DNA of 64,000 nucleotides from Thermoplasmata archaeon. Its GTDB lineage: Archaea; Thermoplasmatota; Thermoplasmata; Lutacidiplasmatales; UBA184. The stretch is from the NCBI GenBank assembly GCA_021790425.1, contig JAJYEA010000001.1, positions 67,015-131,014 of the forward strand, written 5' to 3'. This document shows, piece by piece, positions 1 through 64,000 of the stretch. Positions within the stretch are counted from its first letter, which is position 1. Every line of letters starts with the position of its first letter. A program made the position numbers and the translations under genes. A model generated the notes under the pieces. It saw only the letters and a list, made by a program, of their open reading frames with translations, was not told the DNA's origin and made no database searches.

Positions 1-2985
1 CCGATCGTGAACTCGCTCGCCTCCACTACCAGCATCGACGTGACCGCCAGCGGATACCTGAACGCCAGCTACACGACCGCCCTGGCCTCCTTCACGCTGA
101 CGAACGTCCCCCACGGGACCTGGACCCTCTACACCTACGGTTACTCGAACGGTTCGACTACGTACGACCGGTACAGCTACATCTCGACCAGCCTCACCCC
201 GGACACCAAGTCGGTCTTCTACCAGAACGTGACCCTCTCGGACAACTTCGTCTCGGGCCACTACCTCCCGAACACCCTGACGTTCAACGCCCCGTCCAAC
301 ATCACGATCTGGGACAGCAACACCTCTCAGGCGTACACCACCTACCAACCGGCCTCCGGTTCCACGTTCTTCCAGACCGGGGTCTACCCGGGCCTGTCGA
401 CCCCGACCAACACCACGTTCCTCGTCTTCCTCGCCCCCCAGGGCTACAACAGCACCTGGCACGAGTTCAAGGTGAGCGATGGTTCCGGCAAGTTCGGATC
501 GGTGAACTACCCCAACTTCATGCCGCCCATCCACCAGGAGAACTCGACGTACACCAACACGTCGATCACCCTGGGCCTGACCAACTCCTCCTGGCGCTAC
601 GCGTTCTCCGCCAACGTCTCGAGCCAGGCCTCGTGGACCAATGACGGCACGTTCGCCCAGCTCCCGAACGCGAGCGTAGGGAACCTCTGGGCCCAGTTGG
701 GATTCGACTTCAACGCGGGCCGCCCCAGCGTGAACAGCGCCGCCTTCACGAAGTTCACGCAGTGGCTCTCCGCCACGGGACCCATCTACCCCGTCCAGGC
801 GATGGGCCTCGGGATGAACGGCACCGTCTTCCAGACGGGCACGAACGTCACCCTCGCCCCGGCCTTCCCGGGGATCGAGAACTACTCGAGCGCCCTCGGA
901 CTCCACTACAACAGCTGGAGCAACTACTCGCTGGGCAAGACCCTGCCCGCCAACTCGAGCTCCTACCATCTCTCGGTCGGGTTCAACTACCCGAGCGTTG
1001 GGGAGTACGCGAACTACACCGTCCACCTGCCCACCGGGTTCGTCCTCAAGAACGGGACCGCCGCCCCGGCCGGGACCAGCATCGTGCCTTCCGGACCGGT
1101 CGGGCCCGGCGGACACCTCTGGACCAGCTTCACGATCCTGCCCAGCCCCTATTCCCGGACCAGCGGAGTGGCGAACTTCACCATCTACAAGGTCGGGAAC
1201 GTGTCCGCGATCGTGAACGTGACCTCCAGCAACTTCGCGTTCTCGTCGAAGAACATACTGAACAGCACCCTGGACAACTACACGGTCGAGGTCGGTTCCA
1301 ACACGAACGACAGCTACACTGCCACCCACTCGCTGGTGCCGGCGACGATGAACGTCACGAGCTTTGTCTGGAACTTCACCTCCAGCCCTTCGGCCTCGTG
1401 CGTGAACTCGAATGGGTTCACCAACCTGACGGCGCAGTGCGTCTACTCGAACGTCTCGACGGTGCACCACATCTTCTCCACGGGAGGGGTCTACCACGGA
1501 ACGCTCACGCTCCGCACGAGCGGCGGTGTCTCGAACACCACCCGGTTCACGACCTACGTGGACAACTCCCCGCCCAGCGCCCACATCAGCGTGAACAACA
1601 CCCACGTGACGGCGCTGAACGCGACCCTCGGTTACCTCTACGTCAACTGGAGCACCCTCCTGCACTTCAACGCCACCGGAAGCGTGGATGAGATCGTGGC
1701 AGGCGGAGGCAACGGGACCTCGAACCTCGGCAACATCTCGGTCGCCAACTGGACGATCCAGGCCGGCTCGACCCACCACTGGGTGAACTACACGGTCGGC
1801 GGCGGTGCGAAGGTCTTCAACAACGTCTCCTACCAGTTCCTCGGCGCGGGCACTTACGTGAAGCACAACCTGACGGTGGATGGGACCCAGCTCTCTCTCA
1901 CCGGATGGGAATACTCGGTGACCCTGACGCTGTGGGACGCGGGCGGCAAGCGCGCCAACGCCACGCTCTACCTCTTGGTGAACGACACCGAGAAGCCGGT
2001 CGCGGTGGCCACGGTCCAGAACGCCCAGGGGAAGAACATCACCGGCGGGCTGGTCGAGCAGCAGAACCACACGGCCGAGGTCCAGCTCCTGGACAACTAC
2101 TCCTACGACCCCCACAACGGGAGCCTGGCCCAGTACTCCTGGTCCGTGCAGAACAGCAAGGGGGAGCACATCTCCGCCTGCAACGTGAACAAGACCGGAC
2201 GGTGCTACTGGAACTCCACCTCGAACGGCAAGTGGTTCCTCTGGCTCGCCCCCTCCACGGGCGCGTACAACTTCACGTTGAACGTGACGGATCTCGCCGG
2301 GAACAAGGCGAACACCACCTACCCGGTGACGGTGGCGCAGAACCTCACCTTCCGCCCGATCATCACGGTCTCGAACCTGACCGCGTCCTCGACGACCATG
2401 ACGGACGGCTCGAGCTACACGATCTCCGTGACCGTGAACAACACCGCCTTCGCGAAGGCCACGGCGTACAACGTCACGGCCAACTTCTACGTGTCCGGAG
2501 CGAACGGCAACGGCAACCAGTCGATCGGAAGCTCTCCGGGCCAGGTCAAGTGGTTCGGCTACGTGGGCTCGGTGGTCAACTCCTCGTCCTCGTACACGGG
2601 GATACTCCCCGCGGAGAAGGCCAACCAGACCTGGAAGGCACAGATCACCTACACCCCGCCCAGCGGCTTCACGGGCACGAAGGAGATCTGGGTCAACGTG
2701 ACGGCGTCGAACGAGTTTTCCGGTGAGTACTCGAGCCACGCGAACATCGCCTCGATCTCGGTGACCATCAACCCCAACCCGCTGACGCAGGACCTCGAAT
2801 ACGTCGCGATCGCGGTGGCGGCCGTGGTGATCATCGTCGTGGCCGTGCTCTTCTACCGCCGGCGCATCGCCGGCCCCTCCTCGGGATCCGGCAAGAAGGA
2901 CAAGAAGTCGGAGAAGGGCTCCAAGGACGACAAGTCCAAGGAGAAGGAAGAGAAGCCCGAGGACGACGAGAAGGAAGAGGACTAG
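1..2985 (+). CDS. cell-surface (S-layer-like) glycoprotein, 5'-partial; C-terminal TM anchor plus Lys/Glu-rich tail
   Basis: Reading frame is open to the window edge. ~990 aa, Asn/Ser/Thr-rich, with dozens of N-x-S/T sequons. C-terminal hydrophobic helix YVAIAVAAVVIIVVAVLFY is followed by RRR and a KKDKKSEKGSKDDKSKEKEEKPEDDEKEED tail. Strong GC3 bias. Confidence 0.65.
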   Translation, partial: PIVNSLASTTSIDVTASGYLNASYTTALASFTLTNVPHGTWTLYTYGYSNGSTTYDRYSYISTSLTPDTKSVFYQNVTLSDNFVSGHYLPNTLTFNAPSNITIWDSNTSQAYTTYQPASGSTFFQTGVYPGLSTPTNTTFLVFLAPQGYNSTWHEFKVSDGSGKFGSVNYPNFMPPIHQENSTYTNTSITLGLTNSSWRYAFSANVSSQASWTNDGTFAQLPNASVGNLWAQLGFDFNAGRPSVNSAAFTKFTQWLSATGPIYPVQAMGLGMNGTVFQTGTNVTLAPAFPGIENYSSALGLHYNSWSNYSLGKTLPANSSSYHLSVGFNYPSVGEYANYTVHLPTGFVLKNGTAAPAGTSIVPSGPVGPGGHLWTSFTILPSPYSRTSGVANFTIYKVGNVSAIVNVTSSNFAFSSKNILNSTLDNYTVEVGSNTNDSYTATHSLVPATMNVTSFVWNFTSSPSASCVNSNGFTNLTAQCVYSNVSTVHHIFSTGGVYHGTLTLRTSGGVSNTTRFTTYVDNSPPSAHISVNNTHVTALNATLGYLYVNWSTLLHFNATGSVDEIVAGGGNGTSNLGNISVANWTIQAGSTHHWVNYTVGGGAKVFNNVSYQFLGAGTYVKHNLTVDGTQLSLTGWEYSVTLTLWDAGGKRANATLYLLVNDTEKPVAVATVQNAQGKNITGGLVEQQNHTAEVQLLDNYSYDPHNGSLAQYSWSVQNSKGEHISACNVNKTGRCYWNSTSNGKWFLWLAPSTGAYNFTLNVTDLAGNKANTTYPVTVAQNLTFRPIITVSNLTASSTTMTDGSSYTISVTVNNTAFAKATAYNVTANFYVSGANGNGNQSIGSSPGQVKWFGYVGSVVNSSSSYTGILPAEKANQTWKAQITYTPPSGFTGTKEIWVNVTASNEFSGEYSSHANIASISVTINPNPLTQDLEYVAIAVAAVVIIVVAVLFYRRRIAGPSSGSGKKDKKSEKGSKDDKSKEKEEKPEDDEKEED

Positions 2986-2997
2986 ACCGAACCCTTT

Positions 2998-3015
2998 CCC
3001 CCCCTTCGGGGGGGG
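2998..3015. terminator. C7-TTC-G8 hairpin between convergent stop codons (2985 and 3031)
   Basis: ccccccc ttc gggggggg read directly at 2998-3015, forming a perfect 7-bp GC stem in a 45-bp convergent intergenic gap. Confidence 0.3.
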
Positions 3016-3030
3016 ACGATCCCCAGCCGC

Positions 3031-4080
3031 CTAACGGTGGCTGGTGATCTTCTGCGCGAACTTCTTGTAGATTTCGGAGGCCCGCATCACAGCCTCGATC
3101 TTCACGTACTCGTTGGTCTGGTGGGCGAGCTCCTCGGAGCCGGCCCCCAGGATCACCACGCGGGGATTGACGGGCAGGTAGTGCACGGCCTCGGAGGCAT
3201 GCGCGAGCACGACCTTGGGGCCCGCGGCGACCTCCTCCATGATCCGGACATGCTCGGCGTTGGGGTCCACATGGATCGAGGGCATGCTCAGGATCCTCCG
3301 GATGGAGAACTGCGTCTTGATCCGGCGCAGGTGCTCCTCGATCTCCCGCTGGAGCTCCTCGGGTGTGTACGGCGGTGGGAAACGGACGTCGATGTCGCAG
3401 ACGCACCGGGCCGGGACCACGTTGATCCGGGTCCCCCCATTGACCATCCCGATGTTCATGGTCACCTTGCCCATCTCCGAGTGCTCGATACGCCCCTTGA
3501 ACCCCTCGAGGGCCTTCAGGAGCCGCATCATCTTGACGATCGCGTTCTCGCCGAGCTGGGGCATGGCCCCGTGCGCCGCCTTCCCGCGCGCCTCAAGAGC
3601 AAAATCGAGGACCCCCTTCTCCGCGTAACCGACCCGGAGCGCCGTGGGCTCGCCGACCACGATCGCGCGGGCGCGCCGGATGGCCAGGGTCTTGGCCAGA
3701 CTGGCCGCCCCCTCCATCGTGGTCTCCTCATCGGTCGTGAACGCCAGGGTCACCGGCACCTTCCGTGTCACGAGGTCCTGGGCCGACTGGAGCATGGCCA
3801 CGATGCTGCCCTTCATGTCCGAGGCGCCCCGGCCGTACATGCGGCCCGAGGAGATCTGGCTCTGAGAGAAGTTCCACGAATCCCCGATCGGAGGCGTGTC
3901 CAGATGGCCCGAGAAGACCACCCCCCGCTCTCCGTACTCCGCAAGTACCGCCGGGGCGGAGGCGTTGCCGTGCACCGACACGCGCATCTTCAACTGTTCC
4001 GCGAACGACTGGACGTAGTCTAGGATCTCGCGCTTGTTGGAGGAGACGTCGGAAGGGATCGTGATAAGGTCCGACAGCAT
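3031..4080 (-). CDS. M20-family metallopeptidase/deacylase (ArgE/DapE/LysK-like)
   Basis: C-terminal 349 aa of the 717-aa minus ORF has M20 motifs (HLDTPP, GRGASDMKG, TTDEETT). ATG at 4080 (MLSDLITIPS). An AT-rich box (aactatc) lies ~28 nt upstream. The rest of the long ORF is antisense to the IS. Confidence 0.8.
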   Translation of the reverse strand: MLSDLITIPSDVSSNKREILDYVQSFAEQLKMRVSVHGNASAPAVLAEYGERGVVFSGHLDTPPIGDSWNFSQSQISSGRMYGRGASDMKGSIVAMLQSAQDLVTRKVPVTLAFTTDEETTMEGAASLAKTLAIRRARAIVVGEPTALRVGYAEKGVLDFALEARGKAAHGAMPQLGENAIVKMMRLLKALEGFKGRIEHSEMGKVTMNIGMVNGGTRINVVPARCVCDIDVRFPPPYTPEELQREIEEHLRRIKTQFSIRRILSMPSIHVDPNAEHVRIMEEVAAGPKVVLAHASEAVHYLPVNPRVVILGAGSEELAHQTNEYVKIEAVMRASEIYKKFAQKITSHR

Positions 4081-4243
4081 GTCAACCGTCTGCCGCTTCA
4101 CCGAACTATCGCCCTCCCGGCATGCGTAATGTAACCCGGCTATTATACTCTTCGACAAAAGGTTCCTCATGCCCGAGGGGCTCAGGGGGGCGCGCCGGTT
4201 CACCTGCGGCCCTGCACCCGGTGCGCATCGGCATCCCAGGGGG

Positions 4244-4252
4244 CTCAGGGAA
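4244..4252. repeat. 9-bp target-site duplication CTCAGGGAA (left copy)
   Basis: Identical 9-mer at 5586-5594 immediately outside the inverted-repeat termini. Confidence 0.6.
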
Positions 4253-4253
4253 A

Positions 4254-5585
4254 GTGGTGTGCGAAGAATGGTTGATGGCGAGGGTAACCTCTCCCCTGGT
4301 GGGAACCGGAAAGAACCCAACAGGAGGAGAGGCGAATGGAAGGAGACACACACCCGCATATCGATTTTGGAGGACTGCTGTCGAGCGCCGAACACTGGGG
4401 AATACGGGCGTTGGAGCGCCTCCTGGAGGACACCGAGGAGGTCCTCCTGGGGGAGCTCCACCGGGAGAAGACGGAGTGCGGAAGGCAACGCTACGTTCGT
4501 CATGGACGCCGGCCCCGGAACCTCGTCACCAAGATGGGGAAGGTCACGCCCTGGGTGACCCGAGTCCGTGATCGCCTGACCGGGCGGGTCTTCTCCCCCC
4601 TGGTGGAGGCGTTGGGGCTGGGACGGAAGCGCTACACTCCCGAGCTCCGTCTGGCGGCGGCGGAGCTCGCCACCCGCACCTCCTATGAGGAGGCGTCCCA
4701 AGCCCTCGAACGGACCCTGGGCTTCCGCATCCCCCGCCGCACCATCTGGGACTTCCTCCAGGAGTTGGCGGACACCCTGGAGATCACCCTGAAGGAGACC
4801 GCGCCACCCCCTTCGGAGGTGACCCTGAGGCTCAGCCACTCCGTGGACTCCACCTTCGTGCGAGGGAAACGCGCGCGAGAGCAGCACGAGGTGGAGGTAG
4901 CGATCACGCAAGGACAGGACCACCGGGTGAAGCTGGTCGGGGTCGCCATCGACCGGCGCCCCGGTGTGGCCCTTGGGGATACGGAGGTGCACCACCTCAC
5001 CACGGATGACGCGCCGGGGCTGAGGGCCCTGGACGCGGAGCACCGTCAGCTCTGTCACGTGCACTTCGTGCGGCACCTGGCGGGCCTCTTGGGGGAGGAG
5101 GGGGTGAGCCTTAGGGAGCGGGAAGAGATCCTGAGCCCTCTCCGGGGTCTCCTGGCGCACCTGCGGAACTCCGTGGAAGCGCACCGGTATGACGGGAGCG
5201 TGGGAACGGTGACCGAGCGAGTGCGCGTGACGCTGAGGGAACTAGGGGTCGTGGGACTGCGCCTGGAACGAGCCGGGTGCCCCCAGTCGGCCCGCTTCGT
5301 GCTGAGGGAGATGCGATCCTTGGTGGTGTTCGCGGAGGTGGGGAGGGAGCTGTGGATGCCCGCGACCTCCAATGGAGTGGAGCGCGTGATGGGGATGATC
5401 GCGGACCGGTGCAAGCGGAAGTGGGCGCATTGGAACCGAGGGCTTCACAACATGGTGCTGGCGCTCCTTGCCCGCAAGATCCGCCCTGTGGTCTATGGAG
5501 TGGCGACCCGCAAGTATCTAAAGGCGCGAGGCTATGGGTGAGTGGCTTCCGTTAGGGGCGTCGTCTACCATTATCCACACACCAC
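4254..5585 (+). mobile_element. IS256-family insertion sequence (~1.33 kb), complete
   Basis: Terminal inverted repeats GTGGTGTGCGAAGAATGGTTGA (4254-4275) and its counterpart ending ...CACACACCAC (5564-5585) match 18/22 (20/27). They are flanked by the 9-bp direct repeat CTCAGGGAA. A single transposase ORF fills the element. Confidence 0.7.
4336..5541 (+). CDS. IS256-family (Mutator-like) transposase
   Basis: 401 aa. N-terminal region RYVRHGRRPRNLVTKMGKVTPWVTRVRDRLTGRVFSPLVE...SYEEASQALERTLGFRIPRRTIWDF fits the IS256 transposase consensus (R-Y-RNG-R-R-L-T-G-V-VPR-RD-G-F-P-L ... S-V-LE-L-G-S). The C-terminal motif TSNGVERVMGMIADRCKRK also fits. A GGAGGAGAGG Shine-Dalgarno site lies upstream of the ATG. 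Confidence 0.75.
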   Translation: MEGDTHPHIDFGGLLSSAEHWGIRALERLLEDTEEVLLGELHREKTECGRQRYVRHGRRPRNLVTKMGKVTPWVTRVRDRLTGRVFSPLVEALGLGRKRYTPELRLAAAELATRTSYEEASQALERTLGFRIPRRTIWDFLQELADTLEITLKETAPPPSEVTLRLSHSVDSTFVRGKRAREQHEVEVAITQGQDHRVKLVGVAIDRRPGVALGDTEVHHLTTDDAPGLRALDAEHRQLCHVHFVRHLAGLLGEEGVSLREREEILSPLRGLLAHLRNSVEAHRYDGSVGTVTERVRVTLRELGVVGLRLERAGCPQSARFVLREMRSLVVFAEVGRELWMPATSNGVERVMGMIADRCKRKWAHWNRGLHNMVLALLARKIRPVVYGVATRKYLKARGYG

Positions 5586-5594
5586 CTCAGGGAA
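5586..5594. repeat. 9-bp target-site duplication CTCAGGGAA (right copy)
   Basis: See left copy. Confidence 0.6.
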
Positions 5595-5649
5595 GCCGTC
5601 CGACGGGGAGCGGGGAAAGGTTAATTCGCCGGCACGCTTACGAACGGTG

Positions 5650-6090
5650 ATGGGAGGCTACGCTACGTCGAACACCGTCCGTCGGGCATCGACCTACTCC
5701 TCGGACGACGAACTCCCGGTCGGGGTCGGCATCCTTGCGATCATCATGGGGGTACTGGGATTTCTCGCGATGCTGGCGGGCATCCTGCTCGTGGCGGAGG
5801 CGACGGGCCTCTCCATCGGGGCATTGGGCGCGATCGTCGGGGTCATCAACCAGTATGTGATCACGGTGGGCCAGTTCGGAGGGGTCCTCCTCGTGCTCGG
5901 CGGAGTGGTCACCCTCGCCATCGCGGCGGGTCTCTGGCACCAGGAGAGCTGGGCGCTCTGGACCTGCATCGTCGGGGTCGCCATCGTGGAGGCGATCCTC
6001 TTCTTCCTCCTAGTACCGTTCAGCTACCTCTTCATCGGGTTCTTGGTCCTGTACGTCTACCTGTTGGCCGTCCGGCACCACTTCCGCTGA
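5650..6090 (+). CDS. small integral membrane protein (4 predicted TM helices)
   Basis: ATG at 5650 (MGGYATSN). Hydrophobic helices, high GC3. Stop overlaps the next start (TGATG at 6088-6092). The track's 5' extension to 5542 lies inside the IS. Confidence 0.55.
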   Translation: MGGYATSNTVRRASTYSSDDELPVGVGILAIIMGVLGFLAMLAGILLVAEATGLSIGALGAIVGVINQYVITVGQFGGVLLVLGGVVTLAIAAGLWHQESWALWTCIVGVAIVEAILFFLLVPFSYLFIGFLVLYVYLLAVRHHFR

Positions 6091-6881
6091 TGCGGCTCAC
6101 GCTCGCCGAGGTGCGCCCGCACCGAGGCCGTCGGCCGGAGAATCTCGCGCTGGCCCGCGCGTGTGTCGAGCGGGCCGAAGGTGCGGACCTCGTGGCCTTT
6201 CCGGAGCTCTTCCTCAGCGGATACTCGGTCGGGGACCGCCTGCACCGCCTCGCGATCTCCCTGGAGGACCCGATGGTCCGTGCGCTACAGGAGCTGGCGC
6301 ACGACCGCAAGACGTGGCTCCTGCTGGGGACCCCGTTCACGGACCCCTCGCATGCGGGAGAGGTCCAGAACGTCGCGCTCCTGGTAGGGCCCGAGGGGAG
6401 CACCCATGTGCAGGGGAAGCGCTACCTTCCGACCTTCGGCCCCTTCGAGGAGGGCCGGATCTTCACCCCCGCACCGGACCGTAAGGTCGCCGACACGCCG
6501 CTCGGGAAGATCGGGCTCGAGATCTGCTACGAGGTCTTCTTTCCCGAGGTCTCGCGCGCGCTGGCCCTGGGAGGGGCCGATCTCCTGCTGGCCATCTCGG
6601 CCTCTCCGATCACGTCCCGGAGCCTCTTCGAGAAGCTCCTCCCGGCCCGAGCAATCGAGAACGCGGCCCCGGTCGCGTATGTGAACCGGGTGGGCGTGGA
6701 GGACGCGCTGGTCTTCGGCGGAGGCTCGGGGGCCTGGGACCCCCGCGGCGATCCGCTCGTGCCGCGGGTGACGGACCTCGGCCCCGACGGCCGTCTCCTC
6801 GAGTTCGAGCTTCCCCTGTCGGAGTACCGGCACTATCGGCCGATGCGGCCGGTGCTCCGCGACATCACCGCCCTACCGTGA
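6090..6881 (+). CDS. carbon-nitrogen hydrolase family protein (nitrilase/amidase superfamily)
   Basis: E-K-C triad contexts FPELFLSGY, KRYLP, GLEICYE. 263 aa. Confidence 0.8.
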   Translation: MRLTLAEVRPHRGRRPENLALARACVERAEGADLVAFPELFLSGYSVGDRLHRLAISLEDPMVRALQELAHDRKTWLLLGTPFTDPSHAGEVQNVALLVGPEGSTHVQGKRYLPTFGPFEEGRIFTPAPDRKVADTPLGKIGLEICYEVFFPEVSRALALGGADLLLAISASPITSRSLFEKLLPARAIENAAPVAYVNRVGVEDALVFGGGSGAWDPRGDPLVPRVTDLGPDGRLLEFELPLSEYRHYRPMRPVLRDITALP

Positions 6882-9560
6882 GAAGAGCTTCCCCATCGCG
6901 TAGGGGAGGAGACCGCCGGTCCGATAGTAGTCGACCTCCACCTCCGAGTCGAGGCGCAGGAGGGCTTCGAACGTCACCTCGTGAGGGGTGCCATCGGCCC
7001 CCGGGCCCGAGGCGTGGACGGTGACCTTGGTGTGGGGGGCCATCGGGCCGTTGGCGAGCGAGAGCGAGTAGGTCTCCTTCCCGGTAAGCCCGAGGGACTT
7101 CCAGCTCTCTCCCTTCCGGAACTCCAGCGGGAGGACGCCCATCCCCGCCAGGTTGCTCCGGTGGATCCGCTCGTAGCTCTGGGCGATCACCGCCCGGACC
7201 CCGAGGAGGAGGGGGCCCTTGGCGGCCCAATCCCGGGAGCTCCCCTGGCCGTAGCGCTGCCCGGCGAGGACGATGAGGGGACGGCCCTCCTTCCGATAGA
7301 GCTCGGAGGCGTCGAAGATCGCCATCTCCTGGCCCTCCGGCATCTTCGTGGTGCGGCCACCGCCGCCCTGGGGGGCGAGATAGTTCTTGAGCCGTGTGTT
7401 GGCGAACGTCCCCCGCGCCATCACCTCGTGATTCCCGCGCCGGCTCCCGTAGGTGTTGAAATCCGCCTCCGAGACGCCGTGGGCGATCAGGTACTTCCCC
7501 GCCGGGGTCGTCGGGGGGATCTCGCCCGCGGGGGAGATATGGTCCGTCGAGACGTTGTCGCCCAGCAGGGCCAGCACGCGGGCGTCCTGCAGGAGGGTTC
7601 CTCCCGGTGGGCGCACCGCCCGGTTCTCGAAGTACGGGGCCTCCCGGAGATAGGTCGAGGTGGGCTCCCAGTCGTAGAGCAGGCCCTTGCCGACCCGCAG
7701 GGCGTCCCAGTGGGATCCCCCGTCGAGGATCTTCGAGTAGCTCTGTCGGAAGCCCGCGACGTCCAGGGAGTGTTCCATCGCCGCCCGCACCTCGTCCGAG
7801 GTGGGCCAGATGTCCTTCAGCATCACGGGATGCCCCGAAGGGGTCTTGCCGAGCGGTTCCGTCGCGAGGTCGATGTCGATCCTTCCTGCGAGGGCGCTGG
7901 CCACCACGAGCAGGGGCGAGGCAAGGTAGTTCGCACGCACCTGGTTGTGCACCCGGGCCTCGAAGTTGCGATTCCCGCTGAGCACCGCGACCAGGAAGGT
8001 GTCCGAATCTGCCACGGCCTTCTCGCAGATCGGGTTCAGCGGCCCGCTGTTCCCGATGCAGGTAGTGCACCCGTAGCCCACGATCGCGAACCCGAGCTGC
8101 TCGAGGGGCTTCACGAGCCCGCTCCGCTCGAGGTACGACGCGACCACGCGCGAGCCGGGTGCCAGGGACGTCTTCACGTGGGAAGGGACCCGGAGCCCCT
8201 TCTCTACCGCGTGCTTCGCCAGGAGGCCCGCCCCGATCATCACGGCGGGGTTGGAGGTGTTCGTGCAACTGGTGATCGCGGCGATCGCGATCGACCCATC
8301 CGGCAGAGACGCGGTGCCCGCAGGGGCCGGATGCTCCTTCCGGTACCCGGCCAGCGCCTCCCGGAAGGAGGCCGGGACCTCGGAGAGCGTCCGCGCTTCG
8401 TCGGGGTTCTTGGGTCCGGCCATCGTGGGTACGACGCTCCCGATATCGAACACGAGCTCCAGGGCGACCTCGGGGGAGGGGGACCGCTCGTCCTGCCAGA
8501 GGCCCAGGGCATGGGCGTAGGCCTCGACGAGCTTCACCGTCTCCTCGGGGCGGCCGGAGGCCCGCAGGTAGGACAGGGTCGCGGCGTCGATGGGGAAGAG
8601 GGCGGCCGTCGCCCCGTACTCGGGACACATGTTCGAAAGGGTGGCGCGTTCCTGCACGGACAGGGCCCGAACCCCCGGGCCGTAGAACTCGACGAACTTG
8701 CCGACGACCCCCGTCTTCCGCAGGAGCTGCGTGATCCGGAGCACGACGTCCGTCGCGGTGACGCCCTCGTGAAGCACCCCGTCGAGCCGCACGCCGACCA
8801 CTTCCGGGTAGGGGAGCACGTAGGGCTCTCCGAGCATCACCGCCTCGGCTTCGATCCCGCCGACACCCCAGCCGAGGACCCCGAGACCGTTAATCATCGT
8901 GGTGTGCGAATCCGTCCCGAGGACGGTGTCCGGGAAGGCCTCGTGCGGGACGCTGGTCCCTCCACCCGCGGCCTCCCGGGTCGCCACCACGGAGGCGAGG
9001 TATTCCATGTTCACCTGGTGGCAGATACCGTTCCCCGGCGGCACCACCCGCAACCGGGGGAAGGCGCCCTGAGCCCAGCGGAGGAACGCGTAGCGCTCCC
9101 CGTTCCGCTCGTACTCCTTCTGCAGGTTCGATGCGAGGGACTGGGGGGAACCGTAGCTGTCGACCTGGATCGAATGGTCGATGACCAGGTCGATCGGGAT
9201 CCAGGAATCCACCTTGGTGGGGTCGTTCCCGTCCTTCTTCGCGGCGGCGCGCATGGAGGCCAGGTCCACCACGACGGGGACGCCGGTGAAGTCCTGCAGC
9301 AGGATCCGGGCCGGGTAGAAGGGAAGGTCCGCCCCCTCCTTTCGCGGCTTGCCATTCGCAAGGTCCTGCACGAGGGAGAGGTCGACGTGGCTCCGCGCCG
9401 CGTTCCGGACAAGGTTCTCGAGGAGGATCCGCTCCACCTTCGGACGACGGGACAGCCGGGCAGGGTCCACTCCCTCGATCTTGGAGGGGTTGTGGACGAT
9501 GTACGTGCGGTCCCCGACCGTAAGCGACTCCCTCGATGACGACAACCCGGACGCCTTCAT
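6873..9560 (-). CDS. acnA: aconitate hydratase (aconitase A)
   Basis: 895 aa with full-length aconitase motifs (cluster-ligand Cys contexts CTNTSN, SCTN..., GYGCTTCIGNSG; swivel domain SRRGNHEVMARGTFAN). Confidence 0.9.
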   Translation of the reverse strand: MKASGLSSSRESLTVGDRTYIVHNPSKIEGVDPARLSRRPKVERILLENLVRNAARSHVDLSLVQDLANGKPRKEGADLPFYPARILLQDFTGVPVVVDLASMRAAAKKDGNDPTKVDSWIPIDLVIDHSIQVDSYGSPQSLASNLQKEYERNGERYAFLRWAQGAFPRLRVVPPGNGICHQVNMEYLASVVATREAAGGGTSVPHEAFPDTVLGTDSHTTMINGLGVLGWGVGGIEAEAVMLGEPYVLPYPEVVGVRLDGVLHEGVTATDVVLRITQLLRKTGVVGKFVEFYGPGVRALSVQERATLSNMCPEYGATAALFPIDAATLSYLRASGRPEETVKLVEAYAHALGLWQDERSPSPEVALELVFDIGSVVPTMAGPKNPDEARTLSEVPASFREALAGYRKEHPAPAGTASLPDGSIAIAAITSCTNTSNPAVMIGAGLLAKHAVEKGLRVPSHVKTSLAPGSRVVASYLERSGLVKPLEQLGFAIVGYGCTTCIGNSGPLNPICEKAVADSDTFLVAVLSGNRNFEARVHNQVRANYLASPLLVVASALAGRIDIDLATEPLGKTPSGHPVMLKDIWPTSDEVRAAMEHSLDVAGFRQSYSKILDGGSHWDALRVGKGLLYDWEPTSTYLREAPYFENRAVRPPGGTLLQDARVLALLGDNVSTDHISPAGEIPPTTPAGKYLIAHGVSEADFNTYGSRRGNHEVMARGTFANTRLKNYLAPQGGGGRTTKMPEGQEMAIFDASELYRKEGRPLIVLAGQRYGQGSSRDWAAKGPLLLGVRAVIAQSYERIHRSNLAGMGVLPLEFRKGESWKSLGLTGKETYSLSLANGPMAPHTKVTVHASGPGADGTPHEVTFEALLRLDSEVEVDYYRTGGLLPYAMGKLFSR

Positions 9561-9659
9561 GGGGCGGCCGAGAAGGGAAGAGAATTTAGTGCTGCCGCTC
9601 CGTCCGCCGGCTCGGCCGCGGCGGCCGCTCCCCCCTTCCGGGCGGGTGATCGCGCGAGG

Positions 9660-12600
9660 TTACTGGGTACGTGCTCCGGTCGGCGGGGAGGATGGGGCGT
9701 TGCCCGGGGGGGCCTGCTCGGGTCGCTTCGGCTTCCGCGTGAGGACCACTACCGCCACCACGGTGCCCACGATCACGGCCCCGATCAGCGCCCACCAGAC
9801 CCAGTCCGGCGTTCCGCTCCCGCTCGTCGCACTCCCGCTGGCGGCGACCACCGTCACCACCGTCGTCGTGCTCGCCGAGTGCGAGGCCGTGTCCGTCACC
9901 GTCACCGTTACCGTGTAGTTCCCCGTCTGCGTCGGCGTGCACGTCAGCGCGTCCGTGTCCTGGCTCGCGCATCCCGTCGGGAGCCCCGTGTAGGCATACG
10001 TCAGCGCCCCCGACCCGCCCGACGCCGTCACGTAGAGCGTCGTCTGCGCGTTCACCGTCACCGGGCTCGGGGAGGCGTAGAAGCTCTGGATCGTCGGGCT
10101 CCCGGGCGCCGCCAGGACCGTCAGGATCGCCTGGCCCTGTCCGGAGTACCCGTTCGCGTCCGTCACCGTCACGGTCACCGTGAAGGCGCCCGTCACCGTG
10201 CTCACGCACTTGAGCGAGGCCACGTTCGCCGAGAGGCACCCGCTCGGGAGCTGCGCGTAGGCATACATGTAGGGGGACGTCCCGCTCGAGACCGTCACGT
10301 TGAGGTAGCTCGTCCCTCCCAGCGAGACCGTCGCGGGAGAGGCCGTGAACGAGCTCACCACCGGCACCGTGTAGACCGTGAAGGTGGTCTGCGCCGTGGT
10401 CGAGCGCGGCGTGCTCGCCGAGTCGTGCACCGTCACCGTCACGGAGTAGGTCGTGGTGGTGGTGACCGTGGTGGAGCAGACCAGCTGGGTCGCGTTCACG
10501 CTCGGGCAGGTTCCCGGCTGACCGGTGTAGGCGTAGGTCAGCGGCCCCGCTCCGCCCGACGTTCCCACCGACAGGGTGGTGGTGCCCCCCGAGACGAGCG
10601 TGGCCGGGCTCGCCTGGAAGGAGGTGATGGCGGGGGCCGGCGGCAACCCCGCGACGCTCACCGTGAAGGCGGCCGTCTGGGTGACCGAGTGGGGGGTGGA
10701 GGCGGAGTCCGAGACCGTCACGGTCACGGAGTAGGTCGTGGTGGTGGTGACCGTGGTGGAGCAGACCAGCTGGGTCGCGTTCACGCTCGGGCAGGTTCCC
10801 GGCTGACCGGTGTAGGCGTAGGTCAGAGGTCCGACCCCTCCCGAGGCGGAGACGTTGAGGAAGGTGGTGCCGCCCGAGGGGATGGTGGCCGGCGAGGCCG
10901 TGAAGGCGCTGATCGTCGGTCCCGTTCCCACCGGGGCGTTCACTGTGAAGGTGGTCGTCTTCGTCGCCGTGTGGGGAGTGGACGCGGAGTCCGAGACCGT
11001 CACGGTCACCGTGTAGGTCGTGGTGGAGGTGACCGTGGTGGAGCAGACGAGCTGGGTCGCGTTCACGCTCGGGCAGGTTCCCGGCTGACCGGTGTAGGCG
11101 TAGGTCAGAGGTCCGACCCCTCCCGTGGCGGAGACGTTGAGGTAGGTGGTGCCGCCCGAGGGGATGGTGCCGGGCGAGGCGGTGAACGTCGAGATGACCG
11201 GCCCCGTGCCCGGGACGTTCACGGTGAAGGAGGCCGTCTTCGTGGCCGTGTGGGGCGTGGAGGCCGAGTCCGAGACCGTCACCGTCACGGTGTAGGCCGT
11301 GGTGGCCGTGGCCGTGGTGGAACAGACCAGCTGGGTCGCGTTAGCGCTCGGGCAGGATGCCGGCTGACCGGTGTAGGCGTAGGACAGGGGTCCGACCCCT
11401 CCGGTGGCCGTGACGTTGAGGTAGGTGGTGCCGCCCGAGGGGATGATGACCGGCGAGGCCGTGAAGGCGCTGATCGTCGGTCCCGTTCCCACCGGGGCGT
11501 TCACCGTGAAGGTGGCCGTCTTCGTCGCCGTGTGGGGAGTAGACGCGGAGTCGGAGACCGTCACGGTCACGGTGTAGGTCGTGGTGGAGGTGACCGTGGT
11601 GGAACAGACCAGCTGAGTGGCGTTCACGCTCGGGCAGGTTCCCGGCTGACCGGTGTAGGCGTAGGTCAGAGGTCCGACCCCTCCGGTGGCCGTGACGTTG
11701 AGGTAGGTGGTGCCGCCCGAGGGGATGGTGGCCGGCGAGGCGGTAAAGGCGCTGATCGTCGGGCCGCTCACCGCCGTGCCGGTCACGTGGACGGTCACCG
11801 AGTTGGAGGTGGCGGTTGAGCTGCCTCCGGTGACGGTGACGGTGGCCTGGTAGATGCCCGGCGTGGTGTAGGCGTGGGTGGTGTAGTAGGTGGAGGTGGT
11901 GGCGGTCCCTCCGTCTCCGAAGGTCCACGCGTAGGAATAGCCGGTCAGGGAGGCGGGTCCTCCCGCCACGTCAGCGCTGAAGCCCACTCCGAGGGAGGCG
12001 GGGCCGAAGGTCACGTTCGCGCTGAGGATCGCGGTGAGCGTGGCGGTCGGGCTGGGATTGGCGTTCTGTGCCGCCACGAGCTGGGCAAGCTGAGAGACGT
12101 TGAAGCTCCCCAGTCCCGTGACCGCGTCCCACCCGGGGGTGGTGGTGTAGCCGGAACCCGAGACCTTGTTGTTGCCCACGACGATGTCGTGGAACCCGAT
12201 GTGGTAGTTGGAGGTCTTGGCGATCGCGTAGAGGTCGTAGTCCGCCATCCCGTTGGCCTTGGTCGCGGTGCCGTTGTACTGGTACATGATGTCCAGCATG
12301 GCGGCGGAGGCGGGAGTTGCCAGGGACGTGCCCGCGCTCAGGGAGAACTTCGTGCTGAAGCTGCTGTCGTAGAGGACCACCCAGGTTCCGCCGATCGCGG
12401 CGATGTCGGGGATCCCCCGGTGCGTGTTGCTGAATCCGGTCATCCCGGTCTGGTAGGCCGGCGCGGCGATCGTCTTCGAGTAGCCGCCCCCGGACCCCGC
12501 GTCGTTCGCCCCCGTCGACGTGCAGGTGGGGTCGTTCGTGCCGTTCCAGGCGAACTCCGCACGGAAGCCTCCGCTCGGCAGGGGGTAGACCTGGGTTCCG

Positions 12601-14114
12601 CCCACTCCGACGCCGTAGGGGCTGTCCGCCGGCGGGTCCGAGCCGGTGGAAAGGTCAAGGGAACCGCAGTCGCCGCTCGCCGAGAGGTAGCTCTGGCCCT
12701 GGGCGGCCGCCGTCGTCCAGTAGCTCGTCGTGTACGAGGCACCCCAGCTGTTGGAGGTGATGTACACGCCGTTCGAGAGGGTGTTCCAAGTCCCGTCTCC
12801 CTCGTCGATCGCGCTGTTCGACAGGTCGACCTCGAGGGTGGCGTTGGGAGCCATCGAATGGGCCCACTCGATGTCGAGCATCGTCTCGCCCGCCCATCCC
12901 GACGAGCCGGAAGTGCACTTCGCAGCCGTGTTCCCACTGCCGATCAGCTGGAGGGTGCTGGTAGTGAACTGCGGCAGTCCCATCCAGAGGGAGAAGCGGT
13001 TCGCGTCCGCAAGGTAGCTCGTGTAGCTCGGGTCGCACATCTCGTCGAGGCCGATCTTGGTCCCCGCGCCCGTGTGGCCCATGGCGTAGAGGGGAAGGAT
13101 GTCGTAGAAGGTCTGGAGCGTCCGAGGCGAGATCCCGGGGAAGACCCCGACCGTGTAGGTGACGGAGTTCCCGCCGGAGTCGTTCACGAAGACGGTGATG
13201 TTCCAGCAGGCGGCGCTGTTGCAGTAGTCTGCCTGGGCCGGGTTGTAGTACATGTGGAGGGCCTTCAACTGGGCGGCGCTGGTCGTGAAGTGGTTGATCG
13301 TTCCGTCACCCCAGTGCCAGCTGACGGAGTAGGGGGCGGTCCCGCCCGTGATGTTGAGCTGGTAGGAGCCGTTGTAGTTGGTGGGCGGGTTCACAAAGGT
13401 CCCGGTCCCGGCATAGATGAAGAACGGACCGTTCATGCTCATGTTGAGCGTGATCGTGGCCGCGGGGTTGGCCGCCACGGGGGACCCCGCCAGGGGGCTC
13501 CACTGCAGGAGGTTCTGAGGGACCGGGGGGTTCACGGTCTGGAACCCTCCGTCGATCTTGACGAGGGAGGCGAGCGAACTGGGAAGCTGGAGGGGGGTGG
13601 CGGGGTAGTACCCGACGTGACCCGGCGCGCGGGCGGTCACGTAGGTGGTGCCGAAGGCGGCGTCCATGGCGGACGCGGGCCCTTGCACGTTCCACATGAG
13701 CGGGCCGACCGGGCTGACCTGCACACCCTGGCTGGTCAGGTAGCTCTCTAGGGAGGCCTGGGCCTGGGGAGACGGGCCGAAGAGTTCGTTGAACTGGTTT
13801 CCGGTGAGGAACTGATGATACAGGGGGGAAGACGGATCGTACAGGTCCTGGATGAGTTGGGCTTGTCCCTGGGGGTCATGGGTCTGGAACGTCAGCGACC
13901 CCACGACCATGTGGTCCGGGGCGAGGGGCGATCCGAGTGCGAGGTCCGCCGGCCGCACCATGGGCCCTGCCAACGGGACCAGGCTTCCCACAGACGGCGC
14001 CGGTGCGGATGCGACGGTGGCCCCCGCGGCCACGGCCCCTGGAGAGAAGGCCATGAGCATCGCGATGCCGAAGATCAACACTAGGTTCCACTTCACCATG
14101 CCAGACGCCGACAT
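9660..14114 (-). CDS. membrane-anchored surface protease: signal peptide, pro-kumamolisin-like propeptide, sedolisin (S53) catalytic domain, PKD domain, 7 x ~94-aa two-Cys Ig-like repeats, C-terminal TM
   Basis: S53 motifs GWAGETMLDIEW (Glu/Asp) and SAGTSLATPASAAM (SGTS Ser). PKD signature YAWTFGDGGT...THAY. Repeats of the form GPTISAFTASP..GGTTYLNVTATGGVGPLTYAYTGQPGTCPS..LVCSTT..TVTVTVSDSAS. C-terminal helix LIGAVIVGTVVAVVVL plus RKPKR. ATG at 14114 (MSASGMVKWNLVLIFGIAMLMA signal peptide), with TATA-like ccttaaatcc ~30 nt upstream. The track's start at 14216 is a 5' extension. Confidence 0.8.
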   Translation of the reverse strand: MSASGMVKWNLVLIFGIAMLMAFSPGAVAAGATVASAPAPSVGSLVPLAGPMVRPADLALGSPLAPDHMVVGSLTFQTHDPQGQAQLIQDLYDPSSPLYHQFLTGNQFNELFGPSPQAQASLESYLTSQGVQVSPVGPLMWNVQGPASAMDAAFGTTYVTARAPGHVGYYPATPLQLPSSLASLVKIDGGFQTVNPPVPQNLLQWSPLAGSPVAANPAATITLNMSMNGPFFIYAGTGTFVNPPTNYNGSYQLNITGGTAPYSVSWHWGDGTINHFTTSAAQLKALHMYYNPAQADYCNSAACWNITVFVNDSGGNSVTYTVGVFPGISPRTLQTFYDILPLYAMGHTGAGTKIGLDEMCDPSYTSYLADANRFSLWMGLPQFTTSTLQLIGSGNTAAKCTSGSSGWAGETMLDIEWAHSMAPNATLEVDLSNSAIDEGDGTWNTLSNGVYITSNSWGASYTTSYWTTAAAQGQSYLSASGDCGSLDLSTGSDPPADSPYGVGVGGTQVYPLPSGGFRAEFAWNGTNDPTCTSTGANDAGSGGGYSKTIAAPAYQTGMTGFSNTHRGIPDIAAIGGTWVVLYDSSFSTKFSLSAGTSLATPASAAMLDIMYQYNGTATKANGMADYDLYAIAKTSNYHIGFHDIVVGNNKVSGSGYTTTPGWDAVTGLGSFNVSQLAQLVAAQNANPSPTATLTAILSANVTFGPASLGVGFSADVAGGPASLTGYSYAWTFGDGGTATTSTYYTTHAYTTPGIYQATVTVTGGSSTATSNSVTVHVTGTAVSGPTISAFTASPATIPSGGTTYLNVTATGGVGPLTYAYTGQPGTCPSVNATQLVCSTTVTSTTTYTVTVTVSDSASTPHTATKTATFTVNAPVGTGPTISAFTASPVIIPSGGTTYLNVTATGGVGPLSYAYTGQPASCPSANATQLVCSTTATATTAYTVTVTVSDSASTPHTATKTASFTVNVPGTGPVISTFTASPGTIPSGGTTYLNVSATGGVGPLTYAYTGQPGTCPSVNATQLVCSTTVTSTTTYTVTVTVSDSASTPHTATKTTTFTVNAPVGTGPTISAFTASPATIPSGGTTFLNVSASGGVGPLTYAYTGQPGTCPSVNATQLVCSTTVTTTTTYSVTVTVSDSASTPHSVTQTAAFTVSVAGLPPAPAITSFQASPATLVSGGTTTLSVGTSGGAGPLTYAYTGQPGTCPSVNATQLVCSTTVTTTTTYSVTVTVHDSASTPRSTTAQTTFTVYTVPVVSSFTASPATVSLGGTSYLNVTVSSGTSPYMYAYAQLPSGCLSANVASLKCVSTVTGAFTVTVTVTDANGYSGQGQAILTVLAAPGSPTIQSFYASPSPVTVNAQTTLYVTASGGSGALTYAYTGLPTGCASQDTDALTCTPTQTGNYTVTVTVTDTASHSASTTTVVTVVAASGSATSGSGTPDWVWWALIGAVIVGTVVAVVVLTRKPKRPEQAPPGNAPSSPPTGARTQ
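10300..11800. repeat. tandem ~285-bp near-identical coding repeats (5 copies) inside the protease gene
   Basis: A >100-bp identical stretch (cggagtaggtcgtggtggtggtgaccgtggtggagcagaccagctgggtcgcgttcacgctcgggcaggttcccggctgaccggtgtaggcgtaggtcag) recurs at ~10442, ~10727, ~11010, ~11290 and ~11570. Confidence 0.8.
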
Positions 14115-14386
14115 GCGCTGGGCCAACCTCGCAATGTCCTTAAATCCTTGCATGCCCGGGGGAGCGCCCGGCTCGCCCAGGCGACCTCTGAGAATCGAAG
14201 GCCCCGCCGTGGCCACACGGGATCGGTCGGGGCAGCGTGCGGGAAGGCTCCCTCAAAGAAAGGGACCTTGCTGGAAAAGGAAAAGCGGACACTTGCCGAG
14301 GCCGGAGCCTACGGGTGCCTCTTTCCCGGAGCCTGGCTCCGGACCAAGCGGGCCATGACCTCTTCCCCCGCGCGGCCGGCCCGCAC

Positions 14387-15340
14387 CTAGGGCGCGTGCT
14401 CGAACGAGATGCCGTGGCGCAGGGTCCCGACCGGGTCGACCTCGATCTCCACGACGTCCCCGTCCCGCAGGTAGCGCTCTCCTTGGTGGGCGGCCACCCC
14501 GGAGGGGGTGCCGGTGGTGACCACGTCCCCCGGTCCGAGGGTGTTGACCTCGCTGAGGTAGGAGAGGATCTCCTCGCACGAGAAGATCATGTCGTCCGTC
14601 GAGCCGTCCTGCCGCAGACCGCCGTTCACGCGGGTCCGGATCGTGGCACGAAACTCGGGCAGGAACTCGCGGGGCAGGATCCAGGGGCCGATAGGGAGAG
14701 ACCCGTCGAAGGCCTTGCCCATGACCCAGTTCTTGCCGTAGCGGGGGGACTCCCGGAACTGGTAGTCGCGCAGGCTGAGGTCGTTGGTCACCGTGTAGCC
14801 GAAGATCGCCTCCCCGGCTTCCGCCCGGGACCAGTGCTTCCCGCGCTTCCCGAGCACGATCCCGATCTCGCCCTCATAATCGACCTTCTGGGCCTGCCGG
14901 GGGAGGACCACACGGGTGTCCTGGGGTACCGCGGACGAGGCGAACTTGAGGAAGAAGTAGGGCTCCGAACGCTCCTGCATCCCCGACTCGGCCGAGTGGG
15001 AACGGAAGTTCACCGCGGGGCAGAAGATGCGGCGGACCGGGAGGGGGGTCAGGTAACTGGCGGGCGCGGGCACTTCCTCAAGCTCGACCGTGTCCCGGGC
15101 CTCCCAGAGCAAGGCCATCGTCTCCGGGTCGTCGACGGGAAACGTACCGGCATGCCGGGGGGCGAAGTAGCGCGTCCCGGTGGAGAGGAGCCAGACAGGA
15201 GGGCGGCCGTGCGGCGCGCCGCGGAGGAGATAACGGAGGTCGGCCCGGGGCACGGAGGATGCGCTCACAGGGGCCCCGGACCCGACCCGTCGGCGTCCCT
15301 CTTCGCCCGGAGGAACTGGTGCGCGTCCCGTTCGAACCAC
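14387..15340 (-). CDS. fumarylacetoacetate hydrolase (FAH) family protein (2-keto-4-pentenoate hydratase/HpcE-like)
   Basis: Catalytic-domain motifs PVRRIFCPAVNFRSHSAESG, KFASS, DYEGEIGIVLGKRG, VTNDLSLRD, MIFSCEEILSYLS, GDVVTTGTP. Start is uncertain: GTG at 15340 or 15253, or ATG at ~15117. The N-terminal beta domain RYLLRGAPHGRPPVWLL argues for an upstream start. Confidence 0.75.
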   Translation of the reverse strand: MVRTGRAPVPPGEEGRRRVGSGAPVSASSVPRADLRYLLRGAPHGRPPVWLLSTGTRYFAPRHAGTFPVDDPETMALLWEARDTVELEEVPAPASYLTPLPVRRIFCPAVNFRSHSAESGMQERSEPYFFLKFASSAVPQDTRVVLPRQAQKVDYEGEIGIVLGKRGKHWSRAEAGEAIFGYTVTNDLSLRDYQFRESPRYGKNWVMGKAFDGSLPIGPWILPREFLPEFRATIRTRVNGGLRQDGSTDDMIFSCEEILSYLSEVNTLGPGDVVTTGTPSGVAAHQGERYLRDGDVVEIEVDPVGTLRHGISFEHAP

Positions 15341-15535
15341 GGCAGGGAGTTGGAACCGGAGACCACACCGGTCGTGTCGGTTGCCGCATCAGGGTCGGGC
15401 CCCATCGTAACCGGAGCTCGCGACCGAACTGGCGAACGACTCCCGCCCATCGGCGGGCGCAGGGCCGGAGACTATTTGGGGGAGACGCGAAGGGCGCATG
15501 GGCGCTGCATCCCACCGCACAGGTGCGAGCCCCCG

Positions 15536-15548
15536 CGCTCCTTTAAAT
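15536..15548 (+). promoter_or_regulatory. TATA box (cctttaaatgcgc) for the 15583 gene
   Basis: TTTAAA lies ~40 nt upstream of the ATG, flanked by direct GCGCTC repeats. Confidence 0.35.
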
Positions 15549-15582
15549 GCGCTCACCCTATCAGCGCCTTCGGAACTACGGC

Positions 15583-16888
15583 CATGCAGGGAGCGGGGGG
15601 AACGAGCGGACAAGGAGATCCCGAGCGAGAACTCTACCAACGCGTCCTGCTGTTCACCGGAAAGAACTCCCGGAACGGCCAGAAACCGGTGGGTCGCGAA
15701 GACTACTTGCGGAACATGCGCAAGGTCTTCGGCATCGGCAATTTCCAACGCATCGTGGAAACCCTCGGCGCCCTGGACCGCGATGGGCTCCTCAACCTCG
15801 AGTTCCTGGGACCGGATGACTTCCGGGTCGTCGTCACCCCCACCGGGATCGAGTTGATCCGACGGCTCGACCGCGGCGAACCTGCCACGATCCCGGCCGC
15901 AGGCTCCCCCTTGCCAGTCCCACCCCCGCCCCCCCCAGAGCCTGCCGCCGCCGAGCCCGAGGTCACGGAGCCGGTGGCAGAGGCGGAACCGAGCCCTGAA
16001 GAGACCGTCGAGACCGAGGCGCCCGAGGCGGCGCCGGAAGCCGGGGCCGAGGACACCGAAGAGGAGACGCCCTCAACGGAAGAGGAAGTGGCATCCGGAG
16101 AGGAGCAGCCTGCAGCGGAACCCGAGATAGAGCCGGACGGGGTCGCGGAAGCGGCACCGGAAGAGGCCCCCGAGAACGGGGAAGAGGTCCCGGCCGAAGC
16201 CGAGGGAGAGAACCCGGAACTGGTATCCGAAGAGGAGGTTCCGGAGGCGGCTCCCGAGGACGGAGAGGAGGCACCCTCCGACGAAGGGGAGAGTTCCGCA
16301 GAACCCCCCATCACGGACATGATCACCTCGATGCAGGCCACGATGACCCGCGTTCGCGAGAGCCATGCACCCCTTCCCCCCCAGTCCGCACCCCGTGCCG
16401 ACCGACCGTCGCCCCTGGCCGGGCGGCCGGGGACCGGGATGGCCCCCGAGGAGATCCGGGAGGCACGGGAGAACCTCGACCGACGCGAGAAGGTGCTCCG
16501 CGAACGCTCGCGGGGGCTCGCGCAACGCGAGCTCGAACTCAACCAGCGCGAGGAGTCCTTCGACGAGACACGGAAGCTCCTGGAAACCGAGCTCAACCGC
16601 GCCAAGTCCGAGTACGACCGCGTCCTCGCCGAGACACGCGGGCGGCTCTCCAAGCTCGAGGAGCGGGACCGGCGCATCACCGAGCGCGAGAAGACGCTTA
16701 GCACCCGTCTGGCCTCCCTGGAGCAGCGGGAGACCACGCTGGTCCAGCACGCCCAATCCTTGGTCGAACAGGAAGAGTCCCTCGAGGAACTCGAGTCCCG
16801 CCGGGCCGAGACCCGGGAGAACCTGAAGCAGACGCGGGCCGACCTCGACGCGCACGTCCGCCGTCACCAGACCCCTCCCTCCGCGTAG
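15583..16888 (+). CDS. hypothetical protein: N-terminal ~95-aa globular (possibly winged-helix) domain, ~170-aa Pro/Glu/Ala-rich acidic linker, ~180-aa C-terminal coiled coil
   Basis: ATG at 15583 (MQGAGGTSGQG). The track's longer ORF (from 14237) is antisense to the FAH gene. Coiled-coil heptads run through LDRREKVLRERSRGLAQRELELNQREESFDETRKLLETELNRAKSEYDRVLAETRGRLSKLEERDRRITEREKTLSTRLASLEQRETTLVQ. I recognise no family. Confidence 0.6.
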
Positions 16889-16898
16889 GCGCAGCACC

Positions 16899-17447
16899 AT
16901 GACCACCACCTCCCGCGACGTCTCGGTCACGCTCGAGGGGGAGGTATACGTGGGGGAACAGAGCGCTCCCCTGCGCCTGCGGGTCTCCCAGACCCTGGTC
17001 CCCGAGGAGGGGAAGGCGGTCAGCGACGAGGAGGTGACCCGCGCGGCCGCGGCGCTCAAGCGGACGCTCCTCGTCACGCTCAAGACCCTCGGGTCCGAGG
17101 AGTCCGAGCTGCGTCCATCGGTGACGTACTCGGGACCGACCCGGAGCATCGAGGTCCTCCGCGAGATCTACACGCCCCGTTCCCCCGATCACGTCGATGC
17201 GCTGCTCTGGGAGGGGGAGATCAGCCGGGAGGAGCACGGCCTCCTCCTGGGGACCTTGCGCACGCGGGGCGAGACCGTCGCTCCCGCGCCGGCGCACCTT
17301 CCGCGGCCGGTGCCGGTGCTGATCGAGGAGCTCAAGCTCCAGGACATGCGCGACGTCAACCGGGCCCGCGGGAAGCGGGTGATCAGCTACGACGAGTGGC
17401 TGGCGCTCAAACAGCACTTCGCCCGGGTCGGTGCGCCCTCGGCGTGA
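16899..17447 (+). CDS. hypothetical protein (182 aa), co-operonic with the coiled-coil protein
   Basis: Starts 11 nt after the upstream stop. High GC3. No recognisable domain. Confidence 0.5.
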   Translation: MTTTSRDVSVTLEGEVYVGEQSAPLRLRVSQTLVPEEGKAVSDEEVTRAAAALKRTLLVTLKTLGSEESELRPSVTYSGPTRSIEVLREIYTPRSPDHVDALLWEGEISREEHGLLLGTLRTRGETVAPAPAHLPRPVPVLIEELKLQDMRDVNRARGKRVISYDEWLALKQHFARVGAPSA

Positions 17448-17465
17448 GCCGGGGTCCCGCGGACG

Positions 17466-18266
17466 TCAGAGCACCTTGAGGTTCCGCTTCTGGGCATCGC
17501 TGATGCCCTGCTCGATCCCGTCCACGATGGAGACGATCGCGTCCCCGTGGTACTCCCAGATCCGCCCGCCGTCCGCCAGCTCGGAGAGCTTCGGTTCGAC
17601 GGGGAGACGGCCGAGGAAGGGGATGTTGTGCGCCTTCGTCATCGACTCGGCGTGGCTCTTGCCGTAGGGTTCGAAGGACTCCCCGCAGTGCGGGCACGTG
17701 ACGGTGGCCATGTTCTCGATGAGCCCGGCGAGGGGGACGTGGAGCTCCTCGGCCATGTTGATGGCCTTCTTCACGATCAGGGCGGAGAGCTCCTGGGGGG
17801 TGGAAACGAAGACCATCCCGTCCGTCGGGATCGTCTGGAAGACCGTGAGGGGGACGTCGGAGGTGCCCGGCGGCATGTCGAGGAAAAGGTAGTCCAGCGG
17901 GCCCCAGTTGACCGACCCGAAGAACTGGGTGATGAGGCGGGTCACGAGCGGCCCGCGCCAGATGACCGGCCGGTCCTCGTCCTCCAGCAGGAACTGGCTC
18001 GAGACGACCCGGATCCCTCCCGGCGTGAGCATCGGCTCGATCCCCTCCCCGCGGTCCTTGAGCGGCCCGGAGAGACCGAAGAGCTTGGGGATGGAGGCGC
18101 CGGTGACGTCGGCGTCAAGGATCCCCACGAGCCGCCCCCGACGGGCCATCTCGCTCGCGACGAGGGCCGTGACGGTGGACTTGCCCACGCCCCCCTTGCC
18201 GCTCCCGATGGCGATGATCTGCTTGAGATTCCCTTTGGGTAGTCGCTGAAGAGCTCCTCCTGCCAT
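17466..18266 (-). CDS. mrp: Mrp/NBP35 (ApbC) family iron-sulfur cluster carrier ATPase
   Basis: Walker A IAIGSGKGGVGKST, Mrp signature, C-terminal CPHCGESFEPYG. ATG at 18266 (MAGGALQRL). The track's start at 18440 is an upstream extension. Confidence 0.85.
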   Translation of the reverse strand: MAGGALQRLPKGNLKQIIAIGSGKGGVGKSTVTALVASEMARRGRLVGILDADVTGASIPKLFGLSGPLKDRGEGIEPMLTPGGIRVVSSQFLLEDEDRPVIWRGPLVTRLITQFFGSVNWGPLDYLFLDMPPGTSDVPLTVFQTIPTDGMVFVSTPQELSALIVKKAINMAEELHVPLAGLIENMATVTCPHCGESFEPYGKSHAESMTKAHNIPFLGRLPVEPKLSELADGGRIWEYHGDAIVSIVDGIEQGISDAQKRNLKVL

Positions 18267-18295
18267 GCGCTCGCCTCGGACTTCCCACCAAGCGA

Positions 18296-18306
18296 GCCTA
18301 TTTAAC
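18296..18306. promoter_or_regulatory. shared near-palindromic TATA element (cctatttaacg) between divergent mrp and acs
   Basis: Centred ~35 nt upstream of the minus-strand ATG (18266) and ~27 nt upstream of the plus-strand ATG (18328). Reads tatttaa on the plus strand and gttaaata on the minus strand. Confidence 0.4.
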
Positions 18307-18327
18307 GCGAAGCCGCTCCCGCCGTCC

Positions 18328-20451
18328 ATGCCCGCGCGGGCGGCCGGAACGCTCGACACGCTCTTTGCGCCGACCTCCGTCGCGGTGATCGGGGCCTCCC
18401 GTCGCGAGGGGTCCGTCGGCCACACCCTCTTCCGCAACATCCTTTCGGCCGAGTACTCCGGGGTGGTCTATCCGGTGAACCGCCACTGGGAGAGCGTCGG
18501 CGGAGTGCGCTGCTACCCGTCGGTCGCGGAGCTGCCCCAGCCCCCCGAGCTCGCGGTGGTCATCGTCCCGGCGCCGGATGTGGCGTCGACGCTCCTGCAG
18601 CTCGCCCAGCGCGGGACCCGCAACGCCGTCATCGTCAGCTCCGGGTTCAAGGAGATCGGAGGGGACGGAATCCGGCGGGAGGAGGAGATCGTCCGCATCG
18701 CCACCCGGTACGGGATGCGGCTCGTCGGCCCGAACTGCTTCGGGGTGATCAACACCGCCCCGGGGGTACGGCTGAACGCCACGTTCTCGGACGTCCTCCC
18801 GCCGACGGGCTCGATCGCCTTCATCTCGCAGAGCGGGGCCCTCGGGCACGGCATCCTCCGCCACGCCCACGCCATGGGGATCGGGTTCACCAAGTTCGTC
18901 TCGGTGGGCAACCGTGCCGGGATCGACGAGACCGACCTGCTCCAGACCCTGGGGGAGGACGATTCCACCCGGGTCATCCTCCTCTACCTCGAGTCGCTGG
19001 CCAACGGCCGCCGGTTCCTGGAGGTCGCGCGCGAGGCGACGGCCCGGAAGCCCGTCCTGCTGATCAAGTCCGGGCGCACCGCGCTCGGGGAGCAGGCGGT
19101 GCGGAGCCACACCGGCAACCTCGCGCACGCGCACTCCGACCGGCTCTTCGACGCGGTCTTCGACGAGGCGGGAGTCCTCCGGGCCGGGAGCATCAGCGAG
19201 CTCTTCCAGATGGCGCGCATCTTCTCCGCGTCCCCGCTGCCCCGGGGAGGGCGCCTCGCCATCCTCACGAACTCCGGGGGACCGGGTATCCTGGCGGCCG
19301 ATGCGGCGGCCCGCGCGGCCCTCACGCTGCCGGAGCTCCCCGAGCGCACCCGACGCCGCCTGGCCCCCCAGCTCCCCCCCCATTCCTCGGTGCGGAACCC
19401 TCTCGACATCACGGCCGATGCCAAGTCGGCCTCCTACGCGGCCGCGCTCAAGGGGTTGCTCGGCGAGGACTCGATCGACAGCATCCTCCTGATCGCCACC
19501 CCGACCGGGGAGACCACGGGACGCGCCGTGGCCGAGACCGTCGTGAAGACGGCCGAGCGGCAGACGAAGCCCCTCGTGACCTGCCTCTTCGGGATCGGGG
19601 ACCTTTCCGAGGAGGTCAGCTACCTCGAGGCGCACGGCATCCCGAACTTCACCTTCCCCGAGGAGGCCGCGAGCGCGCTCGCCCACCTCGCCGCGTACGC
19701 CGAGATCCGGGCCCGGACCCCCGAGACTCCCACGCGCTTCCCCGTCCGCCGGTACCGGATCCGGGCCCCCACCGCCCGCGGGGGCCCGGGTGCACGGCCC
19801 GCGATGCCGGATGCGGAGGTCCGCCGACTGCTCGAGTCCTACGGGTTCGCCCTGCCCCCCTCCCGCACGATCCGGACGGAGGCCGAGGCGCTCGAGGCTG
19901 CCCAGGAGATCGGGTACCCCGTGGTCCTCAAGGCGGTCTCCCCGGACATCCTCCACAAGACGGACGTCGGGGCCGTGGCCCTCCACCTCGCGAACTGGAG
20001 CGACCTCGTGACCGCCCTGGGGGCGATGCGCGAACGTCTCCGCCGGGGGGCTCCCCGGGCCCGGATCGAGGGATTCCGGATCGAGAAGGAGATCCGGGGG
20101 GGGACCGAGGTCATCCTCGGGATCAAGCGCGACCCGGACTTCGGCCCGGTGCTCCTCTTCGGCCTCGGGGGGGTCTTCGTCGAAGCCCTCGAGGACGTGA
20201 ACTTCCGCCCTGCCCCCGTGACCCGGGCGTCCGTGAAGCGGCTCCTCGCCTCGGTGCGGGGGACGCGGCTGCTCGAGGGGATGCGCGGGGAGCCGCCCCG
20301 GGACCTCCCGGCCCTCGAGGAGGCGATCGCACGGCTCTCCCAGCTCGCGGTCGAGCAGGAGAGGATCGCGGAACTCGACATCAATCCGCTCCTCGTCCTG
20401 CCACGTGGCCAAGGGGTGTTCGCCGTCGACTGCCGGGTCATCACGACGTAG
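18328..20451 (+). CDS. acd: acetate--CoA ligase (ADP-forming), fused alpha/beta (NDP-forming acyl-CoA synthetase)
   Basis: N-terminal CoA-binding domain (VAVIGASRREGSVGHTLFRN), ligase-CoA domain, C-terminal ATP-grasp (GYPVVLKAVSPDILHKTDVGAV). ATG at 18328 (MPARAAGTLDTLF). Confidence 0.85.
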   Translation: MPARAAGTLDTLFAPTSVAVIGASRREGSVGHTLFRNILSAEYSGVVYPVNRHWESVGGVRCYPSVAELPQPPELAVVIVPAPDVASTLLQLAQRGTRNAVIVSSGFKEIGGDGIRREEEIVRIATRYGMRLVGPNCFGVINTAPGVRLNATFSDVLPPTGSIAFISQSGALGHGILRHAHAMGIGFTKFVSVGNRAGIDETDLLQTLGEDDSTRVILLYLESLANGRRFLEVAREATARKPVLLIKSGRTALGEQAVRSHTGNLAHAHSDRLFDAVFDEAGVLRAGSISELFQMARIFSASPLPRGGRLAILTNSGGPGILAADAAARAALTLPELPERTRRRLAPQLPPHSSVRNPLDITADAKSASYAAALKGLLGEDSIDSILLIATPTGETTGRAVAETVVKTAERQTKPLVTCLFGIGDLSEEVSYLEAHGIPNFTFPEEAASALAHLAAYAEIRARTPETPTRFPVRRYRIRAPTARGGPGARPAMPDAEVRRLLESYGFALPPSRTIRTEAEALEAAQEIGYPVVLKAVSPDILHKTDVGAVALHLANWSDLVTALGAMRERLRRGAPRARIEGFRIEKEIRGGTEVILGIKRDPDFGPVLLFGLGGVFVEALEDVNFRPAPVTRASVKRLLASVRGTRLLEGMRGEPPRDLPALEEAIARLSQLAVEQERIAELDINPLLVLPRGQGVFAVDCRVITT

Positions 20452-20540
20452 AGAGGGGGCGTTCCTCGCCGGAGGGAACCCCGAGGACTACGAATGGCTT
20501 ATACGGACATCCAGTCTGGTTGCGGAGGGTGAGGGGTCGC

Positions 20541-22298
20541 ATGCAAGATTTTTCTATTCGGGTGGGGGGAGCCGCCGGAGAGGGTATTGCCACACTGGGC
20601 GAGGGTTTTTGCCGGCTCTTTACGCGCAACGGCTACCACGCCTACGGTCACACCGCCTACCAGTCCGTCATCCGTGGCGGGCACGTCTGGTTCCACGCCC
20701 GCGGTAGCCCGGACCGGATCTGGTCCCTGGGGGACGGGACGGACGTGCTCTACGCCTTGGACCGCCAGACGGTCGACCTCCATGCCCACTCGCTCCGCGG
20801 AGGAGGCATCGTCATCTTCGACCCCGAGAAGTTCACCTTCCCCCCCGAGACGGTCCCGGCCGGGGCGAAGATCCTGCCGATCCCGACACTCGAGATCGCC
20901 CGGAAGTTCGCGAGCGATCCGATCCTTCAGGGCTCGGTGGGGATGGGGGCCGCGACGTACTTCTCCGGGTTGCCGCTGGAGACGCTGGACGCCATCCTGA
21001 CGGAGAATTTTGAGCGCAAGGGCGCGCAGGTCCTCCAACAGAACCTCCAGGCGGCCCACGCGGGATACGAGTTCGCGAAGGGAAAGTCCACCCCCCATCC
21101 CGCGGCGCTGGCCCCCCACCACGGGGAATCGAAGATGCTCCTCACCGGGAACCAGGCGATCGCGCTCGGGGCGGCCGCCGCCGGGTGCAAGCTGCTCTCG
21201 CAGTACCCCATGACACCGGCGACCTCGATCATGCACTGGATGGCCGACCATTCGGTGTCGCTCGGGATCGTCGTGAAGCAGATGGAGGACGAGCTCGGCG
21301 CGATCAATGCCGCCATCGGCGCCTCCCATGCCGGCGTGCGGTCCATGACGGCGTCGAGCGGCGGTGGGTTCTCCCTCATGGTCGAAGCGCTCGGTATGGC
21401 TGCGATGACCGAGACCCCCTTGGTGGTCGCGATCGCCCAGCGCTCGGGCCCGTCCACCGGCCTTCCCACCAAGACCGAGCAGGGGGACCTCAACCTCATG
21501 CTGGGGGCGGGCCAAGGCGAGTTCCCGCGCATCATCCTGGCCCCGGGCGGCGTCGTGGAGGCATACCGGCAGACCATGGACGCGTTCCGGCTGTCGGAGG
21601 ACTGGCAGGTCCCGGCCCTCGTGGCCTCCGACTTCACCCTCTCGGAGGACTTCCAGTCCGCCGACCGGAGCGACTTCGCGACCGACGTCGAACTCCCGTC
21701 CCTGTTCGCGGTCTCGCCCCCCTCCAACGGAAGCAGCTACAAGCGCTACGCGATCACCCCCACGGGGGTCTCTCCCCGGGCCATCCCCGGACAGAAGGGA
21801 CTGGCCTTCACCGCCGGGAGTGATGAGCACGACGAGGGGGGACGCCTGGTCTCGGACGTCCTCGTCGGCACCCCCGCCGCCATCCAGGTACGCAAGCAGA
21901 TGATGGAGAAGCGGATGCGCAAGCTCCACGGGATCGTGGCCGCCACTCCGCCCCCCCCGCTCGAGGGGTCGGCCCATGCGGACGTGACGATCATCGCCTG
22001 GGGCTCCACCGCCTGCCCTGTCCGGGACGCCCTGGGGCTCCTGGCCTCGGAAGGGATCTCGGCGAACCTTCTCTACGTCGCCCAGCCCTACCCGCTCCAC
22101 GCGAAGGAGGTCGCGAAGACCATCCTCACCGCCCGGCAGGTCCTGCTGGTCGAGGCGAACTACTCCGGGGAGCTCGGCCACCTCATCCGGGCCGAGACCG
22201 GGCTCGACATCCCCCACAAGCTCCTGAAGTACGACGGGGAGCCCTTCACCCCCCACGAGATCGTGGAGAAGGTGAAGGAGATCGCGAGGGTGAGGTGA
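20541..22298 (+). CDS. korA: 2-oxoacid:ferredoxin oxidoreductase alpha subunit (two-subunit OFOR; gamma-alpha fusion)
   Basis: N-terminal gamma-like domain (GGAAGEGIATLGE), then the alpha domain (GNQAIALGAAAAGCKLLSQYPMTPATSI). GGAGGGTGAGGGG Shine-Dalgarno site upstream of ATG 20541. Confidence 0.85.
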   Translation: MQDFSIRVGGAAGEGIATLGEGFCRLFTRNGYHAYGHTAYQSVIRGGHVWFHARGSPDRIWSLGDGTDVLYALDRQTVDLHAHSLRGGGIVIFDPEKFTFPPETVPAGAKILPIPTLEIARKFASDPILQGSVGMGAATYFSGLPLETLDAILTENFERKGAQVLQQNLQAAHAGYEFAKGKSTPHPAALAPHHGESKMLLTGNQAIALGAAAAGCKLLSQYPMTPATSIMHWMADHSVSLGIVVKQMEDELGAINAAIGASHAGVRSMTASSGGGFSLMVEALGMAAMTETPLVVAIAQRSGPSTGLPTKTEQGDLNLMLGAGQGEFPRIILAPGGVVEAYRQTMDAFRLSEDWQVPALVASDFTLSEDFQSADRSDFATDVELPSLFAVSPPSNGSSYKRYAITPTGVSPRAIPGQKGLAFTAGSDEHDEGGRLVSDVLVGTPAAIQVRKQMMEKRMRKLHGIVAATPPPPLEGSAHADVTIIAWGSTACPVRDALGLLASEGISANLLYVAQPYPLHAKEVAKTILTARQVLLVEANYSGELGHLIRAETGLDIPHKLLKYDGEPFTPHEIVEKVKEIARVR

Positions 22299-22302
22299 AA
22301 CC

Positions 22303-23205
22303 ATGTCGATCACGAACGAATCGCAGGTCAAGACGACGGGACAACTGCCGGTGATCACGGTCGGGAAGTCCGGGACGAAGCCGACGTGGTGCCCCGGGTG
22401 CGGGGACTACGGGGTCCTCGCCGGGGTCGAGCGCGCGGTGAAGATGCTCGACCTGCCCCCCCACGAGGTCCTGATCGTGAGCGGCATCGGGTGCTCCTCC
22501 AATCTCCCCCACTTCCTGAACTCCTACGGGTTCCACGCCATCCACGGGCGCGCGGTCGCGGTCGCCGAGGGGGCGAAGCTCGCCAACCATGGCCTCCACG
22601 TGATCGTCACGGGAGGGGACGGGGACGGCTACGGCATCGGGGTGGGGCACCTCATCCATGCCATGCGCCGGAACATCGACCTCACTTACGTGGTGATGAA
22701 CAACGAGATCTACGGGCTCACCACGGGCCAGGCGTCCCCCACGAGCCTGATGGGGGCCAAGACCAAGAGCACCCCCCTCGGGGTCATCGAGCAGCCGATC
22801 AACCCCATCGCGCTCGCCCTCTCCTCAGGCGCGACCTACGTGGCCCGGGCCTTCTCGGGCGACGTGAAGCACATGGGGGACATGATCGCCGGCGGGATCC
22901 GGCACAAGGGGTTCTCGCTGATCGACGTGCTCTCCCCCTGCGTGACCTACAACCACCTCAACTCCTACGACTACTTCCGGCAGCGCGTCTACAAGCTCGA
23001 GAACTCGGGCCACGACCCATCCCAGCTCATGAAGGCCTACGAGAAGTCCTTCGAGTGGGAGCCCCGGGTCCCGACGGGACTCTTCTACCAGGTGTCGAAG
23101 CCGACCTACGAGGACCTAGAGCCGGCGCTCAAGGCGGGGCCGCTGGCCCACCAGCCGGTGACGGGTCTGAAGGGGAAACGCGATCTCCTCGAGGAGTTCG
23201 TCTAG
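22303..23205 (+). CDS. korB: 2-oxoacid:ferredoxin oxidoreductase beta subunit (TPP-binding)
   Basis: CPGCGDYG Fe-S motif and GGDGDGYGIG TPP motif. Start lies 5 nt after the korA stop, with an RBS. Confidence 0.9.
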   Translation: MSITNESQVKTTGQLPVITVGKSGTKPTWCPGCGDYGVLAGVERAVKMLDLPPHEVLIVSGIGCSSNLPHFLNSYGFHAIHGRAVAVAEGAKLANHGLHVIVTGGDGDGYGIGVGHLIHAMRRNIDLTYVVMNNEIYGLTTGQASPTSLMGAKTKSTPLGVIEQPINPIALALSSGATYVARAFSGDVKHMGDMIAGGIRHKGFSLIDVLSPCVTYNHLNSYDYFRQRVYKLENSGHDPSQLMKAYEKSFEWEPRVPTGLFYQVSKPTYEDLEPALKAGPLAHQPVTGLKGKRDLLEEFV

Positions 23206-23439
23206 CCTCGCGCACGTGCTCCACGAGCAGGAGCACCACCCCTCCGGCGAGCAGGAAGAAGACGAAGGTCGCGAGCGTATTCGCCGTGCCGGTGGCCCCG
23301 GCCGCGTCCACGCCGGCGGCGACCACGAGCAGGATGAGGGCGGCCGCCACCAGGTAGCGAGCGTCCAGCTTGGTCCACACCGAGAAGACCATGTAGGCGA
23401 GCAGGAGGACGATGAAGAGGTCGGTAGGATCGATCGCCA
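23129..23439 (-). CDS. small hypothetical membrane protein (2 TM); 3' end antisense-overlaps korB
   Basis: MAIDPTDLFIVLLLAYMVFSVW... has high GC3 across the hydrophobic part. GC3 drops in the last ~25 codons, which overlap the korB 3' end. Confidence 0.35.
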
Positions 23440-23483
23440 TGCGGTGCGATGTCCCCAAATACCCGCCGACTTTAAAGGCGCGC

Positions 23484-23568
23484 GCTGGCGTAGCCAAGTC
23501 TGGTCAACGGCAACGGACTCAAGATCCGTTCTCGCAGGAGTTCCCAGGTTCAAATCCTGGCGCCAGCA
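23484..23568 (+). tRNA. tRNA-Leu (anticodon CAA), class II with long variable arm
   Basis: Hand-folded cloverleaf. Acceptor GCTGGCG/CGCCAGC, U8, A14, G18G19. Anticodon stem ACGGA/TCCGT with loop CTCAAGA (U33, G37). 14-nt variable arm. T arm CCAGG-TTCAAAT-CCTGG. Discriminator A. No encoded CCA. Confidence 0.8.
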
Positions 23569-23683
23569 TATCCGACGAACCCGGGATTTCTCGCGACACG
23601 TTCAACCGTTCTGCGGGAGCCGGTCTCCGCCGGGGCGGGCGCAAATGGGTCCCTGAAGATTGATCGGGCCTTGGCCGATCCCG

Positions 23684-24148
23684 TCAGTGGTGCGGGGTGG
23701 CCCGGTTCGCTCCGTAGAGAACCATGAACAGCCCGAAGAAGAGCCCGGCCAGGTAGTAACTCAGTATCGCTCCCTGATGCCACTGCAAGAGGGTCAGGGT
23801 ACAGGAGCAGGCACCCCCTGGGGCCACGGTGCAGGTGCAGGCGATCGTCTGAAGGTCGCGGCCTAGCAGTGCGAACTCCCCCGACAGGTAGGCCGAAACG
23901 ATCGAGCCCAGGAACAAGGCGGTGTTCGACACCCTTGGCGACGTCGCCCACAGAGGCTCTCGGGACGCTATCGAGATGAGGATGACGAGGCACAGGGCAG
24001 CAAACAGCAGAACGATGAGATACACGGACCCCCCGAGCATCAATCCTGTCAACGAGAGGTAACCCCCACTGAAGAGACCCAAGATTATCAGCAGGACGAG
24101 GGGGACCGACAAGATCCACCCGACGAAAACCCAAGAAAGTAGCTTCAT
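23684..24148 (-). CDS. hypothetical membrane protein with a CxC-x7-CxC motif
   Basis: 154 aa with 4 hydrophobic helices. Extramembrane segment IACTCTVAPGGACSCTLT. ATG at 24148. Confidence 0.5.
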   Translation of the reverse strand: MKLLSWVFVGWILSVPLVLLIILGLFSGGYLSLTGLMLGGSVYLIVLLFAALCLVILISIASREPLWATSPRVSNTALFLGSIVSAYLSGEFALLGRDLQTIACTCTVAPGGACSCTLTLLQWHQGAILSYYLAGLFFGLFMVLYGANRATPHH

Positions 24149-24442
24149 CTCTACCTGCGCGATAAACTAAGGACGGTGCGAAGGTCGCGGCAGCTAATAC
24201 ATCTTGTGGCTTCGCAACTCGAACCGTGGATACAACACCGTTCCTAGAGCGTCTTGTTAGACGCAAGGGAGCGGTCCCTGACCAGAAGGCATGTCTGCGG
24301 CATGGCCGGGGCAGCTAGACCGACAACGACAGAGGGCACCCCCATGAGTCGGACGGAACCGCTCGCGACCGGGTCGAAAGGGCAGTGCCCGGATTCTGCC
24401 GCTCCGGTAGTGAGATTAAGGACACCGGCCTCCGTGCGACCG

Positions 24443-25171
24443 ATGGAAGGATCCTCCCCCCGCATTCGCAGGGACGGCGCCCGGAGGTTCGATGCGGTGC
24501 TCTTCGACCTCTACGGGACGCTGATCTCCTCCGGGGACAAGACGAGGAGGAGGGGCCACTTCCAAGCCATGGCCCGTGAACTCGGCGTGGACCCTGGTGG
24601 TTTCACCGAGGGGTTCTTCGACACCTTCGACCTGAGGGTGAGGGGCCAGCACGGGTCGCTCGAGGATTCGATCCGGAAGGTCGCCAACTCGCTGGGAGGT
24701 TCCCCCACGGAAGCCCAGGTCCTACGGGCCGTGGAGATACGCATGGAGTACTCGGCCCAGCTCATGGGCACATGCACCGCTAGCTTGCCCGCCCTCGACG
24801 CGCTTCGCTCGGCAGGACTGCGCCTCGCCGTGGTCAGCGACTGCTCGGACGAGACGCCCCGTCAGTGGGCAAACTTCCCCTTGGCCACGCGCTTCGAGGC
24901 GGCCATCTTCTCCTGCCGAGTGGGTCTCCGCAAACCGGACCCCCGGATCTACACCCTGGCCCTGGAGGCCCTCGGGCTTCCCGCCTCCCGATGCGCCTTC
25001 GTGGGCGACGGAGGCAGCCATGAGCTTACGGGAGCCCGAGAGGTGGGGCTCGGCGCCTTCCTCTACCGGTTCCCCGAGGATACCGCGGTGGAGGCATTCC
25101 GGGTGGACGGAGACACCCAGTGGTCGGGTTCGCAGCTCACCGACCTGAGCGAACTGCTTTCGTCCGGGTAA
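24443..25171 (+). CDS. HAD-superfamily hydrolase (subfamily IA-like)
   Basis: Motif I FDLYGTL, motif III K in RVGLRKPDP, motif IV FVGDGGSHE. ATG at 24443 with an AT-rich box ~28 nt upstream. The track's start at 24254 is an extension. Confidence 0.75.
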   Translation: MEGSSPRIRRDGARRFDAVLFDLYGTLISSGDKTRRRGHFQAMARELGVDPGGFTEGFFDTFDLRVRGQHGSLEDSIRKVANSLGGSPTEAQVLRAVEIRMEYSAQLMGTCTASLPALDALRSAGLRLAVVSDCSDETPRQWANFPLATRFEAAIFSCRVGLRKPDPRIYTLALEALGLPASRCAFVGDGGSHELTGAREVGLGAFLYRFPEDTAVEAFRVDGDTQWSGSQLTDLSELLSSG

Positions 25172-25291
25172 AGTCGTGCCCTCCCCTCGAGGACTGTGGG
25201 CGATTCGGGGGCGGACCACGCGCGGGGGTAACAGATACGACCCTGACGGTCCAACCTGTTGATTGATAGCTCACGGGTGCTTGTCGGACCA

Positions 25292-26080
25292 ATGCCTCAA
25301 TACCTCTCCCCTGCGTTCGCGCGCAGGCTCCTCAGGGACTGGGAAGCCATCCAGTCGAGACACAGCCAGGACCGCCTGGCCCGAATCGACCTGATGATCG
25401 ATGTCCTCGATGCAACGATGCCAGCCCCTTTCACGGTCCTTGACCTCGGGTCAGGTCCTGGATCCATCACCCGACGGATCTTGGAACGCATTCCACGGGC
25501 ACGGGTCATCGCCGTGGACGTGCATCCTTCCTTTGTTCTCATCGGCGGACGTGCCCTCGAGGACTACCAGGACCGGTGCCGTTGGGTGAGGACGAACTTC
25601 CGCAAGCGGGACTGGGATGGCGACCTTCCGAAGAGAGGAATCGATGGGGTCTTCAGTCACACCGCCCTTCATGGGTTGCGCCCGGACGAACTCGGGCACC
25701 TCTACCAAACCCTTGCGCGCCACCTGCGTCGAGGAGGGGTGTTCCTGAACGGGGATGGCGTTCCCTGGAGCGGTCGACAGAAGCCCCTGAAGGACCTGTC
25801 GGGCGCCGTTCGGGAGATTCGAACGAAACGAGGAGCCCGGGGTAGCCAGCAGGAATTCTCGGAGGGTTTCGCCAAATGGTGGGCTCGCGCGCGCACGGTC
25901 GATGAACTCCGTCGGTCGATCGAACAGTGGGATGCGGAGGCTCGGAAGGAGTACGGCAAACCCGTGCAGGAGAAGGCGGATCTCGAGACCCACCTGAAGT
26001 TGCTTCACCTGGCGGGGTTCCGAGAGGCGACGGTCGTGTGGCAGAACCTCGACGTACGGGTCGTTCTCGCGGTCAAGTAG
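25292..26080 (+). CDS. class I SAM-dependent methyltransferase
   Basis: Motif I VLDLGSGPGSIT, then acidic D in IAVDVH. ATG at 25292 with an AT-rich box ~28 nt upstream. Confidence 0.7.
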   Translation: MPQYLSPAFARRLLRDWEAIQSRHSQDRLARIDLMIDVLDATMPAPFTVLDLGSGPGSITRRILERIPRARVIAVDVHPSFVLIGGRALEDYQDRCRWVRTNFRKRDWDGDLPKRGIDGVFSHTALHGLRPDELGHLYQTLARHLRRGGVFLNGDGVPWSGRQKPLKDLSGAVREIRTKRGARGSQQEFSEGFAKWWARARTVDELRRSIEQWDAEARKEYGKPVQEKADLETHLKLLHLAGFREATVVWQNLDVRVVLAVK

Positions 26081-26206
26081 CGCATTGCTGAATGCTGAGG
26101 GCCCCCTTCGAAAGGAGCGGGAAGGACATGGGTTCCGGTAGCGGACTGGCGCGGCCGGTCGCACTCCGCCAACAAGCCGCTATGGGTATGATGGATGGTG
26201 AGGCGA

Positions 26207-29200
26207 TTATTCGCGCTCCGAGTAGGGTGGGTGCCCTTGGTCGCGTGCGGGTGGGGGAGTGCTCTCAGCCTTCCTCCTTCGCAGAATTCCGGCGGCAACA
26301 GCGACCACTATGAACGCTACAATCGCCCCCAGCAGGACGTAGCCGAGGTATCCCGGTAGTCCCAGAAAAGTAGGGGAGCCGGTGTTGGTCCCCGGGCTGG
26401 GGGAAACCTTCGTGAAACCGATGGATCGGGTAACGTTCGCTCCCTCGACCAAGACAGCCCCCGAGGACGTGCTTGCCGAGTATCCTGGGACGGACCCCAC
26501 GCTAAAGGAATAGCCCGTAGTGTTGTTGAGCAGCTTCCCAAAGGCGATGGTCGGAGTGATCGAAGATCGGTTGGAACCATTGAGGGTCACGGACCAGGAA
26601 GTTCCAGCGAGGAGCCCCGATTCGGTGAAGGTGACAGTAAACGTAGGCGGAGTGGCAGCCGTCTTCGTAAAGGTGATGACTCGGAGCACATTGGCTCCAT
26701 CAACCACCACGGACCCGGAGGGAGGGTTGGCGGAGTAACCGAACACCGCTCCGACCGAGAAGAGGTATCCCGCAGTGTTGTTGGTCATGTTGGGGAATGC
26801 AATGCCCGATTGGACGGTGGAACTGTTCGTGCCGTTGAAAGTCACGGACCAGGGCGTCCCGGATGGCAATCCTGACCCTTGGAAGGTCACCGTATAGCTC
26901 GACGTGGAGGATGTCCTGGTGAAGGAGATGGCTTCTGTCACATTCCCACCGTTTACGGTGATGTTTCCTGACGAGGGAGTGGTGACGAAACTGGCTATGC
27001 CTCCAGCAGTAAACGGGTAGGTTCCGTTCGATTCCGTGAAGGTGATGGTCGAGGTGTTCGAACTCCCCAGACGGCCACTCAGAGTCACGTTCCAATTAGT
27101 ACCCCCTGTAAGACCCGTCTCAGTGAACGTAACACGGTACTTCGGAGCCGGGGCACCTGCCGCCACGATAGAAACCGTTCCCTGTCGCTCATTGCTGACG
27201 TAAACACAGCCGTTTGCGTCATCATATGCCGCCCCGACAGGGCCGGACCCAACGGGAAGCGCCGCTACTACGTGGTTGGTCACGTCCGAGATGACGCTCA
27301 CATTGTTCGAGTCCCAGTTTGTGACAAACATCTCATCGGTGTTGCCACCATAGGCCACCCACTGAGGGTCAGAACCCACGGGGACCGTGGTGACCACCGT
27401 GTCAGTCACGTCCGAGATGACGCTCACGTCGTTCGAGCCAGCGTTCGCGACGAACACCTCGTCTTTCCCGCTGTCGATTGCCAAAGCATCTGGGCTAACA
27501 CCAACGTTGACCCAGCCCACGATGGCGTTGCTGGTATCCGAAATTATGCTCACGTTATCCGAGTAGTAGTTTGCCACAAACACCTCTCCCCGTTGGGCGT
27601 CGTAGGCTACGCTCCAGGCGTCGAACATTCCGCCCGGAGAGATTGTAGCCACCACTTTGTTGCTCGAATCTGACACCACACTCACAAAGTTCTGTCCAGC
27701 GACGAAGATCTCGCCTTTTCCCTGGTCATAGGCCAAGCCGATGGGGTTTCCCACCCCGTGAATTGTGGCGATCACGGTGTTGTTGGTTTCCGAAATCACG
27801 CTAAGGGTCCCCGAAGCGTCGTTGGCGACAAAGACCTCGTGCTTGCCACTGTCGTAGATCAAGCCCCAGGGGTTTGGTTCGACGGGCACGGTGGCGATAG
27901 CGGTGTCGCTCGCGTCCGAGATTACACTGACGTTGTTCGAAACCGACTCCGTGAGAAAGACCTCGCCAATCCCACTGTCGTCATACGCGACCCCGAAGGG
28001 AGATACCCCCACGGTGATGGTGGCCACCACTGCGTTGCTCGCATCCGAGATCACACTTACGTTCTCTGAATTACTCTTCGTGACAAAAAGATCCCCCTTG
28101 GCACTGTCATACGCCACGCCGACGGGACTCATCCCCACGGCAACGTTGGCGACCAAAGTGTCGTTCGCGTCCGAGATCACACTTAGGGTGCCCGAGAGCC
28201 AGTTTGCTACGGCGACCTCACCCGTCCCGTTGTCGTAGGCCACTCCGTCGGGGCTGCTTCCCACGCGGATCGTAGCCACCACCGTATTGTTAGCATCCGA
28301 AATCACATCCGCGTTGGTTGAATACTCGTTTGCGACGAAAACCTCGCCCTTCCCGCCATCGTAGGCCAGACCCGCAGGTCCAGACCCCACGGCGATGGTC
28401 GCCCTCACCGTGTCGTTGTTCGCCGAGATCACACTCACATTGTCCGAGTTCGTGTTCGAAACAAAAACCTCACCCCTGGCGCTGTCATACGCAGCTCCAT
28501 CAGGGTTTGTGCCCACATTGACAGTGGCGACCACCTTGTTGCTGCTGACGGAGATCACGCTCACGTTGTTCGAGTTGTAGTTTGCGACAAAGACCTCACC
28601 CATCGCGGCATCATACGCTAGCGCGAGTGGTCCTGACCCGACGGGGACGGTCGAGACCACGGAGTTGTTCCCATCGGAAACCACGCTCACCGTGTTCGAG
28701 GCTTGGTTTGCAACGAAGATCTCACCCACCCCGCTGTCATACGCCAACGCGTAGGGGTCTGAGCCTACGGTGACATTCGCGACCAACCGGTCGCTCACGT
28801 CTGAAATCACGCCTACGGAGTTCACATTGCCTGCGACAAAGAGTTCCCCCTTCCCGCTGTCATACACTACACCCCCAGGGTCCCAGCCATTTGCAGCGAG
28901 AAAGTTGCCGGGGACCAGTGTGTTGTTGGCGAGGACCAGCGTGTCCTTCACGTACGGAAGTACGGAGGTGTGGTGGGTCGGAGACAGTCGATGTTCTACG
29001 CCTTGCGATGGGGTAGCATCAATGCTTCTCGTGGGAGACATGGCCACGGCATCCCTGACTTGACCCAACGCCGTGAGGTGGGGGGGACGAACCTGGATAG
29101 CTATCGACGGCCCCGGCAGGATTGCCAGAACGACAATCGCCGTCACAATCAACAGATTGAACGGCCTGCGCGGTGACCGTGCCACATGGCAAGGGAACGG

Positions 29201-29320
29201 TGCGTGAGGAAAACCTTGTCGCCCCCCTAACGCGTCCCCTGGTCTCGATAGTATCTGGCACTCTTCTCTGGCGAAAGATTGACCCCGACTGTCGAGAGGG
29301 AAGCCGCGTTCCATGGGCAC
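26207..29320 (-). CDS. cell-surface YVTN/NHL beta-propeller repeat protein with 3 C-terminal thermopsin-like ~100-aa repeats and a C-terminal TM anchor
   Basis: ~13 copies of a ~42-aa repeat (VANxxSNxVSVISDxxNxVVATIxVGxxPxGxAYD). Three repeats of the form YxVTFTESGLxxGTxWSVTLNG. Signal-peptide-like RRPFNLLIVTAIVVLAILPGPSIA. C-terminal helix LGAIVAFIVVAVAAGIL plus RRRK. A likely GTG start near 29184 would trim the N-terminus. Confidence 0.75.
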   Translation of the reverse strand: MPMERGFPLDSRGQSFAREECQILSRPGDALGGRQGFPHAPFPCHVARSPRRPFNLLIVTAIVVLAILPGPSIAIQVRPPHLTALGQVRDAVAMSPTRSIDATPSQGVEHRLSPTHHTSVLPYVKDTLVLANNTLVPGNFLAANGWDPGGVVYDSGKGELFVAGNVNSVGVISDVSDRLVANVTVGSDPYALAYDSGVGEIFVANQASNTVSVVSDGNNSVVSTVPVGSGPLALAYDAAMGEVFVANYNSNNVSVISVSSNKVVATVNVGTNPDGAAYDSARGEVFVSNTNSDNVSVISANNDTVRATIAVGSGPAGLAYDGGKGEVFVANEYSTNADVISDANNTVVATIRVGSSPDGVAYDNGTGEVAVANWLSGTLSVISDANDTLVANVAVGMSPVGVAYDSAKGDLFVTKSNSENVSVISDASNAVVATITVGVSPFGVAYDDSGIGEVFLTESVSNNVSVISDASDTAIATVPVEPNPWGLIYDSGKHEVFVANDASGTLSVISETNNTVIATIHGVGNPIGLAYDQGKGEIFVAGQNFVSVVSDSSNKVVATISPGGMFDAWSVAYDAQRGEVFVANYYSDNVSIISDTSNAIVGWVNVGVSPDALAIDSGKDEVFVANAGSNDVSVISDVTDTVVTTVPVGSDPQWVAYGGNTDEMFVTNWDSNNVSVISDVTNHVVAALPVGSGPVGAAYDDANGCVYVSNERQGTVSIVAAGAPAPKYRVTFTETGLTGGTNWNVTLSGRLGSSNTSTITFTESNGTYPFTAGGIASFVTTPSSGNITVNGGNVTEAISFTRTSSTSSYTVTFQGSGLPSGTPWSVTFNGTNSSTVQSGIAFPNMTNNTAGYLFSVGAVFGYSANPPSGSVVVDGANVLRVITFTKTAATPPTFTVTFTESGLLAGTSWSVTLNGSNRSSITPTIAFGKLLNNTTGYSFSVGSVPGYSASTSSGAVLVEGANVTRSIGFTKVSPSPGTNTGSPTFLGLPGYLGYVLLGAIVAFIVVAVAAGILRRRKAESTPPPARDQGHPPYSERE

Positions 29321-29556
29321 AACCCAGCCCCTGACTATACCGGAGGACAGTAACGTGGGTCCGTATGTTGTCTTGAGCGATGAGGGTTATTGACCAGGGT
29401 GCGTGGCGCCCGCTTCCTTTGGCGACCGCGGGAATCACGAGACTACCGGGTCCGTGCTCTACCCGGAACACTTCCTCCGCTTCTGGATGGCTATTCGGCC
29501 AAATCCGACTCTATCCCTGACGTCACAGTCTGGTCCACGGGTGCTCGCACGAAGTG

Positions 29557-30132
29557 TCAGGCGGCGCGCACGGCAATCCCGATCTCGGCAAAGTGGAAGG
29601 CCCACCGGCGAAAGCCACGGGAGTCATGGTAAGAGAGGGCTAGCCCCGAACGCAGCAGGGCGGAGCGCACCAGGTCCTTGTGGAACGCCTCCACGTAGAG
29701 GAGCCTCCCCCCGGGACGGAGCACCCGGAAGATCTCCCGCATCCCCCGCTCGATGGCCGCCGCATCCCCGAGGTGATGGAGCATCATGTGGGCGACCACG
29801 AGATCGAAGGAGGCGTCCGGATAGGGGAGGCGGGTGGCATCGGCGCGCTCCACCACGAACGCCGACGGGACCTGCGGGTAGGCCCGTGCCAGCGTGGCCC
29901 GGGCGAGCTCTACCTGCGCCGGGTCGTAGTCGGTCACGTGGACCTCCAACGGATGGTACGTTTCGTAGAGGAGCTTCGCGAAGGACCCATTCCCCGCCCC
30001 CAACTCCAGGACCCGGGCGCGCTCGGGCAGCGAGAACCGGACTTCCCCCCGCAACCGGGCGAGGAGCCGTTCGAACGGGCGGACTCCCCGCCGGTTCACG
30101 AACCACTTCTCGAACCGGGACATCTCCGTCAT
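29557..30132 (-). CDS. class I SAM-dependent methyltransferase (Methyltransf_11-like)
   Basis: VLELGAGNGSFAKLL motif I and DLVVAHMMLHHL. ATG at 30132 (MTEMSRFEKW) overlaps the PadR stop (ATGA). Confidence 0.75.
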   Translation of the reverse strand: MTEMSRFEKWFVNRRGVRPFERLLARLRGEVRFSLPERARVLELGAGNGSFAKLLYETYHPLEVHVTDYDPAQVELARATLARAYPQVPSAFVVERADATRLPYPDASFDLVVAHMMLHHLGDAAAIERGMREIFRVLRPGGRLLYVEAFHKDLVRSALLRSGLALSYHDSRGFRRWAFHFAEIGIAVRAA

Positions 30133-30569
30133 GGACCCCCCGGGGACGAGGGTCCTCGTCGCAAGCGCGCCCATCGTTCGACCAGCGCGTCGATCCGGAC
30201 CGGATCGGCCCGATCCCGCACCGGGTCCGCGCGGGCGAGGTCCTCGAGATACTCCGTAAGGCCCTCGATCTCCGTGACCACCTCGGCCGCGGTGCGCGGC
30301 CCGGGGGTCCAGCGGGCCCCAGGAGAGCGGGACGCCCTCGTCGCGAGCTCGTAACGGCCGTCGCCCCGCTTCCGGATGAGCCCTTCGTCCGAGAGCTCCT
30401 TCAGGCGGGGATAGATCGACCCGGGTGACGGGCGCCAATGATGGTGGTGGCTCCGCCGCTCGATTAGGTCCATCAATTCCATCCCGCTCAACGGCCCCGC
30501 TTCCAGAAGACGCAGGATGAGCGGCCGCAGCATCCCCCTCCGCCGATAGAATCCCACCGAGTGCCACAT
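30129..30569 (-). CDS. PadR-family transcriptional regulator
   Basis: PadR wHTH signature LILRLLEAGPLSGMELMDLIERRS...W.PSPGSIYPRLKELSDEGLI. ATG at 30569. Translationally coupled to the downstream methyltransferase. Confidence 0.8.
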   Translation of the reverse strand: MWHSVGFYRRRGMLRPLILRLLEAGPLSGMELMDLIERRSHHHHWRPSPGSIYPRLKELSDEGLIRKRGDGRYELATRASRSPGARWTPGPRTAAEVVTEIEGLTEYLEDLARADPVRDRADPVRIDALVERWARLRRGPSSPGGP

Positions 30570-30570
30570 G

Positions 30571-30602
30571 ATATCGTTTACCCGATATCGGTTAAACGAT
30601 AT
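30571..30602. promoter_or_regulatory. 32-bp near-perfect palindrome ATATCGTTTACCCGATATCGGTTAAACGATAT overlapping the PadR TATA box: candidate autoregulatory operator
   Basis: 30 of 32 positions are self-complementary. The central perfect 10-bp palindrome is CCGATATCGG. The embedded gtttaac sits ~25 nt upstream of the PadR ATG. Confidence 0.5.
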
Positions 30603-30651
30603 CGGGATTTAAGCTCTTCGGACGGGTCTCGTCCGGGTGCAGCCCAGGGAG

Positions 30652-32007
30652 TCAGTGGGGGGGACCGCCCTTCGTCCGGAGGTCGAACGTCCATCCTTCC
30701 GGCTCGGAGCGCTTCCGTTCGGACGCCCGGGGAACGGCGGGTGGCGTCTCGCCCACTTCGATCCGGAAACCGAGCGCCGGGGAGACGAGGGCGGGCCCGG
30801 GTTGCGCGAGCTTCGTGAGCGGTGCGGGCATCGGGAAGGTGACGCGGGTGGCGTCGGAGGAGTATTCCGGCAGGGCCCCCGGGGTCACCGATCTCGCTCC
30901 CAGCCGGTGCTGGCTGAGGAACGGATGGAAACGGAACCCCTCCTTGTCGTCCTCCCAGTCCAGCAGGCGGGCGAAGCAGAGGGGCGCCACGACGGAGTAG
31001 ACCAGCCCTCCGCTCCCGGAGTCGTCACAGAGCTGAGCTACCGTCTGAGGGAGCAGGAGGGAGCCCGAGCGCTTCCGCATCCGGTCGATGACGAGCATCT
31101 GGAGGGGGTCCCACTCGAACGTCTCGAAGATCCGCTGGCCCAGGTCGTTGCCCTGGGTGGCGAGCGTCTCGCCGTACCACCGGCGCACGGGCGCGTCCGC
31201 CCCCTCCCCCACCAGGGAGTAGAGGCGGTTGAGGGCGAGCCCGACCCCGGGCTCGGCAAGACCATCCACCACCCCGGCCGCCGCGGGAAGCCCGAACCGG
31301 GAGGCCTCGAAGAGTCGGGTGAACCCGAGGAACCCCGAGACCCACGAGCCCGTGTCGACCTCACCGTCAGCGTACAGCGAAGGGTAGAGCAGGCCGAGAT
31401 ACGCCCGGGGAACGTGCGCCAGGGAACTCATGAAGAGCGAACGAGGGTTGCGGGTCGGGAGCAGGGTCAGGAGCGAGTTCAGGAAGCGCGTGACGGCGTC
31501 CACTGCGAGCAGTGGGTTCCGTTCGAGGAGTTGCATCGTGTCGCTCGGCGTGCGCGTGTTGCTCGGGGAGGCCGGGCGTATCTCCTTCGGGAGCGACCCG
31601 AGGATCGCGCTCCCCTGTTGGAACGCCCCCTTGGCAATCGTGAGGAGCTGAGGCTCCCTGGAGTCCAGGGCCACGGAGATCCGGTTCAGGCCTGCCTCCC
31701 CCATCGTCTTCGCCGTGGCCAGGTGACGTGCGACCAGGGCGGGGTCGACCCCCACACCGTAGAACGCACGCACGAAGCTCCCGATCGCCTGGGAGTCGAA
31801 CCGCCCGTCGTGGAACCCGCCCAGGAGGAGCCGACGGACGGCAGGGGGCACCTGGCCGAGCTGCCAGCGCGCCCCCTGCCGCAACGCCCCCGCGATGGAG
31901 AGGACGTCCCGGCTCGTCTCGACCAAGGGAGGCAACGTCGATTGGAAGTAGCTCTTCCACTCGGATGCATCGGTAAAACGGAACCCTGGGTTGAATCGGT
32001 CGGGCAC
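30652..32007 (-). CDS. hypothetical protein (451 aa), immediately upstream of PadR on the same strand
   Basis: Protein-like composition, unlike the R/G/E-rich antisense frame. GTG start at 32007 with an AT-rich box ~25 nt upstream. No recognisable domain. Confidence 0.5.
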
Positions 32008-32221
32008 CGTAGAAGAGAACCGCGAGGGTCACTTATCCATTGCGGAGACCCGCGGACGCACCCCGTTCCCGGAACGTACGCGTCTAGGGAACGCCCACCC
32101 GGCGGAGCTGTCGGGGAGCGAGCGTATCGTACCGTGGTCTTGCCCCCGAGGATTCCCCACGGTGCGTCATTCCGCCTCTAGGAACAAGATATATCCCCTG
32201 CCGCCGTTGTACTGTCTTCAG

Positions 32222-32659
32222 ATGATGGGAGAGGGGGAAGGGTTCGATTCCGAGGAGGAGCCGTACCGCGTTCGCAAGTTCTGGCAGGTCCGCGAGGCCG
32301 AGGCCGAATTGCCGTTCGTCAAGCAGGTCATCGAGGAGATCCGCTACCTCATGAAGCAGTCCGTCGAGATGCACGTCCACATCGGTCTCGAGGACAAGAT
32401 CGCCCAGCGGGTCTCCGGGCTCCGCAACCGCGGCATCGAGATCAAGGACCTCTCCGCGGGGCTGGTGGACTTCGTCGCCTTGCGGGACGGGGAGATCGTC
32501 TACCTCTGCTGGCAGGAGGGCGAAGAGAAGATCCAGTGGTGGCATGCCGTCTCGGGTGGCTTCCAGACGCGGCGCCGCCTCACCCAGCGCGAGCGCACGG
32601 GCAAGATAGGGGTCGCCCCCGCCTTCCAGCCCCAACAGCACGTTCCGGGCTACCAGTAG
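32222..32659 (+). CDS. conserved hypothetical protein (DUF2203-like, tentative)
   Basis: ATG-ATG at 32222. TATA aagatatatccc ~30 nt upstream. Motifs [12 protein letters not shown] and KDL..GLVDF.ALRDGE.V.LCW..GE..I..WH resemble a small conserved family, recalled from memory only. Confidence 0.5.
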
Positions 32660-32744
32660 CCCACCGGGCTACCCCTGCCCGGGCGGCGTCGCCCCGGCCC
32701 CGATGCGCGGAGTTTCGAGGGAAGGGTAATATAGAGTCAAATCG

Positions 32745-33605
32745 ATGTCTATACCGATGACCGAGGAACACCGGGCCGAGGCGCTCGTAAGCACCCAGTG
32801 GGTCGAGAACCATCGGAACGAGACCCACCTCCGCCTCGTGGAGGTGGACATGGACCGGGAAGCCTACGACCAAGCCCACCTCGAGGGGGCGGTGGGATGG
32901 AGCTGGCAGACCGACCTCTGCGATCGGATCCGCCGGGACATCATCCCAGAGGAGGCGCTCGATCGGTTGCTCTCGAGGTCGGGGATCACCAACGATACCA
33001 CGATCGTCATCTACGGGGACAACAACAACTGGTTCGCCTGCTGGGCCTACTGGCAGCTCAGCATCTATGGCCACCGTAAGCTTCGCATCATGGACGGGGG
33101 CCGGAAGAAATGGATCGCCGAGGGGCGTCCCCTGACGAAGGAGGTGCCCACCTACCCCGCGGCGCACTACATGACCCGCGGCCCCGACGTCCGCCTCCGG
33201 GCCTTCCTTCCCGATGTCATGCGCCTCATGGCCCAGTCATCGTCCTCCCTCGTGGACGCGCGGACCCTGGACGAATTCACCGGCAGGGTCCTCGCTCCCG
33301 CCGGCGCCCCCGAGACCTGCCAACGGGGCGGGCACATCCCCGGGGCGGTCAGCATCCCGTGGGACCAGAACTGCCGGCAGGACGGGTCGTTCAAGAGCCG
33401 GGAGGAGCTCGCGCGGCTCTACGAGTCCCGGGGAGTCACCCCGGACAAGGACGTGGTGGCCTACTGCCGTATCGGAGAGCGCTCCAGCCTCACCTGGTTC
33501 GTGCTGAAGGAACTGCTGGGCTACGAGAGGGTCCGGAACTACGACGGGTCTTGGACGGAGTGGGGCAACCTCGTGCGCGCGCCGGTCGAGCGGCCCCCCC
33601 GCTGA
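32745..33605 (+). CDS. thiosulfate/3-mercaptopyruvate sulfurtransferase (tandem rhodanese domains)
   Basis: Two rhodanese domains. Active-site Cys in YCRIGERSS. 286 aa. Confidence 0.85.
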   Translation: MSIPMTEEHRAEALVSTQWVENHRNETHLRLVEVDMDREAYDQAHLEGAVGWSWQTDLCDRIRRDIIPEEALDRLLSRSGITNDTTIVIYGDNNNWFACWAYWQLSIYGHRKLRIMDGGRKKWIAEGRPLTKEVPTYPAAHYMTRGPDVRLRAFLPDVMRLMAQSSSSLVDARTLDEFTGRVLAPAGAPETCQRGGHIPGAVSIPWDQNCRQDGSFKSREELARLYESRGVTPDKDVVAYCRIGERSSLTWFVLKELLGYERVRNYDGSWTEWGNLVRAPVERPPR

Positions 33606-33618
33606 GGGAAAGGAAGGA

Positions 33619-33840
33619 ATGCCGGAACGTCCCGAGGACTATCAGGAACGCCAGGTCTCGATTGAGGGACATCCCGCCCGCCTCCGCACTTTCCGCCTCG
33701 GGAGCCTCTTCTACACTTCCGTCGACAATGTCGATCCGGGCGGCGTGCTGGTCCGGGTCGAAGGGAGTACCCGGGAGGAGGCCGAACAGCGGGCCATCCA
33801 GGAGGCGCGCCGGGAATTCCTGGCGTATACCCACCGATGA
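33619..33840 (+). CDS. small hypothetical protein (73 aa)
   Basis: Starts 14 nt after the rhodanese stop, with an aaggaagga RBS-like sequence. Moderate GC3. Confidence 0.35.
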   Translation: MPERPEDYQERQVSIEGHPARLRTFRLGSLFYTSVDNVDPGGVLVRVEGSTREEAEQRAIQEARREFLAYTHR

Positions 33841-33904
33841 AGGACCCCGGGACGCACGCCGGGGAAGGAGCTGGAGGGGCTCCCGGGCGACGTCTCAAGC
33901 GATG

Positions 33905-33950
33905 GGCTTAAATGCGGAACGGAATTCCCCCCTCCCGCTCTAACGGAGGA
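33905..33950 (+). promoter_or_regulatory. TATA (gcttaaatgc) plus GGAGGA Shine-Dalgarno site preceding the TTG start of rps13
   Basis: ttaaat centred ~33910. GGAGGA at 33945-33950 lies 8 nt before TTG 33959. An in-frame TAA at 33941 rules out any upstream ATG. Confidence 0.4.
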
Positions 33951-33958
33951 AAGTAGCG

Positions 33959-34576
33959 TTGCCTGCCAAGAAGGGAGATACTGAGGCTGCCCCCGCCGCG
34001 GCGCCCGCTGCGGAGAAGAAACCCAAGAAGGGCGAGGGGAAGGCCAAGGCACCCCCTTCCGAGAAGAAGGTCGCACCCGTTAGCGACAACCCCAACTTCC
34101 GGCACATCGTCCGCTTCGCGAACACCGACCTGGACGGCAAGCGGACCCTGGTCCTCGCGCTGACCGAGGTGAAGGGTATCGGTCTCCGGATGGCACAGTC
34201 GGTGACCCGCCTCTCCGGGATGAACGCCCGGGGACTGATCGGGGACCTCACGGAGCAGCAGACCGACGAGCTCGAGAAGGTCGTGCTGGCGCTGAACGAG
34301 AAGTTCCCGGTGTGGATGCTCAACCGCCCGATGGATCACATCACAGGAGAGACCCATCACTATGTTTCGTCGGATCTGGATACCGCCATCCGGGACGACA
34401 TCAACCAGATGAAGATGATTCGATGCTACCGCGGCATCCGGCACGAGAAGGGCCAGAAGGTCCGCGGACAGCGCACCCGATCCAACGGCCGCACGGGAAT
34501 GGCGGCCGGTGTCATGAAGAAGAAAGCCCAAGCCGCTGCCGCCGCCGCGAGGGCATCCGGCGGGAAGAAGGAGTAA
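33959..34576 (+). CDS. rps13: 30S ribosomal protein S13 (uS13) with a ~45-aa Lys/Ala/Pro-rich N-terminal extension
   Basis: Conserved core FRHIVRFANTDLDG...GIGLRMA...RGQRTRSNGRTG. TTG start is forced by the upstream in-frame stop. Confidence 0.9.
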   Translation: MPAKKGDTEAAPAAAPAAEKKPKKGEGKAKAPPSEKKVAPVSDNPNFRHIVRFANTDLDGKRTLVLALTEVKGIGLRMAQSVTRLSGMNARGLIGDLTEQQTDELEKVVLALNEKFPVWMLNRPMDHITGETHHYVSSDLDTAIRDDINQMKMIRCYRGIRHEKGQKVRGQRTRSNGRTGMAAGVMKKKAQAAAAAARASGGKKE

Positions 34577-34586
34577 GTAGGCAGCC

Positions 34587-35174
34587 ATGGGTGACCCGAA
34601 GTTTCTGCGCCGGACCTACGATCGCCCCAAGCACCCTTGGGAACAGGCCCGGATCGAGGAAGAGAACAAGATCGTCGTGAAGTTCGGCCTCAAGAACAAG
34701 CGCGAGCTGTGGAAGGCCCAGTCGCGCCTCCGGAACTTCCGCCGCCAGGCCCGAGAGCTCCAGGCACGGCTCCGCGCCAAGGAGCCTCAGGCCGAGAAGG
34801 AGACGAAGTGGCTGCTCGACTCCCTCGTGAGCCTGGGGATGCTCGAGCCCGGGACCGTTACTCTGGACGACGTCCTGGCGCTGACGACCCAGGCGATTCT
34901 CGAGCGCCGCCTCCAGTGGCTCACCTACGTCAAGGGACTGGCGAGCTCCCCGAATGCGGCCCGCCAACTCATCGTCCACGGCCACGTCGCCCTGGGGAGC
35001 CACCGTGTGCGCGCCCCCGGACACCTGGTCCGGAGGGCCGAAGAGAACACGATCTCCTACGACACGTTCAGCCCGCTCGTCACCGAGGACCACCCGCTCC
35101 GGGTGGCCATGAAGGAAAAGATGGAACGCCAGGCCGCGGCTCCCCCGTCGGAGCCTCCGGCGGCGGCCGGCTGA
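34587..35174 (+). CDS. rps4: 30S ribosomal protein S4 (uS4)
   Basis: MGDPKFLRRTYDRPKHPWE..., S4 domain. 195 aa. Confidence 0.9.
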   Translation: MGDPKFLRRTYDRPKHPWEQARIEEENKIVVKFGLKNKRELWKAQSRLRNFRRQARELQARLRAKEPQAEKETKWLLDSLVSLGMLEPGTVTLDDVLALTTQAILERRLQWLTYVKGLASSPNAARQLIVHGHVALGSHRVRAPGHLVRRAEENTISYDTFSPLVTEDHPLRVAMKEKMERQAAAPPSEPPAAAG

Positions 35175-35185
35175 GGTACTAGAAA

Positions 35186-35569
35186 ATGGCACGCGTCGGG
35201 ATAGCCCACATCTACGCATCGTACAACAACATCCACATCACCGTCACCGACCTCACGGGGTCGGAGACGCTCGCGAACGCGACCGGAGGCATGGTCGTGA
35301 AGGCCGCCCGCGATGAGTCGAGCCCCTACGCGGCCATGAAGGCGGCCGACCTGGTGGCGGGCCTCCTCAAGGAGCGGGGCTACGACACCGTTCACGTCAT
35401 GGTCCGAGCCCCCGGGGGCAACCGCTCGCGCTCTCCCGGACCCGGAGCCCAGGCCGCGATCCGTGCCCTCGCCCGGGCCGGCATCAAGATCGGCCGCATC
35501 GAGGACGTCACCCCCATCCCGCACGACGGCACGAAGCCGAAGGGCGGACGCCGCGGTCGCCGGGTGTAG
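35186..35569 (+). CDS. rps11: 30S ribosomal protein S11 (uS11)
   Basis: [26 protein letters not shown]... Confidence 0.9.
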
Positions 35570-35587
35570 CCCGGAGGCGCCCAAATT

Positions 35588-36433
35588 ATGGAGATCGAGG
35601 TCCAAGAGCTTACCCCGACCGAGGCCCGGTTCAAGATCCGCGAGAGCACCCCGAACCAGGTCAACTCGATCCGGCGCGTCCTGCTCTCCGACCTTCCCAA
35701 GATGGCGATCGAGGACGTGGAGTTCCACCTGGGGTCCGTCCACGACGACACCACGGGAAAGGACTACGACCTCTCGACCAGCCTCTTCGATGAGTCGATC
35801 GCCCTCCGGCTCGGTCTCCTCCCCATCCCCACGAACCTCAAGCACTTCCGGTTCAAGGACCGGTGCACGTGCAAGGGCGAGGGGTGCGCCCACTGCCAGA
35901 TCGTCTACACGATCGACAAGAAGGGCCCCGGCACCGTCTACTCCCGGGACCTCGTCCCGCTCGGCGACCCCGAGCTCGCGATCGCCGACCCGAACATCCC
36001 GATCGTCTCGCTGGGGGCGCGGCAAGCGCTCCTCGCCTACGCCACGGCGACCATGGGCACGGCCAAGCAGCACGCGAAGTGGCAGGTGGCCAACGCCGTG
36101 GGTTATACGTTCCAACCTAAGGTCAAGGTCTCCAAGGGCACCGGGTGCTCGGACTCCTGCCTGCGGAAGGTCGACAAGGTCTGCCCGGCCAAGGTGTTCG
36201 CCTTCGCGAAGGGCGACCTGGACGTGGTGGCCGAGGACAAGTGCATCCTCTGCAAGGAGTGCGAGAAGGCCTGCACCCACGGGTCGGTCAAGGTCGAGGC
36301 GGACCCGACCTCCTTCCTCTTCCGGTTCGAGACGGACTCCTCCCTGACCGCCCGCGAGGCGTTCCGGGTGGCCCTCGAGGACCTGAGCAGCCGGTTCGAC
36401 CTGCTCCGGGATGCCGTGACGGCGCTCGGCTGA
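35588..36433 (+). CDS. rpoD: DNA-directed RNA polymerase subunit D (Rpo3) with 4Fe-4S cluster domain
   Basis: Canonical archaeal rps13-rps4-rps11-rpoD order. Cys clusters CTCKGEGCAHCQ and CSDSCLRKVDKVCPAKV / CILCKECEKAC. Confidence 0.9.
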   Translation: MEIEVQELTPTEARFKIRESTPNQVNSIRRVLLSDLPKMAIEDVEFHLGSVHDDTTGKDYDLSTSLFDESIALRLGLLPIPTNLKHFRFKDRCTCKGEGCAHCQIVYTIDKKGPGTVYSRDLVPLGDPELAIADPNIPIVSLGARQALLAYATATMGTAKQHAKWQVANAVGYTFQPKVKVSKGTGCSDSCLRKVDKVCPAKVFAFAKGDLDVVAEDKCILCKECEKACTHGSVKVEADPTSFLFRFETDSSLTAREAFRVALEDLSSRFDLLRDAVTALG

Positions 36434-36442
36434 GCGTCCGTC

Positions 36443-37861
36443 CTACTTCTTCCCCGCGGAAGCCACGACCGGCTTCGTGAGCTTGAGGAGCGCGGTCCGT
36501 CCGAGGAGCTCCTCCGCCTCGGCCTCCGTCAGGAGCTTCTCCCGGACGAGGTAGCTCTTCACGCTCTCCCCCTTGGCCATCGACTTCTTGATCGCCTCGG
36601 CCACCTTGAGGTAGCCGAGCTTCGGCGTCAGGATGGTCGCAAGCGAGGTGGAGGCGAGCAGGTAGGTCTCGCACCGCTCGCGGTTCGCGGTGATCCCGTC
36701 GACCGCCTTCCGGGCAAAGACCGGCAGGAAGTTCACGAGCATGGTGGCCGAGAAGAGGACCTCGAAGGACATCACCGGCATCATGACGTTGATCTCCATC
36801 TGGCCCGCCTCGGCGGCCATCATCGTGGCCGTGTCGGACCCGATGATGTGGTAGCAGATCTGGTTCAGGCACTCCGCCATCGACGGGTTGACCTTGGCGG
36901 GCATGATGGAGGACCCGGCCTGGACCTCGGGGAGGCGGAGCTCGTCAAGACCGCTCCCCGGACCCGAGGAAAGGAGCCGGAGGTCGTTCGAGACGCGCGA
37001 AAGCTCGACGGCCAGGGACCGCAGGAGCGAGGAGGCCGCGAGGGGGGCCCAGCGCGACTGCATGGTCTCGAAGGGGTCCCGCGAGACCGTGACCGCGTGG
37101 CCCGAGACCTTCGCCAGACGCGCGACCGACTTCTCCCGGTATCCGGGGAAGGTGTTGACGCCGGTGCCCACGGCGCTCCCGCCGAGGGCGACCTCCCCCA
37201 GGCCCTTCCGGACCTGCGGCAGGCCCTCCAGCACCCGCTCCAGGGCGCTGGCATACGCGCCGAACTCCTCGCCGAGCGTGACGGGCATGGCATCCTTGAG
37301 ATGGGTGCGGCCCGACTTCGCCACGTCGGCGAACTCGGCCTCCTTCTTCCGCAGGCTGCGGATCAGCACCTGGGTCGACTTCTCCACGTCATCCAGGGCA
37401 AGGAGGATCGAGAGGTTCAGGACCGTCGGGTAAGTGTCGTTCGTGGACTGGCCCCGGTTGACGTGGTCGTTCGGGGAGACGGTCTCGTACTCGCCCTTCT
37501 TATTCCCGAGCATCTCGAGCGCCCGGTTCGCGAGGATCTCGTTGACGTTCATGTTGGTCGACGTGCCCGCGCCGGCCTGGAAGACGTCCACGATCACGTG
37601 CTCGTGGAACTTCCCGTCCACGAGCTCCTGGGCCGCCTTCACGATGGCCGCCCCCTTCGCCTTGTCGAGCACGCCCTCCTCGATGTTCACCTCGGCGCAC
37701 GCGCGCTTGACGAGCCCGTAGGCCCGGATCAGGTAGGGCGAGACCCGCAGGCCGGTCACGGGGAAATTATCCCGGGCCCGCACCGACTGGACTCCGTAGT
37801 AGGCGTCATCCGGCACATCCATCTCCCCGAGCGAGTCCCGCTCCTTCCGCATCGCGGCCAT
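36443..37861 (-). CDS. aspartate ammonia-lyase / class II fumarate hydratase family protein (closer to AspA)
   Basis: GSSIMPAKVNPSMAE signature; QAGAGTSTNMNVNE; KGEYETVSPNDHVNRGQSTNDTYPT. ATG at 37861 or 37852. Confidence 0.85.
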   Translation of the reverse strand: MAAMRKERDSLGEMDVPDDAYYGVQSVRARDNFPVTGLRVSPYLIRAYGLVKRACAEVNIEEGVLDKAKGAAIVKAAQELVDGKFHEHVIVDVFQAGAGTSTNMNVNEILANRALEMLGNKKGEYETVSPNDHVNRGQSTNDTYPTVLNLSILLALDDVEKSTQVLIRSLRKKEAEFADVAKSGRTHLKDAMPVTLGEEFGAYASALERVLEGLPQVRKGLGEVALGGSAVGTGVNTFPGYREKSVARLAKVSGHAVTVSRDPFETMQSRWAPLAASSLLRSLAVELSRVSNDLRLLSSGPGSGLDELRLPEVQAGSSIMPAKVNPSMAECLNQICYHIIGSDTATMMAAEAGQMEINVMMPVMSFEVLFSATMLVNFLPVFARKAVDGITANRERCETYLLASTSLATILTPKLGYLKVAEAIKKSMAKGESVKSYLVREKLLTEAEAEELLGRTALLKLTKPVVASAGKK

Positions 37862-37970
37862 GGTTCCCCAAAGAAGCCCCAATCGCTCAGCTTGAAAGCC
37901 TTTCTCACGCGTGCCCGCCGGGGGGTTCGCCCGCCAGCGTCATACCCCGGGGTGCGCTGAGGGCAGGAGG

Positions 37971-39746
37971 ATGGTGGCCCCCCTCACGCTGCTGTTCGAC
38001 GTCACGGCGACCGTGGGGTACTTCTTGCTCCTCCCCGGGCTCCTCGCGGTGCTCTACCTCGTGGCGTGGAAGGAGATCCGCGGCGGGGAGCGGTTCGGCA
38101 TCTCTCGGGACACGTTCTGGGTCCTCGTCCTGGGAGGCGGGGCGGGCACCCTCGGCAACCTCCCGGTCTTCTACTGGGGGGGCTCCGTGATGGCGGTCAA
38201 CGTCGGCGGCGCGCTCATCCCGGTGGCGCTGAGCCTGATCATCCTGCTCCGGTTCGTACGACCCATCTCCCCGTCCACCATCCTGGGGACGGTCGCCCTC
38301 TGGGCAGGAGCGTCCTTCGTCGCCGTGTTCCTCTTCATCCGTGGGGCACCGTGGTATGCCGGTCTGCTGGTCATCGTCGCGGGGATGGCCTTCGTGCCCC
38401 TCTGGCCCGGCGCCCGGGCATCCCCGCTCTCCGCGCTCCGGCGGGCGATCGACGTGTATGCGATCCTGGCGGCCACCACCATCTCGACCTTCCTGACCAC
38501 CTATGTCGTCCTTTCGGTCGGGATCGTGAGCCCGTTCCCCTTCCTCCTCCTCCCCCCGCTCATCGGTGCCGCGCTCTCGGTCATCGCGCTGCGGGGGGAC
38601 CCCTCGGCCGCCGGGCTCGCCTACGCGACGAGCACGCTCGGTGGGCTCATGGGGGCGGACGTGCTCCACCAGCCCGGGCTCTACGTCCCCTCCGCGGGGG
38701 GCTTTCTCGGGGCGATCGGAGGCGCTGGCCTCGAGGACCTGGTCTACCTCACCGGGTTGCTCTCCTTGTCCATGGCCCTGCTCATCCTCCTCCCGTTCCG
38801 GGGAGCGCGGCCGGAGGTCGCCCCGGAACCGGTGACCCCGACACGCCCGGGGATGAGGGCGGCGCTCACGTTCTACCGCCACCGGCAGTACGACCGGGTC
38901 CCTCCCGCCGTCATGGAAGGGCTCCGGGCCGAGGCGCAGGAAACCCGGAGGGTCCTCGAGTACGGCGACGCGCCGCGCCTTGTGCTGGGCCCGACCACCT
39001 TTGCCGGGTTCCGTTTCAATCCCCTGGTGATGGCCGACGAGGAGAGGCTGGCCTACATGGCGCGACAGGCCACCTCCGACCGGACCACCGCCTGGCGGGC
39101 GCTGGCCACGGGGTACTTCCTCGAGCGGGCCCTGGCCGAGGCGGCACGGTTCCGTCTGGCGGGGCCCATCGAGCGCGGGAGGGCCTTCCTGATCGATGTG
39201 GCCGTGACGTTGGGGCCTGCCGCTCTGTTGCTCCTGGCCCTCTACCACTGGTGGCAGATCCCCGACTGGACGACCGCCCTCTACGCGAGCCCGCCGTACG
39301 AGGCGGCCCTCTTTGGTGCGGCGGGTTACCCCATGCTCTTCTTCGCGATCTCAGAATGGCTCTTCGCCACCACTCCGGGGAAATGGTGGGTCGGGCTCGA
39401 GGTCCGTGGCCGGGGCCTCGAGCGACCCGGACTCTTGGAAGCGCTGGGGCGCAACATACCGAAGCTCCTCCCCACGACCTCGCTCGCCTTCGCGATCGGT
39501 CTCGCCATCCCGCTCGGACTGGCCGGAGGACTGGAGGCATGGTCGCTGGCCATCGCCTTCGTGCTCGGAGGGATCGGGTCCGTGCTCATGCTCGGATGGA
39601 TCGGGGCGATCACGATGACCGCCAACCCCCGTCGCCGACGGCTGGGGGACCTGATGGTCGGTACGCAGGTGCTCCGCGTTACGCCCCGGAGCCCGTGGGC
39701 TGTGCGGGCGGCGCGGAGGGTATCGGCCCCGTCCGCGACAGCGTGA
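37971..39746 (+). CDS. polytopic membrane protein: N-terminal DUF1614-like domain fused to a C-terminal RDD-family domain (tentative)
   Basis: Many TM helices. GGSVMAVNVGGALIP in the N-terminal half. C-terminal ISEWLFATTPGKWWVGLEV...RRRLGDLMVGTQVL is RDD-like. ATG at 37971 preceded by GAGGGCAGGAGG. Confidence 0.6.
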   Translation: MVAPLTLLFDVTATVGYFLLLPGLLAVLYLVAWKEIRGGERFGISRDTFWVLVLGGGAGTLGNLPVFYWGGSVMAVNVGGALIPVALSLIILLRFVRPISPSTILGTVALWAGASFVAVFLFIRGAPWYAGLLVIVAGMAFVPLWPGARASPLSALRRAIDVYAILAATTISTFLTTYVVLSVGIVSPFPFLLLPPLIGAALSVIALRGDPSAAGLAYATSTLGGLMGADVLHQPGLYVPSAGGFLGAIGGAGLEDLVYLTGLLSLSMALLILLPFRGARPEVAPEPVTPTRPGMRAALTFYRHRQYDRVPPAVMEGLRAEAQETRRVLEYGDAPRLVLGPTTFAGFRFNPLVMADEERLAYMARQATSDRTTAWRALATGYFLERALAEAARFRLAGPIERGRAFLIDVAVTLGPAALLLLALYHWWQIPDWTTALYASPPYEAALFGAAGYPMLFFAISEWLFATTPGKWWVGLEVRGRGLERPGLLEALGRNIPKLLPTTSLAFAIGLAIPLGLAGGLEAWSLAIAFVLGGIGSVLMLGWIGAITMTANPRRRRLGDLMVGTQVLRVTPRSPWAVRAARRVSAPSATA

Positions 39747-40038
39747 CCTCGATCGTGGACACGTTGGTCTCGCGTCCGGCCCGGTTGGTCAGACGCTCGG
39801 TCCCGATCGCGACGTGCTTGACCATGACCTTCCCTTCCATCAGCTTGTGGCGCCGGGCGACCTCGGCCACGTCCACGGCATGGGCGATCGCGTTGCCCCG
39901 TGCCTTGATCCGAACGTCGTCCACTCCGCTCGAGAGCTGGCTGATGACCTCGAAGACGTACGTCATCACCGGCTTAGTCCCGATGTAGACGACGGGTTCC
40001 GTCAGCGGCCTCCCAGAAGTAGGGGTGGTAGCGGTCAT
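39679..40038 (-). CDS. albA: DNA/RNA-binding protein Alba, with a short Pro/Ala-rich C-terminal extension
   Basis: YIGTKPVMTYVFEVISQLSSGVDDVRIKARGNAIAHAVDVAEVARR matches the Alba core. AT-rich box (aaattgtaatatg on the minus strand) ~25-35 nt upstream. The 3' end overlaps the convergent membrane-protein gene by ~68 nt. Confidence 0.85.
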   Translation of the reverse strand: MTATTPTSGRPLTEPVVYIGTKPVMTYVFEVISQLSSGVDDVRIKARGNAIAHAVDVAEVARRHKLMEGKVMVKHVAIGTERLTNRAGRETNVSTIEVTLSRTGPIPSAPPAQPTGSGA

Positions 40039-40113
40039 GGAGCGATCGGAGCGAAGGAACCCCGGGGACCATATTACAATTTCCCAATTCAGCCCGGCGG
40101 CTGGGCTGCGCCC

Positions 40114-40659
40114 CTACCGGGTCTCGAGAATACGGTGGGCGGCTTCCCGGAAGGACCCCGCCTGGGCGAAGGCCACATCGTCCACCGCTTCCCCCGGTTC
40201 GAGGTGGAACCCCGGGCTCCGGACGTAGATCCCGCGGACCCCGACCCGGTGTGCGGCTTCCATGTCGGCGCGGCTGTTGCCGATCATGAAGGACCGGCCG
40301 AGATCGAGGGCGTGCTCCTGAGCGGCCCGTGTGAGCAGCTCGGTCCCGGGCTTGCGACAGGCACACCCGTCGGACGGGGCGTGCGGGCAGTAGTAGAACG
40401 CGTCGAGCGTGATGCCCTGGGGAGCGAGCACTCCCCGGAGATGGGCGTGCAGGCGGTCGACGTCCGCCGCGGTGTAGTAGCCGCGGGCCACTCCCGACTG
40501 GTTGGTGACCACGATCAATCGGAATCCGGCCCCCTGGAGCGCGCGGAGCCCCGCGATCACCCCGAGGTAGAGCTCGATGTGGTTCGGATCGGAGATGTAC
40601 TTGAGGTCGACGTTCAGCGTCCCGTCCCGGTCCAGGAAGACCGCACGGGAGCGCTCCAT
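40114..40659 (-). CDS. HAD-IIIA phosphatase (D,D-heptose 1,7-bisphosphate phosphatase GmhB / histidinol-phosphatase-like)
   Basis: FLDRDGTLN motif I, VVTNQSG motif II, CPHAPSDGCACRKP zinc motif, GNSRADMEAA motif IV. ATG at 40659 (MERSRAVF). Confidence 0.75.
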   Translation of the reverse strand: MERSRAVFLDRDGTLNVDLKYISDPNHIELYLGVIAGLRALQGAGFRLIVVTNQSGVARGYYTAADVDRLHAHLRGVLAPQGITLDAFYYCPHAPSDGCACRKPGTELLTRAAQEHALDLGRSFMIGNSRADMEAAHRVGVRGIYVRSPGFHLEPGEAVDDVAFAQAGSFREAAHRILETR

Positions 40660-40685
40660 GCCCTGCGCGACCCCGGGGAAGGGCG

Positions 40686-41016
40686 CTACGCTCCCTTGCC
40701 GCCCGCGGCCGGCGGAGCCAGCGACGCGGACCGCCCGGACCGCTGGAGGGAAAGGCGCCAGTTCACGTCGTGGAGGACCGCGATGGCGATCAGGACGATC
40801 GTGAGCACCATGAGCAGGAGCGCGTCGCCCCCGTAGGCCAGTCCCACGACCTTGATGCCGAAGTAGGCGAGCCCCCCGGCGATGGCGAGGAAGAAGATCC
40901 CCACGAACAGGTTGAGATAGGTCCGGAGCGCGAAGGCCTTGGGGTCGCGTTCGAAACGCTCTTGCAGGGCCGCATCGAGTCGGGGGGTGCGGCTCTTCTT
41001 CACGACGGGTTCGGGC
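40686..41016 (-). CDS. small hypothetical membrane protein (2 TM) upstream of the phosphatase
   Basis: GTG start preceded by GGGAGG. Hydrophobic helices FVGIFFLAIAGGLAYFGI and LLLMVLTIVLIAIAVL. Confidence 0.35.
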
Positions 41017-41154
41017 ACGCCGCCTCCCAAGGCGGTGGGATATTGAACCTTTCCATGCGCCGGGAGCCCGTGGCAAAGCCTAAAGATGCACCGGGGTGAG
41101 TGACCGGTTACGACCATCACGGCGACGGCCCGGGTTCTCAAGAACGAGATCCAT

Positions 41155-41592
41155 GTGGTCCTGGGAAAGACAGAGTGGGTCGCGCGACCTCTCCCCGCCC
41201 TCAAGGGGGGGCTGGCGGGAGCTTTCACGGCGCTCTTCTCGACCCGGTATGCCGTCTACGAGGGGCCCTACCTCGACAAGGACCCGATCTCGCACGTCTC
41301 CTACCACCCGCTCAAGGACGAGATCGTTATCCAGGCGGGGGAGACCAAGTGGAAGACCGAGTCCTCCACCTTCGGGCCCCTCACCTTCCGTTTCGAGGAG
41401 CGCACCTACGAGATCCAAGAGAAGATGACCGGCCGCTTTGCCGTCGCCCGCGACGGCGCCGTGGTGGCGGAGGGCCAGGCGCGCTTCCGCTCCGTCATCG
41501 TCACGACCTATCCGGACGAGATGCAGGGTTTCTTTGGCCAGCTGGCCATCGGGCTCTTGATCCGGACGCTCTTCAGCGAACTCGGGCTCTGA
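41155..41592 (+). CDS. hypothetical protein (145 aa)
   Basis: Strong GC3 bias and balanced composition. The overlapping alternative frame is R/G-rich junk. Confidence 0.5.
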   Translation: MVLGKTEWVARPLPALKGGLAGAFTALFSTRYAVYEGPYLDKDPISHVSYHPLKDEIVIQAGETKWKTESSTFGPLTFRFEERTYEIQEKMTGRFAVARDGAVVAEGQARFRSVIVTTYPDEMQGFFGQLAIGLLIRTLFSELGL

Positions 41593-41601
41593 TCCCCGGC
41601 C

Positions 41602-43053
41602 CTAGGGCTCCCACGGGGGGAGACCGTGGCTGCTGTCGAGCGACGGTCGCCCCCGCGGCTCGAGGGGACGGGAGATCTGGCGGTAGGGGATGAAGTGGTA
41701 GCGGATCGGGACCAGCACGAGGCACCCGGCGAGGACGACCCCGGCCGCGATGAGATAGGCCGTGGTGACCCCCGTCATGAAGTACAGGCCCCCGCCGATC
41801 AGGGTTCCCGCGATCCCCCCGAAACCTGAGAGGGCGTTGTAAAGTCCCAGCGCCTTGCCCCGGTTGGCGTTCCCCGTCAGGAGGCGGAGGAGGAAGATCG
41901 TGCTCCCCGTGCTGGCGAACGCCCACGTCACCCCCATGAACCCGTTCAACAGCACCATCCACACCGTCTCGCCCAGGTGGAGGGGGAACCGCGGAAGGGT
42001 GACGACCAGGAAGAGCGGGATGAGCGCGGCGCGCACGAGCATGCTGCCCACGAAGACCTTCTTGGGGGAGTAGCGCTCGGCCACCTGCCCGCTCGAGTAG
42101 AAGAGGGCCGTGGAAGCGAAGGCGGACGCGAAGAAGACGAGGAAGACGGCCGCCTCGCTCAGGCTGGCGCCGTTCGTCGAGGCCAGGAAGTAGACGAACG
42201 TCCCATAGAACATCTGGGACCCGAAGCTGACGGCGAAGAGGGAACCCAGGAAGACCCACTCCCGGAGGGGAAGCGGGACCGGTTCCCCCTGGGCCATCCG
42301 GATGATGGCGACGATCCGGCGGCGGAACCCGCGCAGTCGCTCCACGACCCCCCGGCCGAGGTGGAGGTGCTCGTCCAGGTCATCGCGGTCCACGTGGGTC
42401 GTCGGCTCGTGGATCGAGACGGCGGCGATCATCGCCGCGATCAGCGCGAGCATCCCCGTCAGGATGAGGAGCGCCTCGAGCGCCGGGGTGCTCCCGAGCG
42501 AGAGGCTTCCGGCGGGAGCGAGGAAGTACATCCATGCCGCGCCGATCCCGAGCCCCGCGGCGGTGCCGATCCCCGAGACCAAGCCGAAGAGACCCACGTC
42601 GCGCGGCCACCACCGCTTCGCCCGCGTCTCGAGGAGGAGGATCGTGCCGATGGGAGCGCTCGCGGCCGAGAATACGCCGCCGATGACGTTGAGGAGGTAG
42701 TAGACCTGGAGCGAGGGGGAAAAGGGCATGGCGATCAACGTCACGCCGGTCAGCGCGAAGGAGAAGACCATGAACCATTTCCGATGGCGCAACGAATCCG
42801 ACAGGTTCCCCCAGACGATGGTCAGGGGGATCTCGGACACATCCGAGGCCGCGACGATGATGGCCACCCCGAGAGGGCCGATCGAGGGGTAGAGCGCCAG
42901 GGCCAGGAGAGGGATGAGCGGGGCCGAGAGCCCTCCCGAGAGTGACCAGGGGAGATAGGAGAAGAACCACATGTCGGAAGCGGAGGGACGGATGGGGGGC
43001 TCCCGAACGTGAAAGTCCACCCCGGCCGACGCGCTTTCCATCGTTGTGCTCAT
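41602..43053 (-). CDS. MFS-family transporter
   Basis: 12 predicted TM helices. MFS motifs (GNLSDSLRHRK loop). Confidence 0.8.
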   Translation of the reverse strand: MSTTMESASAGVDFHVREPPIRPSASDMWFFSYLPWSLSGGLSAPLIPLLALALYPSIGPLGVAIIVAASDVSEIPLTIVWGNLSDSLRHRKWFMVFSFALTGVTLIAMPFSPSLQVYYLLNVIGGVFSAASAPIGTILLLETRAKRWWPRDVGLFGLVSGIGTAAGLGIGAAWMYFLAPAGSLSLGSTPALEALLILTGMLALIAAMIAAVSIHEPTTHVDRDDLDEHLHLGRGVVERLRGFRRRIVAIIRMAQGEPVPLPLREWVFLGSLFAVSFGSQMFYGTFVYFLASTNGASLSEAAVFLVFFASAFASTALFYSSGQVAERYSPKKVFVGSMLVRAALIPLFLVVTLPRFPLHLGETVWMVLLNGFMGVTWAFASTGSTIFLLRLLTGNANRGKALGLYNALSGFGGIAGTLIGGGLYFMTGVTTAYLIAAGVVLAGCLVLVPIRYHFIPYRQISRPLEPRGRPSLDSSHGLPPWEP

Positions 43054-43230
43054 CCCGGCTGGGAAGCTCTATTACTCGGAGACCTTCTTAACACCGTCCC
43101 TCGACTGGAAAGACGGGGTTGACCGTCCGGCCGGTACGGGAGCCCCCGCTCCGGCTCCGAGGGAGAACGAGGGGAGGGTGAACGGGGAAATCCCACGGAA
43201 TCGCGCCGACGAGAGAGGAAAAACCAAGCT

Positions 43231-43240
43231 TTTATAGCTC
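43231..43240 (+). promoter_or_regulatory. TATA box cttttatagc ~28 nt upstream of ATG 43264 (leaderless)
   Basis: TTTTATA read directly. Spacing is classic for archaeal BRE/TATA to a leaderless start. Confidence 0.45.
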
Positions 43241-43263
43241 CCACACTAAACACTAGCCCCTGT

Positions 43264-43482
43264 ATGGCCGGGTTGGGGCGAAGGGCTGAGAAGACAGTCC
43301 ATGTCAAGATTGACCCCAACGACGAGACCATCACGCTTGAGGACGTGCTCAACAAGATCACCGAACTGAGGAAGAAGCATCCGGACCGCGAGATCTTCTT
43401 TGACGGAGACGAATACTCGATCTGCTCGAGACCGAAACATCCCAAGCACGGGTCCCATGGGAGCTCGCACGGAACTGGGTAG
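43264..43482 (+). CDS. small hypothetical protein (72 aa), 3' end overlaps the tpiA start
   Basis: Own TATA promoter. Moderate GC3. Basic His-rich C-terminus. Confidence 0.45.
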   Translation: MAGLGRRAEKTVHVKIDPNDETITLEDVLNKITELRKKHPDREIFFDGDEYSICSRPKHPKHGSHGSSHGTG

Positions 43483-44203
43483 CCCGCTCTTCCTCCTGAA
43501 CCTCAAGGCCTACCCGAGATCGATCGGAACGGGGGCCCGGGAGATGGGACGCACCCTCGCCCAGTTCTCGAAGATGACCGGGGTCTCGGTGGCCATCGCC
43601 CCTACCCCGCCGCTCGTCGGACTGCTCGCGAGCGAGCTCACGATCCCCGTCCTGGCCCAGCACGCCGATCCCTTCGAGGCGGGGGCGCGGACGGGCCACG
43701 TTCCGCCGGCGGCCGTCCGGGCGTCGGGCGCGGTGGGAAGCCTCGTCAACCACTCCGAGCACCGGCTCCCGCGCGACGCCATCGCGGCCGTGGTCCGGCT
43801 CCTCGAGGCCGAGGGGCTCACGGCGGTGGTCTGTGCGGGGGACGTGGCGGAATCCCGGGAGCTTGCCGCCCTCTGCAAACCCCCGTATCTCGCGGTCGAG
43901 CCACCCGAGCTCATCGGGGGGGACGTTTCGGTCTCCCGCGCAAAGCCCGAGGTCATCCGTGCGACCGTGGAGGCCGTTCATCAGGTCTCGCCCGCGACCC
44001 GCGTGCTCTGCGGGGCGGGGATCAAGAACGCCGAGGATGTGCGCCGGTCGCTCGAGCTCGGCGCCGAGGGCGTCCTCGTGGCCAGCGCGGTCGCGAACGC
44101 CAGGGACCCCCCGGCCGCCATCCAGGAACTCCTCGGTGGTTTCCCTTCCGCCCCGGCGCACAGGGCCCCGACGCCCCCAGCGGCCGCCCCCGGCACAGGC
44201 TAA
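43457..44203 (+). CDS. tpiA: triosephosphate isomerase (archaeal type)
   Basis: LLNLKAY N-terminus, NHSEHR catalytic His/Glu region, CAGD, GAGIKN. ATG at 43457. Confidence 0.85.
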   Translation: MGARTELGSPLFLLNLKAYPRSIGTGAREMGRTLAQFSKMTGVSVAIAPTPPLVGLLASELTIPVLAQHADPFEAGARTGHVPPAAVRASGAVGSLVNHSEHRLPRDAIAAVVRLLEAEGLTAVVCAGDVAESRELAALCKPPYLAVEPPELIGGDVSVSRAKPEVIRATVEAVHQVSPATRVLCGAGIKNAEDVRRSLELGAEGVLVASAVANARDPPAAIQELLGGFPSAPAHRAPTPPAAAPGTG

Positions 44204-44246
44204 ATACCGTCCGCCGTATCGCGCTCCGCGCAGCGTGGACAATCGT

Positions 44247-44321
44247 GGGACTGTGGGGTAGCTTGGTCCATCCTATGGCGTTCGGGACGCTGTGACTCCG
44301 GTTCAAATCCGGACAGTCCCA
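44247..44321 (+). tRNA. tRNA-Pro (anticodon CGG)
   Basis: Hand-folded. Acceptor GGGACTG/CAGTCCC, U8, A14, G18G19, A21. Anticodon stem TGGCG/CGCTG (two G-U pairs) with loop TTCGGGA (U33, G37). T arm TCCGG-TTCAAAT-CCGGA. Discriminator A. Confidence 0.7.
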
Positions 44322-44343
44322 CTCCTCAGCCGCGATGGGTTCC

Positions 44344-45906
44344 CTACGCGTTGAGACGTCGGTGGAGCGCGACGTTCGCCGAGTGGAAGCGGAGGAAGCT
44401 CTCATAGAGGCGGTCGTAGACCGCCACGTTAATCCGGTTCGGTGCGAAGCGGGCCTGGACCCGGATGTCCCGCGCGATGCTCTCGGGTGAGCAGAACCGG
44501 CCCCCGATGGCACCGAGCAGGGCGGCCCCCCGGGCGGTGGCGTGGGCCGCGTCCTCCACGGTCTCCACGGTGCGACCGAGCACGTCGGATATGATCTGGG
44601 ACCACAGGGTGGAACTGGCCCCTCCGCCTCCGATGCGCACCGGATCGGCCCGACGTCCGCCGAGCTTCTCCACGGGGTCGAGGATCCACCGGTTGTTGTA
44701 CGCTACCCCTTCCATCACGGCCCGGAGCAGCTGGGGCCGGCCCGAGGCAAGACCCAGGTTGAAGAACGTCGCGCGCAGGTGACGGTCCTCGACGGGGGCG
44801 CGCTCCCCGTAGAGCCAGGGGGTGAAGAGCACGCCCCCCGACCCCGGTTCCGACTGGGCGGCCATCCGGTCGAGCTCCTCGAACGGAGGCGAGGAGGGCC
44901 CCGTCCCGAAGAGGAGATCGCGCACGAACGCGAGGGAGCTCCCGGCCGATTCCTGGGTCGCGATGATGCTGTAGAGCCCCGGGAGCGCGGATGGGAGGGA
45001 CGCGATGTTGTGGAAAATGTCCGTCTTCTTGAACGGCACGTGGGCGGTGAGCCAGGACGAGGTCCCGAGGTAGAGGTGGTGCTGACCCGGGCGGGTGCAG
45101 CCGGCACCGATGAGCGAGGCCTGCATGTCCCCGGCACCCGCCACCACCGGAAGGCCCTCCGGAACCCCTAGCTCCCGGGCGGCCTTTCCCGAGACCGGTC
45201 CCACGACCGCGGTCGCTGCCTTCAGGGGAGGGAACTTGGCGCGGTCCAGGGTCGCGAGGCGGAAGAGGGCTTCGTCGTAAGATACGTGGGAAGCGTCCCG
45301 GTTGTCCGTCACCCAGGTGACCGCCACGTTGTCCCAGGAGGCCGCGATCTCGCCGGTCAACCGGTAGTTGAGATAGTCCTTCGGTTCGAGGAAGAAGGAG
45401 GTGGCGCGGTAGACCTCGGGCTCGCGGTGCTTCAGGTAGAGGATGTGGGCGAGGGAGTCCTTGCCGGAGTGGGCCGGGGCCCCCCCCGTCTTGCGGAGCC
45501 AGCGGGCCAGCTTGTCGATCCGGTAGCCCGAGACCCCCGGGAAACCCGCGGTGAGCGCGCGGATGTACGGTTCGCCGCGGGTGTCCATCCAGATGATCGC
45601 GCGCCGGAGCGGAGCACCGTCCTTGCCCACCGCCACCGTCCCGGACCACTGGCCCGTGCATCCCGCCGTGGCGATACGGGCCGGGTCCGCTCCGCTCGAG
45701 CGGACCGCGCGAGCCGTCGCCGAGACGATGGCGCCCCACCATGCCTCGGGGTCCTGCTCCACGGTCCCTCCGGGACCCACGACCAGCGGGTAGGATGCGG
45801 TCTCCCGGGCCCGCAGGGCCCCGCTGGCCTCGCAGAGGACGACCTTGCACGACGAGGTCCCCAGATCGATGCCCAGGAAGAGCGGAGAGTCCTTCGACGA
45901 CGGCAC
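44344..45906 (-). CDS. FGGY-family carbohydrate kinase (xylulokinase/glycerol-kinase-like)
   Basis: N-terminal LFLGIDLGTSSCKVVL. FGGY N- and C-domains with GGGASS near the C-terminus. GTG start ~45906. The track's fused upstream extension is out of frame with the next gene. Confidence 0.8.
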   Translation of the reverse strand: MPSSKDSPLFLGIDLGTSSCKVVLCEASGALRARETASYPLVVGPGGTVEQDPEAWWGAIVSATARAVRSSGADPARIATAGCTGQWSGTVAVGKDGAPLRRAIIWMDTRGEPYIRALTAGFPGVSGYRIDKLARWLRKTGGAPAHSGKDSLAHILYLKHREPEVYRATSFFLEPKDYLNYRLTGEIAASWDNVAVTWVTDNRDASHVSYDEALFRLATLDRAKFPPLKAATAVVGPVSGKAARELGVPEGLPVVAGAGDMQASLIGAGCTRPGQHHLYLGTSSWLTAHVPFKKTDIFHNIASLPSALPGLYSIIATQESAGSSLAFVRDLLFGTGPSSPPFEELDRMAAQSEPGSGGVLFTPWLYGERAPVEDRHLRATFFNLGLASGRPQLLRAVMEGVAYNNRWILDPVEKLGGRRADPVRIGGGGASSTLWSQIISDVLGRTVETVEDAAHATARGAALLGAIGGRFCSPESIARDIRVQARFAPNRINVAVYDRLYESFLRFHSANVALHRRLNA

Positions 45907-45917
45907 GACCTTGCCTC

Positions 45918-47303
45918 TCAGGAGCCGTGGTACATCCAGTCGATGACCGAGGAAAGGAACTCTTCCACCGCGTCCGCGGGCATCGTCTCTGCCATCCCGT
46001 AGATCGGGGCCAGCCCCGCCGCCGCGGGCGCCCGCTCGGCCATGCGGACGGCCCAGCGGAGGTCCGTCAGGAACCGGGCGGACACCCCGGGGAGCGTGTG
46101 CCGGAGCGTGACGGCCAGATGGACCCCCGGAGGGTTCTGTAGCCCGTTGAGGAACCATCCCCGGCGCGACATCTGCTCCATGACCTGGTAGACGTCCATC
46201 CGCGGGGTCGTGAACGCCGCCACGATGGCGGAGTCCCCCATCAGCTCGACCCCCGGGATCTTCGCCGCCCCGGTGCGGATGCGTCGCGTCGTGGCCAGTA
46301 TCTTGCGGGCGATGGAACGGTAGCCATCGGCGCCGAGGGAAAGCATGGTCGCCCATGCCGCGGCCACGAGCCCGCCGGGGCGGCTCCCCGCGAGGGAGGT
46401 GGAGAAGTAGATGCCGCCGGGCCAACGGTTGGCCACGTAGTACTGCTTCCGGAGAAGGTCGGGATCGGAGTAGAGTATCGTGGAGATCCCCTTGGGCACG
46501 AAGCCGTACTTGTGAGGGTCGACCGAGATGGAGGTCACCCCGGGGAGCCGGAAATCGAAGTCCGGCACCGCGACGCCCAGCTCCCGCGCCCAGGGAAGGA
46601 TGAATCCGCCCAGGCAGGCATCGGTGTGGAACCCCACCCCCTGGTCGTGCGCCACCTCGGACATCGCCCGGATGGGGTCGACCACGCCGTACGGAAAGCA
46701 CGGGGCGGACCCGACGACCGCGACGGTGCGGGGTCCGATGGCCGACTTCACCGACTCCATGTCGGCCGCAAGGTCGGCACCGACGGGCACGGTCTTGGCC
46801 CGGATGCCGAAGTAGTGGCAGGCCTTGTCGAAGGCCACGTGGGCCGTGACCGGGAGCACCACCTCGGGCTCGGTGATCCCACGCTTCTCCCGTCCCCAGT
46901 CCCGGTAGGCCTTCATCGCGAGCAGGATGCTCTCCGTGCCGCCGGAGCTCACCGCGCCGCGGACGGAGTCGCCGCCACCGAGGAGGGCCGAGGTCATCGC
47001 GACGATTTCACCTTCCATCTTCACGAGGCTCGGCCAGACATCGGGATGGAGGGGGTTCGTCTGGGACGCGAGCGCGTAGGCCTGCGTCGCGAACCGCGTG
47101 TGGGCGGGTTCCCCATGATAGACCGCGCCTGACACGTACCCCTTCTTCCACCGCCCCTCCTCTTCGCGGAGGAGCCGGGTGAGGAGCGCGAGCACCTCCC
47201 GCTGGTTCGCACCGCGCGCGGGGAGTTTCCGGATCGGGGGGAATGTCTGGTCGTAGGGGCGGAAACGCTCCTGGACCACCGAGAGAAGTTCCTCCAGATC
47301 CAT
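45918..47303 (-). CDS. PLP-dependent group II decarboxylase-fold enzyme, sphingosine-1-phosphate-lyase-like
   Basis: PLP-Lys motif SISVDPHKYGFVPKGISTILYSD resembles SPL-family SISADTHKYGYAPKG. GYVSGAVYHGE also present. ~460 aa. ATG at 47303 (MDLEELL) or 47327. Confidence 0.75.
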   Translation of the reverse strand: MDLEELLSVVQERFRPYDQTFPPIRKLPARGANQREVLALLTRLLREEEGRWKKGYVSGAVYHGEPAHTRFATQAYALASQTNPLHPDVWPSLVKMEGEIVAMTSALLGGGDSVRGAVSSGGTESILLAMKAYRDWGREKRGITEPEVVLPVTAHVAFDKACHYFGIRAKTVPVGADLAADMESVKSAIGPRTVAVVGSAPCFPYGVVDPIRAMSEVAHDQGVGFHTDACLGGFILPWARELGVAVPDFDFRLPGVTSISVDPHKYGFVPKGISTILYSDPDLLRKQYYVANRWPGGIYFSTSLAGSRPGGLVAAAWATMLSLGADGYRSIARKILATTRRIRTGAAKIPGVELMGDSAIVAAFTTPRMDVYQVMEQMSRRGWFLNGLQNPPGVHLAVTLRHTLPGVSARFLTDLRWAVRMAERAPAAAGLAPIYGMAETMPADAVEEFLSSVIDWMYHGS

Positions 47304-47319
47304 CGCTGCTGGCGAGCCG

Positions 47320-47332
47320 GAATTCATATAGA
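47320..47332. promoter_or_regulatory. shared TATA (ttcatatagaacc) between divergent decarboxylase and MFS genes
   Basis: ~25 nt from ATG 47303 (minus strand) and ~27 nt from GTG 47355 (plus strand). Confidence 0.4.
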
Positions 47333-47354
47333 ACCATTGCGCTCTCGTAGCTTT

Positions 47355-48539
47355 GTGGGGGAGTCCGGACCGAAGGGAAAGCCCGACGCCTACCGGTGGG
47401 TGGTCCTCTCCGCCTTCATGGGCCCGAGCATCGTCGCCCAGATGCTCTGGATCACCTTCGCAGCGCTACCCACCTGCTCCACGGCGGTGCTCTGCCCCAC
47501 CGGAGCCAACGAGACCTGGCTCACCGCGATCTACCCGTTCGTCTTCTTCGTCATCTCGATCCCGGTGGGCTACCTGGTCGACCTCCGGGGCTTCCGGAGC
47601 CCGGTCATCGTGGGAGCGGCGCTCCTCGCCGCCTCCGGGCTCCTGCGCCCCTTCGCTCCCACGTTCCCGCTCCTGCTCGCCGTGCAGGGAGTGGGGGCGG
47701 TCGGTCAGCCCTTCATCCTGAACAGCATCTCCAAGCTCGTCCGGGGGTGGTTCCCGGCGTCCGAGGTCGCCACCGCGACGGGAGTCGGGACCCTTTCCAT
47801 CTTCATCGGGATCGCCCTGGGACTGGGTCTCACCCCCGTGCTCGCCGAGGGGTGGGGCATCCCAGCGATGTTCGAACTGTACGGCGTGATCGCCCTCCTG
47901 GCCTTCCTCCTCTTCGCCGCGGTCGCGCGGGACCCGCCGGGGGCCCGGCCCCGCGAAGCGCCCCCAACGCTGCGCGCGATCGTGGGGATGCTCCGGGTGC
48001 GCAACATCGTCCTGCTCTCGGCCCTCTTCTTCGCGGGGATCGGGATCTTCAACTCGTTCGCCACGTACGTCGAGCCGATGCTGGAGGCGCGGTCGGTGCC
48101 CCTCGACCTCGCCGGGATCCTGGGCGGCGGGATGATCCTGGGAGGGATCGTCGGCGCCGTGGTGCTCAGCGTGGTCTCGGACCGTTACCACACGCTCCGT
48201 ACCCCCCTGCTGGCCGCGCTCGGGGTCTCCGCCATCCTGTGGGCGCTCCTGGGGATCGTGAGCGGGACGGTTCCGGAACTCCTGGTGCTCATCGCGGTAG
48301 GATTCTGCTTCATGGCGACACTCCCGCTCGGGCTCGAGCTCGCGGCCCGGAGCGTGCCCCCCTCCTCCGAGGGGGCCGCGAATGCCCTCGTGTGGGAGTT
48401 CTCCCAGATCGGAGGGACCGTCCTCATCTTCGTCTTTGAAGGGGTCGGCCAGGGGTTCGGCTGGACGCCCACGTTCTTCCTGGCCGCCGTGATGGTGGCG
48501 GTCATGTTGGTGCTCGGGCTCGCGACCGTCGACAAGTAG
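47355..48539 (+). CDS. MFS-family transporter
   Basis: 12 TM helices. Probable leaderless GTG start at 47355; alternative ATG at 47418. Confidence 0.75.
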   Translation: MGESGPKGKPDAYRWVVLSAFMGPSIVAQMLWITFAALPTCSTAVLCPTGANETWLTAIYPFVFFVISIPVGYLVDLRGFRSPVIVGAALLAASGLLRPFAPTFPLLLAVQGVGAVGQPFILNSISKLVRGWFPASEVATATGVGTLSIFIGIALGLGLTPVLAEGWGIPAMFELYGVIALLAFLLFAAVARDPPGARPREAPPTLRAIVGMLRVRNIVLLSALFFAGIGIFNSFATYVEPMLEARSVPLDLAGILGGGMILGGIVGAVVLSVVSDRYHTLRTPLLAALGVSAILWALLGIVSGTVPELLVLIAVGFCFMATLPLGLELAARSVPPSSEGAANALVWEFSQIGGTVLIFVFEGVGQGFGWTPTFFLAAVMVAVMLVLGLATVDK

Positions 48540-48609
48540 AGGCGGCTTTTGCCCGCCCGACCAGCTTCATATGGCTCGTTGGCATGAATAACTATGGAGT
48601 TGGCACGCC

Positions 48610-51558
48610 TTGTCTTGGCATGTACCGCTGCCGCGGGGGAAGAAGACTGAGTCGAACGTGTGGACCATCGGACTGGCCTTGGTGTTGCTCGCCTCACCCA
48701 TGGCCATCCTCGCCCATGCCCAACCTGCCCCGTCCTCCTCTCAGGCAAGAGGGGTGACGGCTGCCGGTTCGGCCGGGCGGGTCTCTGCGGCTCCGAACGG
48801 CGCTTCCCCGCGGGCCCCCGCGGCCACCCTGAGCGGCATCGATGTCTCGGGCTACCAGGGCGCGAGCATCAACTGGGCCTCGGTCAAGTCGGCCGGGAAC
48901 AGCTTCGCCTTCGCCCGCGCGGTCGAGTACTACGGTGTCTCGGACACGGATTTCGCCACGAACATGGCGAACGGCAAGGCGGCCGGAGTCTACATGGGCG
49001 CCTACGACTTCGTCTACCCGTCCAGCGAGTCGTCGACCTCCGACGCCGACTATTTCAACAGCATCATCAAGCCCTATGTCGCGTCGGGATACATGTACCC
49101 CGCGCTCGACCTAGAAAAGGACTGCTCCGCCTCCGGGGGAACGATGAGCGCATCCCAGATCACCACATGGGTGAACGGCTGGGGAACGGAGCTCGAGGCC
49201 GACCTCGCGACGGACGGCTTCCCGGGCGTCCACCCGATCGTCTACATGAACTCGAACTACGCCAACAACTGCATCGTGGCCTCCTCGTGGGGGGGCTGGA
49301 GCCTGTGGATCGCCGAGTACTACAACACGTGCGCCACCTCCCCGGCACCGAACACCGGGGTGTTCAGCACCTACGCTTTCTGGCAATGGTGCAGCACGGG
49401 AAGCTCCGGCGGGATCAGCCCCGTTGACCAGGACGTGTTCAACGGGGGCCTCTCCCAGCTCCAGGGCGGGTATCTCTTCGGCCTCTCCGTCTCCTACGCG
49501 ATGAAGGACCTGACGACCAATACGGTCCTCTACTGCGGTGGGTCTTTCCTGACCGGGGACAATATCCAGTTCACGGGCTCCGCCACCGGAGGGAGCGGCA
49601 CGTACACCTACGCCTGGAAGTTCGGGGACGGGTCGACGGGATCGGGGAACCCCGCCACCCACGTCTATTCGGCCACCGGGACGGTCGACCCCATGCTGAC
49701 CGTGACGGATTCGAACGGTGCGTCGGCGACCACCGGGAGCGGATGTTCGTTCACCGTGAACGCAGGGCTGTCGGTCTCCACCCCGCTTTCTGCCTCGCCG
49801 AACCCCGTCGTGATCTACAACTCCACCACCTTCACGGTCACCGCGTCGGGGGGAACCAGCCCCTATTCGTACTCCTATTCGGGACTCCCGGGTGGGTGCA
49901 TCTCGGGCAGCACCAACAGCCTGGGATGCACCCCTTCGGTCGCGGGCGCCTTTCCCGTGAAAGTCACTGTCACCGACGCCGCCGGACGTACTGCGACCTC
50001 CTCCACCACGCTCACCGTGACCGCGCCCGCACTGGTGGCGGGACCCCTGACGGCCACCCCTGCGACCATCGTGCTCAACGGCACCACGAACCTCTCGATC
50101 ACCGTCTCCGGAGGGGTTCCGCCGTATTCGTATGCCTACTCGGGTCTCCCTTCGGGATGTGCCTCCTCGAACGTCTCGCTCCTGGCGTGCACCCCGACCC
50201 AGACGGGAACGTTCACGGTATCCGTGACGGTGAGCGACCGGGCGGCGCAGACCCAGCAGGCGAACACCACGTTGACCGTGGTGGCCTCCGCGCTCATCGT
50301 TGGACCGCTCGTGGCCAGTCCGCCCACCGTGGCCGCCAACACCACCACGAACTTGTCGGTCCTGGCCTCCGGAGGGGTTCCTCCCTACACGTACGTCTAC
50401 GCCGGCCTGCCCCCCGGGTGCCTCTCGTCCAATGCCTCGTCCGTCCCCTGCCAGCCCACGGTACCCGGCACGTTCAATGTCTCGGTGACCGTGAGCGACC
50501 GGAGCGGGCAGACGCAGACCGCGAACACCACGGTGATCGTCACCCCCGATGCGCTCGCGATCACCTCGTTCGCGGCAACGCCTTCCCGGATCCTCCTCGG
50601 CAACAACACCACCCTCGCGGGCGCTACCTCGGGAGGGATCGGGCCTTACACGTATGTCTACGGAGGGCTCCCGAACGGATGCTCCTCGGTCAACGCGACC
50701 CTTCTGCTCTGCACACCGGTGGCGTTCGGATCGTTCAATGTCACCTGGACGGTGACGGATGGGCAAGGGGCGTCCCAAGAGGCCTGGACGATCCTGACGG
50801 TGACGGAGGGGGTGGTCGTCACGGGATTCAGTATCCAGCCGTCCCCCCTCGCCTATGGGAACGTCACCCAGCTCCGGGTAACGGTCCAGAACGGGACGCC
50901 GCCCTATGCGTACGCCTACAGGGGACTGCCCACCGGATGTACCTCCAAGGACGCCTCCAACTTCAGCTGCACGCCTTTGGAGCTCGGCACCTTCAACGTG
51001 ACCGTCGTGGTCCAGGACGCGAACCATCTCGAGGGGGTGGGCACCGCTCGGCTGGTCGTCGTCGGGGCGCTCGTGCTCACGGGCTTTGTGGCGTCGCCCG
51101 CGGTCGTGACCCTCGGGAACAGCTCCACCCTCACCGTGACGGTCGCGGGAGGGGCTCCGCCGTACTCCTACACCTACTCGGGCCTGCCGGAGGGATGCGC
51201 GACCGAGAGCACCGGCACGCTACCCTGCAAGCCCACGGTCACGGGGAACTTCTCGATCATCGTCTCCGTGGCGGACACCTCGGGATCCGACGCGCACCGT
51301 TCCCTGGTGCTCCAGGTCGTCTCGCCGCCCCCCCCGACCCACACGACCTCCCCTACGAGCGGGCTCCCGGGGGGCCTCCCGATCGCCACCCTTGCCCTCC
51401 TCGGGGTTCTCGTTGCAACGCTCGTGGTGGGAGCGATACTCATCGTGCACCGTCGCCGGAAGAGGTCCGAGGCCCCCCCGCCCGCTTGGACCCCGGCGGA
51501 GGCACCGGCGGGGGTGGAGGGCGCCCCGATGACCGGCAGCGATTTCCCTCCCCCGTAG
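48610..51558 (+). CDS. membrane-anchored surface protein: signal peptide, GH25 muramidase (lysozyme) domain, PKD domain, 6 x ~90-aa two-Cys Ig-like repeats, C-terminal TM
   Basis: GH25 consensus GIDVSGYQGASINWASVKSAGNSFAFARAVEYYGVSDTDFATNMANGKAAGVYMGAYDFVYP. PKD signature YAWKFGDGSTGSG..THVY. Repeats of the form ..SGG.PPYSY.YSGLP.GC.S.N.S...CTP...G.F.V.VTV.D. C-terminal helix LLGVLVATLVVGAILIV plus HRRRKR. TTG start with a signal-peptide-like N-terminus; alternative GTG at 48658. Confidence 0.8.
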   Translation: MSWHVPLPRGKKTESNVWTIGLALVLLASPMAILAHAQPAPSSSQARGVTAAGSAGRVSAAPNGASPRAPAATLSGIDVSGYQGASINWASVKSAGNSFAFARAVEYYGVSDTDFATNMANGKAAGVYMGAYDFVYPSSESSTSDADYFNSIIKPYVASGYMYPALDLEKDCSASGGTMSASQITTWVNGWGTELEADLATDGFPGVHPIVYMNSNYANNCIVASSWGGWSLWIAEYYNTCATSPAPNTGVFSTYAFWQWCSTGSSGGISPVDQDVFNGGLSQLQGGYLFGLSVSYAMKDLTTNTVLYCGGSFLTGDNIQFTGSATGGSGTYTYAWKFGDGSTGSGNPATHVYSATGTVDPMLTVTDSNGASATTGSGCSFTVNAGLSVSTPLSASPNPVVIYNSTTFTVTASGGTSPYSYSYSGLPGGCISGSTNSLGCTPSVAGAFPVKVTVTDAAGRTATSSTTLTVTAPALVAGPLTATPATIVLNGTTNLSITVSGGVPPYSYAYSGLPSGCASSNVSLLACTPTQTGTFTVSVTVSDRAAQTQQANTTLTVVASALIVGPLVASPPTVAANTTTNLSVLASGGVPPYTYVYAGLPPGCLSSNASSVPCQPTVPGTFNVSVTVSDRSGQTQTANTTVIVTPDALAITSFAATPSRILLGNNTTLAGATSGGIGPYTYVYGGLPNGCSSVNATLLLCTPVAFGSFNVTWTVTDGQGASQEAWTILTVTEGVVVTGFSIQPSPLAYGNVTQLRVTVQNGTPPYAYAYRGLPTGCTSKDASNFSCTPLELGTFNVTVVVQDANHLEGVGTARLVVVGALVLTGFVASPAVVTLGNSSTLTVTVAGGAPPYSYTYSGLPEGCATESTGTLPCKPTVTGNFSIIVSVADTSGSDAHRSLVLQVVSPPPPTHTTSPTSGLPGGLPIATLALLGVLVATLVVGAILIVHRRRKRSEAPPPAWTPAEAPAGVEGAPMTGSDFPPP

Positions 51559-51710
51559 CCCCGAGGCGGGAAGGCACAAGGGTCCCCCGGGTCGATTGCG
51601 GTCTCGACCGTCCGTCGAAGGGTCCCCGCGGAGGTAACCCGGAGTGAGCGCTGAGGGGGTGTCCGGTACCCCCTGTTCGCCAAAGGACATCTTCCGATGG
51701 GACGCCCGGC

Positions 51711-54700
51711 GTGTCCGGCGGTGGTTGCCGAGGCATAGCACGGATATCTTCATTACCCCGACGGGCTCTTGCCTCGCTCGTGCGCTGGACCCGACCCACG
51801 CTGGCGTTGGTGCTCACGGCGATCTTGGTGGCAGGGTTCCTGGCCATCCCGGGAGCTCCCGGTGACATGGAGCACGGGGCGGCCCAGCTCTCGGCCGGGC
51901 TCCTTACGATGCTCCCAGCGTTCGAGTCCATCTACCCGGGCGCCCGAGACCTCGGAGCGGTTGCCCCGTCCACCCCGATGACGGTCGGCCTGGCCCTCTC
52001 TCCCAACGACCCCCGCGCGCTCGACGCGTACGTGTATGCCGAGTACACCCCCGGGTCCCCCGCCTACGGTCACGAGCTCAACCCGCAGAAGTTCCAGACG
52101 TACTTCTCCCCCTCCGCAGCGGACTACCGCGCGGTGCAGAGCTACTACGCGGCCTACGGGCTCTCGACGATCACGACCCCCGACCGGCTGATGATCGGCC
52201 TCACCGGGACGGCGGGTCACATTTCGAATGCCTTCCACACGAGCTTCCACCGCTTCCAGTTGACCGACGGGGCCGACGTCTACGGGGCCTCCCAATCGGT
52301 GGTGGTTCCGGCAGGGCTGTCGATCGACGGGGTCACCGGGATGACGAACGCCTGGGGTCCCCGACCGACCGATATCAACCCCGGGCAGGTCGAGGCCGCC
52401 GCGGCGGGCTGGGCCCACAGCGAGAAGACGGCCACGCCGGGAACATGGACATGCACCTCCGGCACGCAAGGGTGTGACGAGCCCGGCTACTACGGCGAGT
52501 ATCCCCTCTTCAACGCAGGGGATACCGGCCAGGGTGTCAACGTGGGGATCGTCGACGCCTACGACAGTGCCGAGACCCAGTCCCAGCTCCTGAGCTCCGA
52601 GCAGAGCTTCGCGAGCGGGGCAGGGCTGCCCGCGCCGCACGAGAACTTCTGGTACCCGATCCCGGGTGCGGGCAACCTGAACACCTCCGCGAGCAGCGGA
52701 TGGGCAGGGGAGACCGACCTCGACCAGCACATGGCCTTCATGGACGCTCCCGGGGCCAACATCGATGTCACGTTCGCTTCCGACAGCTCCTTCGCGGTCT
52801 ACGAGGCCGTGGACTTCCTGGTGGCCCACAACCTGACCCAGACCATCTCGATGTCGTGGGGCGAGTCCGATGTGGGGAACATGCAGGCGCCTCCCCAGGG
52901 TCCGTGCATGCCCTACTACAGCTGCAACGCGTCGTATGACGGCTCCTACGCCTTCCTTCACCCCGTGTTCGCGGAGGCCGTGGCCGAGGGGATCACCCCC
53001 TTCGCGGCCGCCGGGGACTGTGGCGCGGCGGACGGCACTTACACGGTCGCGACGGACTACCCTTCGAGCGACCCCTTCGTGGTGGGCGTGGGAGGCACCC
53101 AGCTGAACGGCAGCGGCTCCACCTATGCGGGGGAGACGGGATGGAGCGGCAACGGCACGGGATGCACCGCGAACACCGGGGGCGGGGGCGGAGGCTACGC
53201 GCCCTGGGCCCAGCCCTGGTGGCAGCACGGCCCGGGCCAGCTCACCCACCACCTCCGGGGAGTACCGGACGTCAGCGCGGACTCGGCGGACGGGACCAGC
53301 CAGGCGTCCCCGATGTGGGCCGGCTGGGTCGCCGTGGCCGACCAGATCCACGGAGGGGGGCTCGGGCTCATCGGCCCCTCGATGTACAACATCCTGAGCA
53401 ACGCCACGGAATACGCGGCCGACTTCCACGACATCAAGACCGGGAACAACGGGTACGCCGCGGGCACCGGTTGGGACCCCATCACGGGGATCGGGACCCC
53501 CGTCACTGGCGCGCTCTTGCCGGCGCTGGGCCGCTACCTGCCGCCCGTCCACGGGTCCTTGAACGTCTCCCTCGCGGCCACGCCGACCTCGGGCTCCGCG
53601 CCCCTGTCCGTCACGTTCACCGCCTCTGCGAGCGGAGGCACCCCTCCCTACTGGTACGACTTCGTGCCCGGGCTGTACCTGGGCCAAGTCTCGAACACCC
53701 CGTCCATCACCTACCCGTACGCCTCGGCCGGACCGTACTACGCGACGGTCGTCGCGTGGGATGCCGCGGGCAACTCCTCCATCTCCAACCCGGTCCTCGT
53801 CCACGTCGGCGACTCCGCGTTGACGGCGACGCTCGCGGCCTCCGCGACCCACGTTCTGGTCGGGCAGACCGTCACCTTCACGGGAGGGGCGAGCGGCGGG
53901 ACGGCACCGTACCAGTTCACGTACTTCTACGGGGACGGCACCTACGGATACAACCGGAGCACGAGCGCGACGCACGCCTACCTCTCTCCGGGCACCTACT
54001 GCGCCTACGCCTTCGTGACGGATGGGGCGGCCACGCAGAACGGCGGTGTCACGAACCCGGTCTGCGTCACGGCGAGCTATTCCTCAGGGTCGGGTCCCAC
54101 GATCTCCTCCTTCACGGCCTCCCCTTCCACCATCACCGTCGGCGGCACGACCTACCTCAACGTCTCCGCCTCCGGCGGGACGGGACCCCTCGCCTACGCC
54201 TACTCCGGCCTTCCCGCCCCCTGCGCGAGCTCCAACTCCAGCGCCATCACGTGCACCCCTTCCGCCGTGGGCGGTCCCTACTCCATCACGGTGACCGTCA
54301 GCGACAGTGCCTCTCCCCGTCACACCACCAGCGCCACGACCTCCTTCACGGTCACCTCGACCGGAGGCACGGGACCGACCATCTCCACCTTCACCGCGAG
54401 CCCCTCCTCCATCCCCGCGGGGGGCACGACCTACCTCAACGTCACCGCCTCGGGAGGCGTCGGCCCGCTGACCTACGCCTACTCCGGCCTTCCCACTCCC
54501 TGCGCGAGCTCCAACTCGAGCTCGATCACCTGCGCCCCCGCTTCCTCGGGAGGGCCGTACACCATCACCGCGACGGTCTCCGACTCGGCCCCGTCTCCCC
54601 ACTCCACCTCTGCCACCACCTCCTTCACCGTCACCCCGAGTGGAGGGACGGGACCGACCATCTCCTCCTTCACCGCGAGCCCGGCCTCTATCCCCGCGGG

Positions 54701-55958
54701 GGGCACCACCTACCTCAACGTCACCGCCTCGGGAGGCGTCGGACCCCTGAGCTACGCTTACTCCGGGCTCCCCGCTCCCTGCGCGAGCTCCAACTCCAGT
54801 TCGATCACCTGCGCCCCCACCTCCTCGGGCGGTCCGTACACCATCACCGTGACGGTCAAGGATTCGGCCTCGACTCCCCGCTCCACCTCTGCCACCACCT
54901 CCTTCACCGTCACCCCGAGCGGAGGGACGGGACCGACCATCTCCTCCTTCACCGCGAGCCCCTCCTCCATCCCCGCGGGAGGGACGACCTACCTCAACGT
55001 CACCGCCTCGGGAGGCGTCGGGCCCCTGAGCTACTCGTACTCCGGACTTCCCGCCCCCTGCACCAGCACCAATGCGAGCAGGATCACGTGCGCCCCCACC
55101 TCCTCGGGCGGTCCGTACACCATCACCGCGACGGTCAAGGATTCGGCGTCCTCGCCCCACACGACCGCCGCCACCGCCACGTTCACGGTCACCCCGGCCC
55201 CGCTCGCGATCAGCAGCCTCACCGCATCCCCCGCATCGATCCCCTCGGGAGGAACCACGTTCCTGAACGTGACCGCCACGGGGGGGTACCCCGCCTACAC
55301 CTACCTGTACAACGGCCTGCCTTCGGACTGCGCTTCCGCGAACGCGTCCACCCTGACGTGCTCCAGCATCCTGGCCGGCACCTATGATGTCACGGTCAAG
55401 GTCACCGACACCGCATCGAACTCGGCGACCCGGTCGGCCCCCTTCACCGTGCAACCGTCGGTGGCGAGCAAGCCGGTCGTGAGCCAGTTCTACGCTTCGC
55501 CCAGCCCGCTTGCCCTCGGAGGACAAACCACCTTCTACGTGTCCGCCACCGGAGGGGCTCCGCCCTACACCTACAGCTATGTGGGACTTCCCACGGGATG
55601 CTCCAGCTCGAACTCGGGATCCCTCTCGTGCACCCCGACCGGCACGGGGACGTTCAACGTCACCGTCACCGTGACGGACACCCGAGGTCAATCGGCCCTG
55701 GCGAACACCTCGGTCGTCGTCACGGCGGCACCGAGCTCGGGACCGGGGTCGACCGGGATCCTGTCGGGTTGGTCGCTCTGGATCCTGCTCGCGGTCGTCG
55801 TGGTCGCGGTGGTCATCGCCGCCGTCCTCGTTTCACGCCGACGCAAGGGACCCGGGAACGCCACCCCTCCCGGGTATCTGCCCCCGGGAGCGACCTCCGC
55901 GAGCCCGCCCTGGCAGGCGCCTCCGGGGGCTCCTCCGCCAGCCCCCTGGCAGGAGTAG
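51711..55958 (+). CDS. membrane-anchored surface protease: pro-kumamolisin-like propeptide, sedolisin (S53) domain, PKD domain, 6 x ~93-aa two-Cys Ig-like repeats, C-terminal TM
   Basis: GWAGETDLDQHMAF and GTSQASPMWAG S53 motifs. PKD signature YFYGDGTYGYN..THAY. Repeats of the form GPTISSFTASP..GGTTYLNVTASGGVGPLSYAYSGLPAPCASSNSS.ITCAP. C-terminal helix LWILLAVVVVAVVIAAVLV plus SRRRK. GTG at 51711; alternative GTG at 51777 (MRWTRPTLALVLTAILVAGFLAI), with an AT-rich box ~30 nt upstream. Confidence 0.8.
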   Translation: MSGGGCRGIARISSLPRRALASLVRWTRPTLALVLTAILVAGFLAIPGAPGDMEHGAAQLSAGLLTMLPAFESIYPGARDLGAVAPSTPMTVGLALSPNDPRALDAYVYAEYTPGSPAYGHELNPQKFQTYFSPSAADYRAVQSYYAAYGLSTITTPDRLMIGLTGTAGHISNAFHTSFHRFQLTDGADVYGASQSVVVPAGLSIDGVTGMTNAWGPRPTDINPGQVEAAAAGWAHSEKTATPGTWTCTSGTQGCDEPGYYGEYPLFNAGDTGQGVNVGIVDAYDSAETQSQLLSSEQSFASGAGLPAPHENFWYPIPGAGNLNTSASSGWAGETDLDQHMAFMDAPGANIDVTFASDSSFAVYEAVDFLVAHNLTQTISMSWGESDVGNMQAPPQGPCMPYYSCNASYDGSYAFLHPVFAEAVAEGITPFAAAGDCGAADGTYTVATDYPSSDPFVVGVGGTQLNGSGSTYAGETGWSGNGTGCTANTGGGGGGYAPWAQPWWQHGPGQLTHHLRGVPDVSADSADGTSQASPMWAGWVAVADQIHGGGLGLIGPSMYNILSNATEYAADFHDIKTGNNGYAAGTGWDPITGIGTPVTGALLPALGRYLPPVHGSLNVSLAATPTSGSAPLSVTFTASASGGTPPYWYDFVPGLYLGQVSNTPSITYPYASAGPYYATVVAWDAAGNSSISNPVLVHVGDSALTATLAASATHVLVGQTVTFTGGASGGTAPYQFTYFYGDGTYGYNRSTSATHAYLSPGTYCAYAFVTDGAATQNGGVTNPVCVTASYSSGSGPTISSFTASPSTITVGGTTYLNVSASGGTGPLAYAYSGLPAPCASSNSSAITCTPSAVGGPYSITVTVSDSASPRHTTSATTSFTVTSTGGTGPTISTFTASPSSIPAGGTTYLNVTASGGVGPLTYAYSGLPTPCASSNSSSITCAPASSGGPYTITATVSDSAPSPHSTSATTSFTVTPSGGTGPTISSFTASPASIPAGGTTYLNVTASGGVGPLSYAYSGLPAPCASSNSSSITCAPTSSGGPYTITVTVKDSASTPRSTSATTSFTVTPSGGTGPTISSFTASPSSIPAGGTTYLNVTASGGVGPLSYSYSGLPAPCTSTNASRITCAPTSSGGPYTITATVKDSASSPHTTAATATFTVTPAPLAISSLTASPASIPSGGTTFLNVTATGGYPAYTYLYNGLPSDCASANASTLTCSSILAGTYDVTVKVTDTASNSATRSAPFTVQPSVASKPVVSQFYASPSPLALGGQTTFYVSATGGAPPYTYSYVGLPTGCSSSNSGSLSCTPTGTGTFNVTVTVTDTRGQSALANTSVVVTAAPSSGPGSTGILSGWSLWILLAVVVVAVVIAAVLVSRRRKGPGNATPPGYLPPGATSASPPWQAPPGAPPPAPWQE
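54080..55200. repeat. tandem 279-bp near-identical coding repeats (4 copies) in the second S53 gene
   Basis: gggacgggaccgaccatctcc(t/a)ccttcaccgcgagccc recurs at ~54377, ~54656 and ~54935. Confidence 0.75.
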
Positions 55959-56030
55959 CCCGCGCATGGGGCACGGCGCTTCGGGGGAGCTCCGGGCGGC
56001 CCGATAACAGCCTTCCGACACTATAAAACA

Positions 56031-56040
56031 ACCAATCTAT
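56031..56040 (+). promoter_or_regulatory. TATA box (ctataaaaca) upstream of the por operon
   Basis: TATAAAA read directly, ~55 nt before ATG 56091. Confidence 0.4.
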
Positions 56041-56090
56041 TTCCGTTCGAGACTAGACTTATGTAGGCTACGCCGTGTCTTTGACCCCGT

Positions 56091-56684
56091 ATGAGCGCCA
56101 GACCGGTAGCCCTACCGGGGGGCCATGGACTCTACGAAGTACGATTCCACGGACGCGGAGGGCAGGGGACGGTCATCGCGTCCACGCTCCTGGCGGAAGC
56201 TGCCTTCCTCGAAGGCCGGGACGTGCAGGCCTTCCCCTTCTTCGGTGTCGAGCGCCGGGGAGCGCCCGTGCTGGCGCACACCCGGATCGGGGAGGGACAG
56301 ATCCGGCTGGCCACCTCGGTCCGCTATCCGGACGCGATCATCGTGATGGACCCCACGCTCGTGCGGCCGGGCAGCCCGATCTTCGCGAGCCTTCGCGCGG
56401 GTGGGGACGTCCTGGTCAACACCGTGCGGCCCCCTCGGGAGCTTCAACTGGCCGTGGACGGCCACCTGGCCTCCGTGGACGCCGTGAGCGTCGCGATCCG
56501 TCACGGGCTGGGGTCGCGGGCGAACCCGATCGTGAACACGGTCATCCTGGGAGCCTTTGCGAAGCTCACCCACGTGGTGGAACTCTCCTCGCTCGAGGAG
56601 GCCATCCGGCAGAAGGTGCCCTCCCACACCGATGCGAACATCGCGGCCGCGCGTGAGGCCTACGGGCTCGTGGAGGCCGCATGA
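56091..56684 (+). CDS. porG: pyruvate/2-ketoisovalerate:ferredoxin oxidoreductase gamma subunit
   Basis: YEVRFHGRGGQGTVIAS...FPFFGVERRGAPV. Confidence 0.9.
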   Translation: MSARPVALPGGHGLYEVRFHGRGGQGTVIASTLLAEAAFLEGRDVQAFPFFGVERRGAPVLAHTRIGEGQIRLATSVRYPDAIIVMDPTLVRPGSPIFASLRAGGDVLVNTVRPPRELQLAVDGHLASVDAVSVAIRHGLGSRANPIVNTVILGAFAKLTHVVELSSLEEAIRQKVPSHTDANIAAAREAYGLVEAA

Positions 56685-56953
56685 CGACCCTCGCCGGGCG
56701 CGATCTCATCGGGCCCATGGCGTGGATGTCCAGCGAGCCGGGTTCCACGGCCGCCTCGTGGCGGACCCAGCGCCCGCAGCTTGACACGGCCAAGTGCACG
56801 GGATGCATGGTCTGCTGGAAGTTCTGCCCGGACACGGCGATCGCCCCGGAAGGGAAGAAGGTCGCGTTCGACTTCAACCTCTGCAAGGGATGCGGCGTCT
56901 GTGCCCAGGTCTGCGCACCGAAGGCCATCGACATGCTCCCGGAGGGCCTCTGA
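56681..56953 (+). CDS. porD: pyruvate:ferredoxin oxidoreductase delta subunit (2 x [4Fe-4S] ferredoxin)
   Basis: CTGCMVCWKFCP and CKGCGVCAQVCAP. Start overlaps the porG stop (ATGA). Confidence 0.9.
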   Translation: MTTLAGRDLIGPMAWMSSEPGSTAASWRTQRPQLDTAKCTGCMVCWKFCPDTAIAPEGKKVAFDFNLCKGCGVCAQVCAPKAIDMLPEGL

Positions 56954-58125
56954 TGACGCGGCATCTCCTGTCGGGGAATCAGGCCGTCGGCGAGGCGGTG
57001 CGCCTGGCACGGGCCCAGGTGGTGGCCGCCTACCCGATCACCCCCCAGACCACGATCGTCGAGCATCTGGCCGAGGCCGTCGGGAAGGGAGACCTCCTGG
57101 CGGACTTCATCACGGTCGAGAGCGAGCACTCGGCGATGGCGGCCTCCGTGGGCGCGTCGATCGCCGGGGCCCGCGCCTTCACCGCCACCTCGAGCCAGGG
57201 TCTCGCGCTCATGCACGAGATGCTCCACTGGGCGTCCGGCCAGCGGACCCCCGTCGTCATGGCGAACGTGAACCGCGCGCTCGCCCCCCCGTGGAACATC
57301 TGGGTGGACCACTCGGACTCGATGGCCCAGCGCGACACCGGCTGGATCCAGGTCTACGCGGAGACGAACCAGGAGGTCCTCGACACGATCCTCCAGGTCT
57401 ACCGGTTGGCCGAGGACAAGCGGGTCATGGTGCCCGCGATGGTCATGCTCGATGCCTTCTCGCTGTCGCACACGTACATGCCGGTCGACGTCCCGGAGTC
57501 GGACGTGATCGACCGCTACCTTCCCCCGTACTCCCCTCCCCAGAAGGTGCTGCCCGAGACCACGCAGCTCTTCGGGTCCTTCTCGCCCCCGGAGCTTTGC
57601 TACATGGAGCTCCGCCACGACCTCGAGGTCGCGATGCACCAGGCCCGGATACTCCTGCCCCAGGTGGAGGAGGAGTACACCCAGCTCACCGGACACCCGT
57701 CCTTCGGCGCCGTGGACGAGTACCGGACCGACGACGCGGAGGTGGTGCTGATGGCCATGGGCTCGCTCGCGGCCACCGCACGCGACGCGGTCGACGCCCT
57801 GCGCCGGGAAGGCAAGAAGGTGGGGCTCGCACGGATGCGGCTCTTCCGGCCCTTCCCCGCGGATGCGGTCCGATCGCTCGGGGAGCGATTCCACCGGATC
57901 GCGGTGCTCGACCGGGCCGTGTCCTACGGGTCCGGAGGACCGCTGGCGGGCGAGGTGCGCGCCGCACTCCTCGGGATCGCCGACCCGCCCGTTCTCGCCG
58001 CCTACATCGCCGGCCTCGGCGGGCGCGAGGTCACCCAGGAGCAGATCCGCTCGATCTTCGAGCGGCTGCTGAGCGGCAACGGTCTCCCCTCGGAAGAGTG
58101 GGTCGGACTGAAGGTGGAGGGGTAA
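56953..58125 (+). CDS. porA: pyruvate:ferredoxin oxidoreductase alpha subunit
   Basis: GNQAVGEAVRLARAQVVAAYPITPQT. TGATG overlap with porD. GGAGGG RBS. Confidence 0.9.
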   Translation: MTRHLLSGNQAVGEAVRLARAQVVAAYPITPQTTIVEHLAEAVGKGDLLADFITVESEHSAMAASVGASIAGARAFTATSSQGLALMHEMLHWASGQRTPVVMANVNRALAPPWNIWVDHSDSMAQRDTGWIQVYAETNQEVLDTILQVYRLAEDKRVMVPAMVMLDAFSLSHTYMPVDVPESDVIDRYLPPYSPPQKVLPETTQLFGSFSPPELCYMELRHDLEVAMHQARILLPQVEEEYTQLTGHPSFGAVDEYRTDDAEVVLMAMGSLAATARDAVDALRREGKKVGLARMRLFRPFPADAVRSLGERFHRIAVLDRAVSYGSGGPLAGEVRAALLGIADPPVLAAYIAGLGGREVTQEQIRSIFERLLSGNGLPSEEWVGLKVEG

Positions 58126-58127
58126 CC

Positions 58128-59009
58128 ATGGTGAAGCTCACCCTGCCCGAGGCCGAGCTCATGGACGGGGGGCACGTCGCCTGCCAAGGGTGCGGAGCGG
58201 CCCTCGCGATGCGCCTCTTCCTGAAGGGCACCGGCCCGGACACCGCGCTCGTCATTCCCGCGTGCTGCTGGGCGGTCATCGCCGGTCCCATGCCGACCAC
58301 CTGCCTCCGGGTGCCCACGGTCTTCTCCGCCTTCGAGGCGACCGCGGCCGTGGCCTCCGGGCTCAAGGCCGGCCTTCGCCGGACGGGCGCCCCGAAGACC
58401 ATCGTCGCGGGCTTCGCGGGCGATGGCGGTACCGCCGACATCGGTATCCAGGCGCTCTCCGGCGCGGCCGAGCGCAACGAGGACATGATCTATGTCTGCT
58501 ACGACAACGAGGCGTACATGAACACGGGCGTCCAGCGCTCGGGGGCGACCCCGCCGGGCACCTGGACGACGACGACCCCGCGCGGCCTCGAGAAGTCCAC
58601 TCCCAAGAAGGACATGCCGGGGATCATGGTGGCGCACAAGGTCCCCTACGTCGCGACCCTGAACCCCTCCTTCCCGGAGGACTTCGTGGCCAAGGTCAAG
58701 AAGGCCGCGTCCCTCCCGGGGCTCCGTTACCTGCACGTGCTCGCCGACTGCCCGACCGGATGGAAGCACGACCCCGCCCTGATGGTCGAGGTGGGCCGCC
58801 TGGCCACCATGAGCCACTTCTTTCCCCTCTACGAGGTGGAGAACGGCCGGTACCGGATGACGTGGGAGCCCGGACAGCCCGCCCCCGTGGCGAAGTACCT
58901 GAAGGGGCAGGGACGCTATTCCCAGCTGACCGACGCCGACATCGTCAAGGTCCAGAGCGATGTCGACGCGCGCTGGGCGGCGCTGAAGAAGCTCACCACC
59001 CCCGCGTAG
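58128..59009 (+). CDS. porB: pyruvate:ferredoxin oxidoreductase beta subunit (TPP-binding)
   Basis: CQGCGAALAMR and GDGGTADIG TPP motifs. GGTGGAGGGG RBS. Confidence 0.9.
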   Translation: MVKLTLPEAELMDGGHVACQGCGAALAMRLFLKGTGPDTALVIPACCWAVIAGPMPTTCLRVPTVFSAFEATAAVASGLKAGLRRTGAPKTIVAGFAGDGGTADIGIQALSGAAERNEDMIYVCYDNEAYMNTGVQRSGATPPGTWTTTTPRGLEKSTPKKDMPGIMVAHKVPYVATLNPSFPEDFVAKVKKAASLPGLRYLHVLADCPTGWKHDPALMVEVGRLATMSHFFPLYEVENGRYRMTWEPGQPAPVAKYLKGQGRYSQLTDADIVKVQSDVDARWAALKKLTTPA

Positions 59010-59144
59010 GTCTGGCGATCGCGGGAGGACCCGAGCCCTGCGGCCCGTGACCGGGGAGCTCCCGCACCTCGGTACGACCTATATTGACCATATCGGTTAG
59101 ACAAAACTGTCATAAAGCCCCCGCGGCTGGGTCGCTCGATCATC

Positions 59145-60188
59145 ATGCCCGAACGGGGGGGACCAACCCAGGAGACGATGCTGCGGGCCCTGAAGCTGAT
59201 GGTGACGGGCCGCGTGGCCGACGAGCGGAGCGTGAACCTGCAGCGCCAGGGACGGATCGGTTTCTATGTCCAGATGGACGGGCAGGAAGCGGCCCAGGTC
59301 GGATGCGGGCTCGCCCTGGAGCCGGAGGACTGGGTGGTCCCGGCCTACCGGGAGCTCGGCGTGGCGCTCGCGCGGGGGGTCCCGCTCCAGACGCTCTTCG
59401 ACCAGTTCTACGCCAACTCCAACGATGAGAACAAGGGACGCCAGATGCCCACCCACTACGGCTACCGGGCGTACCGCTACGTGACCGCCTCGAGCCCGGT
59501 GGGTACCCAGATCATCCACGCGGTGGGCCTCGGCATGGCGGCCCGCTACAAGGGGGAGAAGTCCGTGACGGTCCCCTTCTTCGGGGATGGCGCGACCAGC
59601 TCGAGCGACTTCCACGCGGGGCTCAACTTCGCGGGGGTCTACAACGCCCCGGTCGTCTTCTTCTGCCAGAACAACGGGTGGGCCATCTCGCTCCCGCGGG
59701 AGAAGCAGACCCGGTCGAAGACGCTCGCCGGGAAGGCCGAGGCCTACGGCATCCGCGGCGTCCAGGTCGACGGGAACGACTTCGCCGCCGTCTACCGCGT
59801 GGTGCAGGAGGCGCGGGAACGGGCGGTCTCCGGAGAGGGGCCCACGCTCGTGGAGGCGTTGACCTACCGCATGGGTTCCCACTCCACCTCGGACGATCCC
59901 ACGCGCTATCGTTCTACGGCCGAGGTGGCGTCGTGGAAGCAGAAGGACCCGATCGAGCGGCTCGCGCGCGACCTCATCGCGCGCGGGTGGATCACGGAGG
60001 ACCAGTTCGAGGCCCTTCAGGAGGCCGCCCGGGCCGAGGTCCAGGCCGCCATCCAGACGGCCGAACAGACCCCGCCGACGTCGCCCGACACGCTCTTCAC
60101 CGACGTCTTCAAGAGCAATCCCAGTTACGTCGAGGAGCAGAGGGCCGAGCTGAGCGAACTCGTGCGGGAGGGAGTGGTGAAGCCATGA
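59145..60188 (+). CDS. 2-oxoacid (branched-chain/pyruvate) dehydrogenase E1 component alpha subunit (TPP)
   Basis: GDGATSSSDFHAGLNFAGVYNAPVVFFCQNNGWAIS TPP motif. YRxGxHSTSDDP phosphorylation-loop-like region. AT-rich box (gtcataaagcc) ~28 nt upstream of the ATG. Confidence 0.9.
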   Translation: MPERGGPTQETMLRALKLMVTGRVADERSVNLQRQGRIGFYVQMDGQEAAQVGCGLALEPEDWVVPAYRELGVALARGVPLQTLFDQFYANSNDENKGRQMPTHYGYRAYRYVTASSPVGTQIIHAVGLGMAARYKGEKSVTVPFFGDGATSSSDFHAGLNFAGVYNAPVVFFCQNNGWAISLPREKQTRSKTLAGKAEAYGIRGVQVDGNDFAAVYRVVQEARERAVSGEGPTLVEALTYRMGSHSTSDDPTRYRSTAEVASWKQKDPIERLARDLIARGWITEDQFEALQEAARAEVQAAIQTAEQTPPTSPDTLFTDVFKSNPSYVEEQRAELSELVREGVVKP

Positions 60189-61165
60189 CGCAGGTCACGC
60201 TGATCCAGGCCATCAACCAGGGGCTCCGGCAGGCCATGAAGACCGACCCGGACGTCGTCCTCATGGGCGAGGACATCGGGGTGAACGGTGGTGTCTTCCG
60301 GGCGACCGACGGGCTCTACAAGGAGTTCGGGGAAGCACGGGTCATCGACACCCCCCTGAGCGAGAACGGGATCGTCGGGATGGCGATCGGGATGGCGCTC
60401 TACGGCCTCAAGCCCGTCGCGGAGATCCAGTTCATGGACTTCATCTACCCCGCCTTCGACCAGATCGTCAACGAGGCGGCGAAGTTCCGGTACCGGTCGG
60501 GCGGCCAGTTCCCCTGCCACGTGGTGATCCGTACCCCCTTCGGGGGCGGGATCCGGGGCGGGCTCTACCACTCGCAGAGCACCGAGCAGCTCTTCGCGAG
60601 CACCCCGGGGCTCAAGGTGGTGATCCCCTCCACCCCCGCGGATGCGAAGGGGTTGCTCCTCACCGCCATCCACGACGAGGAGGACCCCGTCATCTTCCTC
60701 GAGCCGAAGAGGATCTACCGCACCGCGACCGGCGAGGTGCCGGAGGGCGACCACCGGATCCCGTTCGGAAAGGCCCGGGTGGTGAAGGAGGGGAGCGACG
60801 TCACGGTCGTCTCCTACGGCGCGATGGTCCCCCAGTCCCTCCAGGCGGTCAACGCGGTGGAGAAGATGGGCGTCCACGCGGAGCTCATCGACCTGCGCAC
60901 CCTCGTCCCCCTCGACTACGAGACCGTCCTCCGGTCGGTCGAGAAGACCGGTCGCGCGGTGATCGTCCACGAGGCGTCCAAGTTCGCCGGGTTCGGCGCG
61001 GAGCTCTCCGCGATCATCTCCGAGCGGGCGCTCTACCACCTCAAGGCCCCCATCCTGCGGATCGCGGGATATGACACTCCGTTCCCCTACGCCCTGGAGA
61101 ACCTCTACCTGCCGAGCGTCGACCGGATTGCGCGAGGGATCGAGCGGACCGCCACCGCGACCTAG
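60185..61165 (+). CDS. 2-oxoacid dehydrogenase E1 component beta subunit
   Basis: Transketolase-like pyrimidine-binding and C-terminal domains. ATGA overlap with E1alpha. Confidence 0.9.
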   Translation: MTQVTLIQAINQGLRQAMKTDPDVVLMGEDIGVNGGVFRATDGLYKEFGEARVIDTPLSENGIVGMAIGMALYGLKPVAEIQFMDFIYPAFDQIVNEAAKFRYRSGGQFPCHVVIRTPFGGGIRGGLYHSQSTEQLFASTPGLKVVIPSTPADAKGLLLTAIHDEEDPVIFLEPKRIYRTATGEVPEGDHRIPFGKARVVKEGSDVTVVSYGAMVPQSLQAVNAVEKMGVHAELIDLRTLVPLDYETVLRSVEKTGRAVIVHEASKFAGFGAELSAIISERALYHLKAPILRIAGYDTPFPYALENLYLPSVDRIARGIERTATAT

Positions 61166-61184
61166 GGTCGCGGGGGCTTGAACC

Positions 61185-62477
61185 ATGTACGAATTCCGGC
61201 TGCCGGACATCGGAGAAGGGGTCGCCCAGGGAGAGGTCGTCAAGTGGCACGTCAAGGTCGGTGACGCGGTCCGCGAGGACCAGCCGCTGCTCAGCGTCCT
61301 GACGGACAAGGCGAACGTGGAGATCCCCTGCCCGGTCCAGGGCAAGGTCACCGCCCTCCACGCCCAGGAGGGCCAGGTGGTCCCGGTCGGCTCCCTGCTC
61401 GTCACCTTCGAGACCGAGGGCAAGGCGCCGCCCCCTGCCGCCCATGGCGTGGCGGCTGCCCCCCCGCCGCCCGCGGCAACCCCAGCTTCCCCACCCCCGG
61501 CTCCCTCGGCCACCGTGGTCACCACCCCGGCCATCCGACGGCGGGCCAACGAGCTCGGGGTGGACCTGCGCCTGGTCCCGGGGACCGGGCCCTCCGGCCG
61601 GATCGTCGACGCGGACCTCGACCGTTTCGTGAAGGGCGGGGGCAAGGCACCGCCCCCTGCCGCCCCGGGTGCACCGCCTGCGCCGCCTGTCCCGGCGTCC
61701 CCTCTCGGGGTCGCCCGTGCCGCCATCCCCTCCCCGCCGCAAGCCCCCTTGGTGACAGGGGAGGGAGCTCCCCTTCAGGAGCGGGTCCCCATCCGTGGAC
61801 TCCGCCGGACCATCGCGGAGCACATGGCGCTCGCGAAGTCGCGCGCGGCCCACTTCACCTACGTGGAGGAGATCGATGTCTCCGAGCTCGTGCGCGTGCG
61901 GGAGCGGGCGAAGAAGCGGATGGAGGAGAAGGGGGTCCCGCTCACCTATCTCCCCTTCATCGTGAAGTCCGTGGTGGAGAGCCTGAAGGACCATCCCACC
62001 CTGAACGCGCTCATGGACGACGAGAAGGGCGAGCTGGTGGTCTGCCACTACTACCACATCGGGGTCGCCACCGCGGCGCCGGACGGACTGATCGTGCCCG
62101 TGGTGAAGAACGCCGACCACAAGTCCATCGCGACGATCGCGAAGGAGATCGAGGACCTCTCCGCGCGGGGCCGGGCGGGGAAGCTGTCCCGGGAGGAGCT
62201 CACCGGCTCCACCTTCACCATCTCGAGCCTCGGCGCCCTGGGCGGTGTCCTCGCCACCCCCATCCTCAACTACCCCGAGGTCGCGATCCTGGGCGTGCAC
62301 AAGATCGAGAAGAAGCCCGTGGTGCTCGCCGACGGGACGATCGGGATCGGTCACCGGATGAACCTCTCCATCAGCCTTGACCACCGGGTGGTCGATGGCT
62401 ACGTCGGCGCCCAGTTCCTCGCGGCGGTCAAGGGGCGGCTCGAAGACCCGCACCAGCTCCTGCTGGAACTGCGATGA
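61185..62477 (+). CDS. 2-oxoacid dehydrogenase E2 component (dihydrolipoamide acyltransferase), single lipoyl domain
   Basis: Lipoyl motif LSVLTDKANVEIP. E3-binding domain TPAIRRRANELGVDL. Catalytic DHRVVDG. Confidence 0.9.
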   Translation: MYEFRLPDIGEGVAQGEVVKWHVKVGDAVREDQPLLSVLTDKANVEIPCPVQGKVTALHAQEGQVVPVGSLLVTFETEGKAPPPAAHGVAAAPPPPAATPASPPPAPSATVVTTPAIRRRANELGVDLRLVPGTGPSGRIVDADLDRFVKGGGKAPPPAAPGAPPAPPVPASPLGVARAAIPSPPQAPLVTGEGAPLQERVPIRGLRRTIAEHMALAKSRAAHFTYVEEIDVSELVRVRERAKKRMEEKGVPLTYLPFIVKSVVESLKDHPTLNALMDDEKGELVVCHYYHIGVATAAPDGLIVPVVKNADHKSIATIAKEIEDLSARGRAGKLSREELTGSTFTISSLGALGGVLATPILNYPEVAILGVHKIEKKPVVLADGTIGIGHRMNLSISLDHRVVDGYVGAQFLAAVKGRLEDPHQLLLELR

Positions 62478-63562
62478 GCGCCGCGGTGGCGGGACTCGTC
62501 CCCCTGCCGTACGGCCGGGAGGACCTCCCCGGGCTCCTCGGGCCGAACTGGGAGGAGTGGCTGAGGACCGCCTACCGCTGGATGCTCCTCGGTCGTGTCC
62601 TCGACACCCGGATGCTCGGGATGCAACGCCAGGGCCGGGTGGGGTTCTACGGTCCCGCCACGGGGCACGAGGCGGCCAATGTCGGCCTGGCGCTGTCGCT
62701 CCGGAAGGAGGACTGGGTCTTTCCCGGTCTCCGGGAACAGCTCGTCGCGCTCGCCCGGGGCCACCCCCTGGGCCAGTACGTGCACCACCTCTTCACGAAC
62801 GGTGTCGACCCCTGCAAGGGACGCCAGATGCCGTGCCACCCCACTGCGCGGGAGGTCCACTACGTCTCCATGTCCAGCACGGTGGGCTCCCAGATCATCC
62901 ATGCCGTCGGATGTGCCTACGCCATGCGGCTCCGGAAGGACCCCGGGGCGGCCGTGGCCTGTTTCGGCGACGGGGCCACGAGCACGAACGAATTCCACGC
63001 CGGGATGAACTTCGCCGGCGTCTACCAGCTGCCGGTGCTCTTCTTCTGCGCGAACAACCAGTGGGCCATTTCCCTGCCGGTGTCGAAGCAGACGAGGGTC
63101 CCGGTGCTGGCCGACAAGGCGGGGGAGTACGGCTTTAACGGGGTACGAATCGACGGGACGGATGTGATTGCCGTGTTCCACACCGTACGGGCCGCGCGGG
63201 AGCGTCTGGCGGAGCAAGGACCCACCCTCGTCGAACCCCTCGTCTACCGGATGACGCCGCACACGTCCTCGGACGACCCCACCCGGTACGTCCCGAAGGG
63301 ATGGATGGAGGAGGCGGCCGCGCACGACCCGCTTACCCGTCTCGAGGAACTGCTGGACCGCACGGGCGTCCTCGCGGTGACGGCCCGGGAGACGCTCCGG
63401 CAGGAGCTCGAGACCGAACTCCGCAAGCTCATCGCCGAGGCCGAGGTCACCCCTCCCCCGGGTCCCGACACGCTCTTTGTGGACACGTTCCGGGACACCT
63501 TCTGGCCGCTGACCGAGGACCGGGATTCCTTCGATCGAGAGCAGGGAGGGCATTTCCCATGA
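62474..63562 (+). CDS. second, divergent E1 alpha paralog (TPP-dependent 2-oxoacid dehydrogenase alpha) between E2 and E3
   Basis: GDGATSTNEFHAGMNFAGVYQLPVLFFCANNQWAIS. Roughly 50-55% identity to the first E1alpha by eye. ATGA overlaps at both ends. Confidence 0.85.
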   Translation: MSAAVAGLVPLPYGREDLPGLLGPNWEEWLRTAYRWMLLGRVLDTRMLGMQRQGRVGFYGPATGHEAANVGLALSLRKEDWVFPGLREQLVALARGHPLGQYVHHLFTNGVDPCKGRQMPCHPTAREVHYVSMSSTVGSQIIHAVGCAYAMRLRKDPGAAVACFGDGATSTNEFHAGMNFAGVYQLPVLFFCANNQWAISLPVSKQTRVPVLADKAGEYGFNGVRIDGTDVIAVFHTVRAARERLAEQGPTLVEPLVYRMTPHTSSDDPTRYVPKGWMEEAAAHDPLTRLEELLDRTGVLAVTARETLRQELETELRKLIAEAEVTPPPGPDTLFVDTFRDTFWPLTEDRDSFDREQGGHFP

Positions 63563-64000
63563 CGCGAACCGTGGACGTCCTGGTCATCGGAGGGGGACCG
63601 GCGGGCTATGTCGCCGCTCTCCGCCTGGGACAGCTGGGGCGCAAGCCCCTCGTCGTGGAACGAGAGTACCTCGGAGGAGAGTGCCTCAACCGCGGGTGCA
63701 TCCCTTCCAAAGCCCTGATCCATGCCTCTCACCTGTACGCTACCCTGCGCCGCCACGGCGCCGAGATGGGCCTTCATGCCGAGGGGACGACGGTGGACAT
63801 CCCGGCCATGCAGGCCTGGAAAGGAGGCGTCGTGGAGAAGGAACGCAAGGGGATCGAGACGTTGTTCCGTTCCGCGGGCGTCGAGTGGGTGAAGGGCACG
63901 GCCCGTCTGACCGGACCCACCACCGCACAGCTTGACGACGGGGAGTCGGTGTCGTTCCAGGCGTGCATCCTGGCCACCGGGGGATACCATGTCGCGCTCC
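63559..64000 (+). CDS. lpdA: dihydrolipoamide dehydrogenase (E3), 3'-partial
   Basis: FAD motif VLVIGGGPAGYVAA and redox disulfide GGECLNRGCIPSK. ORF runs off the window end. Confidence 0.85.
   Translation, partial: MTRTVDVLVIGGGPAGYVAALRLGQLGRKPLVVEREYLGGECLNRGCIPSKALIHASHLYATLRRHGAEMGLHAEGTTVDIPAMQAWKGGVVEKERKGIETLFRSAGVEWVKGTARLTGPTTAQLDDGESVSFQACILATGGYHVAL

Follow-up and report, generated by a model that had tools for sequence, protein, structure and literature searches.

Transposases of the Mutator-like superfamily have in common the DDE triad, a motif of the form C/D-x-x-H, and a long insertion of helices, and the superfamily includes both IS256 (p-MULT 1) and ISH6 (p-MULT 2), which are distantly related to each other (Guerillot et al. 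2014; PMC3942029). An AT-rich target preference (AANATNTT) has been reported for ISH6, and circular intermediates were proposed as a feature shared across the superfamily (PMC3942029). In the descriptions given so far, the ISH6 family is practically restricted to halophilic archaea, and it has even been proposed as a marker of high-salt habitats (PMC9208149). With respect to IS256, a passage of PMC7780238 (citing Dodd et al. 1994) attributes a conserved subterminal TGTAAA motif to the terminal repeats of the family. Two haloarchaeal ISH6-family elements included in our comparison (L030 and L031; 1442 and 1463 bp, respectively, counted with the GG tip) had GGTCG at both ends. In the ISfinder description, ISH6 terminal inverted repeats are approximately 24 to 28 bp long and start with GGT. 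An 8-bp duplication (AACTGCTT) flanked an ISH6 element of Halococcus, which was one of two elements measured. A search of the literature on ISH6 together with Thermoplasma found nothing relevant.

We analyzed a 64-kb stretch of DNA from a Thermoplasmata archaeon, the whole of which is referred to here as the window. We are highly confident that positions 4253 to 5586 correspond to an intact and autonomous ISH6-family insertion sequence, which was inserted recently between two divergent genes with an 8-bp staggered cut (Table 1). A preliminary description of this DNA had recognized an intact insertion sequence with inverted repeats, a target duplication, and one 401-aa transposase open reading frame (ORF), and this recognition was borne out at a level above chance expectation. 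The terminal repeats are imperfect (21 of 28 positions identical), with the tips AGTGGTGTG (left) and GGTGGTGTG (right) in register. A repeat search recovered them as inverted arms of 27 nt (4254 to 4280 and 5559 to 5585; 78% complementary) starting with GTGGTGTG. The terminal motif GTGGTGTGYGRAKAATGGT was present in the window only at 4254 to 4272 (forward strand) and 5567 to 5585 (reverse strand), compared with a chance expectation of approximately 0.06. Likewise, the 9-mer CTCAGGGAA occurred only twice in the 64 kb (4244 to 4252 and 5586 to 5594), in both cases adjoining an end of the element. The transposase ORF is preceded by GGAGGAGAGG.

Table 1. Features of the insertion sequence and its surroundings (window coordinates; a dot marks features without a strand)
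Feature	Position	Strand	Remarks
M20-family ArgE/DapE-type deacylase gene	3031..4080	-	Peptidase_M20, M20_dimer
AT-rich boxes GTTACATTAC, GAGTATAATAG, AACCTTTT	4126..4164	-	Distance to the element, ≥88 bp
Left duplication copy	4245..4252	.	TCAGGGAA, 8 bp; C 4244 lengthens the visible repeat to 9
Complete insertion sequence	4253..5586	+	1334 bp; 5 identical copies, absent from L029
Left terminal inverted repeat	4253..4280	+	AGTGGTGTGCGAAGAATGGTTGATGGCG; tip kept in relatives
Transposase gene, 401 aa, single ORF	4336..5541	+	ISH6 model E 1e-67
Right terminal inverted repeat	5559..5586	-	Inward reading GGTGGTGTGTGGATAATGGTAGACGACG
Right duplication copy	5587..5594	.	TCAGGGAA, 8 bp
AT-rich box AAAGGTTAATTCG	5616..5628	+	29 bp outside the element; centre ~27 bp before ATG 5650
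Membrane-protein gene, 146 aa	5650..6090	+	Codirectional with the transposase gene
CN-hydrolase gene	6090..6881	+	Overlaps the membrane-protein gene; codirectional with the transposase gene

The clearest evidence for insertion came from a second assembly (GCA_027340385.1; contig DAHWRD010000020.1, referred to as L029), which was found through the downstream membrane protein (5650 to 6090). This contig aligned with the window over positions 308 to 4252 (3945 bp) and 5586 to 9854 (4269 bp) at 100% identity, with no mismatch or gap. It lacks the element and contains CTCAGGGAA once, as the 9-base overlap of both alignments. It represents a still-empty target site in a strain that is otherwise identical. 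Given an empty site with no differences in 8.2 kb of flanking sequence, the insertion is genuine and more recent than any substitution in the flanks. Finding the site both filled and empty in strains that are identical over this length is clean evidence of activity of the element in a natural population.

The difference between the window and this strain might alternatively be due not to a new insertion in the lineage of the window but to precise excision, or to the collapse of a polymorphic site by the assembler. Both assemblies are metagenome derived, and mixed populations can give either allele. However, just this arrangement, with the duplicated 8-mer present once between perfect flanks, would be expected of a site before insertion, and the insertion allele would be the derived one even if the site were polymorphic in the population. 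Precise excision is, moreover, rare for DDE elements. We regard this alternative as very improbable and retain a new insertion as the explanation.

The exact transposase protein was encoded on five other short contigs (L001 to L005; from four metagenome samples and one NCBI genome assembly). In BLAST comparisons, the identity of these contigs to the window stopped exactly at 4253 and 5586; the copies were 100% identical over precisely this interval and unrelated outside it, which adds three left and four right flank contexts to those of the window. The terminal C is retained at all five right junctions (i.e., that of the window and those in the four added contexts). Because A 4253 and C 5586 are kept in every other flank context, both bases are part of the element. 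No matching duplication emerged when left and right flanks of the five contigs were paired, either within or between contigs; such short contigs with identical copies are probably chimeric across the repeat, and they were used only for defining boundaries and counting junctions. The right end GTCTACCATTATCCACACACCACC had no exact match in JGI metagenome contigs.

Taken together, the empty site and the identical copies elsewhere support the view that the element was recently inserted and is probably still mobile. The preliminary description had proposed the same. The G+C content of the element (66.1%) is close to that of the rest of the window (67.4%), so its base composition does not hint at a recent acquisition from another genome.

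The length of the duplication deserves separate consideration. A 9-bp duplication had been described earlier, and a perfect 9-bp repeat (CTCAGGGAA) is indeed present, but the duplicated target is most likely 8 bp (TCAGGGAA), with the 9-bp identity arising because the last base of the element (C 5586) equals base 4244. Among the relatives of the element, four (L010, L014, L017, and L022) had a duplication of exactly 8 bp with a differing ninth base, one (L008) was ambiguous between 8 and 9 bp, as in the window, and one (L021) had a duplication of 9 bp; no flanking duplication was present at three others (L006, L013, and L018). The duplicated targets in relatives were TTGTCATG, TGGAAACT, TCGCCGAG, CCCTGCCG, and CAGCTTCC, and the tips were GGTAGTGTG and AGTGGTGTG.

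If the real duplication were instead the 9-bp CTCAGGGAA, the element would be 1333 bp (4253 to 5585) and would prefer targets whose duplicated stretch starts with C. Perfect 9-bp repeats are present both in the window and in L008 (CTTGTCATG), the duplication of L021 is 9 bp even with a 9-nt definition of the tip, and the empty site by itself fits 8 as well as 9 bp. Nevertheless, CACACCAC is followed by C in each of the four additional right flank contexts of the identical copies, which would have a chance of approximately 1% if this base were target derived. Of the three additional left flanks, two carry A instead of C at the ninth base outward from the element. The four relatives with unambiguous 8-bp duplications have in-register 9-nt tips, and the haloarchaeal ISH6 element mentioned above also duplicated 8 bp. 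A 9-bp duplication is thus quite unlikely, and the coordinates in Table 1 follow the 8-bp reading.

Regarding family membership, the NCBIfam ISH6 model (NF041731) gave by far the highest score (228.6 bits; E = 1.1e-67), with residues 23 to 384 aligned to model positions 31 to 406 of 414. This score missed the ISH6 equivalog cutoff of 240 bits, which is an annotation threshold, by 5%; on the basis of the profile comparison, a score below this cutoff marks the clade as a divergent subgroup. The next best NCBIfam model was ISKra4 (58.8 bits; E = 5e-16; cutoff, 205), followed by ISLre2 (45.3 bits; E = 7e-12; cutoff, 200), and Pfam UPF0236 scored 28.8 bits (E = 7e-7; cutoff, 24.3). ISH6 was the best-scoring NCBIfam family for all 25 aligned homologues. 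A tblastn search of 72,556 plasmids (E ≤ 1e-5) produced matches in 28 records, exclusively from haloarchaea. Of the 15 matches listed, most were annotated as ISH6 family, ISNph3, or ISHla10, and three only as "transposase" or "hypothetical protein"; their identity was 27 to 29% over 88 to 96% of the query, and no IS256-family annotation occurred among these 15.

The catalytic residues D171, D224, and E349, together with H243, were invariant in the 25 homologues, and C240, which completes a C240-x-x-H243 motif, was present in at least 90% of them. In an AlphaFold2 model (pLDDT, 76.9), a core of beta strands is followed by four helices at residues 241 to 331, and this predicted helical insertion (approximately 241 to 331) lies between the strand at 236 to 239 and E349. 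The best fold match in the PDB was the ISCth4 transposase (6xg8_A; E = 3.6e-9; TM score, 0.53 over approximately 420 columns), and the next was Hermes. When the 25-sequence alignment was used as a profile against PDB sequences, nothing was returned at E ≤ 1.

The element had been assigned to the IS256 family on first inspection, with the N-terminal block of its transposase described as matching the IS256 consensus. This similarity exists, but it is weak and below threshold: the NCBIfam IS256 model (NF033543) reached 23.2 bits (E = 3e-5; cutoff, 150) and Pfam Transposase_mut (PF00872) reached 15.8 bits (E = 0.007; cutoff, 21), confined to the N-terminal 54 to 110 residues. That the best structural match is the transposase of an IS256-family element, ISCth4, and that a duplication of 8 to 9 bp is compatible with IS256 would also fit true IS256 membership. 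Against it stand the 228.6 bits of ISH6, the top rank of ISH6 for every one of the 25 homologues, the lack of any IS256 entry among the plasmid matches listed, the absence of TGTAAA or TTTACA from the first 60 bp of either element end, and the separation of IS256 from ISH6 in the published classification (PMC3942029). Such membership is scarcely credible, and we rejected it on the basis of the Pfam and NCBIfam profiles and the missing TGTAAA motif. By these sequence comparisons, the family is ISH6-like, not IS256, and the element is a member of the Mutator-like superfamily. Since ISH6 and IS256 share this superfamily, the original call was wrong at the family level and right at the superfamily level, in keeping with the fold match to ISCth4.

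Compared with the ISH6 family as represented by ISH6, ISNph3, and ISHla10 of haloarchaea, the element shares a single-ORF DDE transposase that matches the ISH6 model best and over nearly its full length, imperfect repeats with a G/A-GT tip, an 8-bp duplication, an archaeal host, and an intergenic site. Its only named relatives among the plasmid matches listed are ISH6-family transposases. In contrast, it has only 27 to 29% identity to the haloarchaeal members, its 1334 bp are approximately 110 to 130 bp fewer than theirs, and its repeat reads RGTGGTGTG rather than GGTCGYGTCG. Its hosts are nonhalophile Thermoplasmata. The duplicated targets, TCAGGGAA of the window included, are GC rich, unlike the reported AANATNTT, which is a reported preference and not a defining criterion of ISH6. 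Thus, the AT-rich target preference does not hold family-wide. The left tip of the element is AGT, not GGT, with the first base deviating.

Similarities to the IS256 family (i.e., IS256 and ISCth4 [PDB 6XG8/6XGX]) include the DDE triad, the C-x-x-H motif, an alpha-helical insertion domain, a length of 1.3 to 1.5 kb with one ORF, and a duplication of 8 to 9 bp. The differences are that the IS256 profiles are not reached, that TGTAAA is missing, and that only approximately 15% of positions are identical to ISCth4 in the structural alignment. With ISKra4 (p-MULT 4), ISLre2 (p-MULT 3), and UPF0236, the transposase shares an N-terminal DNA-binding region (residues 23 to 198). Unlike a member of ISKra4 or ISLre2, it is matched by these models over only the N-terminal third to half, far under the family cutoffs.

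We detected 85 homologues of the transposase among 5.8 billion proteins. The few that were named were called "hypothetical protein," "UPF0236 family transposase-like protein," or "transposase (ISH6)"; relatives are deposited under the first two names because they score just under the ISH6 cutoff. Among 19 related genome loci, 18 were labeled Thermoplasmata archaeon (49 to 72% identity in the best segment), and the closest locus (L010; 68% identity) was labeled only "bacterium." As judged from these comparisons, the element is in a divergent ISH6 subgroup of Thermoplasmata genomes assembled from metagenomes. Whether this subgroup is an uncatalogued, currently active, and Thermoplasmata-specific one, defined by a shorter element, different repeats, and GC-rich rather than AT-rich targets, seems to us evenly balanced. 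The element itself is an ordinary mobile element of a known family type. Its value lies mainly in annotation, with nothing that would surprise specialists in transposable elements; placing the clade as ISH6-like extends a small archaeal family from halophiles to Thermoplasmata.

Regarding the mechanism of movement, a Mutator-like DDE transposase would recognize the imperfect terminal inverted repeats of approximately 28 bp, and the 8-bp staggered cut at integration produced the flanking TCAGGGAA duplication. The 8-bp staggered integration is shown by the duplication and the empty site, and the catalytic signature is intact. By analogy with IS256 and ISCth4, movement most likely proceeds by copy-out/paste-in via a double-stranded circular intermediate formed after a figure-eight (PMC7780238; PMC3942029). 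The circle junction would then consist of the abutted ends, …CACACCACC, a few bases, and AGTGGTGTG…. There was no AT-rich promoter-like box between the left end of the element and the transposase start codon, and one may speculate that a promoter formed at the circle junction could drive the transposase gene. Entry into the GC-rich spacer was very recent (i.e., after the split from the strain with no differences in 8.2 kb), and it parted two putative core promoters without destroying either.

The insertion site lies between the divergent M20 gene and the membrane-protein/CN-hydrolase genes, as described previously. The M20 gene most likely starts at ATG 4080 or GTG 4101. The start chosen by the gene caller (4170; 379 aa) was rejected, with the family models beginning only at residues 22 to 31 of that product. 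Given that the host is archaeal, we listed AT-rich boxes instead of running a bacterial promoter and terminator scan. The intergenic DNA contained such boxes only at 4126 to 4164 and at 5616 to 5628, and between 4082 and the element there were no AT-rich 8-mers other than those of the first group. The 4126-to-4164 boxes are likely the TATA/BRE region of the M20 gene. The box at 5616 to 5628 is, from its geometry, likely the TATA box of a leaderless membrane-protein/CN-hydrolase transcript. An AT-rich box near the right end had been noted before, at a distance of approximately 33 bp; the measured distance is 29 bp. Both putative core promoters are outside the element and uninterrupted, and the insertion has increased their separation by 1.3 kb.

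An effect of the insertion on its neighbors was also considered. Read-through from the transposase gene, or transcription starting outward from TACCATTATCCA (5566 to 5577), might alter the expression of the membrane-protein/CN-hydrolase genes, and the separated promoters could alter shared regulation. The transposase gene is directed at these genes, and there is no run of at least four T residues between its stop codon and ATG 5650, so read-through would be possible. A gap of 29 bp separates the end of the element from the putative TATA box, outward promoter parts are frequent in copy-out/paste-in elements (PMC7780238), and a strong TATA box precedes another copy of the element by approximately 35 bp. 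On the other hand, both putative core promoters are intact outside the element, elements that are 80% identical do not retain the AT-rich stretch of the right repeat, and the polymorphism of the insertion among near-identical strains fits a neutral recent event. Functional relevance of the insertion is accordingly unlikely in our assessment, and we favor an insertion that left both putative promoters uninterrupted. The filled and empty sites nevertheless form a ready pair for comparing the effect on expression of an archaeal insertion beside a putatively leaderless promoter.

The left terminal repeat of the ISH6-like element contains an ATG (GATGGCG; window region 4274-4335) at which the 421-aa transposases of more distant relatives begin (proteins P0007, P0013, P0017, and P0026). 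In the window, this ATG is out of frame through a 1-nt difference, and the transposase frame in this region holds TGA and TAA; the gene starts at 4336 instead. The family thus has two start architectures, one with the ATG in the repeat and one, as in the window, with a start at 4336.

Copies identical to this element are found on five short contigs from other assemblies (L001 to L005). At the site represented by L002, L004, and L005, a strong TATA-like box lies outside the left end, placing this copy just downstream of a putative promoter that could drive reading into the transposase gene. On L001, the TAG stop codon of a host ORF (417 aa) consists of the ORF's own T and an AG from the element's tip. 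This arrangement suggests that the copy either truncated a coding region or simply abuts one. Comparison of the 8-bp flanks of these five contigs, both within each contig and from one to another, gave no match. The explanation is either chimeric assembly of the short metagenomic contigs across the repeat or recombination among several copies. Regarding target sites, two different relatives from different genomes (loci L021 and L022) have very similar duplicated targets, CAGCTTCTC and CAGCTTCC, and this likeness hints at some target preference within their subgroup.

At the right end, the TGA that ends the transposase gene (5539-5541) is followed immediately by a GTG. From this GTG an open frame crosses the right repeat and the duplication and joins the membrane-protein gene in frame at its ATG (5650). 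Read-through transcripts could yield a membrane protein with 36 additional N-terminal residues. In a genome of 67% GC, however, such a frame has probably stayed open by chance.

Locations of features in the window and on contigs carrying identical element copies
Feature	Location	Details
Putative surface protein gene	window 7-2985	>992 aa
Tandem repeat, 282 bp	window 10429-11762	4.7 copies, 86% matches; within the very long ORF 9660-14216 (-)
Tandem repeat, 279 bp	window 54086-55196	4.0 copies, 84% matches; within the very long ORF 51711-55958 (+)
GTG-initiated frame	window 5542-6090	
tRNA-Leu	window 23484-23568	ARAGORN and Rfam
tRNA-Pro (cgg)	window 44247-44322	ARAGORN
Region with TATA-like box TTTATATATCC	L002 730-773; L004 100-141; L005 12-54	33-43 bp outside left end
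Host ORF	L001 1-1254	

Elsewhere in the window, the two tandem repeats presumably encode repeated domains (ca. 93 aa) of large surface proteins. The protein encoded at the window's left edge (1,255 aa in the version on L029, the empty-site contig) had no Pfam match. Its many N-x-S/T sequons, hydrophobic C-terminal segment, and Lys/Glu/Asp tail give it the look of an S-layer-type surface glycoprotein of archaea. The tRNA-Pro called by ARAGORN was not reported by the Rfam tRNA model at its gathering score, and tRNA-Leu was the only tRNA detected by both methods.

Follow-up and report, generated by a model that had tools for sequence, protein, structure and literature searches.

The window (the whole stretch of 64,000 nucleotides analysed here) carries on its minus strand a gene, named gene A, whose frame is intact over 9660-14216 and reaches back without a stop to a GTG at 14216; the ATG at 14114 is the likely start, in agreement with an earlier reading of this DNA from its sequence only. 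The 1484-aa product, present unchanged as P0051 in the protein collection, combines the head of an S53 (sedolisin) pro-enzyme with a stalk of Ig-like domains and a C-terminal membrane anchor (Table 1). The ribosomal proteins encoded nearby (S17e, L31e and S19e) are of archaeal or eukaryote type, and the relatives of the locus are Thermoplasmata archaeon MAGs. Open reading frames on the opposite strand over the array (e.g. 9879-11819 +) were set aside as by-products of the 67% GC content. On the plus strand, gene B encodes another S53 pro-enzyme with a stalk of the same kind (start at 51780 or 51867 in other annotations), and gene C, whose muramidase head sits on diverged units of this family, serves as a comparison without homogenisation.

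Table 1. Features of genes A, B and C in the window
Feature	Position	Strand	Evidence and remarks
Gene A: pre-pro-sedolisin (S53), Ig-like stalk, C-terminal membrane anchor	9660..14114	-	1484 aa
N-terminal signal peptide	14022..14114	-	Hydropathy scan: hydrophobic core aa 10-30, AVAA motif
Pro-kumamolisin activation (pro) domain, aa 63-186	13557..13928	-	PF09286, E=3e-16, 60.4 bits (cut-off 23.5)
Beta-rich PKD-like insert between pro-domain and catalytic domain, aa 231-325, GGTAPYSVSWHWGDGT	13140..13424	-	
S53 catalytic domain, aa 326-690	12045..13139	-	phmmer to sedolisin 1nlu/1ga1, E=5e-11
Candidate catalytic residues of gene A			E410 and D414 (GETMLD), D482 (SGDCG), S597 (GTSLATP)
Canonical PKD domain, aa 697-776	11787..12026	-	Pfam PKD 72 bits, PKD_4 72.6 bits
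Units A1-A4, homogenised head-proximal block	10635..11762	-	86-92% pairwise DNA identity; TRF; repeat search
Unit A1	11481-11762	-	
Unit A2	11202-11480	-	
Unit A3	10920-11201	-	
Unit A4	10635-10919	-	
Unit A5, mosaic: A4-identical core, diverged ends	10365..10634	-	73-77% identical overall
Units A6 (10098-10364) and A7 (9834-10097), old, diverged, membrane-proximal	9834..10364	-	53-61% DNA identity to all others
C-terminal TM helix	9735-9803	-	Hydropathy scan
Basic Pro-rich cytoplasmic tail (TM helix and tail together 9663..9803)	9663-9734	-	Hydropathy scan
Gene C: GH25 muramidase head, PKD domain, TM anchor	48610..51558	+	Six diverged same-family units, 49771-51333
Gene B: second S53 pro-enzyme, same stalk kind	51711..55958	+	Units B1-B6 at 54096-55736

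The assignment of the head to S53, proposed in the sequence-only reading, is borne out by the pro-domain, for which gene B scores 90.1 bits against the same PF09286 model, and by phmmer matches of the catalytic domain to 1nlu (E=5.4e-11) and 1ga1 (E=5.8e-11), covering chain residues 4-365, as well as to human TPP1 (3edy); the Pfam Peptidase_S8/S53 model (PF00082) gave no match on this domain. D482 and S597 align by phmmer with the SGDEG and GTSLASP motifs of sedolisin, and E410 and D414, around which the phmmer alignment cannot be relied on, are assigned by motif. No variation occurs at any of the four positions in nine orthologues, and the Ser-Glu-Asp triad plus oxyanion Asp of S53 peptidases would be present in gene A as candidate residues. 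The PKD-like insert received no Pfam call and a low-confidence AF2 model; it matches a PKD domain of gene B weakly by BLASTP, and its W268 and D270 are invariant in the nine orthologues. An AF2 model of the 784-aa head, built on a 9-sequence alignment, reached a mean pLDDT of 46.5 and was left out of the fold search.

Characterised members of the family (MEROPS S53; 1nlu, 1ga1, 3edy) share with gene A the pro-kumamolisin domain, a homologous catalytic domain, the conserved SGD and GTS motifs and the GETxLD motif. Those enzymes act as soluble secreted proteins or in the lysosome, whereas the gene A product carries in addition a membrane-anchored stalk of ~700 aa and the ~95-aa PKD-like insert. 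Extracellular S53 and thermopsin peptidases of Lutacidiplasmatales and Cuniculiplasma, i.e. the same class, Thermoplasmata, belong to the same family and have the same proposed role in acid-active extracellular proteolysis (Sheridan et al., 2022, PMC9287336); the high-GC genome of the present host fits Lutacidiplasmatales, the order to which it may belong. That work catalogues families, and its passages on peptidases and surface proteins deal neither with stalk architecture nor with DNA-level repeat homogenisation.

A Sec signal peptide with a predicted cleavage site would export the protein, and, by analogy with the family, the pro-kumamolisin domain would hold the peptidase inactive until its autocatalytic removal at low pH. 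The active head would then stay cell-bound through the PKD domain, seven ~90-aa Ig-like domains with putative disulfides, the TM helix and the Pro-rich tail, giving a predicted cell-surface protein with a distal enzyme head on a stalk that may be rigid and glycosylated. An NCBIfam search of gene A for known archaeal C-terminal sorting signals returned no match.

As had been counted from the letters, the stalk comprises exactly seven units, A1-A7, which run from 11762 down to 9834 and measure 282, 279, 282, 285, 270, 267 and 264 nt, respectively. A single unit is modelled by AF2 (pLDDT 87.6) as a seven-strand beta-sandwich, whose best match among solved structures is the cadherin-like module of SraP (4m02, TMq 0.70); cadherins and PKD domains come next. 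With the He_PIG/PKD/cadherin-like families (PF05345, PF00801; SraP 4m02), the units share this predicted ~90-aa fold and a GG..PY.Y.Y.GLP.G motif. All of the 19 units compared have P10, G28, Y34, Y36, P40, C43, C53 and D71, the Cys pair C43/C53 (19 of 19) standing beside the He_PIG/PKD likeness as a unit feature. Pfam recognises some units and not others: A7 (PKD 33.2 bits, He_PIG 25.6) and B6 (27.3 and 25.2) pass both cut-offs, A7 being the sole gene A unit to do so, while A3 (PKD 17.3), A6 (16.1) and B2 (no match) stay below, A3 and B2 failing every cut-off. Two small loop insertions are common to A1-5, B1-4 and D1-2 (gene D is presented below) and define a subtype structure.

At the DNA level, TRF reports an array at 10429-11762 with a period of 282, 4.7 copies and 86% matches. 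The sequence-only reading had described five of the seven repeats as almost identical, with stretches of more than 100 bp in perfect identity at a 285-bp period. This overstates the similarity: only A1-A4 are close to one another, A5 being a mosaic and A6 and A7 diverged, and a single run exceeds 100 bp, namely 104 bp at offset 285 between A4 and A5 (10723-10826 = 10438-10541), the next runs being 76 and 65 bp; unrelated offsets reach ~18 bp at most. This 104-bp run was matched by none of 5000 permutations, and the differences between units fall in clustered tracts. Synonymous divergence is 0.18-0.31 among A1-A4 and 0.77-1.33 against A6/A7. Protein-level selection is ruled out as the cause of repeat conservation, as synonymous sites are common to the units and synonymous divergence among A1-A4 is low; dN/dS values between units lie at 0.2-0.7 and give no hint of positive selection. 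The clustered tracts, together with the shared synonymous sites, point to recent duplication or gene conversion. The claim of ongoing concerted evolution is thus sustained for the DNA-level similarity and its mosaic tracts, but not for the word ongoing: dS of ~0.2 among A1-A4 is many times the divergence between the strains sampled, so that most of the homogenisation is old. Such repeats are not a general property of these stalks, as no DNA-level tandem repeats were found in eight other Thermoplasmata stalk loci (L004-L011).

Gene B had been credited with the same feature at a 279-bp period. The period and the array are there (TRF: 54086-55196, period 279, 4.0 copies, 84% matches), but in weaker form, with B2-B4 83-90% identical, B1 at 74-77% and in-register exact runs of at most 40 bp from unit to unit. 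A1-A4 and B2-B4 are 67-70% identical in DNA while the heads of the two genes share only 30% of their protein sequence. Three near-identical assemblies give the same 6-unit gene B, against 5 units in the ~97.5% strain L003, where exactly 279 bp, i.e. one unit, are missing between flanks collinear over 18 kb and where the missing unit's place is taken by a mosaic (b2) alternating B2 and B3 states; this 5-unit allele could be a collapsed assembly. Stalk length, expected to vary between strains, appears to do so in gene B, but for gene A the count of seven comes from the window; all unit counts derive from short-read assemblies, and the seven units and the identical A4/A5 tract from one of them. 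The adaptive role in surface antigenic or length variation that was suggested along with it is speculation, which the dN/dS values do not support, although a change in length might carry some selective value. The repeat, domain and assembly comparisons gave no pointer to a diversity-generating retroelement or to a phase-variation switch.

Gene D, a phosphoesterase-headed stalk gene at a separate locus, was compared in assemblies other than the MAG of the window. Its unit D2 is of the A type, with 86-89% DNA identity to A1-A4 vs. 63-68% to its own neighbours D1 and D3, and in the strain L017 (~96%) the unit after D1 is again A-type. The sequence-only reading, confined to the window, made no mention of this same-subtype unit at another locus. 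Stalk units have moved between genes, as the subtype is amplified in B1-B4 and occurs once at D2.

Taken together, gene A is best explained, with a probability of roughly three in four, as a surface-tethered S53 acid protease zymogen whose stalk array evolves by duplication of units, unequal crossing-over and gene conversion. On the side of the head, A1-A4 and part of A5 would be recent copies of one 'long-loop' subtype, also amplified in gene B (B1-B4) and present as one copy in gene D (D2), while the membrane-proximal A6 and A7 would be old units outside homogenisation. With four or five recent and partly homogenised copies next to the head, the stalk is able to vary in length and misleads assemblers; more precisely, tracts of 50-104 bp are identical between units, so that arrays can gain or lose units from strain to strain and assembly from short reads breaks off or makes wrong joins.

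The locus is indeed assembly-prone, as anticipated, with contigs stopping in A1, at the A7 end and in B1 and two contigs joining A to D, and this raises an alternative, which we hold to be improbable, where the near-identity and/or the unit count is a short-read artefact, the array having been expanded, collapsed or patched from paralogous units or strains and the variants being graph-walk noise. The window alone spans the whole A array: L016 stops in A1 once it has switched to A2-type sequence, L013 and L014 break off at one common base at the A7 end, L002 stops in B1, and L001 and L017 jump between A and D. Besides, three near-identical assemblies differ almost solely inside units (for L001, 3 SNPs in ~12 kb outside gene A vs. 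5 between A1 and mid-A3). Such small patches between assemblies that are ~99.9% identical elsewhere, among them one of 4 SNPs in A1 (11616-11626) and one in the N-terminal part of D3, are explained equally well by recombination and by graph-walk noise, as the assemblies may come from the same population. Against an artefactual array, however, the frame is unbroken through all units and every unit has its own private substitutions; the longest exact repeat would fit within a 141-mer or a 150-nt read; the order A1-A2-A3 is independently reproduced in L001 and the order A2-A3-A4-A5 in the diverged strain L017; the six units of gene B recur identically in three assemblies; and the subtype structure of the loop insertions is a biological signal.

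Still less probable is that the tandem duplications arose in one burst and then diverged in the ordinary way, with units that are merely young and undergo neither conversion nor continuing turnover, which would suit the fairly uniform pairwise dS of ~0.2-0.3 among A1-A4 and D2 and a PHI-like distance-dependent permutation test for recombination that was not significant (p=0.07-0.99), but which fits poorly with an A5 diverged by 23-27% overall and yet matching A4 at every one of 104 bp, synonymous sites among them, with a patchwork sharing of variants in which 109 of 210 informative site pairs (52%) fail the four-gamete test and misfit one tree (part of this incompatibility could be recurrent mutation, given the PHI-like result), with the alternating states of b2 in L003, and with an A-type unit lying between unrelated units in gene D.

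The closest known class to this evolving stalk is that of the bacterial Periscope Proteins (SasG/Aap, Rib, Sgo_0707), defined by an N-terminal functional domain, anchoring to the cell and tandem domains of mostly Ig-like fold that are at least 80% identical from one repeat to the next and whose high DNA identity is proposed to lead to intragenic recombination and to changes in repeat number between close strains (Whelan et al., 2021, PMC8201768). Gene A likewise has a surface anchor, an N-terminal functional domain and a tandem Ig-like array, with units of 88-95 aa that reach this level of identity (95, 84 and 82% to A3 for A1, A2 and A4, respectively), and the Pfam family created in that study, Big_13, matches gene B at 58.6 bits. 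The differences are nonetheless considerable: the host is an archaeon rather than a bacterium, archaea being absent from the main text of PMC8201768; a protease zymogen takes the place of the adhesin at the head, and a C-terminal TM helix with a Pro-rich tail that of LPXTG as anchor; only 4-5 of the 7 units of gene A are homogenised, at a DNA identity below that of classic Periscope cases; and the variation observed amounts to one unit, with a same-subtype unit also in another gene. At a protein identity of at least 90%, the repeat numbers of gene B are 6, 6, 6 and 5, counted in short-read assemblies, while the Periscope class was defined on long-read genomes, its repeats being a known problem for short-read assembly (PMC8201768). 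If confirmed, gene A would widen the idea of variable-length surface proteins from bacterial adhesins to archaeal exo-enzymes, and cell-tethered acid proteases would share an evolvable Ig-like stalk with neighbouring muramidase and phosphoesterase genes in uncultured acid-soil Thermoplasmata. For short-read MAGs, it also means that gene models, copy numbers and gene-to-gene joins are unreliable at such loci.

The sharing of units between genes is a possible and testable route to the reassortment of heads and stalks. L001 places an S53 head on the phosphoesterase stalk and anchor, with the junction at 13139-13146 of that contig, and L017 a phosphoesterase head on the S53 stalk, with a switch between D2 and A2; recombination and assembly error are both candidate causes of these joins. 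If real, the first would bring head A to D3-D5 and a methyltransferase/OTCase neighbourhood, the second head D to A3-A7 and aconitase. The gene A cluster holds members of 1484 and 1390 aa, the shorter one an A/D hybrid (both from short-read assemblies), and P0052, a public protein, combines S53 and phosphoesterase parts in a hybrid that may or may not be real. Genome contigs scanned with the alternative tail returned only relatives at 34-56%, so that the species representative either lacks this tail or is absent. Quite tentatively, the hybrids may be real, with the units acting as portable homology through which non-allelic recombination exchanges entire heads and anchors within natural populations, in which case domain shuffling would have been caught in the act. 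Real head-swapping would explain two further observations, namely that orthologous S53 heads in related MAGs stand on unrelated stalk types and that one stalk family bears heads as varied as S53, thermopsin, GH25, phosphoesterase, Kelch and PQQ.

The feature at 9660-14114 is real and correctly located, and gene A does carry the S53 head on a seven-unit stalk described in the sequence-only reading, as confirmed by the domain matches and unit count (see table), by the alignment of D482 and S597 to the sedolisin SGD and GTS motifs, and by the invariance of these residues, together with E410 and D414 (both in GETMLD), across nine orthologues. In this window of 67% GC, the 1484-aa product read from the ATG at 14114 exactly matches P0051 in the protein collection. 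Gene A is an archaeal, enzyme-headed member of an already known class, the closest being the bacterial Periscope Proteins, whose operational definition asks for tandem repeats longer than 50 aa and at least 80% identical to one another, and for a repeat number that varies between proteins sharing at least 90% identity (PMC8201768). The units of gene A are repeats of this kind, whereas the apparent variation in unit number, in gene B, comes from short-read assemblies only; gene A further departs from the bacterial proteins in its archaeal host, its enzymatic head and its TM-helix anchor. Recombination from one stalk gene to another, if it occurs, would be the only new element.

Features of the stalk genes and other features of the window
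Feature	Window position (strand)	Place in protein	Evidence or content
Gene A, ORF	9660-14216 (-)		uninterrupted
Signal peptide, hydrophobic		gene A N-terminus	hydropathy scan
Pro-kumamolisin activation domain		after signal peptide	PF09286, 60 bits (cut-off 23.5)
PKD-like insert, ~95 aa, beta-rich	13140-13424 (-)	aa 231-325, between pro-domain and S53 catalytic domain	
Catalytic domain		after insert	matches solved sedolisins 1nlu, 1ga1 (E=5e-11) and TPP1
Canonical PKD domain		after catalytic domain	Pfam, 72 bits
Seven stalk units (A1-A7)		after PKD domain	88-95 aa each
Repeat array	10429-11762		TRF: period 282, 4.7 copies, 86% matches
Longest exact self-match, A4/A5	10723-10826 = 10438-10541		104 bp
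One TM helix and basic, Pro-rich tail	9663-9803 (-)	gene A C-terminus	hydropathy scan
Gene B	51711-55958 (+)		six units; B2-B4 83-90% identical, B1 74-77%
Gene C	48610-51558 (+)		GH25 muramidase head; six units of same family, mutual identity 49-66%
UPF0236 (transposase-like) gene	4336-5541 (+)		401 aa
126-bp tandem repeat	28520-28812	inside 1037-aa ORF 26207-29320 (-)	2.1 copies, 73-74% matches

The insert of gene A bears a PKD-like 'GGTAPYSVSWHWGDGT' ('WHWGDG') motif where sedolisins have a linker only; it is kept in nine gene A orthologues, with W268 and D270 invariant, is absent from gene B and is not recognised by Pfam. Regarding the stalk, a confident AF2 unit model (pLDDT 87.6), built from the 19 window units, is a seven-strand sandwich; among solved structures, it best resembles the SraP cadherin-like module 4m02 (TMq 0.70) as well as cadherin EC, PKD and phage Ig-like domains. 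Scored singly, A7 and B6 exceed the Pfam cut-offs for PKD and He_PIG, with A3, A6 and B2 falling below them. The gene A stalk is 37% Ser+Thr, holds 11 N-glycosylation sequons and would presumably be glycosylated. The C-terminus of all stalk proteins (A, B, C and P0055), and of distant orthologues too, consists of a TM helix, an RRK/RKR cluster and 25-40 aa of Pro-rich tail; no match was found between the stalk-protein C-termini and the NCBIfam archaeal sorting-signal models.

The initial description of five almost identical units with stretches above 100 bp is too strong, considering the exact-match lengths and the codon-aligned DNA identity matrix calculated for the units of genes A, B and C. 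A repeat search retrieves five in-register copies in gene A (spacing 279-285 bp), namely four close units, A1-A4 (pairwise DNA identity 86-92%), and one mosaic, A5 (73-77% to A1-A4), the membrane-proximal A6 and A7 being 53-61% identical to all other units; a single run exceeds 100 bp, the next exact matches are of 76 and 65 bp, and those at unrelated offsets reach at most ~18 bp. For gene B, no exact match between units in register is longer than 40 bp. Gene C served as un-homogenised control. Lying directly upstream of gene B, it has a signal peptide and a PKD domain in addition to its GH25 head (Pfam score, 92 bits), and is anchored by a TM helix and Pro-rich tail like those of the other stalk genes; its product is a peptidoglycan hydrolase predicted to be displayed on the archaeal surface.

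Unit similarity exceeds protein constraint, as seen from the low synonymous divergence (0.18-0.31 among A1-A4 and 0.22-0.39 among B2-B4 vs. ~0.8-1.7 when these are compared with the membrane-proximal units), the clustering of differences and the patchwork sharing of variants among units. The 104-bp clean run in A4/A5 (62 differences) was reached in none of 5000 permutations, and the 76-bp run in A3/A4 was likewise unmatched by any. The four-gamete test was failed by 109 of 210 informative-site pairs, and a distance-dependent permutation test for recombination among units was not significant; such site incompatibilities are suggestive of recombination without proving it. A1-A5 and B1-B4 are a single derived subtype, marked by two small loop insertions relative to all other units, and it is next to the head that this subtype has multiplied in both stalks. 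No DNA-level tandem repeats were found in the other Thermoplasmata stalk loci retrieved; among the loci compared, homogenisation is thus confined to the present genes. The adaptive reading of stalk variation is unsupported, and the dN/dS among units (0.2-0.7) gives no indication of diversifying selection.

The mechanism proposed in the sequence-only reading is reasonable and partly borne out, the similarity itself having been overstated. In gene B, contig L003 (ENA ERZ27233565, ~97.5% identical) runs collinearly with window 43897-61835 except for exactly 279 bp that it lacks; its gene B protein is shorter by one unit of 93 aa, and the unit that remains is a fine-scale B2/B3 mosaic. Six gene B units are present in three near-identical assemblies, and contig L002 (Logan, 100% identical) terminates within B1.

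Units are also common to different genes. Gene D (P0055/P0175, 1016 aa), found by search with two alternative tails, combines a PF04185 phosphoesterase head with five units and sits at a different locus, L012 (GCA_027340385.1). At the DNA level, its second unit, D2, shares 86-89% identity with A1-A4 vs. only 63-68% with D1 and D3 on either side of it, D1 being of the B-like subtype (70-74%). The A and B heads are 30% identical in protein vs. 67-70% in DNA for A1-A4 against B2-B4. Head A orthologues in other MAGs (P0001-P0010, 48-62% identity) sit on unrelated stalks, made of ~95-aa repeats with a Cys pair, of PKD arrays or of a C-terminal domain lacking a TM helix, which reflects repeated replacement of the stalk. 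Across Thermoplasmata MAGs, the heads on this stalk family comprise thermopsin, GH25, Kelch, PQQ-propeller, phosphoesterase and S53. Such unit sharing, the disparity between head and stalk identities, the unrelated stalks of orthologues and the variety of heads show repeated reassortment of heads and stalks over evolutionary time.

Direct joins between genes A and D occur in two contigs. L001 (ENA ERZ27233562) differs from window 24114-10969 by only 3 SNPs outside gene A; a 4-SNP cluster in its A1 is the A2 haplotype. Across an interval of 8 bp, L001 then passes from gene A into D3-D5, continuing with the D anchor and the genes downstream of D, the hybrid product being P0052 (1390 aa). L017 (ERZ27233565) successively contains head D, D1, a hybrid unit (D2 in 5', A2 in 3'), the orthologues of A3 and A4 and the start of A5. 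Together, they tile the A1-to-A5 order of the window and thus support its array. In each of them, the crossing between the two genes falls within the common A-type unit and, since the junctions lie in different units, these jumps are complementary, not reciprocal. The longest exact match of D2 of L012 to any window A unit is 56 bp. The A/D joins are probably assembly chimeras, real recombinants being the less likely explanation. Contig L016 (GCA_027340385.1) stops in A1 after a change to A2-type sequence, and the aconitase-side contigs of the L001 and L016 assemblies (L013 and L014) end at the same base, the end of A7 (position 1 = window 9854); the window holds no close copy of A7, and a near-copy may be located in another part of the genome.

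Outside the units, the divergence among the three near-identical assemblies does not exceed ~0.1%; they may represent one population, so small within-unit patches are not usable as evolutionary events. At the D3 N-terminus (P0175 vs. P0055 and P0052), three haplotypes are seen in three assemblies, their differences being confined to short patches that cluster together ('GPTISAFTASPGTIPSGG' vs. 'GPTINSFTASPTTIPWGG'; 'ANVASLACSPSGAG' vs. 'ANVTSLTCSPSSAG'), one of which is A-type, reflecting either gene conversion or assembly noise. Of note, the UPF0236 gene, which the window shares with ENA contig L013, is missing from the otherwise identical L014 (GCA_027340385.1) and is therefore an insertion polymorphism.

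Follow-up and report, generated by a model that had tools for sequence, protein, structure and literature searches.

Sso10a (Sul10a) of the Sulfolobales has an N-terminal winged helix of the order alpha1-beta1-alpha2-alpha3-beta2-beta3-alpha4 followed by a dimerising coiled coil, and its two heads, spaced on an antiparallel rod, bend and bridge DNA (PMC4941522). RacA, RocS, and RicO of the Firmicutes combine a small N-terminal HTH/winged-helix DNA-binding head with a self-interacting coiled coil and a disordered region, and they tether origin-proximal DNA to the pole or the membrane (bioRxiv 10.64898/2026.03.06.710092). In the Thermoplasmatota, chromosome organisation and cell-cycle machinery are almost unknown, and many of the factors found in Sulfolobales and haloarchaea are missing. 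Here we analyze two adjacent genes, A and B, within a 64-kb stretch of DNA from a Thermoplasmata archaeon (here called the window). The window is archaeal chromosomal DNA with a GC content of 59 to 72% across 2-kb windows. It carries an S13-S4-RpoD ribosomal/RNA polymerase cluster and also encodes aconitase, fumarase, TIM, POR, a 2-oxoacid dehydrogenase complex, and large S53 peptidases.

RESULTS

Genes A and B and their probable promoter

An earlier note, made from the letters of this DNA alone, had proposed two consecutive genes, a 435-aa reading frame starting at position 15583 and, 11 nt downstream of it, a gene for a protein of 182 aa. Both genes, which lie on the plus strand, and the length of B held up, but the ATG of gene A lies at 15584, its product has 434 aa, and the gap is 10 nt by sequence (Table 1). 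The mechanical open reading frame of gene A extends upstream to 14237, and the extension overlaps an FAA-hydrolase gene on the convergent strand. The N-terminus MQGAG is common to the gene A product and its orthologue P0003, and the same 434-aa gene was called in three independent assemblies. GC content by codon position was coding-like both for gene A (0.77/0.49/0.81) and for gene B (0.72/0.48/0.92). Spurious high-GC reading frames were ruled out by these values together with region-specific conservation, and homologues also exist. We conclude that A and B are real genes.

Table 1. Features of the A-B locus, in window coordinates
Feature	Position	Strand	Description	Basis
Archaeal TATA box CTTTAAAT	15541..15548	+	promoter of the putative A-B transcript	
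Gene A	15584..16888	+	434 aa; ATG at 15584, TAG stop 16886-16888	translation
Winged-helix domain	15620..15871	+	aa 13-96; H1, beta1, H2, H3, beta2, wing, beta3, H4	
Pro/Glu/Ala-rich disordered linker	15884..16303	+	aa 101-240	composition
Short conserved helix motif PPITDMITSMQATMTRVRESHAPLPPQ	16304..16384	+	aa 241-267; candidate docking helix	
Coiled-coil domain	16445..16873	+	aa 288-430; ends in basic His-rich tail DLDAHVRRH	
A-B spacer	16889..16898	+	10 nt	sequence
Gene B	16899..17447	+	182 aa; orphan partner protein	

Gene A had been credited with a TTTAAA box of its own, and this box is indeed present and conserved in orthologues. The TTTAAA core occupies 15542-15547 and is separated from the ATG by 36 nt, and the hexamer occurs at only 2 sites within the 64-kb window. 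The octamer CTTTAAAT is invariant and stands at the same distance upstream of the gene A orthologues in two other loci, L005 and L009, such that the box is conserved across three lineages. For gene B, no box of its own was found, as the interval 15742-17520 lacks any AT-rich octamer (at least 6 of 8 A/T), and B is therefore most simply co-transcribed with gene A. We infer that in the closest relatives A and B are likely co-transcribed from the TATA box of gene A.

The N-terminal head

The earlier note had assigned gene A an N-terminal domain of about 95 aa, possibly a winged helix, and structure prediction agreed on both counts. An AF2 model of the head, computed from a two-sequence alignment, gave the order H-beta-H-H-beta-beta-H (pLDDT 75, pTM 0.64), which has the H1-beta1-H2-H3-beta2-wing-beta3 topology of the wHTH fold superfamily and is nearest in fold to MarR, PadR, and RosR regulators. 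When a profile of 17 family heads was compared with the PDB, the best match was a MarR chain (E=0.053), in register over the H3-wing-LTxxG region. The A protein of the window had no match to MarR/PadR/ArsR families in Pfam and NCBIfam at E up to 1. The 17 heads gave scattered sub-threshold matches in these databases (E at least 0.016), mostly to winged-helix families and none to MarR or PadR; one of the 17 weakly matched Sso10a_fam (NF053610; E=0.017). The sole match from tblastn against phage and plasmid collections, to a Natrinema HVO_A0114-family regulator (E=4e-3), was out of register with the winged helix of that regulator and was set aside as chance. We conclude that the head is a winged helix by fold and lies outside every described family by profile cut-offs.

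Conservation within the head is concentrated away from the putative recognition helix. L17, F24, S29, R38, R43, N44, F80, and T85 are invariant or almost so, and the polar residues among them sit on the H1-beta1 loop and helix 2, where S29, R38, R43, and N44, plus K/R at neighboring columns, make up a conserved patch. The putative recognition helix H3 varies across the family, at exposed positions too, and has no basic character. At its tip the wing is acidic (GPDD), and the net charge of the head core ranges from -1 to +4 across the family.

Linker, coiled coil, and tail

Downstream of the head, the three-part architecture described in the earlier note proved right, although it had missed the short motif at aa 241-267 and the basic C-terminal tail. 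The predicted acidic, Pro/Glu/Ala-rich disordered linker was recovered at aa 101-240, with 31% E, 19% P, 19% A, and a net charge of -48. The A protein and P0003 are 49% identical over 99% of their length, and identity is 67% in the winged helix, 33% in the linker, where indels also occur, and 61% in both the motif and the coiled coil. Counted from residue 100 up to where the Pro-free C-terminal part begins, the linkers of the family span 62 to 188 aa, with 12 to 40% Pro and net charges from +1 to -46. Because length and composition vary while the region is always Pro-rich, the linker is best read as a spacer, not a folded domain.

The motif PPITDMITSMQATMTRVRESHAPLPPQ is a conserved island inside this otherwise variable region. 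Its P-x-I-T/S-x-h-h pattern is present in three homologues encoded next to B and in P0005 and P0013 but is absent from the other family members. P0013 stems from the same metagenome as a contig that carries B alone, and the co-occurrence of motif and B is drawn from about ten loci, mostly on short contigs.

The C-terminal part of A is rich in E, R, and L and includes a 142-aa Pro-free stretch (aa 289-430). A hydrophobic period of 3.5 residues was detected over 143 residues (z=4.6; reached by 4 of 2000 shuffles), and aa 288-430 gave no periodicity signal at 3.6 residues. The heptad-rich C-terminus that had been noted earlier is thus confirmed, but at about 143 aa (288-430), not about 180. An exact 3.5-residue period held over 143 residues implies a continuous heptad register and hence a coiled coil, not a single amphipathic helix. 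The same period was found in six homologues (z from 2.1 to 7.2). Moreover, the C-terminal domain aligned across eight members over about 140 aa with few indels and closes with a conserved basic tail resembling AHxxLxEHVKKHR. In two family members a Pro/Gly break interrupts the domain halfway along, which makes a helical hairpin conceivable.

Matches of the coiled coil to known families were of low score. RNase_Y_N (PF12072) reached 24.2 bits with full-length A and 28.7 bits with the C-terminal domain alone, against a cutoff of 32 bits, and A has none of the transmembrane segment, KH domain, or HD domain of RNase Y; that identity was rejected. The domain also gave low-scoring matches to SMC-like models, and all these matches amount to coiled-coil noise. 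A has no transmembrane segment or signal peptide, its most hydrophobic 19-residue window (0.76) lies in the head, and it should therefore be cytoplasmic. An S-layer anchor or secreted surface protein was likewise dismissed, as hydrophobicity over 19 residues peaks at 0.76 in A and 0.79 in B and the N-terminus of A is polar.

Protein B

For protein B, an AF2 model of low confidence (pLDDT 67, pTM 0.37) suggested a beta-hairpin and a long helix followed by two three-helix segments, and neither a fold nor a family was matched in searches of Pfam, NCBIfam, PADLOC, and the PDB. B and its fragments had no Pfam match at E up to 10. The pattern G-x-I-S/T-x-E-E-aromatic occurs twice in B, but a SHOCT-like repeat was rejected when PF09851 gave no match, as was an internal duplication when hhalign of the two segments was not significant (P=0.056).

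Distribution of the two families

Relatives of A and B are few. Word-index searches of 5.8 billion clusters returned a single orthologue for each protein, P0003 for A and P0002 (54% identity) for B; the head of A alone had no match there, and the exact A sequence is absent from that collection. Pattern scans with A and B of 185,579 GTDB species representatives found neither, and tblastn against phage and plasmid collections did not find relatives of either. HMMER with the head profile against 1.84 billion representatives, with a cutoff of E up to 1e-3, defined an A family of 19 proteins. Outliers among these are three short proteins (90 to 125 aa) and P0021 (1351 aa), which matched weakly in multiple stretches. 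The others are 300 to 564 aa long with the head N-terminal, and in most of them a Pro-rich linker of 62 to 188 aa precedes an E/R/L-rich helical C-terminal part of 138 to 379 aa. One cluster member, MCL4324039.1, was deposited as "Candidatus Thermoplasmatota archaeon," and neighboring genes for TBP, TiaS, and geranylgeranyl reductase confirm archaeal hosts. The A family is thus confined so far to a few uncultured archaeal lineages, which probably belong to the Thermoplasmatota.

The earlier note had matched neither protein to a characterised family, and wider searches bear this out. Nothing above threshold was found in Pfam, NCBIfam, or PADLOC for A, its head, its C-terminal domain, B, or fragments of B; in particular, the PADLOC defense models gave only coiled-coil noise for A (at most 20 bits) and nothing for B. 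Sequence and profile searches of the PDB with the head, the C-terminal domain, and B yielded only the weak MarR match and further coiled-coil noise. We conclude that A and B represent two narrowly distributed families absent from Pfam and NCBIfam and that the A family is new but built from known modules.

Gene neighborhoods

Gene neighborhoods were compared among lineages, with B located by means of an HMM. B lies directly downstream of A in the window and in L004, L005, and L009, with spacers of 9 nt (L005), 10 nt (window), 21 nt (L009), and 48 nt (L004), and a convergent Mrp/NBP35 gene follows B wherever the contig reaches past it. Homologues of B (43 to 54% identity) were found only in these three loci and in L006, where B (43% identity) adjoins an S53 peptidase gene and A was not found within 6 kb. 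A in turn occurs without B in eight loci (L007, L010, L011, L013, L014, L017, L019, and L022). There the A homologue lies between MFS transporter and PMSR genes (L007/L008), adjoins TiaS (L010), or sits in the order prefoldin, FtsY, A, SpoU (L011/L012), and B is also missing beside the homologues in L013, L017/L018, and L022. In two distant branches (L014-16 and L019/20), the gene for the A homologue comes first in a conserved cluster, whose further products are a Zn-ribbon protein, a VWA protein, a P-loop NTPase, an unknown protein of 560 to 580 aa, and DUF2116. The tetranucleotide correlation between the B-only L006 contig and the A-only L017 contig was 0.86, a value compatible with their coming from one genome. 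The two-gene unit of the earlier note therefore stands for the window and three further loci but not for L006 or the eight loci with A alone. We conclude that the pairing of A with B is specific to one clade and does not form a universal module.

The neighborhoods also bear on the suggestion of the earlier note that A resembles tethering, cytoskeletal, or cell division adaptors. Neighborhoods of A homologues vary by lineage, and no cell division, SMC, or Cdv gene is consistently near them. No Cdv, Snf7, or Vps4 gene was present in the 12 neighborhoods examined, and FtsZ was found 5 kb from an A homologue in one lineage only. That suggestion continues to draw on the architecture of the protein.

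DISCUSSION

We tentatively favor, as possible though short of probable, the reading that A is a self-associating cytoplasmic tether with winged-helix heads on long arms, analogous to Sso10a and to RacA/RocS/RicO, and that B is a lineage-specific accessory. Conserved ends and one short conserved helix, with a middle that varies in length and charge, are the signature of a tether. The conserved coiled coil of about 140 residues would cause A to self-associate into a dimer or higher oligomer, and each chain would hold a MarR/PadR-like head at the tip of a Pro-rich, strongly acidic spacer of 140 to 190 residues. The heads would most likely bind nucleic acid, namely DNA, via the conserved basic patch that the H1-beta1 loop and helix 2 carry. 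A single A particle could then join two or more distant DNA sites or, alternatively, could connect DNA with the binding partners of the rod and tail. Unlike in Sso10a and RacA/RocS/RicO, a long entropic, DNA-repelling spacer would be inserted between head and rod, and the strongly acidic arm of this lineage might keep the rod off DNA or auto-inhibit the head. B may possibly dock on the linker helix at aa 241-267. Against the tether reading, neighborhoods differ between lineages and give no functional hint, and A and B each stand alone in other lineages.

What the head binds is central to a different reading, which we consider rather unlikely, that A is a protein-protein scaffold or adaptor. 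The head would then bind a protein and link it to a coiled-coil assembly in division, in membrane remodeling, or in a polar or hub condensate, in the manner of PopZ or CdvA. Winged helices serve as protein-binding modules in ESCRT-II, kleisins, and cullins. Judged by fold class and the conserved basic patch, the most likely ligand of the head is nucleic acid, but because H3 is variable and non-basic, the wing acidic, and the head near-neutral, a protein-binding head is equally conceivable. The location of the conserved surface on helix 2 and the H1-beta1 loop instead of the recognition helix fits a scaffold, the long Pro/Glu-rich linker with a helical oligomerisation domain recalls hub proteins, and the VWA protein and P-loop NTPase clustered with A in two distant branches are typical components of protein assemblies. 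The scaffold is disfavored by the lack of any consistently adjacent Cdv, ESCRT, FtsZ, SepF, MinD, or SMC gene, by the failure of CdvA, PopZ, and kleisin profiles to match, and by the lack of a membrane-targeting element in A. The fold, nearest to MarR, PadR, and RosR, would also suit an ordinary MarR/PadR-like transcription factor with a long tail, whose coiled coil only dimerises and which regulates itself and B or neighboring genes, with the short co-transcribed gene B as target or cofactor. We regard such a regulator as improbable: MarR/PadR proteins dimerise via helices flanking the winged helix, those families lack disordered spacers of 60 to 190 residues joined to coiled coils of 140 to 380 residues, and no family model matched. 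Moreover, orthologues with the promoter sequence in common do not conserve the recognition helix, the neighborhood is not conserved, and the strong canonical TATA box of gene A suggests abundant rather than regulator-level expression.

A separate matter is whether the two proteins act together at all. A and B might be functionally unrelated, with B an independent orphan that shares the transcript of A in one clade, as would befit the solitary B beside an S53 peptidase gene and the eight loci in which A is alone or accompanied by other genes. This we find doubtful, since the two genes have stayed adjacent, equally oriented, and closely spaced in four lineages with proteins that have diverged to about 50% identity, B has no promoter box, and the linker motif of A occurs only where B adjoins, plus P0005 and P0013. 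In a bolder version, A might be a tether of the nucleoid or origin, or a scaffold that forms hubs, specific to the Thermoplasmatota and functionally analogous to RacA/RocS/RicO or PopZ. Its rods would assemble into higher-order structures, its heads would extend on acidic, DNA-repelling arms of 140 to 190 residues, and B would be an adaptor docking on the linker helix. This version seems to us markedly improbable; if true, it would give archaea their first described factor of this type for organising or positioning chromosomes. Should ordinary gene regulation prove true, A would be just one more lineage-specific hypothetical protein. A is conserved and apparently well promoted, unites a winged-helix head, a long polyanionic spacer, and a defined coiled-coil domain, and offers a concrete candidate for a tether or scaffold associated with the nucleoid.

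Comparison with described systems places A beside several families and inside none of them. Relative to MarR/PadR-type regulators (including AF1382, RosR, PH0730, and TubR), A lacks the MarR dimerisation helices, has a variable recognition helix and an acidic wing, reaches no Pfam or NCBIfam cutoff, and joins its head to about 330 additional residues that those families lack. In PopZ, a short client-binding element at the N-terminus is followed by an acidic disordered linker rich in Pro, Glu, and Asp and then by a helical domain for oligomerisation at the C-terminus. A resembles it in its acidic disordered linker and its C-terminal helical domain of oligomerisation type, but PopZ is alphaproteobacterial and has no winged helix, and A has no sequence similarity or profile match to it. 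CdvA has a PRC beta-barrel N-domain, a coiled coil, and an ESCRT-III-binding tail and is encoded with cdvB and cdvC. Like CdvA of the Crenarchaeota, A is an archaeal protein that starts with a globular domain, contains a coiled coil, and ends in a short conserved tail; identity with CdvA was rejected, as the N-domain is an alpha/beta winged helix, no CdvA profile matched, and no Cdv genes lie nearby. An SMC/kleisin adaptor (ScpA, ScpB, or MukF) was rejected as well, with neither a profile match nor an adjacent smc gene.

The two systems on which the tether reading is modeled differ from A in more specific ways. Sso10a is a crenarchaeal protein of about 95 aa and 10 kDa in which the coiled coil directly extends alpha4, whereas in the 434-aa A protein 140 disordered residues separate the head from the coiled coil; this disordered spacer, a 140-residue rod, and a basic tail are all present in A and absent from Sso10a. 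A was not assigned to Sso10a, because there is no significant sequence relationship, the single weak match among the 17 heads included. RacA/RocS/RicO are bacterial and have a MerR-type HTH with the coiled coil directly after the head and the disordered region later, whereas the order in A is head, disordered spacer, and coiled coil. RocS and RicO end in a C-terminal amphipathic membrane helix, in contrast to the basic, polar tail of A. The lack of a MerR profile match, the different domain order, and the polar tail set A apart from that group too. As A belongs neither to Sso10a nor to RacA/RocS/RicO, the tether reading is that A works like these proteins, not that it is one of them.

Gene neighborhoods of A homologues

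In two distant branches, an A-family gene, homologous to that for the winged-helix, acidic-linker and coiled-coil protein A of the window, was accompanied by a conserved gene cluster at loci L014 and L019, as well as at L015, L016, and L020. In L014 and L019, the cluster begins 105 nt and 15 nt downstream of the A-family gene, respectively, and encodes a Zn-ribbon protein (79 to 89 aa), a VWA protein (472 to 478 aa), a P-loop NTPase (407 to 425 aa; the two copies are 75% identical) bearing a G4-like SKAD motif, an unknown protein (561 to 580 aa), and DUF2116. The Zn-ribbon/VWA/P-loop NTPase/DUF2116 cluster was absent from the 64-kb window. The Zn-ribbon/VWA/P-loop NTPase cluster, with the A-family gene at its head, constitutes a putative uncharacterized operon. 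In one lineage, represented by L011 and L012, the A homologue P0007 was found among housekeeping genes, all on one strand and separated by tiny gaps, in the order prefoldin alpha, FtsY, A, SpoU methylase, and an unknown protein of 134 aa.

Sampling of the lineage

The exact 434-aa sequence of A (window 15584-16885) was missing from a collection of 15 billion proteins even though three assemblies each carry this gene call, and sequence searches therefore did not return the query itself. The 90%-identity clusters that contain housekeeping proteins of this genome hold just 2 to 3 members, and thus the lineage is very thinly sampled.

Other features of the window

Locations of A-family neighborhoods and of other window features
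Feature	Location	Strand
A-family gene and conserved cluster	L014:6001-12504
A-family gene and conserved cluster	L019:431-6277
P0007 neighborhood	L011:4684-8169
992-aa ORF, GC3 0.94	window 7-2985	+
Overlapping ORFs, GC3 0.81 and 0.82	window 3031-5184; 4336-5541	-; +
Giant S53 (pro-kumamolisin) peptidase	window 9660-14216	-
Ferredoxin-dependent POR genes	window 20520-23205; 56091-58125
TTTAAA hexamer and tRNA-Leu(CAA)	window 23471-23568	+
tRNA-Pro(CGG)	window 44247-44322
982-aa GH25 protein	window 48610-51558	+
Giant S53 (pro-kumamolisin) peptidase	window 51711-55958	+
2-Oxoacid dehydrogenase complex (E1 alpha-type, lipoyl E2, second E1)	window 59145-63562	+

Apart from the hexamer upstream of A, TTTAAA occurs only once in the window, where just 8 nt separate it from the downstream 5′ end of tRNA-Leu(CAA). 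This spacing is too short for a TATA box at its usual distance from the start, unless the tRNA was called at a shifted position or the hexamer belongs to a different feature.

The 992-aa ORF, which has a very high GC3 and runs in from close to the window edge, encodes a large uncharacterized protein that gave no Pfam match at E values up to 1e-5. The two overlapping opposite-strand ORFs both appear coding; the C-terminal half of one contains an M20 peptidase domain, and the long N-terminal extension of this ORF is probably spurious; the other weakly matches UPF0236 (transposase-like).

In the 982-aa protein, PKD and SprB-type repeats come after a GH25 muramidase (lysozyme) domain. Such a peptidoglycan hydrolase is unexpected in an archaeon; the enzyme may have an antibacterial role or serve in feeding. 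Both S53 peptidases carry long arrays of PKD and Ig-like repeats, and the minus-strand one has a C-terminal transmembrane anchor. Homologous S53 peptidase genes also flank the homologues of A, or of its downstream partner B, at L006 and L017.

Follow-up and report, generated by a model that had tools for sequence, protein, structure and literature searches.

Why a long A+T-rich palindrome should end one base before the start codon of a gene for a PadR-family regulator, and whether it is the DNA on which that regulator acts, is the question raised by this locus. The sequence, 30571-30602 = ATATCGTTTACCCGATATCGGTTAAACGATAT, lies in the 64-kb stretch of DNA that was analysed in full, here termed the window, and, as an earlier note had claimed, matches its own reverse complement at 30 of 32 positions (15 of 16 arm pairs). 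An independent repeat search extends it by one pair to a 34-bp palindrome (30570-30603; 94% complementarity). With all centres of the window scored for 16-bp arms, this one is at the top with 15/16, the next best being 13/16, and the highest score in 200 dinucleotide-preserving shuffles of the window was 14, attained by 17 of them. The AT-richness pointed out earlier is borne out by direct count, G+C being 34% in the 32 bp vs 67% in the window. The parts of the site are as follows.

30570..30603, no strand assigned: candidate operator, a 34-bp palindrome with 16 of 17 arm pairs, including 30571-30602
30573..30600, no strand assigned: 28-bp family-conserved core, ATCG-N6-CGATATCG-N6-CGAT, the sole 16/16 match in the window
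30583..30590, no strand assigned: central CGATATCG unit, the best-conserved element of the site, centred 17 nt upstream of the ATG
30597..30604, no strand assigned: distal CGATATCG unit, 14 bp from the central unit
30569..30576, no strand assigned: proximal unit, reading CGATATCA on the gene strand and ending in the A of the start codon

The three CGATATCG-type units are in strict 14-bp phase, and from this phasing come a second, overlapping dyad (30581-30606) and a 14-nt direct repeat. A search of the 64-kb window for further CCGATATCGG-centred dyads, proposed in the earlier note, found none; CCGATATCGG with at most one mismatch has five matches there vs 3.25 expected, and matches to the 28-bp core other than the one before padR all score 12/16 or lower. 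Since the core is single in the 64 kb, a regulon is not definable from the window.

The local genes, all three of them on the minus strand, are these.

30129..30569, minus strand: padR, for the proposed operator-binding regulator; 146 aa plus stop, with a PF03551 match
29557..30132, minus strand: class I SAM-dependent methyltransferase gene; 191 aa plus stop, with Methyltransf_11/25 matches
30652-32007, minus strand: 451-aa ORF directly upstream of padR, without a Pfam or NCBIfam match

The palindrome is, as had been stated, directly upstream of the padR start, ending one base before the ATG at 30569. That this is the start, and not Met13 at 30533, is argued by an N-terminal ‘MW’ that is common to homologues and falls in the same alignment column; in codons 1-13 the differences from a 69%-identical orthologue (locus L001) are four synonymous changes and no others. 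padR and the methyltransferase gene overlap by 4 nt (ATGA), and the methyltransferase, for which no NCBIfam equivalog scored above cut-off, is presumed to be a co-transcribed target of the regulation. The 451-aa ORF ends ~50 nt upstream of the palindrome and was otherwise encountered, among all fetched loci, only in the near-identical contig L002. Between its stop (30652) and a TATA-like box considered below is a perfect 6-bp G+C-rich hairpin, CGGACG-GGTCT-CGTCCG (30619-30635), without a subsequent T-run, that could be the 3′ end of the upstream transcript, or meaningless. Downstream of the padR-methyltransferase pair, 26207-29320 (minus strand) encodes a probable surface protein of 1037 aa that has many YNCE/NHL-type beta-propeller repeats and, at its C-terminus, repeated Thr/Ser-rich modules and a likely membrane anchor.

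The regulator is a member of the PadR family by Pfam, by sequence and by fold. The match to PF03551, the Pfam PadR family (E 9.1e-10; 38.8 bits vs a gathering cut-off of 27), is present in all homologues. An AF2 monomer model (pLDDT 76.5) has helices at residues 14-22, 29-39 and 49-61, strands at 65-67 and 73-75, and then helices at 94-114 and 123-138, i.e. the alpha1-alpha2-alpha3-beta1-beta2 wing arrangement followed by C-terminal dimerisation helices. The Foldseek list of PDB matches is dominated by PadR-family entries (B. subtilis PadR, LmrR, Rv3488, VanR, hsRosR and AphA), at scores that are weak (best E 2e-4; TM 0.35-0.47), and the nearest solved relatives are PadR-family proteins both by sequence and by fold. 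As the nearest named homologues are in Thermoplasmata archaea, archaeal promoter rules apply.

In B. subtilis PadR the signature DNA-contact residues are Tyr20, Tyr42 and Lys67 (PMC5728393). The equivalents of the latter two are invariant in the subfamily to which the window's PadR belongs, as Y53 and R72; the equivalent of Tyr20 is Met in the window's protein and Ala, Val or Met across the subfamily, within which the recognition-helix segment WRPSPGS(I/V)YP is also invariant. Just before the recognition helix is a His-rich loop, SHHHHW (residues 41-45; 30435-30449, minus strand), which the window's PadR shares with its three closest relatives (P0001-P0003) alone; other members have T-HGWW or similar. 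The downstream methyltransferase has weak, sub-threshold matches to ArsM-type models, and loop and methyltransferase together are a speculative hint of metal(loid) sensing.

If the palindrome is the regulator's site it should travel with the regulator. The orthologue at L001 retains the padR-methyltransferase pair, in flanking DNA that is unrelated and with an upstream neighbour that is different and divergent; the 35 bp before its ATG are GGTTATCGTATATCCGATATCGGGTAAGCGATACC, with TATCG..CCGATATCGG..CGATA at the same distance from the ATG as in the window. More broadly, 80 loci encoding PadR relatives were fetched, starts were assigned for 37 promoters (36 archaeal loci plus the window), and these were scored against ATCG-N6-CGATATCG-N6-CGAT at its 16 specified positions, a match of at least 14/16 being termed a strong site. 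A strong site is present within 90 nt upstream of the padR start in 26 of the 37 (the window included), and in 14 of those 26 the core is a perfect 16/16. Control DNA is essentially devoid of the core: of 6325 control stretches of 102 bp taken from these loci the best scored 13, and 0/6325 reached 14. In 22 of the 26 strong-site promoters the dyad is centred 12-20 nt before the start. The 26 are spread over Thermoplasmata, Bathyarchaeota/Bathyarchaeia, Nitrososphaerales and other Thermoproteota; there are strong sites too in Micrarchaeota, Methanocellaceae and Methanobacterium loci, but these are further upstream or the start is unassigned. The remaining 11 of the 37 promoters have no strong site within 90 nt of the start, and in two of them (L011 and L028) there is one further upstream. 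The proposal in the earlier note of a dyad operator for PadR autoregulation is strongly supported by the occurrence of the 28-bp core before genes of this subfamily across archaeal phyla.

The columns that were not used for anchoring are informative as well. In the 26 aligned sites they comprise symmetric W4 tracts, in which T prevails distally and A proximally, and a C and a G that flank the central unit, so that the full 28-mer is a true consensus palindrome. At a few loci the site is found instead before an operon that includes padR or adjoins it: at L012 the operon behind a perfect site is one for a DrrA-like ABC ATPase and an ABC-2 permease, upstream of padR, and at L028 the site is before an FMN-reductase-padR operon. 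To judge from these arrangements, the motif is tracking the operon and not the position of the padR gene. In most relatives padR is followed by a gene for a DrrA-like ABC ATPase. The methyltransferase was considered as a conserved partner of padR and rejected as such, since among the relatives only L001 and the near-identical L002 have it beside padR, and others carry ABC exporters instead. Two tandem copies of the motif are upstream of padR at L036 (labelled Methanobacteriota archaeon; 2896-2960), a 15/16 site whose centre precedes the start by 52 nt, and a weaker proximal copy.

Actinobacterial relatives share the WRPSPGS(I/V)YP helix, and a site of at least 14/16 is nowhere in their ~6-kb loci despite this; helix alone thus does not predict site. 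A single 13/16 match in one of them (L070) was judged to be chance. Use of the actinobacterial genes as a promoter control was rejected, their long N-terminal extensions meaning that the inspected region is coding.

The reverse approach, from motif to gene, is also pertinent. An exact-pattern scan of metagenome contigs gave at least 120 loci, and the sites were split by A/T count at the eight spacer positions. Among the matches listed, at least 24 loci carry a subfamily padR in the correct orientation, with the padR start 12-114 nt from the motif in 23 of the 24 and 392 nt from it in the other (L161). With spacers of at least 7/8 A/T, a subfamily padR adjoins in the right orientation at 20 of 40 sites among the matches listed, and of the remaining 20 at least nine are in front of stand-alone operons for a DrrA-like ABC-2 exporter or of genes for a SHOCT-domain membrane protein. 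With G+C-rich spacers (4/8 A/T or fewer) padR adjoins 0 of 33 sites among the matches listed, and such sites are random coding matches in high-G+C DNA. Since padR is found by the A/T-spacer sites and by none of the G+C-rich ones, the meaningful motif includes the A/T tracts; so constituted it appears to mark a small regulon built around the PadR subfamily. The SHOCT-domain genes, for small membrane proteins, that are preceded by the 28-bp motif (L108, L121, L122, L183, L093 and L180) are likely further members; five of the six products begin MSEHEWNRPRHFF..., and those five genes have a GGAGG-type ribosome-binding site ~30 nt downstream of the motif. A different element, ATCGATTA(CA/GG)CGATATCGCGATATCGAT, also fits the search pattern, without padR nearby (e.g. 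L084, L101, L125, L138, L159); present at approximately 35 metagenome loci at least, in contigs of 40-47% G+C, it was set aside as an unrelated repeat.

Taken with the symmetry and placement of the palindrome, the distribution of the motif makes it highly probable that the palindrome is the cognate operator of the adjacent PadR repressor and mediates negative autoregulation of the padR-methyltransferase operon. An operator of this type is a dyad of ~16-30 bp in the regulator's own promoter, and here, in what is predicted to be the promoter, a 34-bp palindrome abuts the ATG and is co-conserved with the regulator gene and essentially absent from control DNA. PadR proteins that have been studied attach as dimers to dyads of comparable length, the wing contacting the minor groove (PMC5728393; PMC7145548). 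The sites of B. subtilis PadR, RosR and MosR are TGT-N8-ACA, TGT-N10-ACA and TGT-N4-ACA (PMC7145548). That half-site is not the one present here, which is (T)ATCG-N6-CGAT(A), and the difference is one of specificity and no disqualifier for an operator role. In the searchable literature no member of this PadR subfamily has data on binding, transcription or start sites, and nothing relevant was found on the motif or on a characterised archaeal member; matches to CGATATCG in a Listeria PadR paper are assumed to be primers.

How the protein might sit on its site is suggested by the spacing. The functional core would be the 28 bp ATCG-nWWWWC-CGATATCG-GWWWWn-CGAT, which can be seen as two TATCG-N6-CGATA inverted repeats abutting at the central GATATC, each of a size for one winged-helix dimer. 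Because two recognition helices cannot fit the halves of a single 8-bp CGATATCG unit, the dimer dyads would be the spacer-centred (T)ATCG-N6-CGAT(A), 14-16 bp long, and the site is probably two abutting 16-bp dimer sites, with the two dimers side by side and, going by spacing alone, their centres 14 bp apart. Recognition helices would read the ATCG/CGAT half-sites, with the A/T tracts providing a narrow minor groove or bendability. The invariance of the WRPSPGS(I/V)YP helix is in line with that of the half-site, and this helix and the replacement of Tyr20 may underlie the new DNA specificity.

Closest in function are two ligand-responsive, autoregulating repressors of a detoxification enzyme or exporter, B. 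subtilis PadR (padC) and LmrR (lmrCD), which the present system resembles by analogy. Lactococcus lactis LmrR, of PadR subfamily-2, autoregulates and controls the adjacent lmrCD ABC multidrug exporter. It is among the best fold matches of the window's PadR, and its gene arrangement is paralleled in most relatives by the DrrA-like ABC ATPase and ABC-2 permease genes that come next; the differences are that in the window and L001 the presumed co-transcribed gene is for a SAM methyltransferase, that the operator sequence is not the same, and that the host is archaeal. On the padC operator (PDB 5X11; PMC5728393) a B. subtilis PadR dimer symmetrically occupies a ~16-bp dyad of ATGT-N8-ACAT type, comparable in size with the dyads here; the recognition helices enter the major groove and the wings the minor, and repression is relieved by a small ligand (PMC5728393). 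The half-sites differ (TGT-N8-ACA vs ATCG-N6-CGAT), the window's PadR is shorter (146 aa, with two C-terminal helices), and the bacterial system has a sigma-70 promoter with one dyad whereas here an archaeal TATA/BRE promoter has two abutting conserved dyads. Halobacterium salinarum RosR, a PadR/MarR-like wHTH protein, is archaeal and as a dimer binds a palindromic motif with indirect readout of minor-groove width (PMC7145548). Its motif, TGT-N10-ACA (PMC7145548), is unlike the site here, its fold similarity to the window's PadR is only distant, and its regulon is one of oxidative-stress response (PMC7145548, PMC3443676).

By the same analogy, the repressor would come off the DNA on meeting a ligand, perhaps a toxic hydrophobic or phenolic compound, and the methyltransferase would be induced, the genes induced in most relatives being those of an ABC-2 exporter instead. 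What a bound repressor would obstruct depends on which of two A/T-rich elements is the TATA box.

30607..30612, minus strand: TATA-like box TTAAAT, -43 to -38 from the ATG; the better-conserved TATA candidate
30591..30596, minus strand: TTTAAC, the TATA candidate of the earlier note, -27 to -22 from the ATG; at family level the distal W-tract spacer

The contention that the palindrome holds the only TATA-like hexamer does not hold in that form, as TTAAAT is just upstream, 4 nt beyond the 34-bp palindrome. An operator lying over the TATA box of a leaderless transcript, the geometry put forward at that time, survives as one of two possibilities, the alternative being an operator between TATA box and start codon. 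On the promoter alignment we incline to the latter, with TTAAAT as the TATA box and the operator covering the transcription start. Transcription would then begin near 30583, giving a leader of ~13 nt and an operator at roughly -17 to +10. Among the 26 aligned sites (25 other loci plus the window) the columns at -12 to -6 from the 28-mer are A/T-rich, with 100% at -10 and 88% at another; this upstream element is asymmetric, having no symmetric counterpart on the other side of the 28-mer, and in the family alignment it is preceded by A-rich BRE-like positions. L001 has TTAAGT where the window has TTAAAT. A further element, GTGCGT/GTGAGT, ~9-14 nt upstream of the TATA-like box (L006, L007, L010, L013, L015, L017, L080), is common in Thermoplasmata padR promoters and absent from the window's, with L001 having GGGCGTCA; it may be an extended BRE or the site of a second regulator.

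Archaeal precedents for an operator so placed come from other protein families. MDR1 of Archaeoglobus, and LrpA and Phr of Pyrococcus, have operators that are downstream of the TATA box and over the start site, and block RNA polymerase recruitment without displacing TBP/TFB. Their geometry would be matched here if TTAAAT (30607-30612) is the TATA box, the geometry at this locus being a predicted one; the proteins (DtxR, Lrp and ArsR-like) and their operators are different.

A start at or next to the ATG, with the internal TTTAAC as TATA box and the repressor in competition with TBP/TFB (Lrs14-type), is a rival on mechanism and not on the identity of the site, and is to be taken seriously even if we would not bet on it. 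The centre of TTTAAC precedes the ATG by ~25 nt, as is usual from TATA box to start in archaea, and at approximately five other ORFs in the window a W6 box is centred 25.5 to 28.5 nt upstream of the candidate ATG, which suggests that leaderless transcripts are common in the genome, with the W6 cases in the window (~12) being too few to infer a usual TATA-to-ATG distance. The start codon is inside the proximal half-site, or 0-5 nt after it, in 21 of the 26 aligned sites, across phyla, and so tight a coupling is easily explained if transcription starts at the ATG. Against this, the dyad symmetry of the palindrome's internal A/T tracts makes them look and behave like operator spacers; at five loci the internal tract is just ~18 nt from the ATG, too close; and in most loci there is the asymmetric and better TATA-like box, YTWAWW, fixed 6-12 nt upstream of the 28-mer. 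For repression the choice is of little consequence. The 34 bp immediately upstream of the start codon are wholly taken up by the site, and PadR bound there would block the archaeal pre-initiation complex. With the upstream TTAAAT as TATA box the step blocked would be RNA polymerase recruitment to the start site, and with the internal TTTAAC it would be TBP/TFB binding; repression would be the outcome under either geometry.

A more elaborate idea, and on present indications an unlikely one, is that the 14-bp phased CGATATCG units, of which there are two to four per promoter, nucleate an AspA-like side-by-side polymerisation of dimers over core promoter and start codon, in an ancient or widely transferred pan-archaeal detoxification switch. 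Were it true, the on/off response would be highly cooperative, and the repressor-operator pair would be portable among several archaeal phyla.

Co-occurrence of site and regulator gene is compatible with recognition of the site by a different factor, and one can also envisage an AspA-like assembly of several dimers of a PadR-fold protein in a role other than transcription, e.g. partition or chromatin; we regard both as improbable. AspA, from Sulfolobus plasmid pNOB8, is an archaeal PadR-fold protein with a palindromic site upstream of its own operon. It is of PadR subfamily-2 and binds DNA as a centromere protein, not as a regulator (PMC5728393), and side-by-side dimers could be seeded by the palindromic units here, which number two to four and are phased at 14 bp. 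AspA works with ParB and ParA in DNA segregation, and such genes are absent here: adjacent genes are not parA/parB-like, the neighbours being the methyltransferase, the 451-aa orphan ORF, ABC-2 exporters, FMN reductase or SHOCT-domain proteins, and methyltransferase, ABC-2 exporter, FMN reductase and SHOCT-protein neighbours are typical of a detoxification regulon. In addition the site is single in 64 kb, and always has a TATA-like box upstream of it and a start codon immediately downstream, hence is embedded in a promoter.

Slightly less credible again is that the palindrome acts as an RNA or DNA hairpin, whether as terminator or stabiliser for the upstream 451-aa gene or as a 5′-leader structure. 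The intergenic RNA does fold well (-35.7 kcal/mol; z = -4.3), with the palindrome as a long stem, and the proximity of the 451-aa ORF on the same strand is what such a role would call for. Yet there is no T-run or terminator-like site, Rfam gave no match at E up to 1, and the element is retained in L001 and in many loci without a co-directional upstream gene. Complementarity of the spacers, 0.545 within sites vs 0.495 between them, is not significant, 7.5% of permutations reaching 0.545, and with a transcription start at or within the site the RNA would never contain the whole stem. A chance or non-functional palindrome, e.g. three clustered GATATC (EcoRV-type) sites or the remnant of a mobile element, can be virtually dismissed: three of the window's six GATATC sites do lie in the palindrome region, but no shuffle attains the palindrome score, the element is conserved with padR across phyla, a second copy that might signal a mobile-element remnant is absent from the window, and the comparative data effectively refute the idea. 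A DNA-methylase link between GATATC and the downstream methyltransferase was also considered and rejected, the enzyme being a small-molecule class I methyltransferase.

With the PadR operator as the preferred reading, what is new is the half-site and the conserved double dyad; the kind of switch is already known and the regulatory principle is not new, so that this is a well-supported but ordinary kind of genetic switch. To our knowledge very few archaeal transcription-factor/operator pairs have been defined, and almost none for uncultured Thermoplasmata, Bathyarchaeia and soil Nitrososphaerales. For an uncharacterised PadR subfamily of several archaeal phyla the outcome is a precise candidate operator, ATCG-nW4C-CGATATCG-GW4n-CGAT, whose links to ABC-2 exporters, methyltransferase, FMN reductase and SHOCT-domain membrane proteins look like those of a stress or detoxification regulon. 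Its specificity, unlike the known TGT-Nx-ACA sites, offers structural comparison within the PadR family, and a compact repressor-operator pair would be of use for archaeal genetic tools. With such a motif, prediction of the regulon becomes possible directly from metagenome-assembled genomes.
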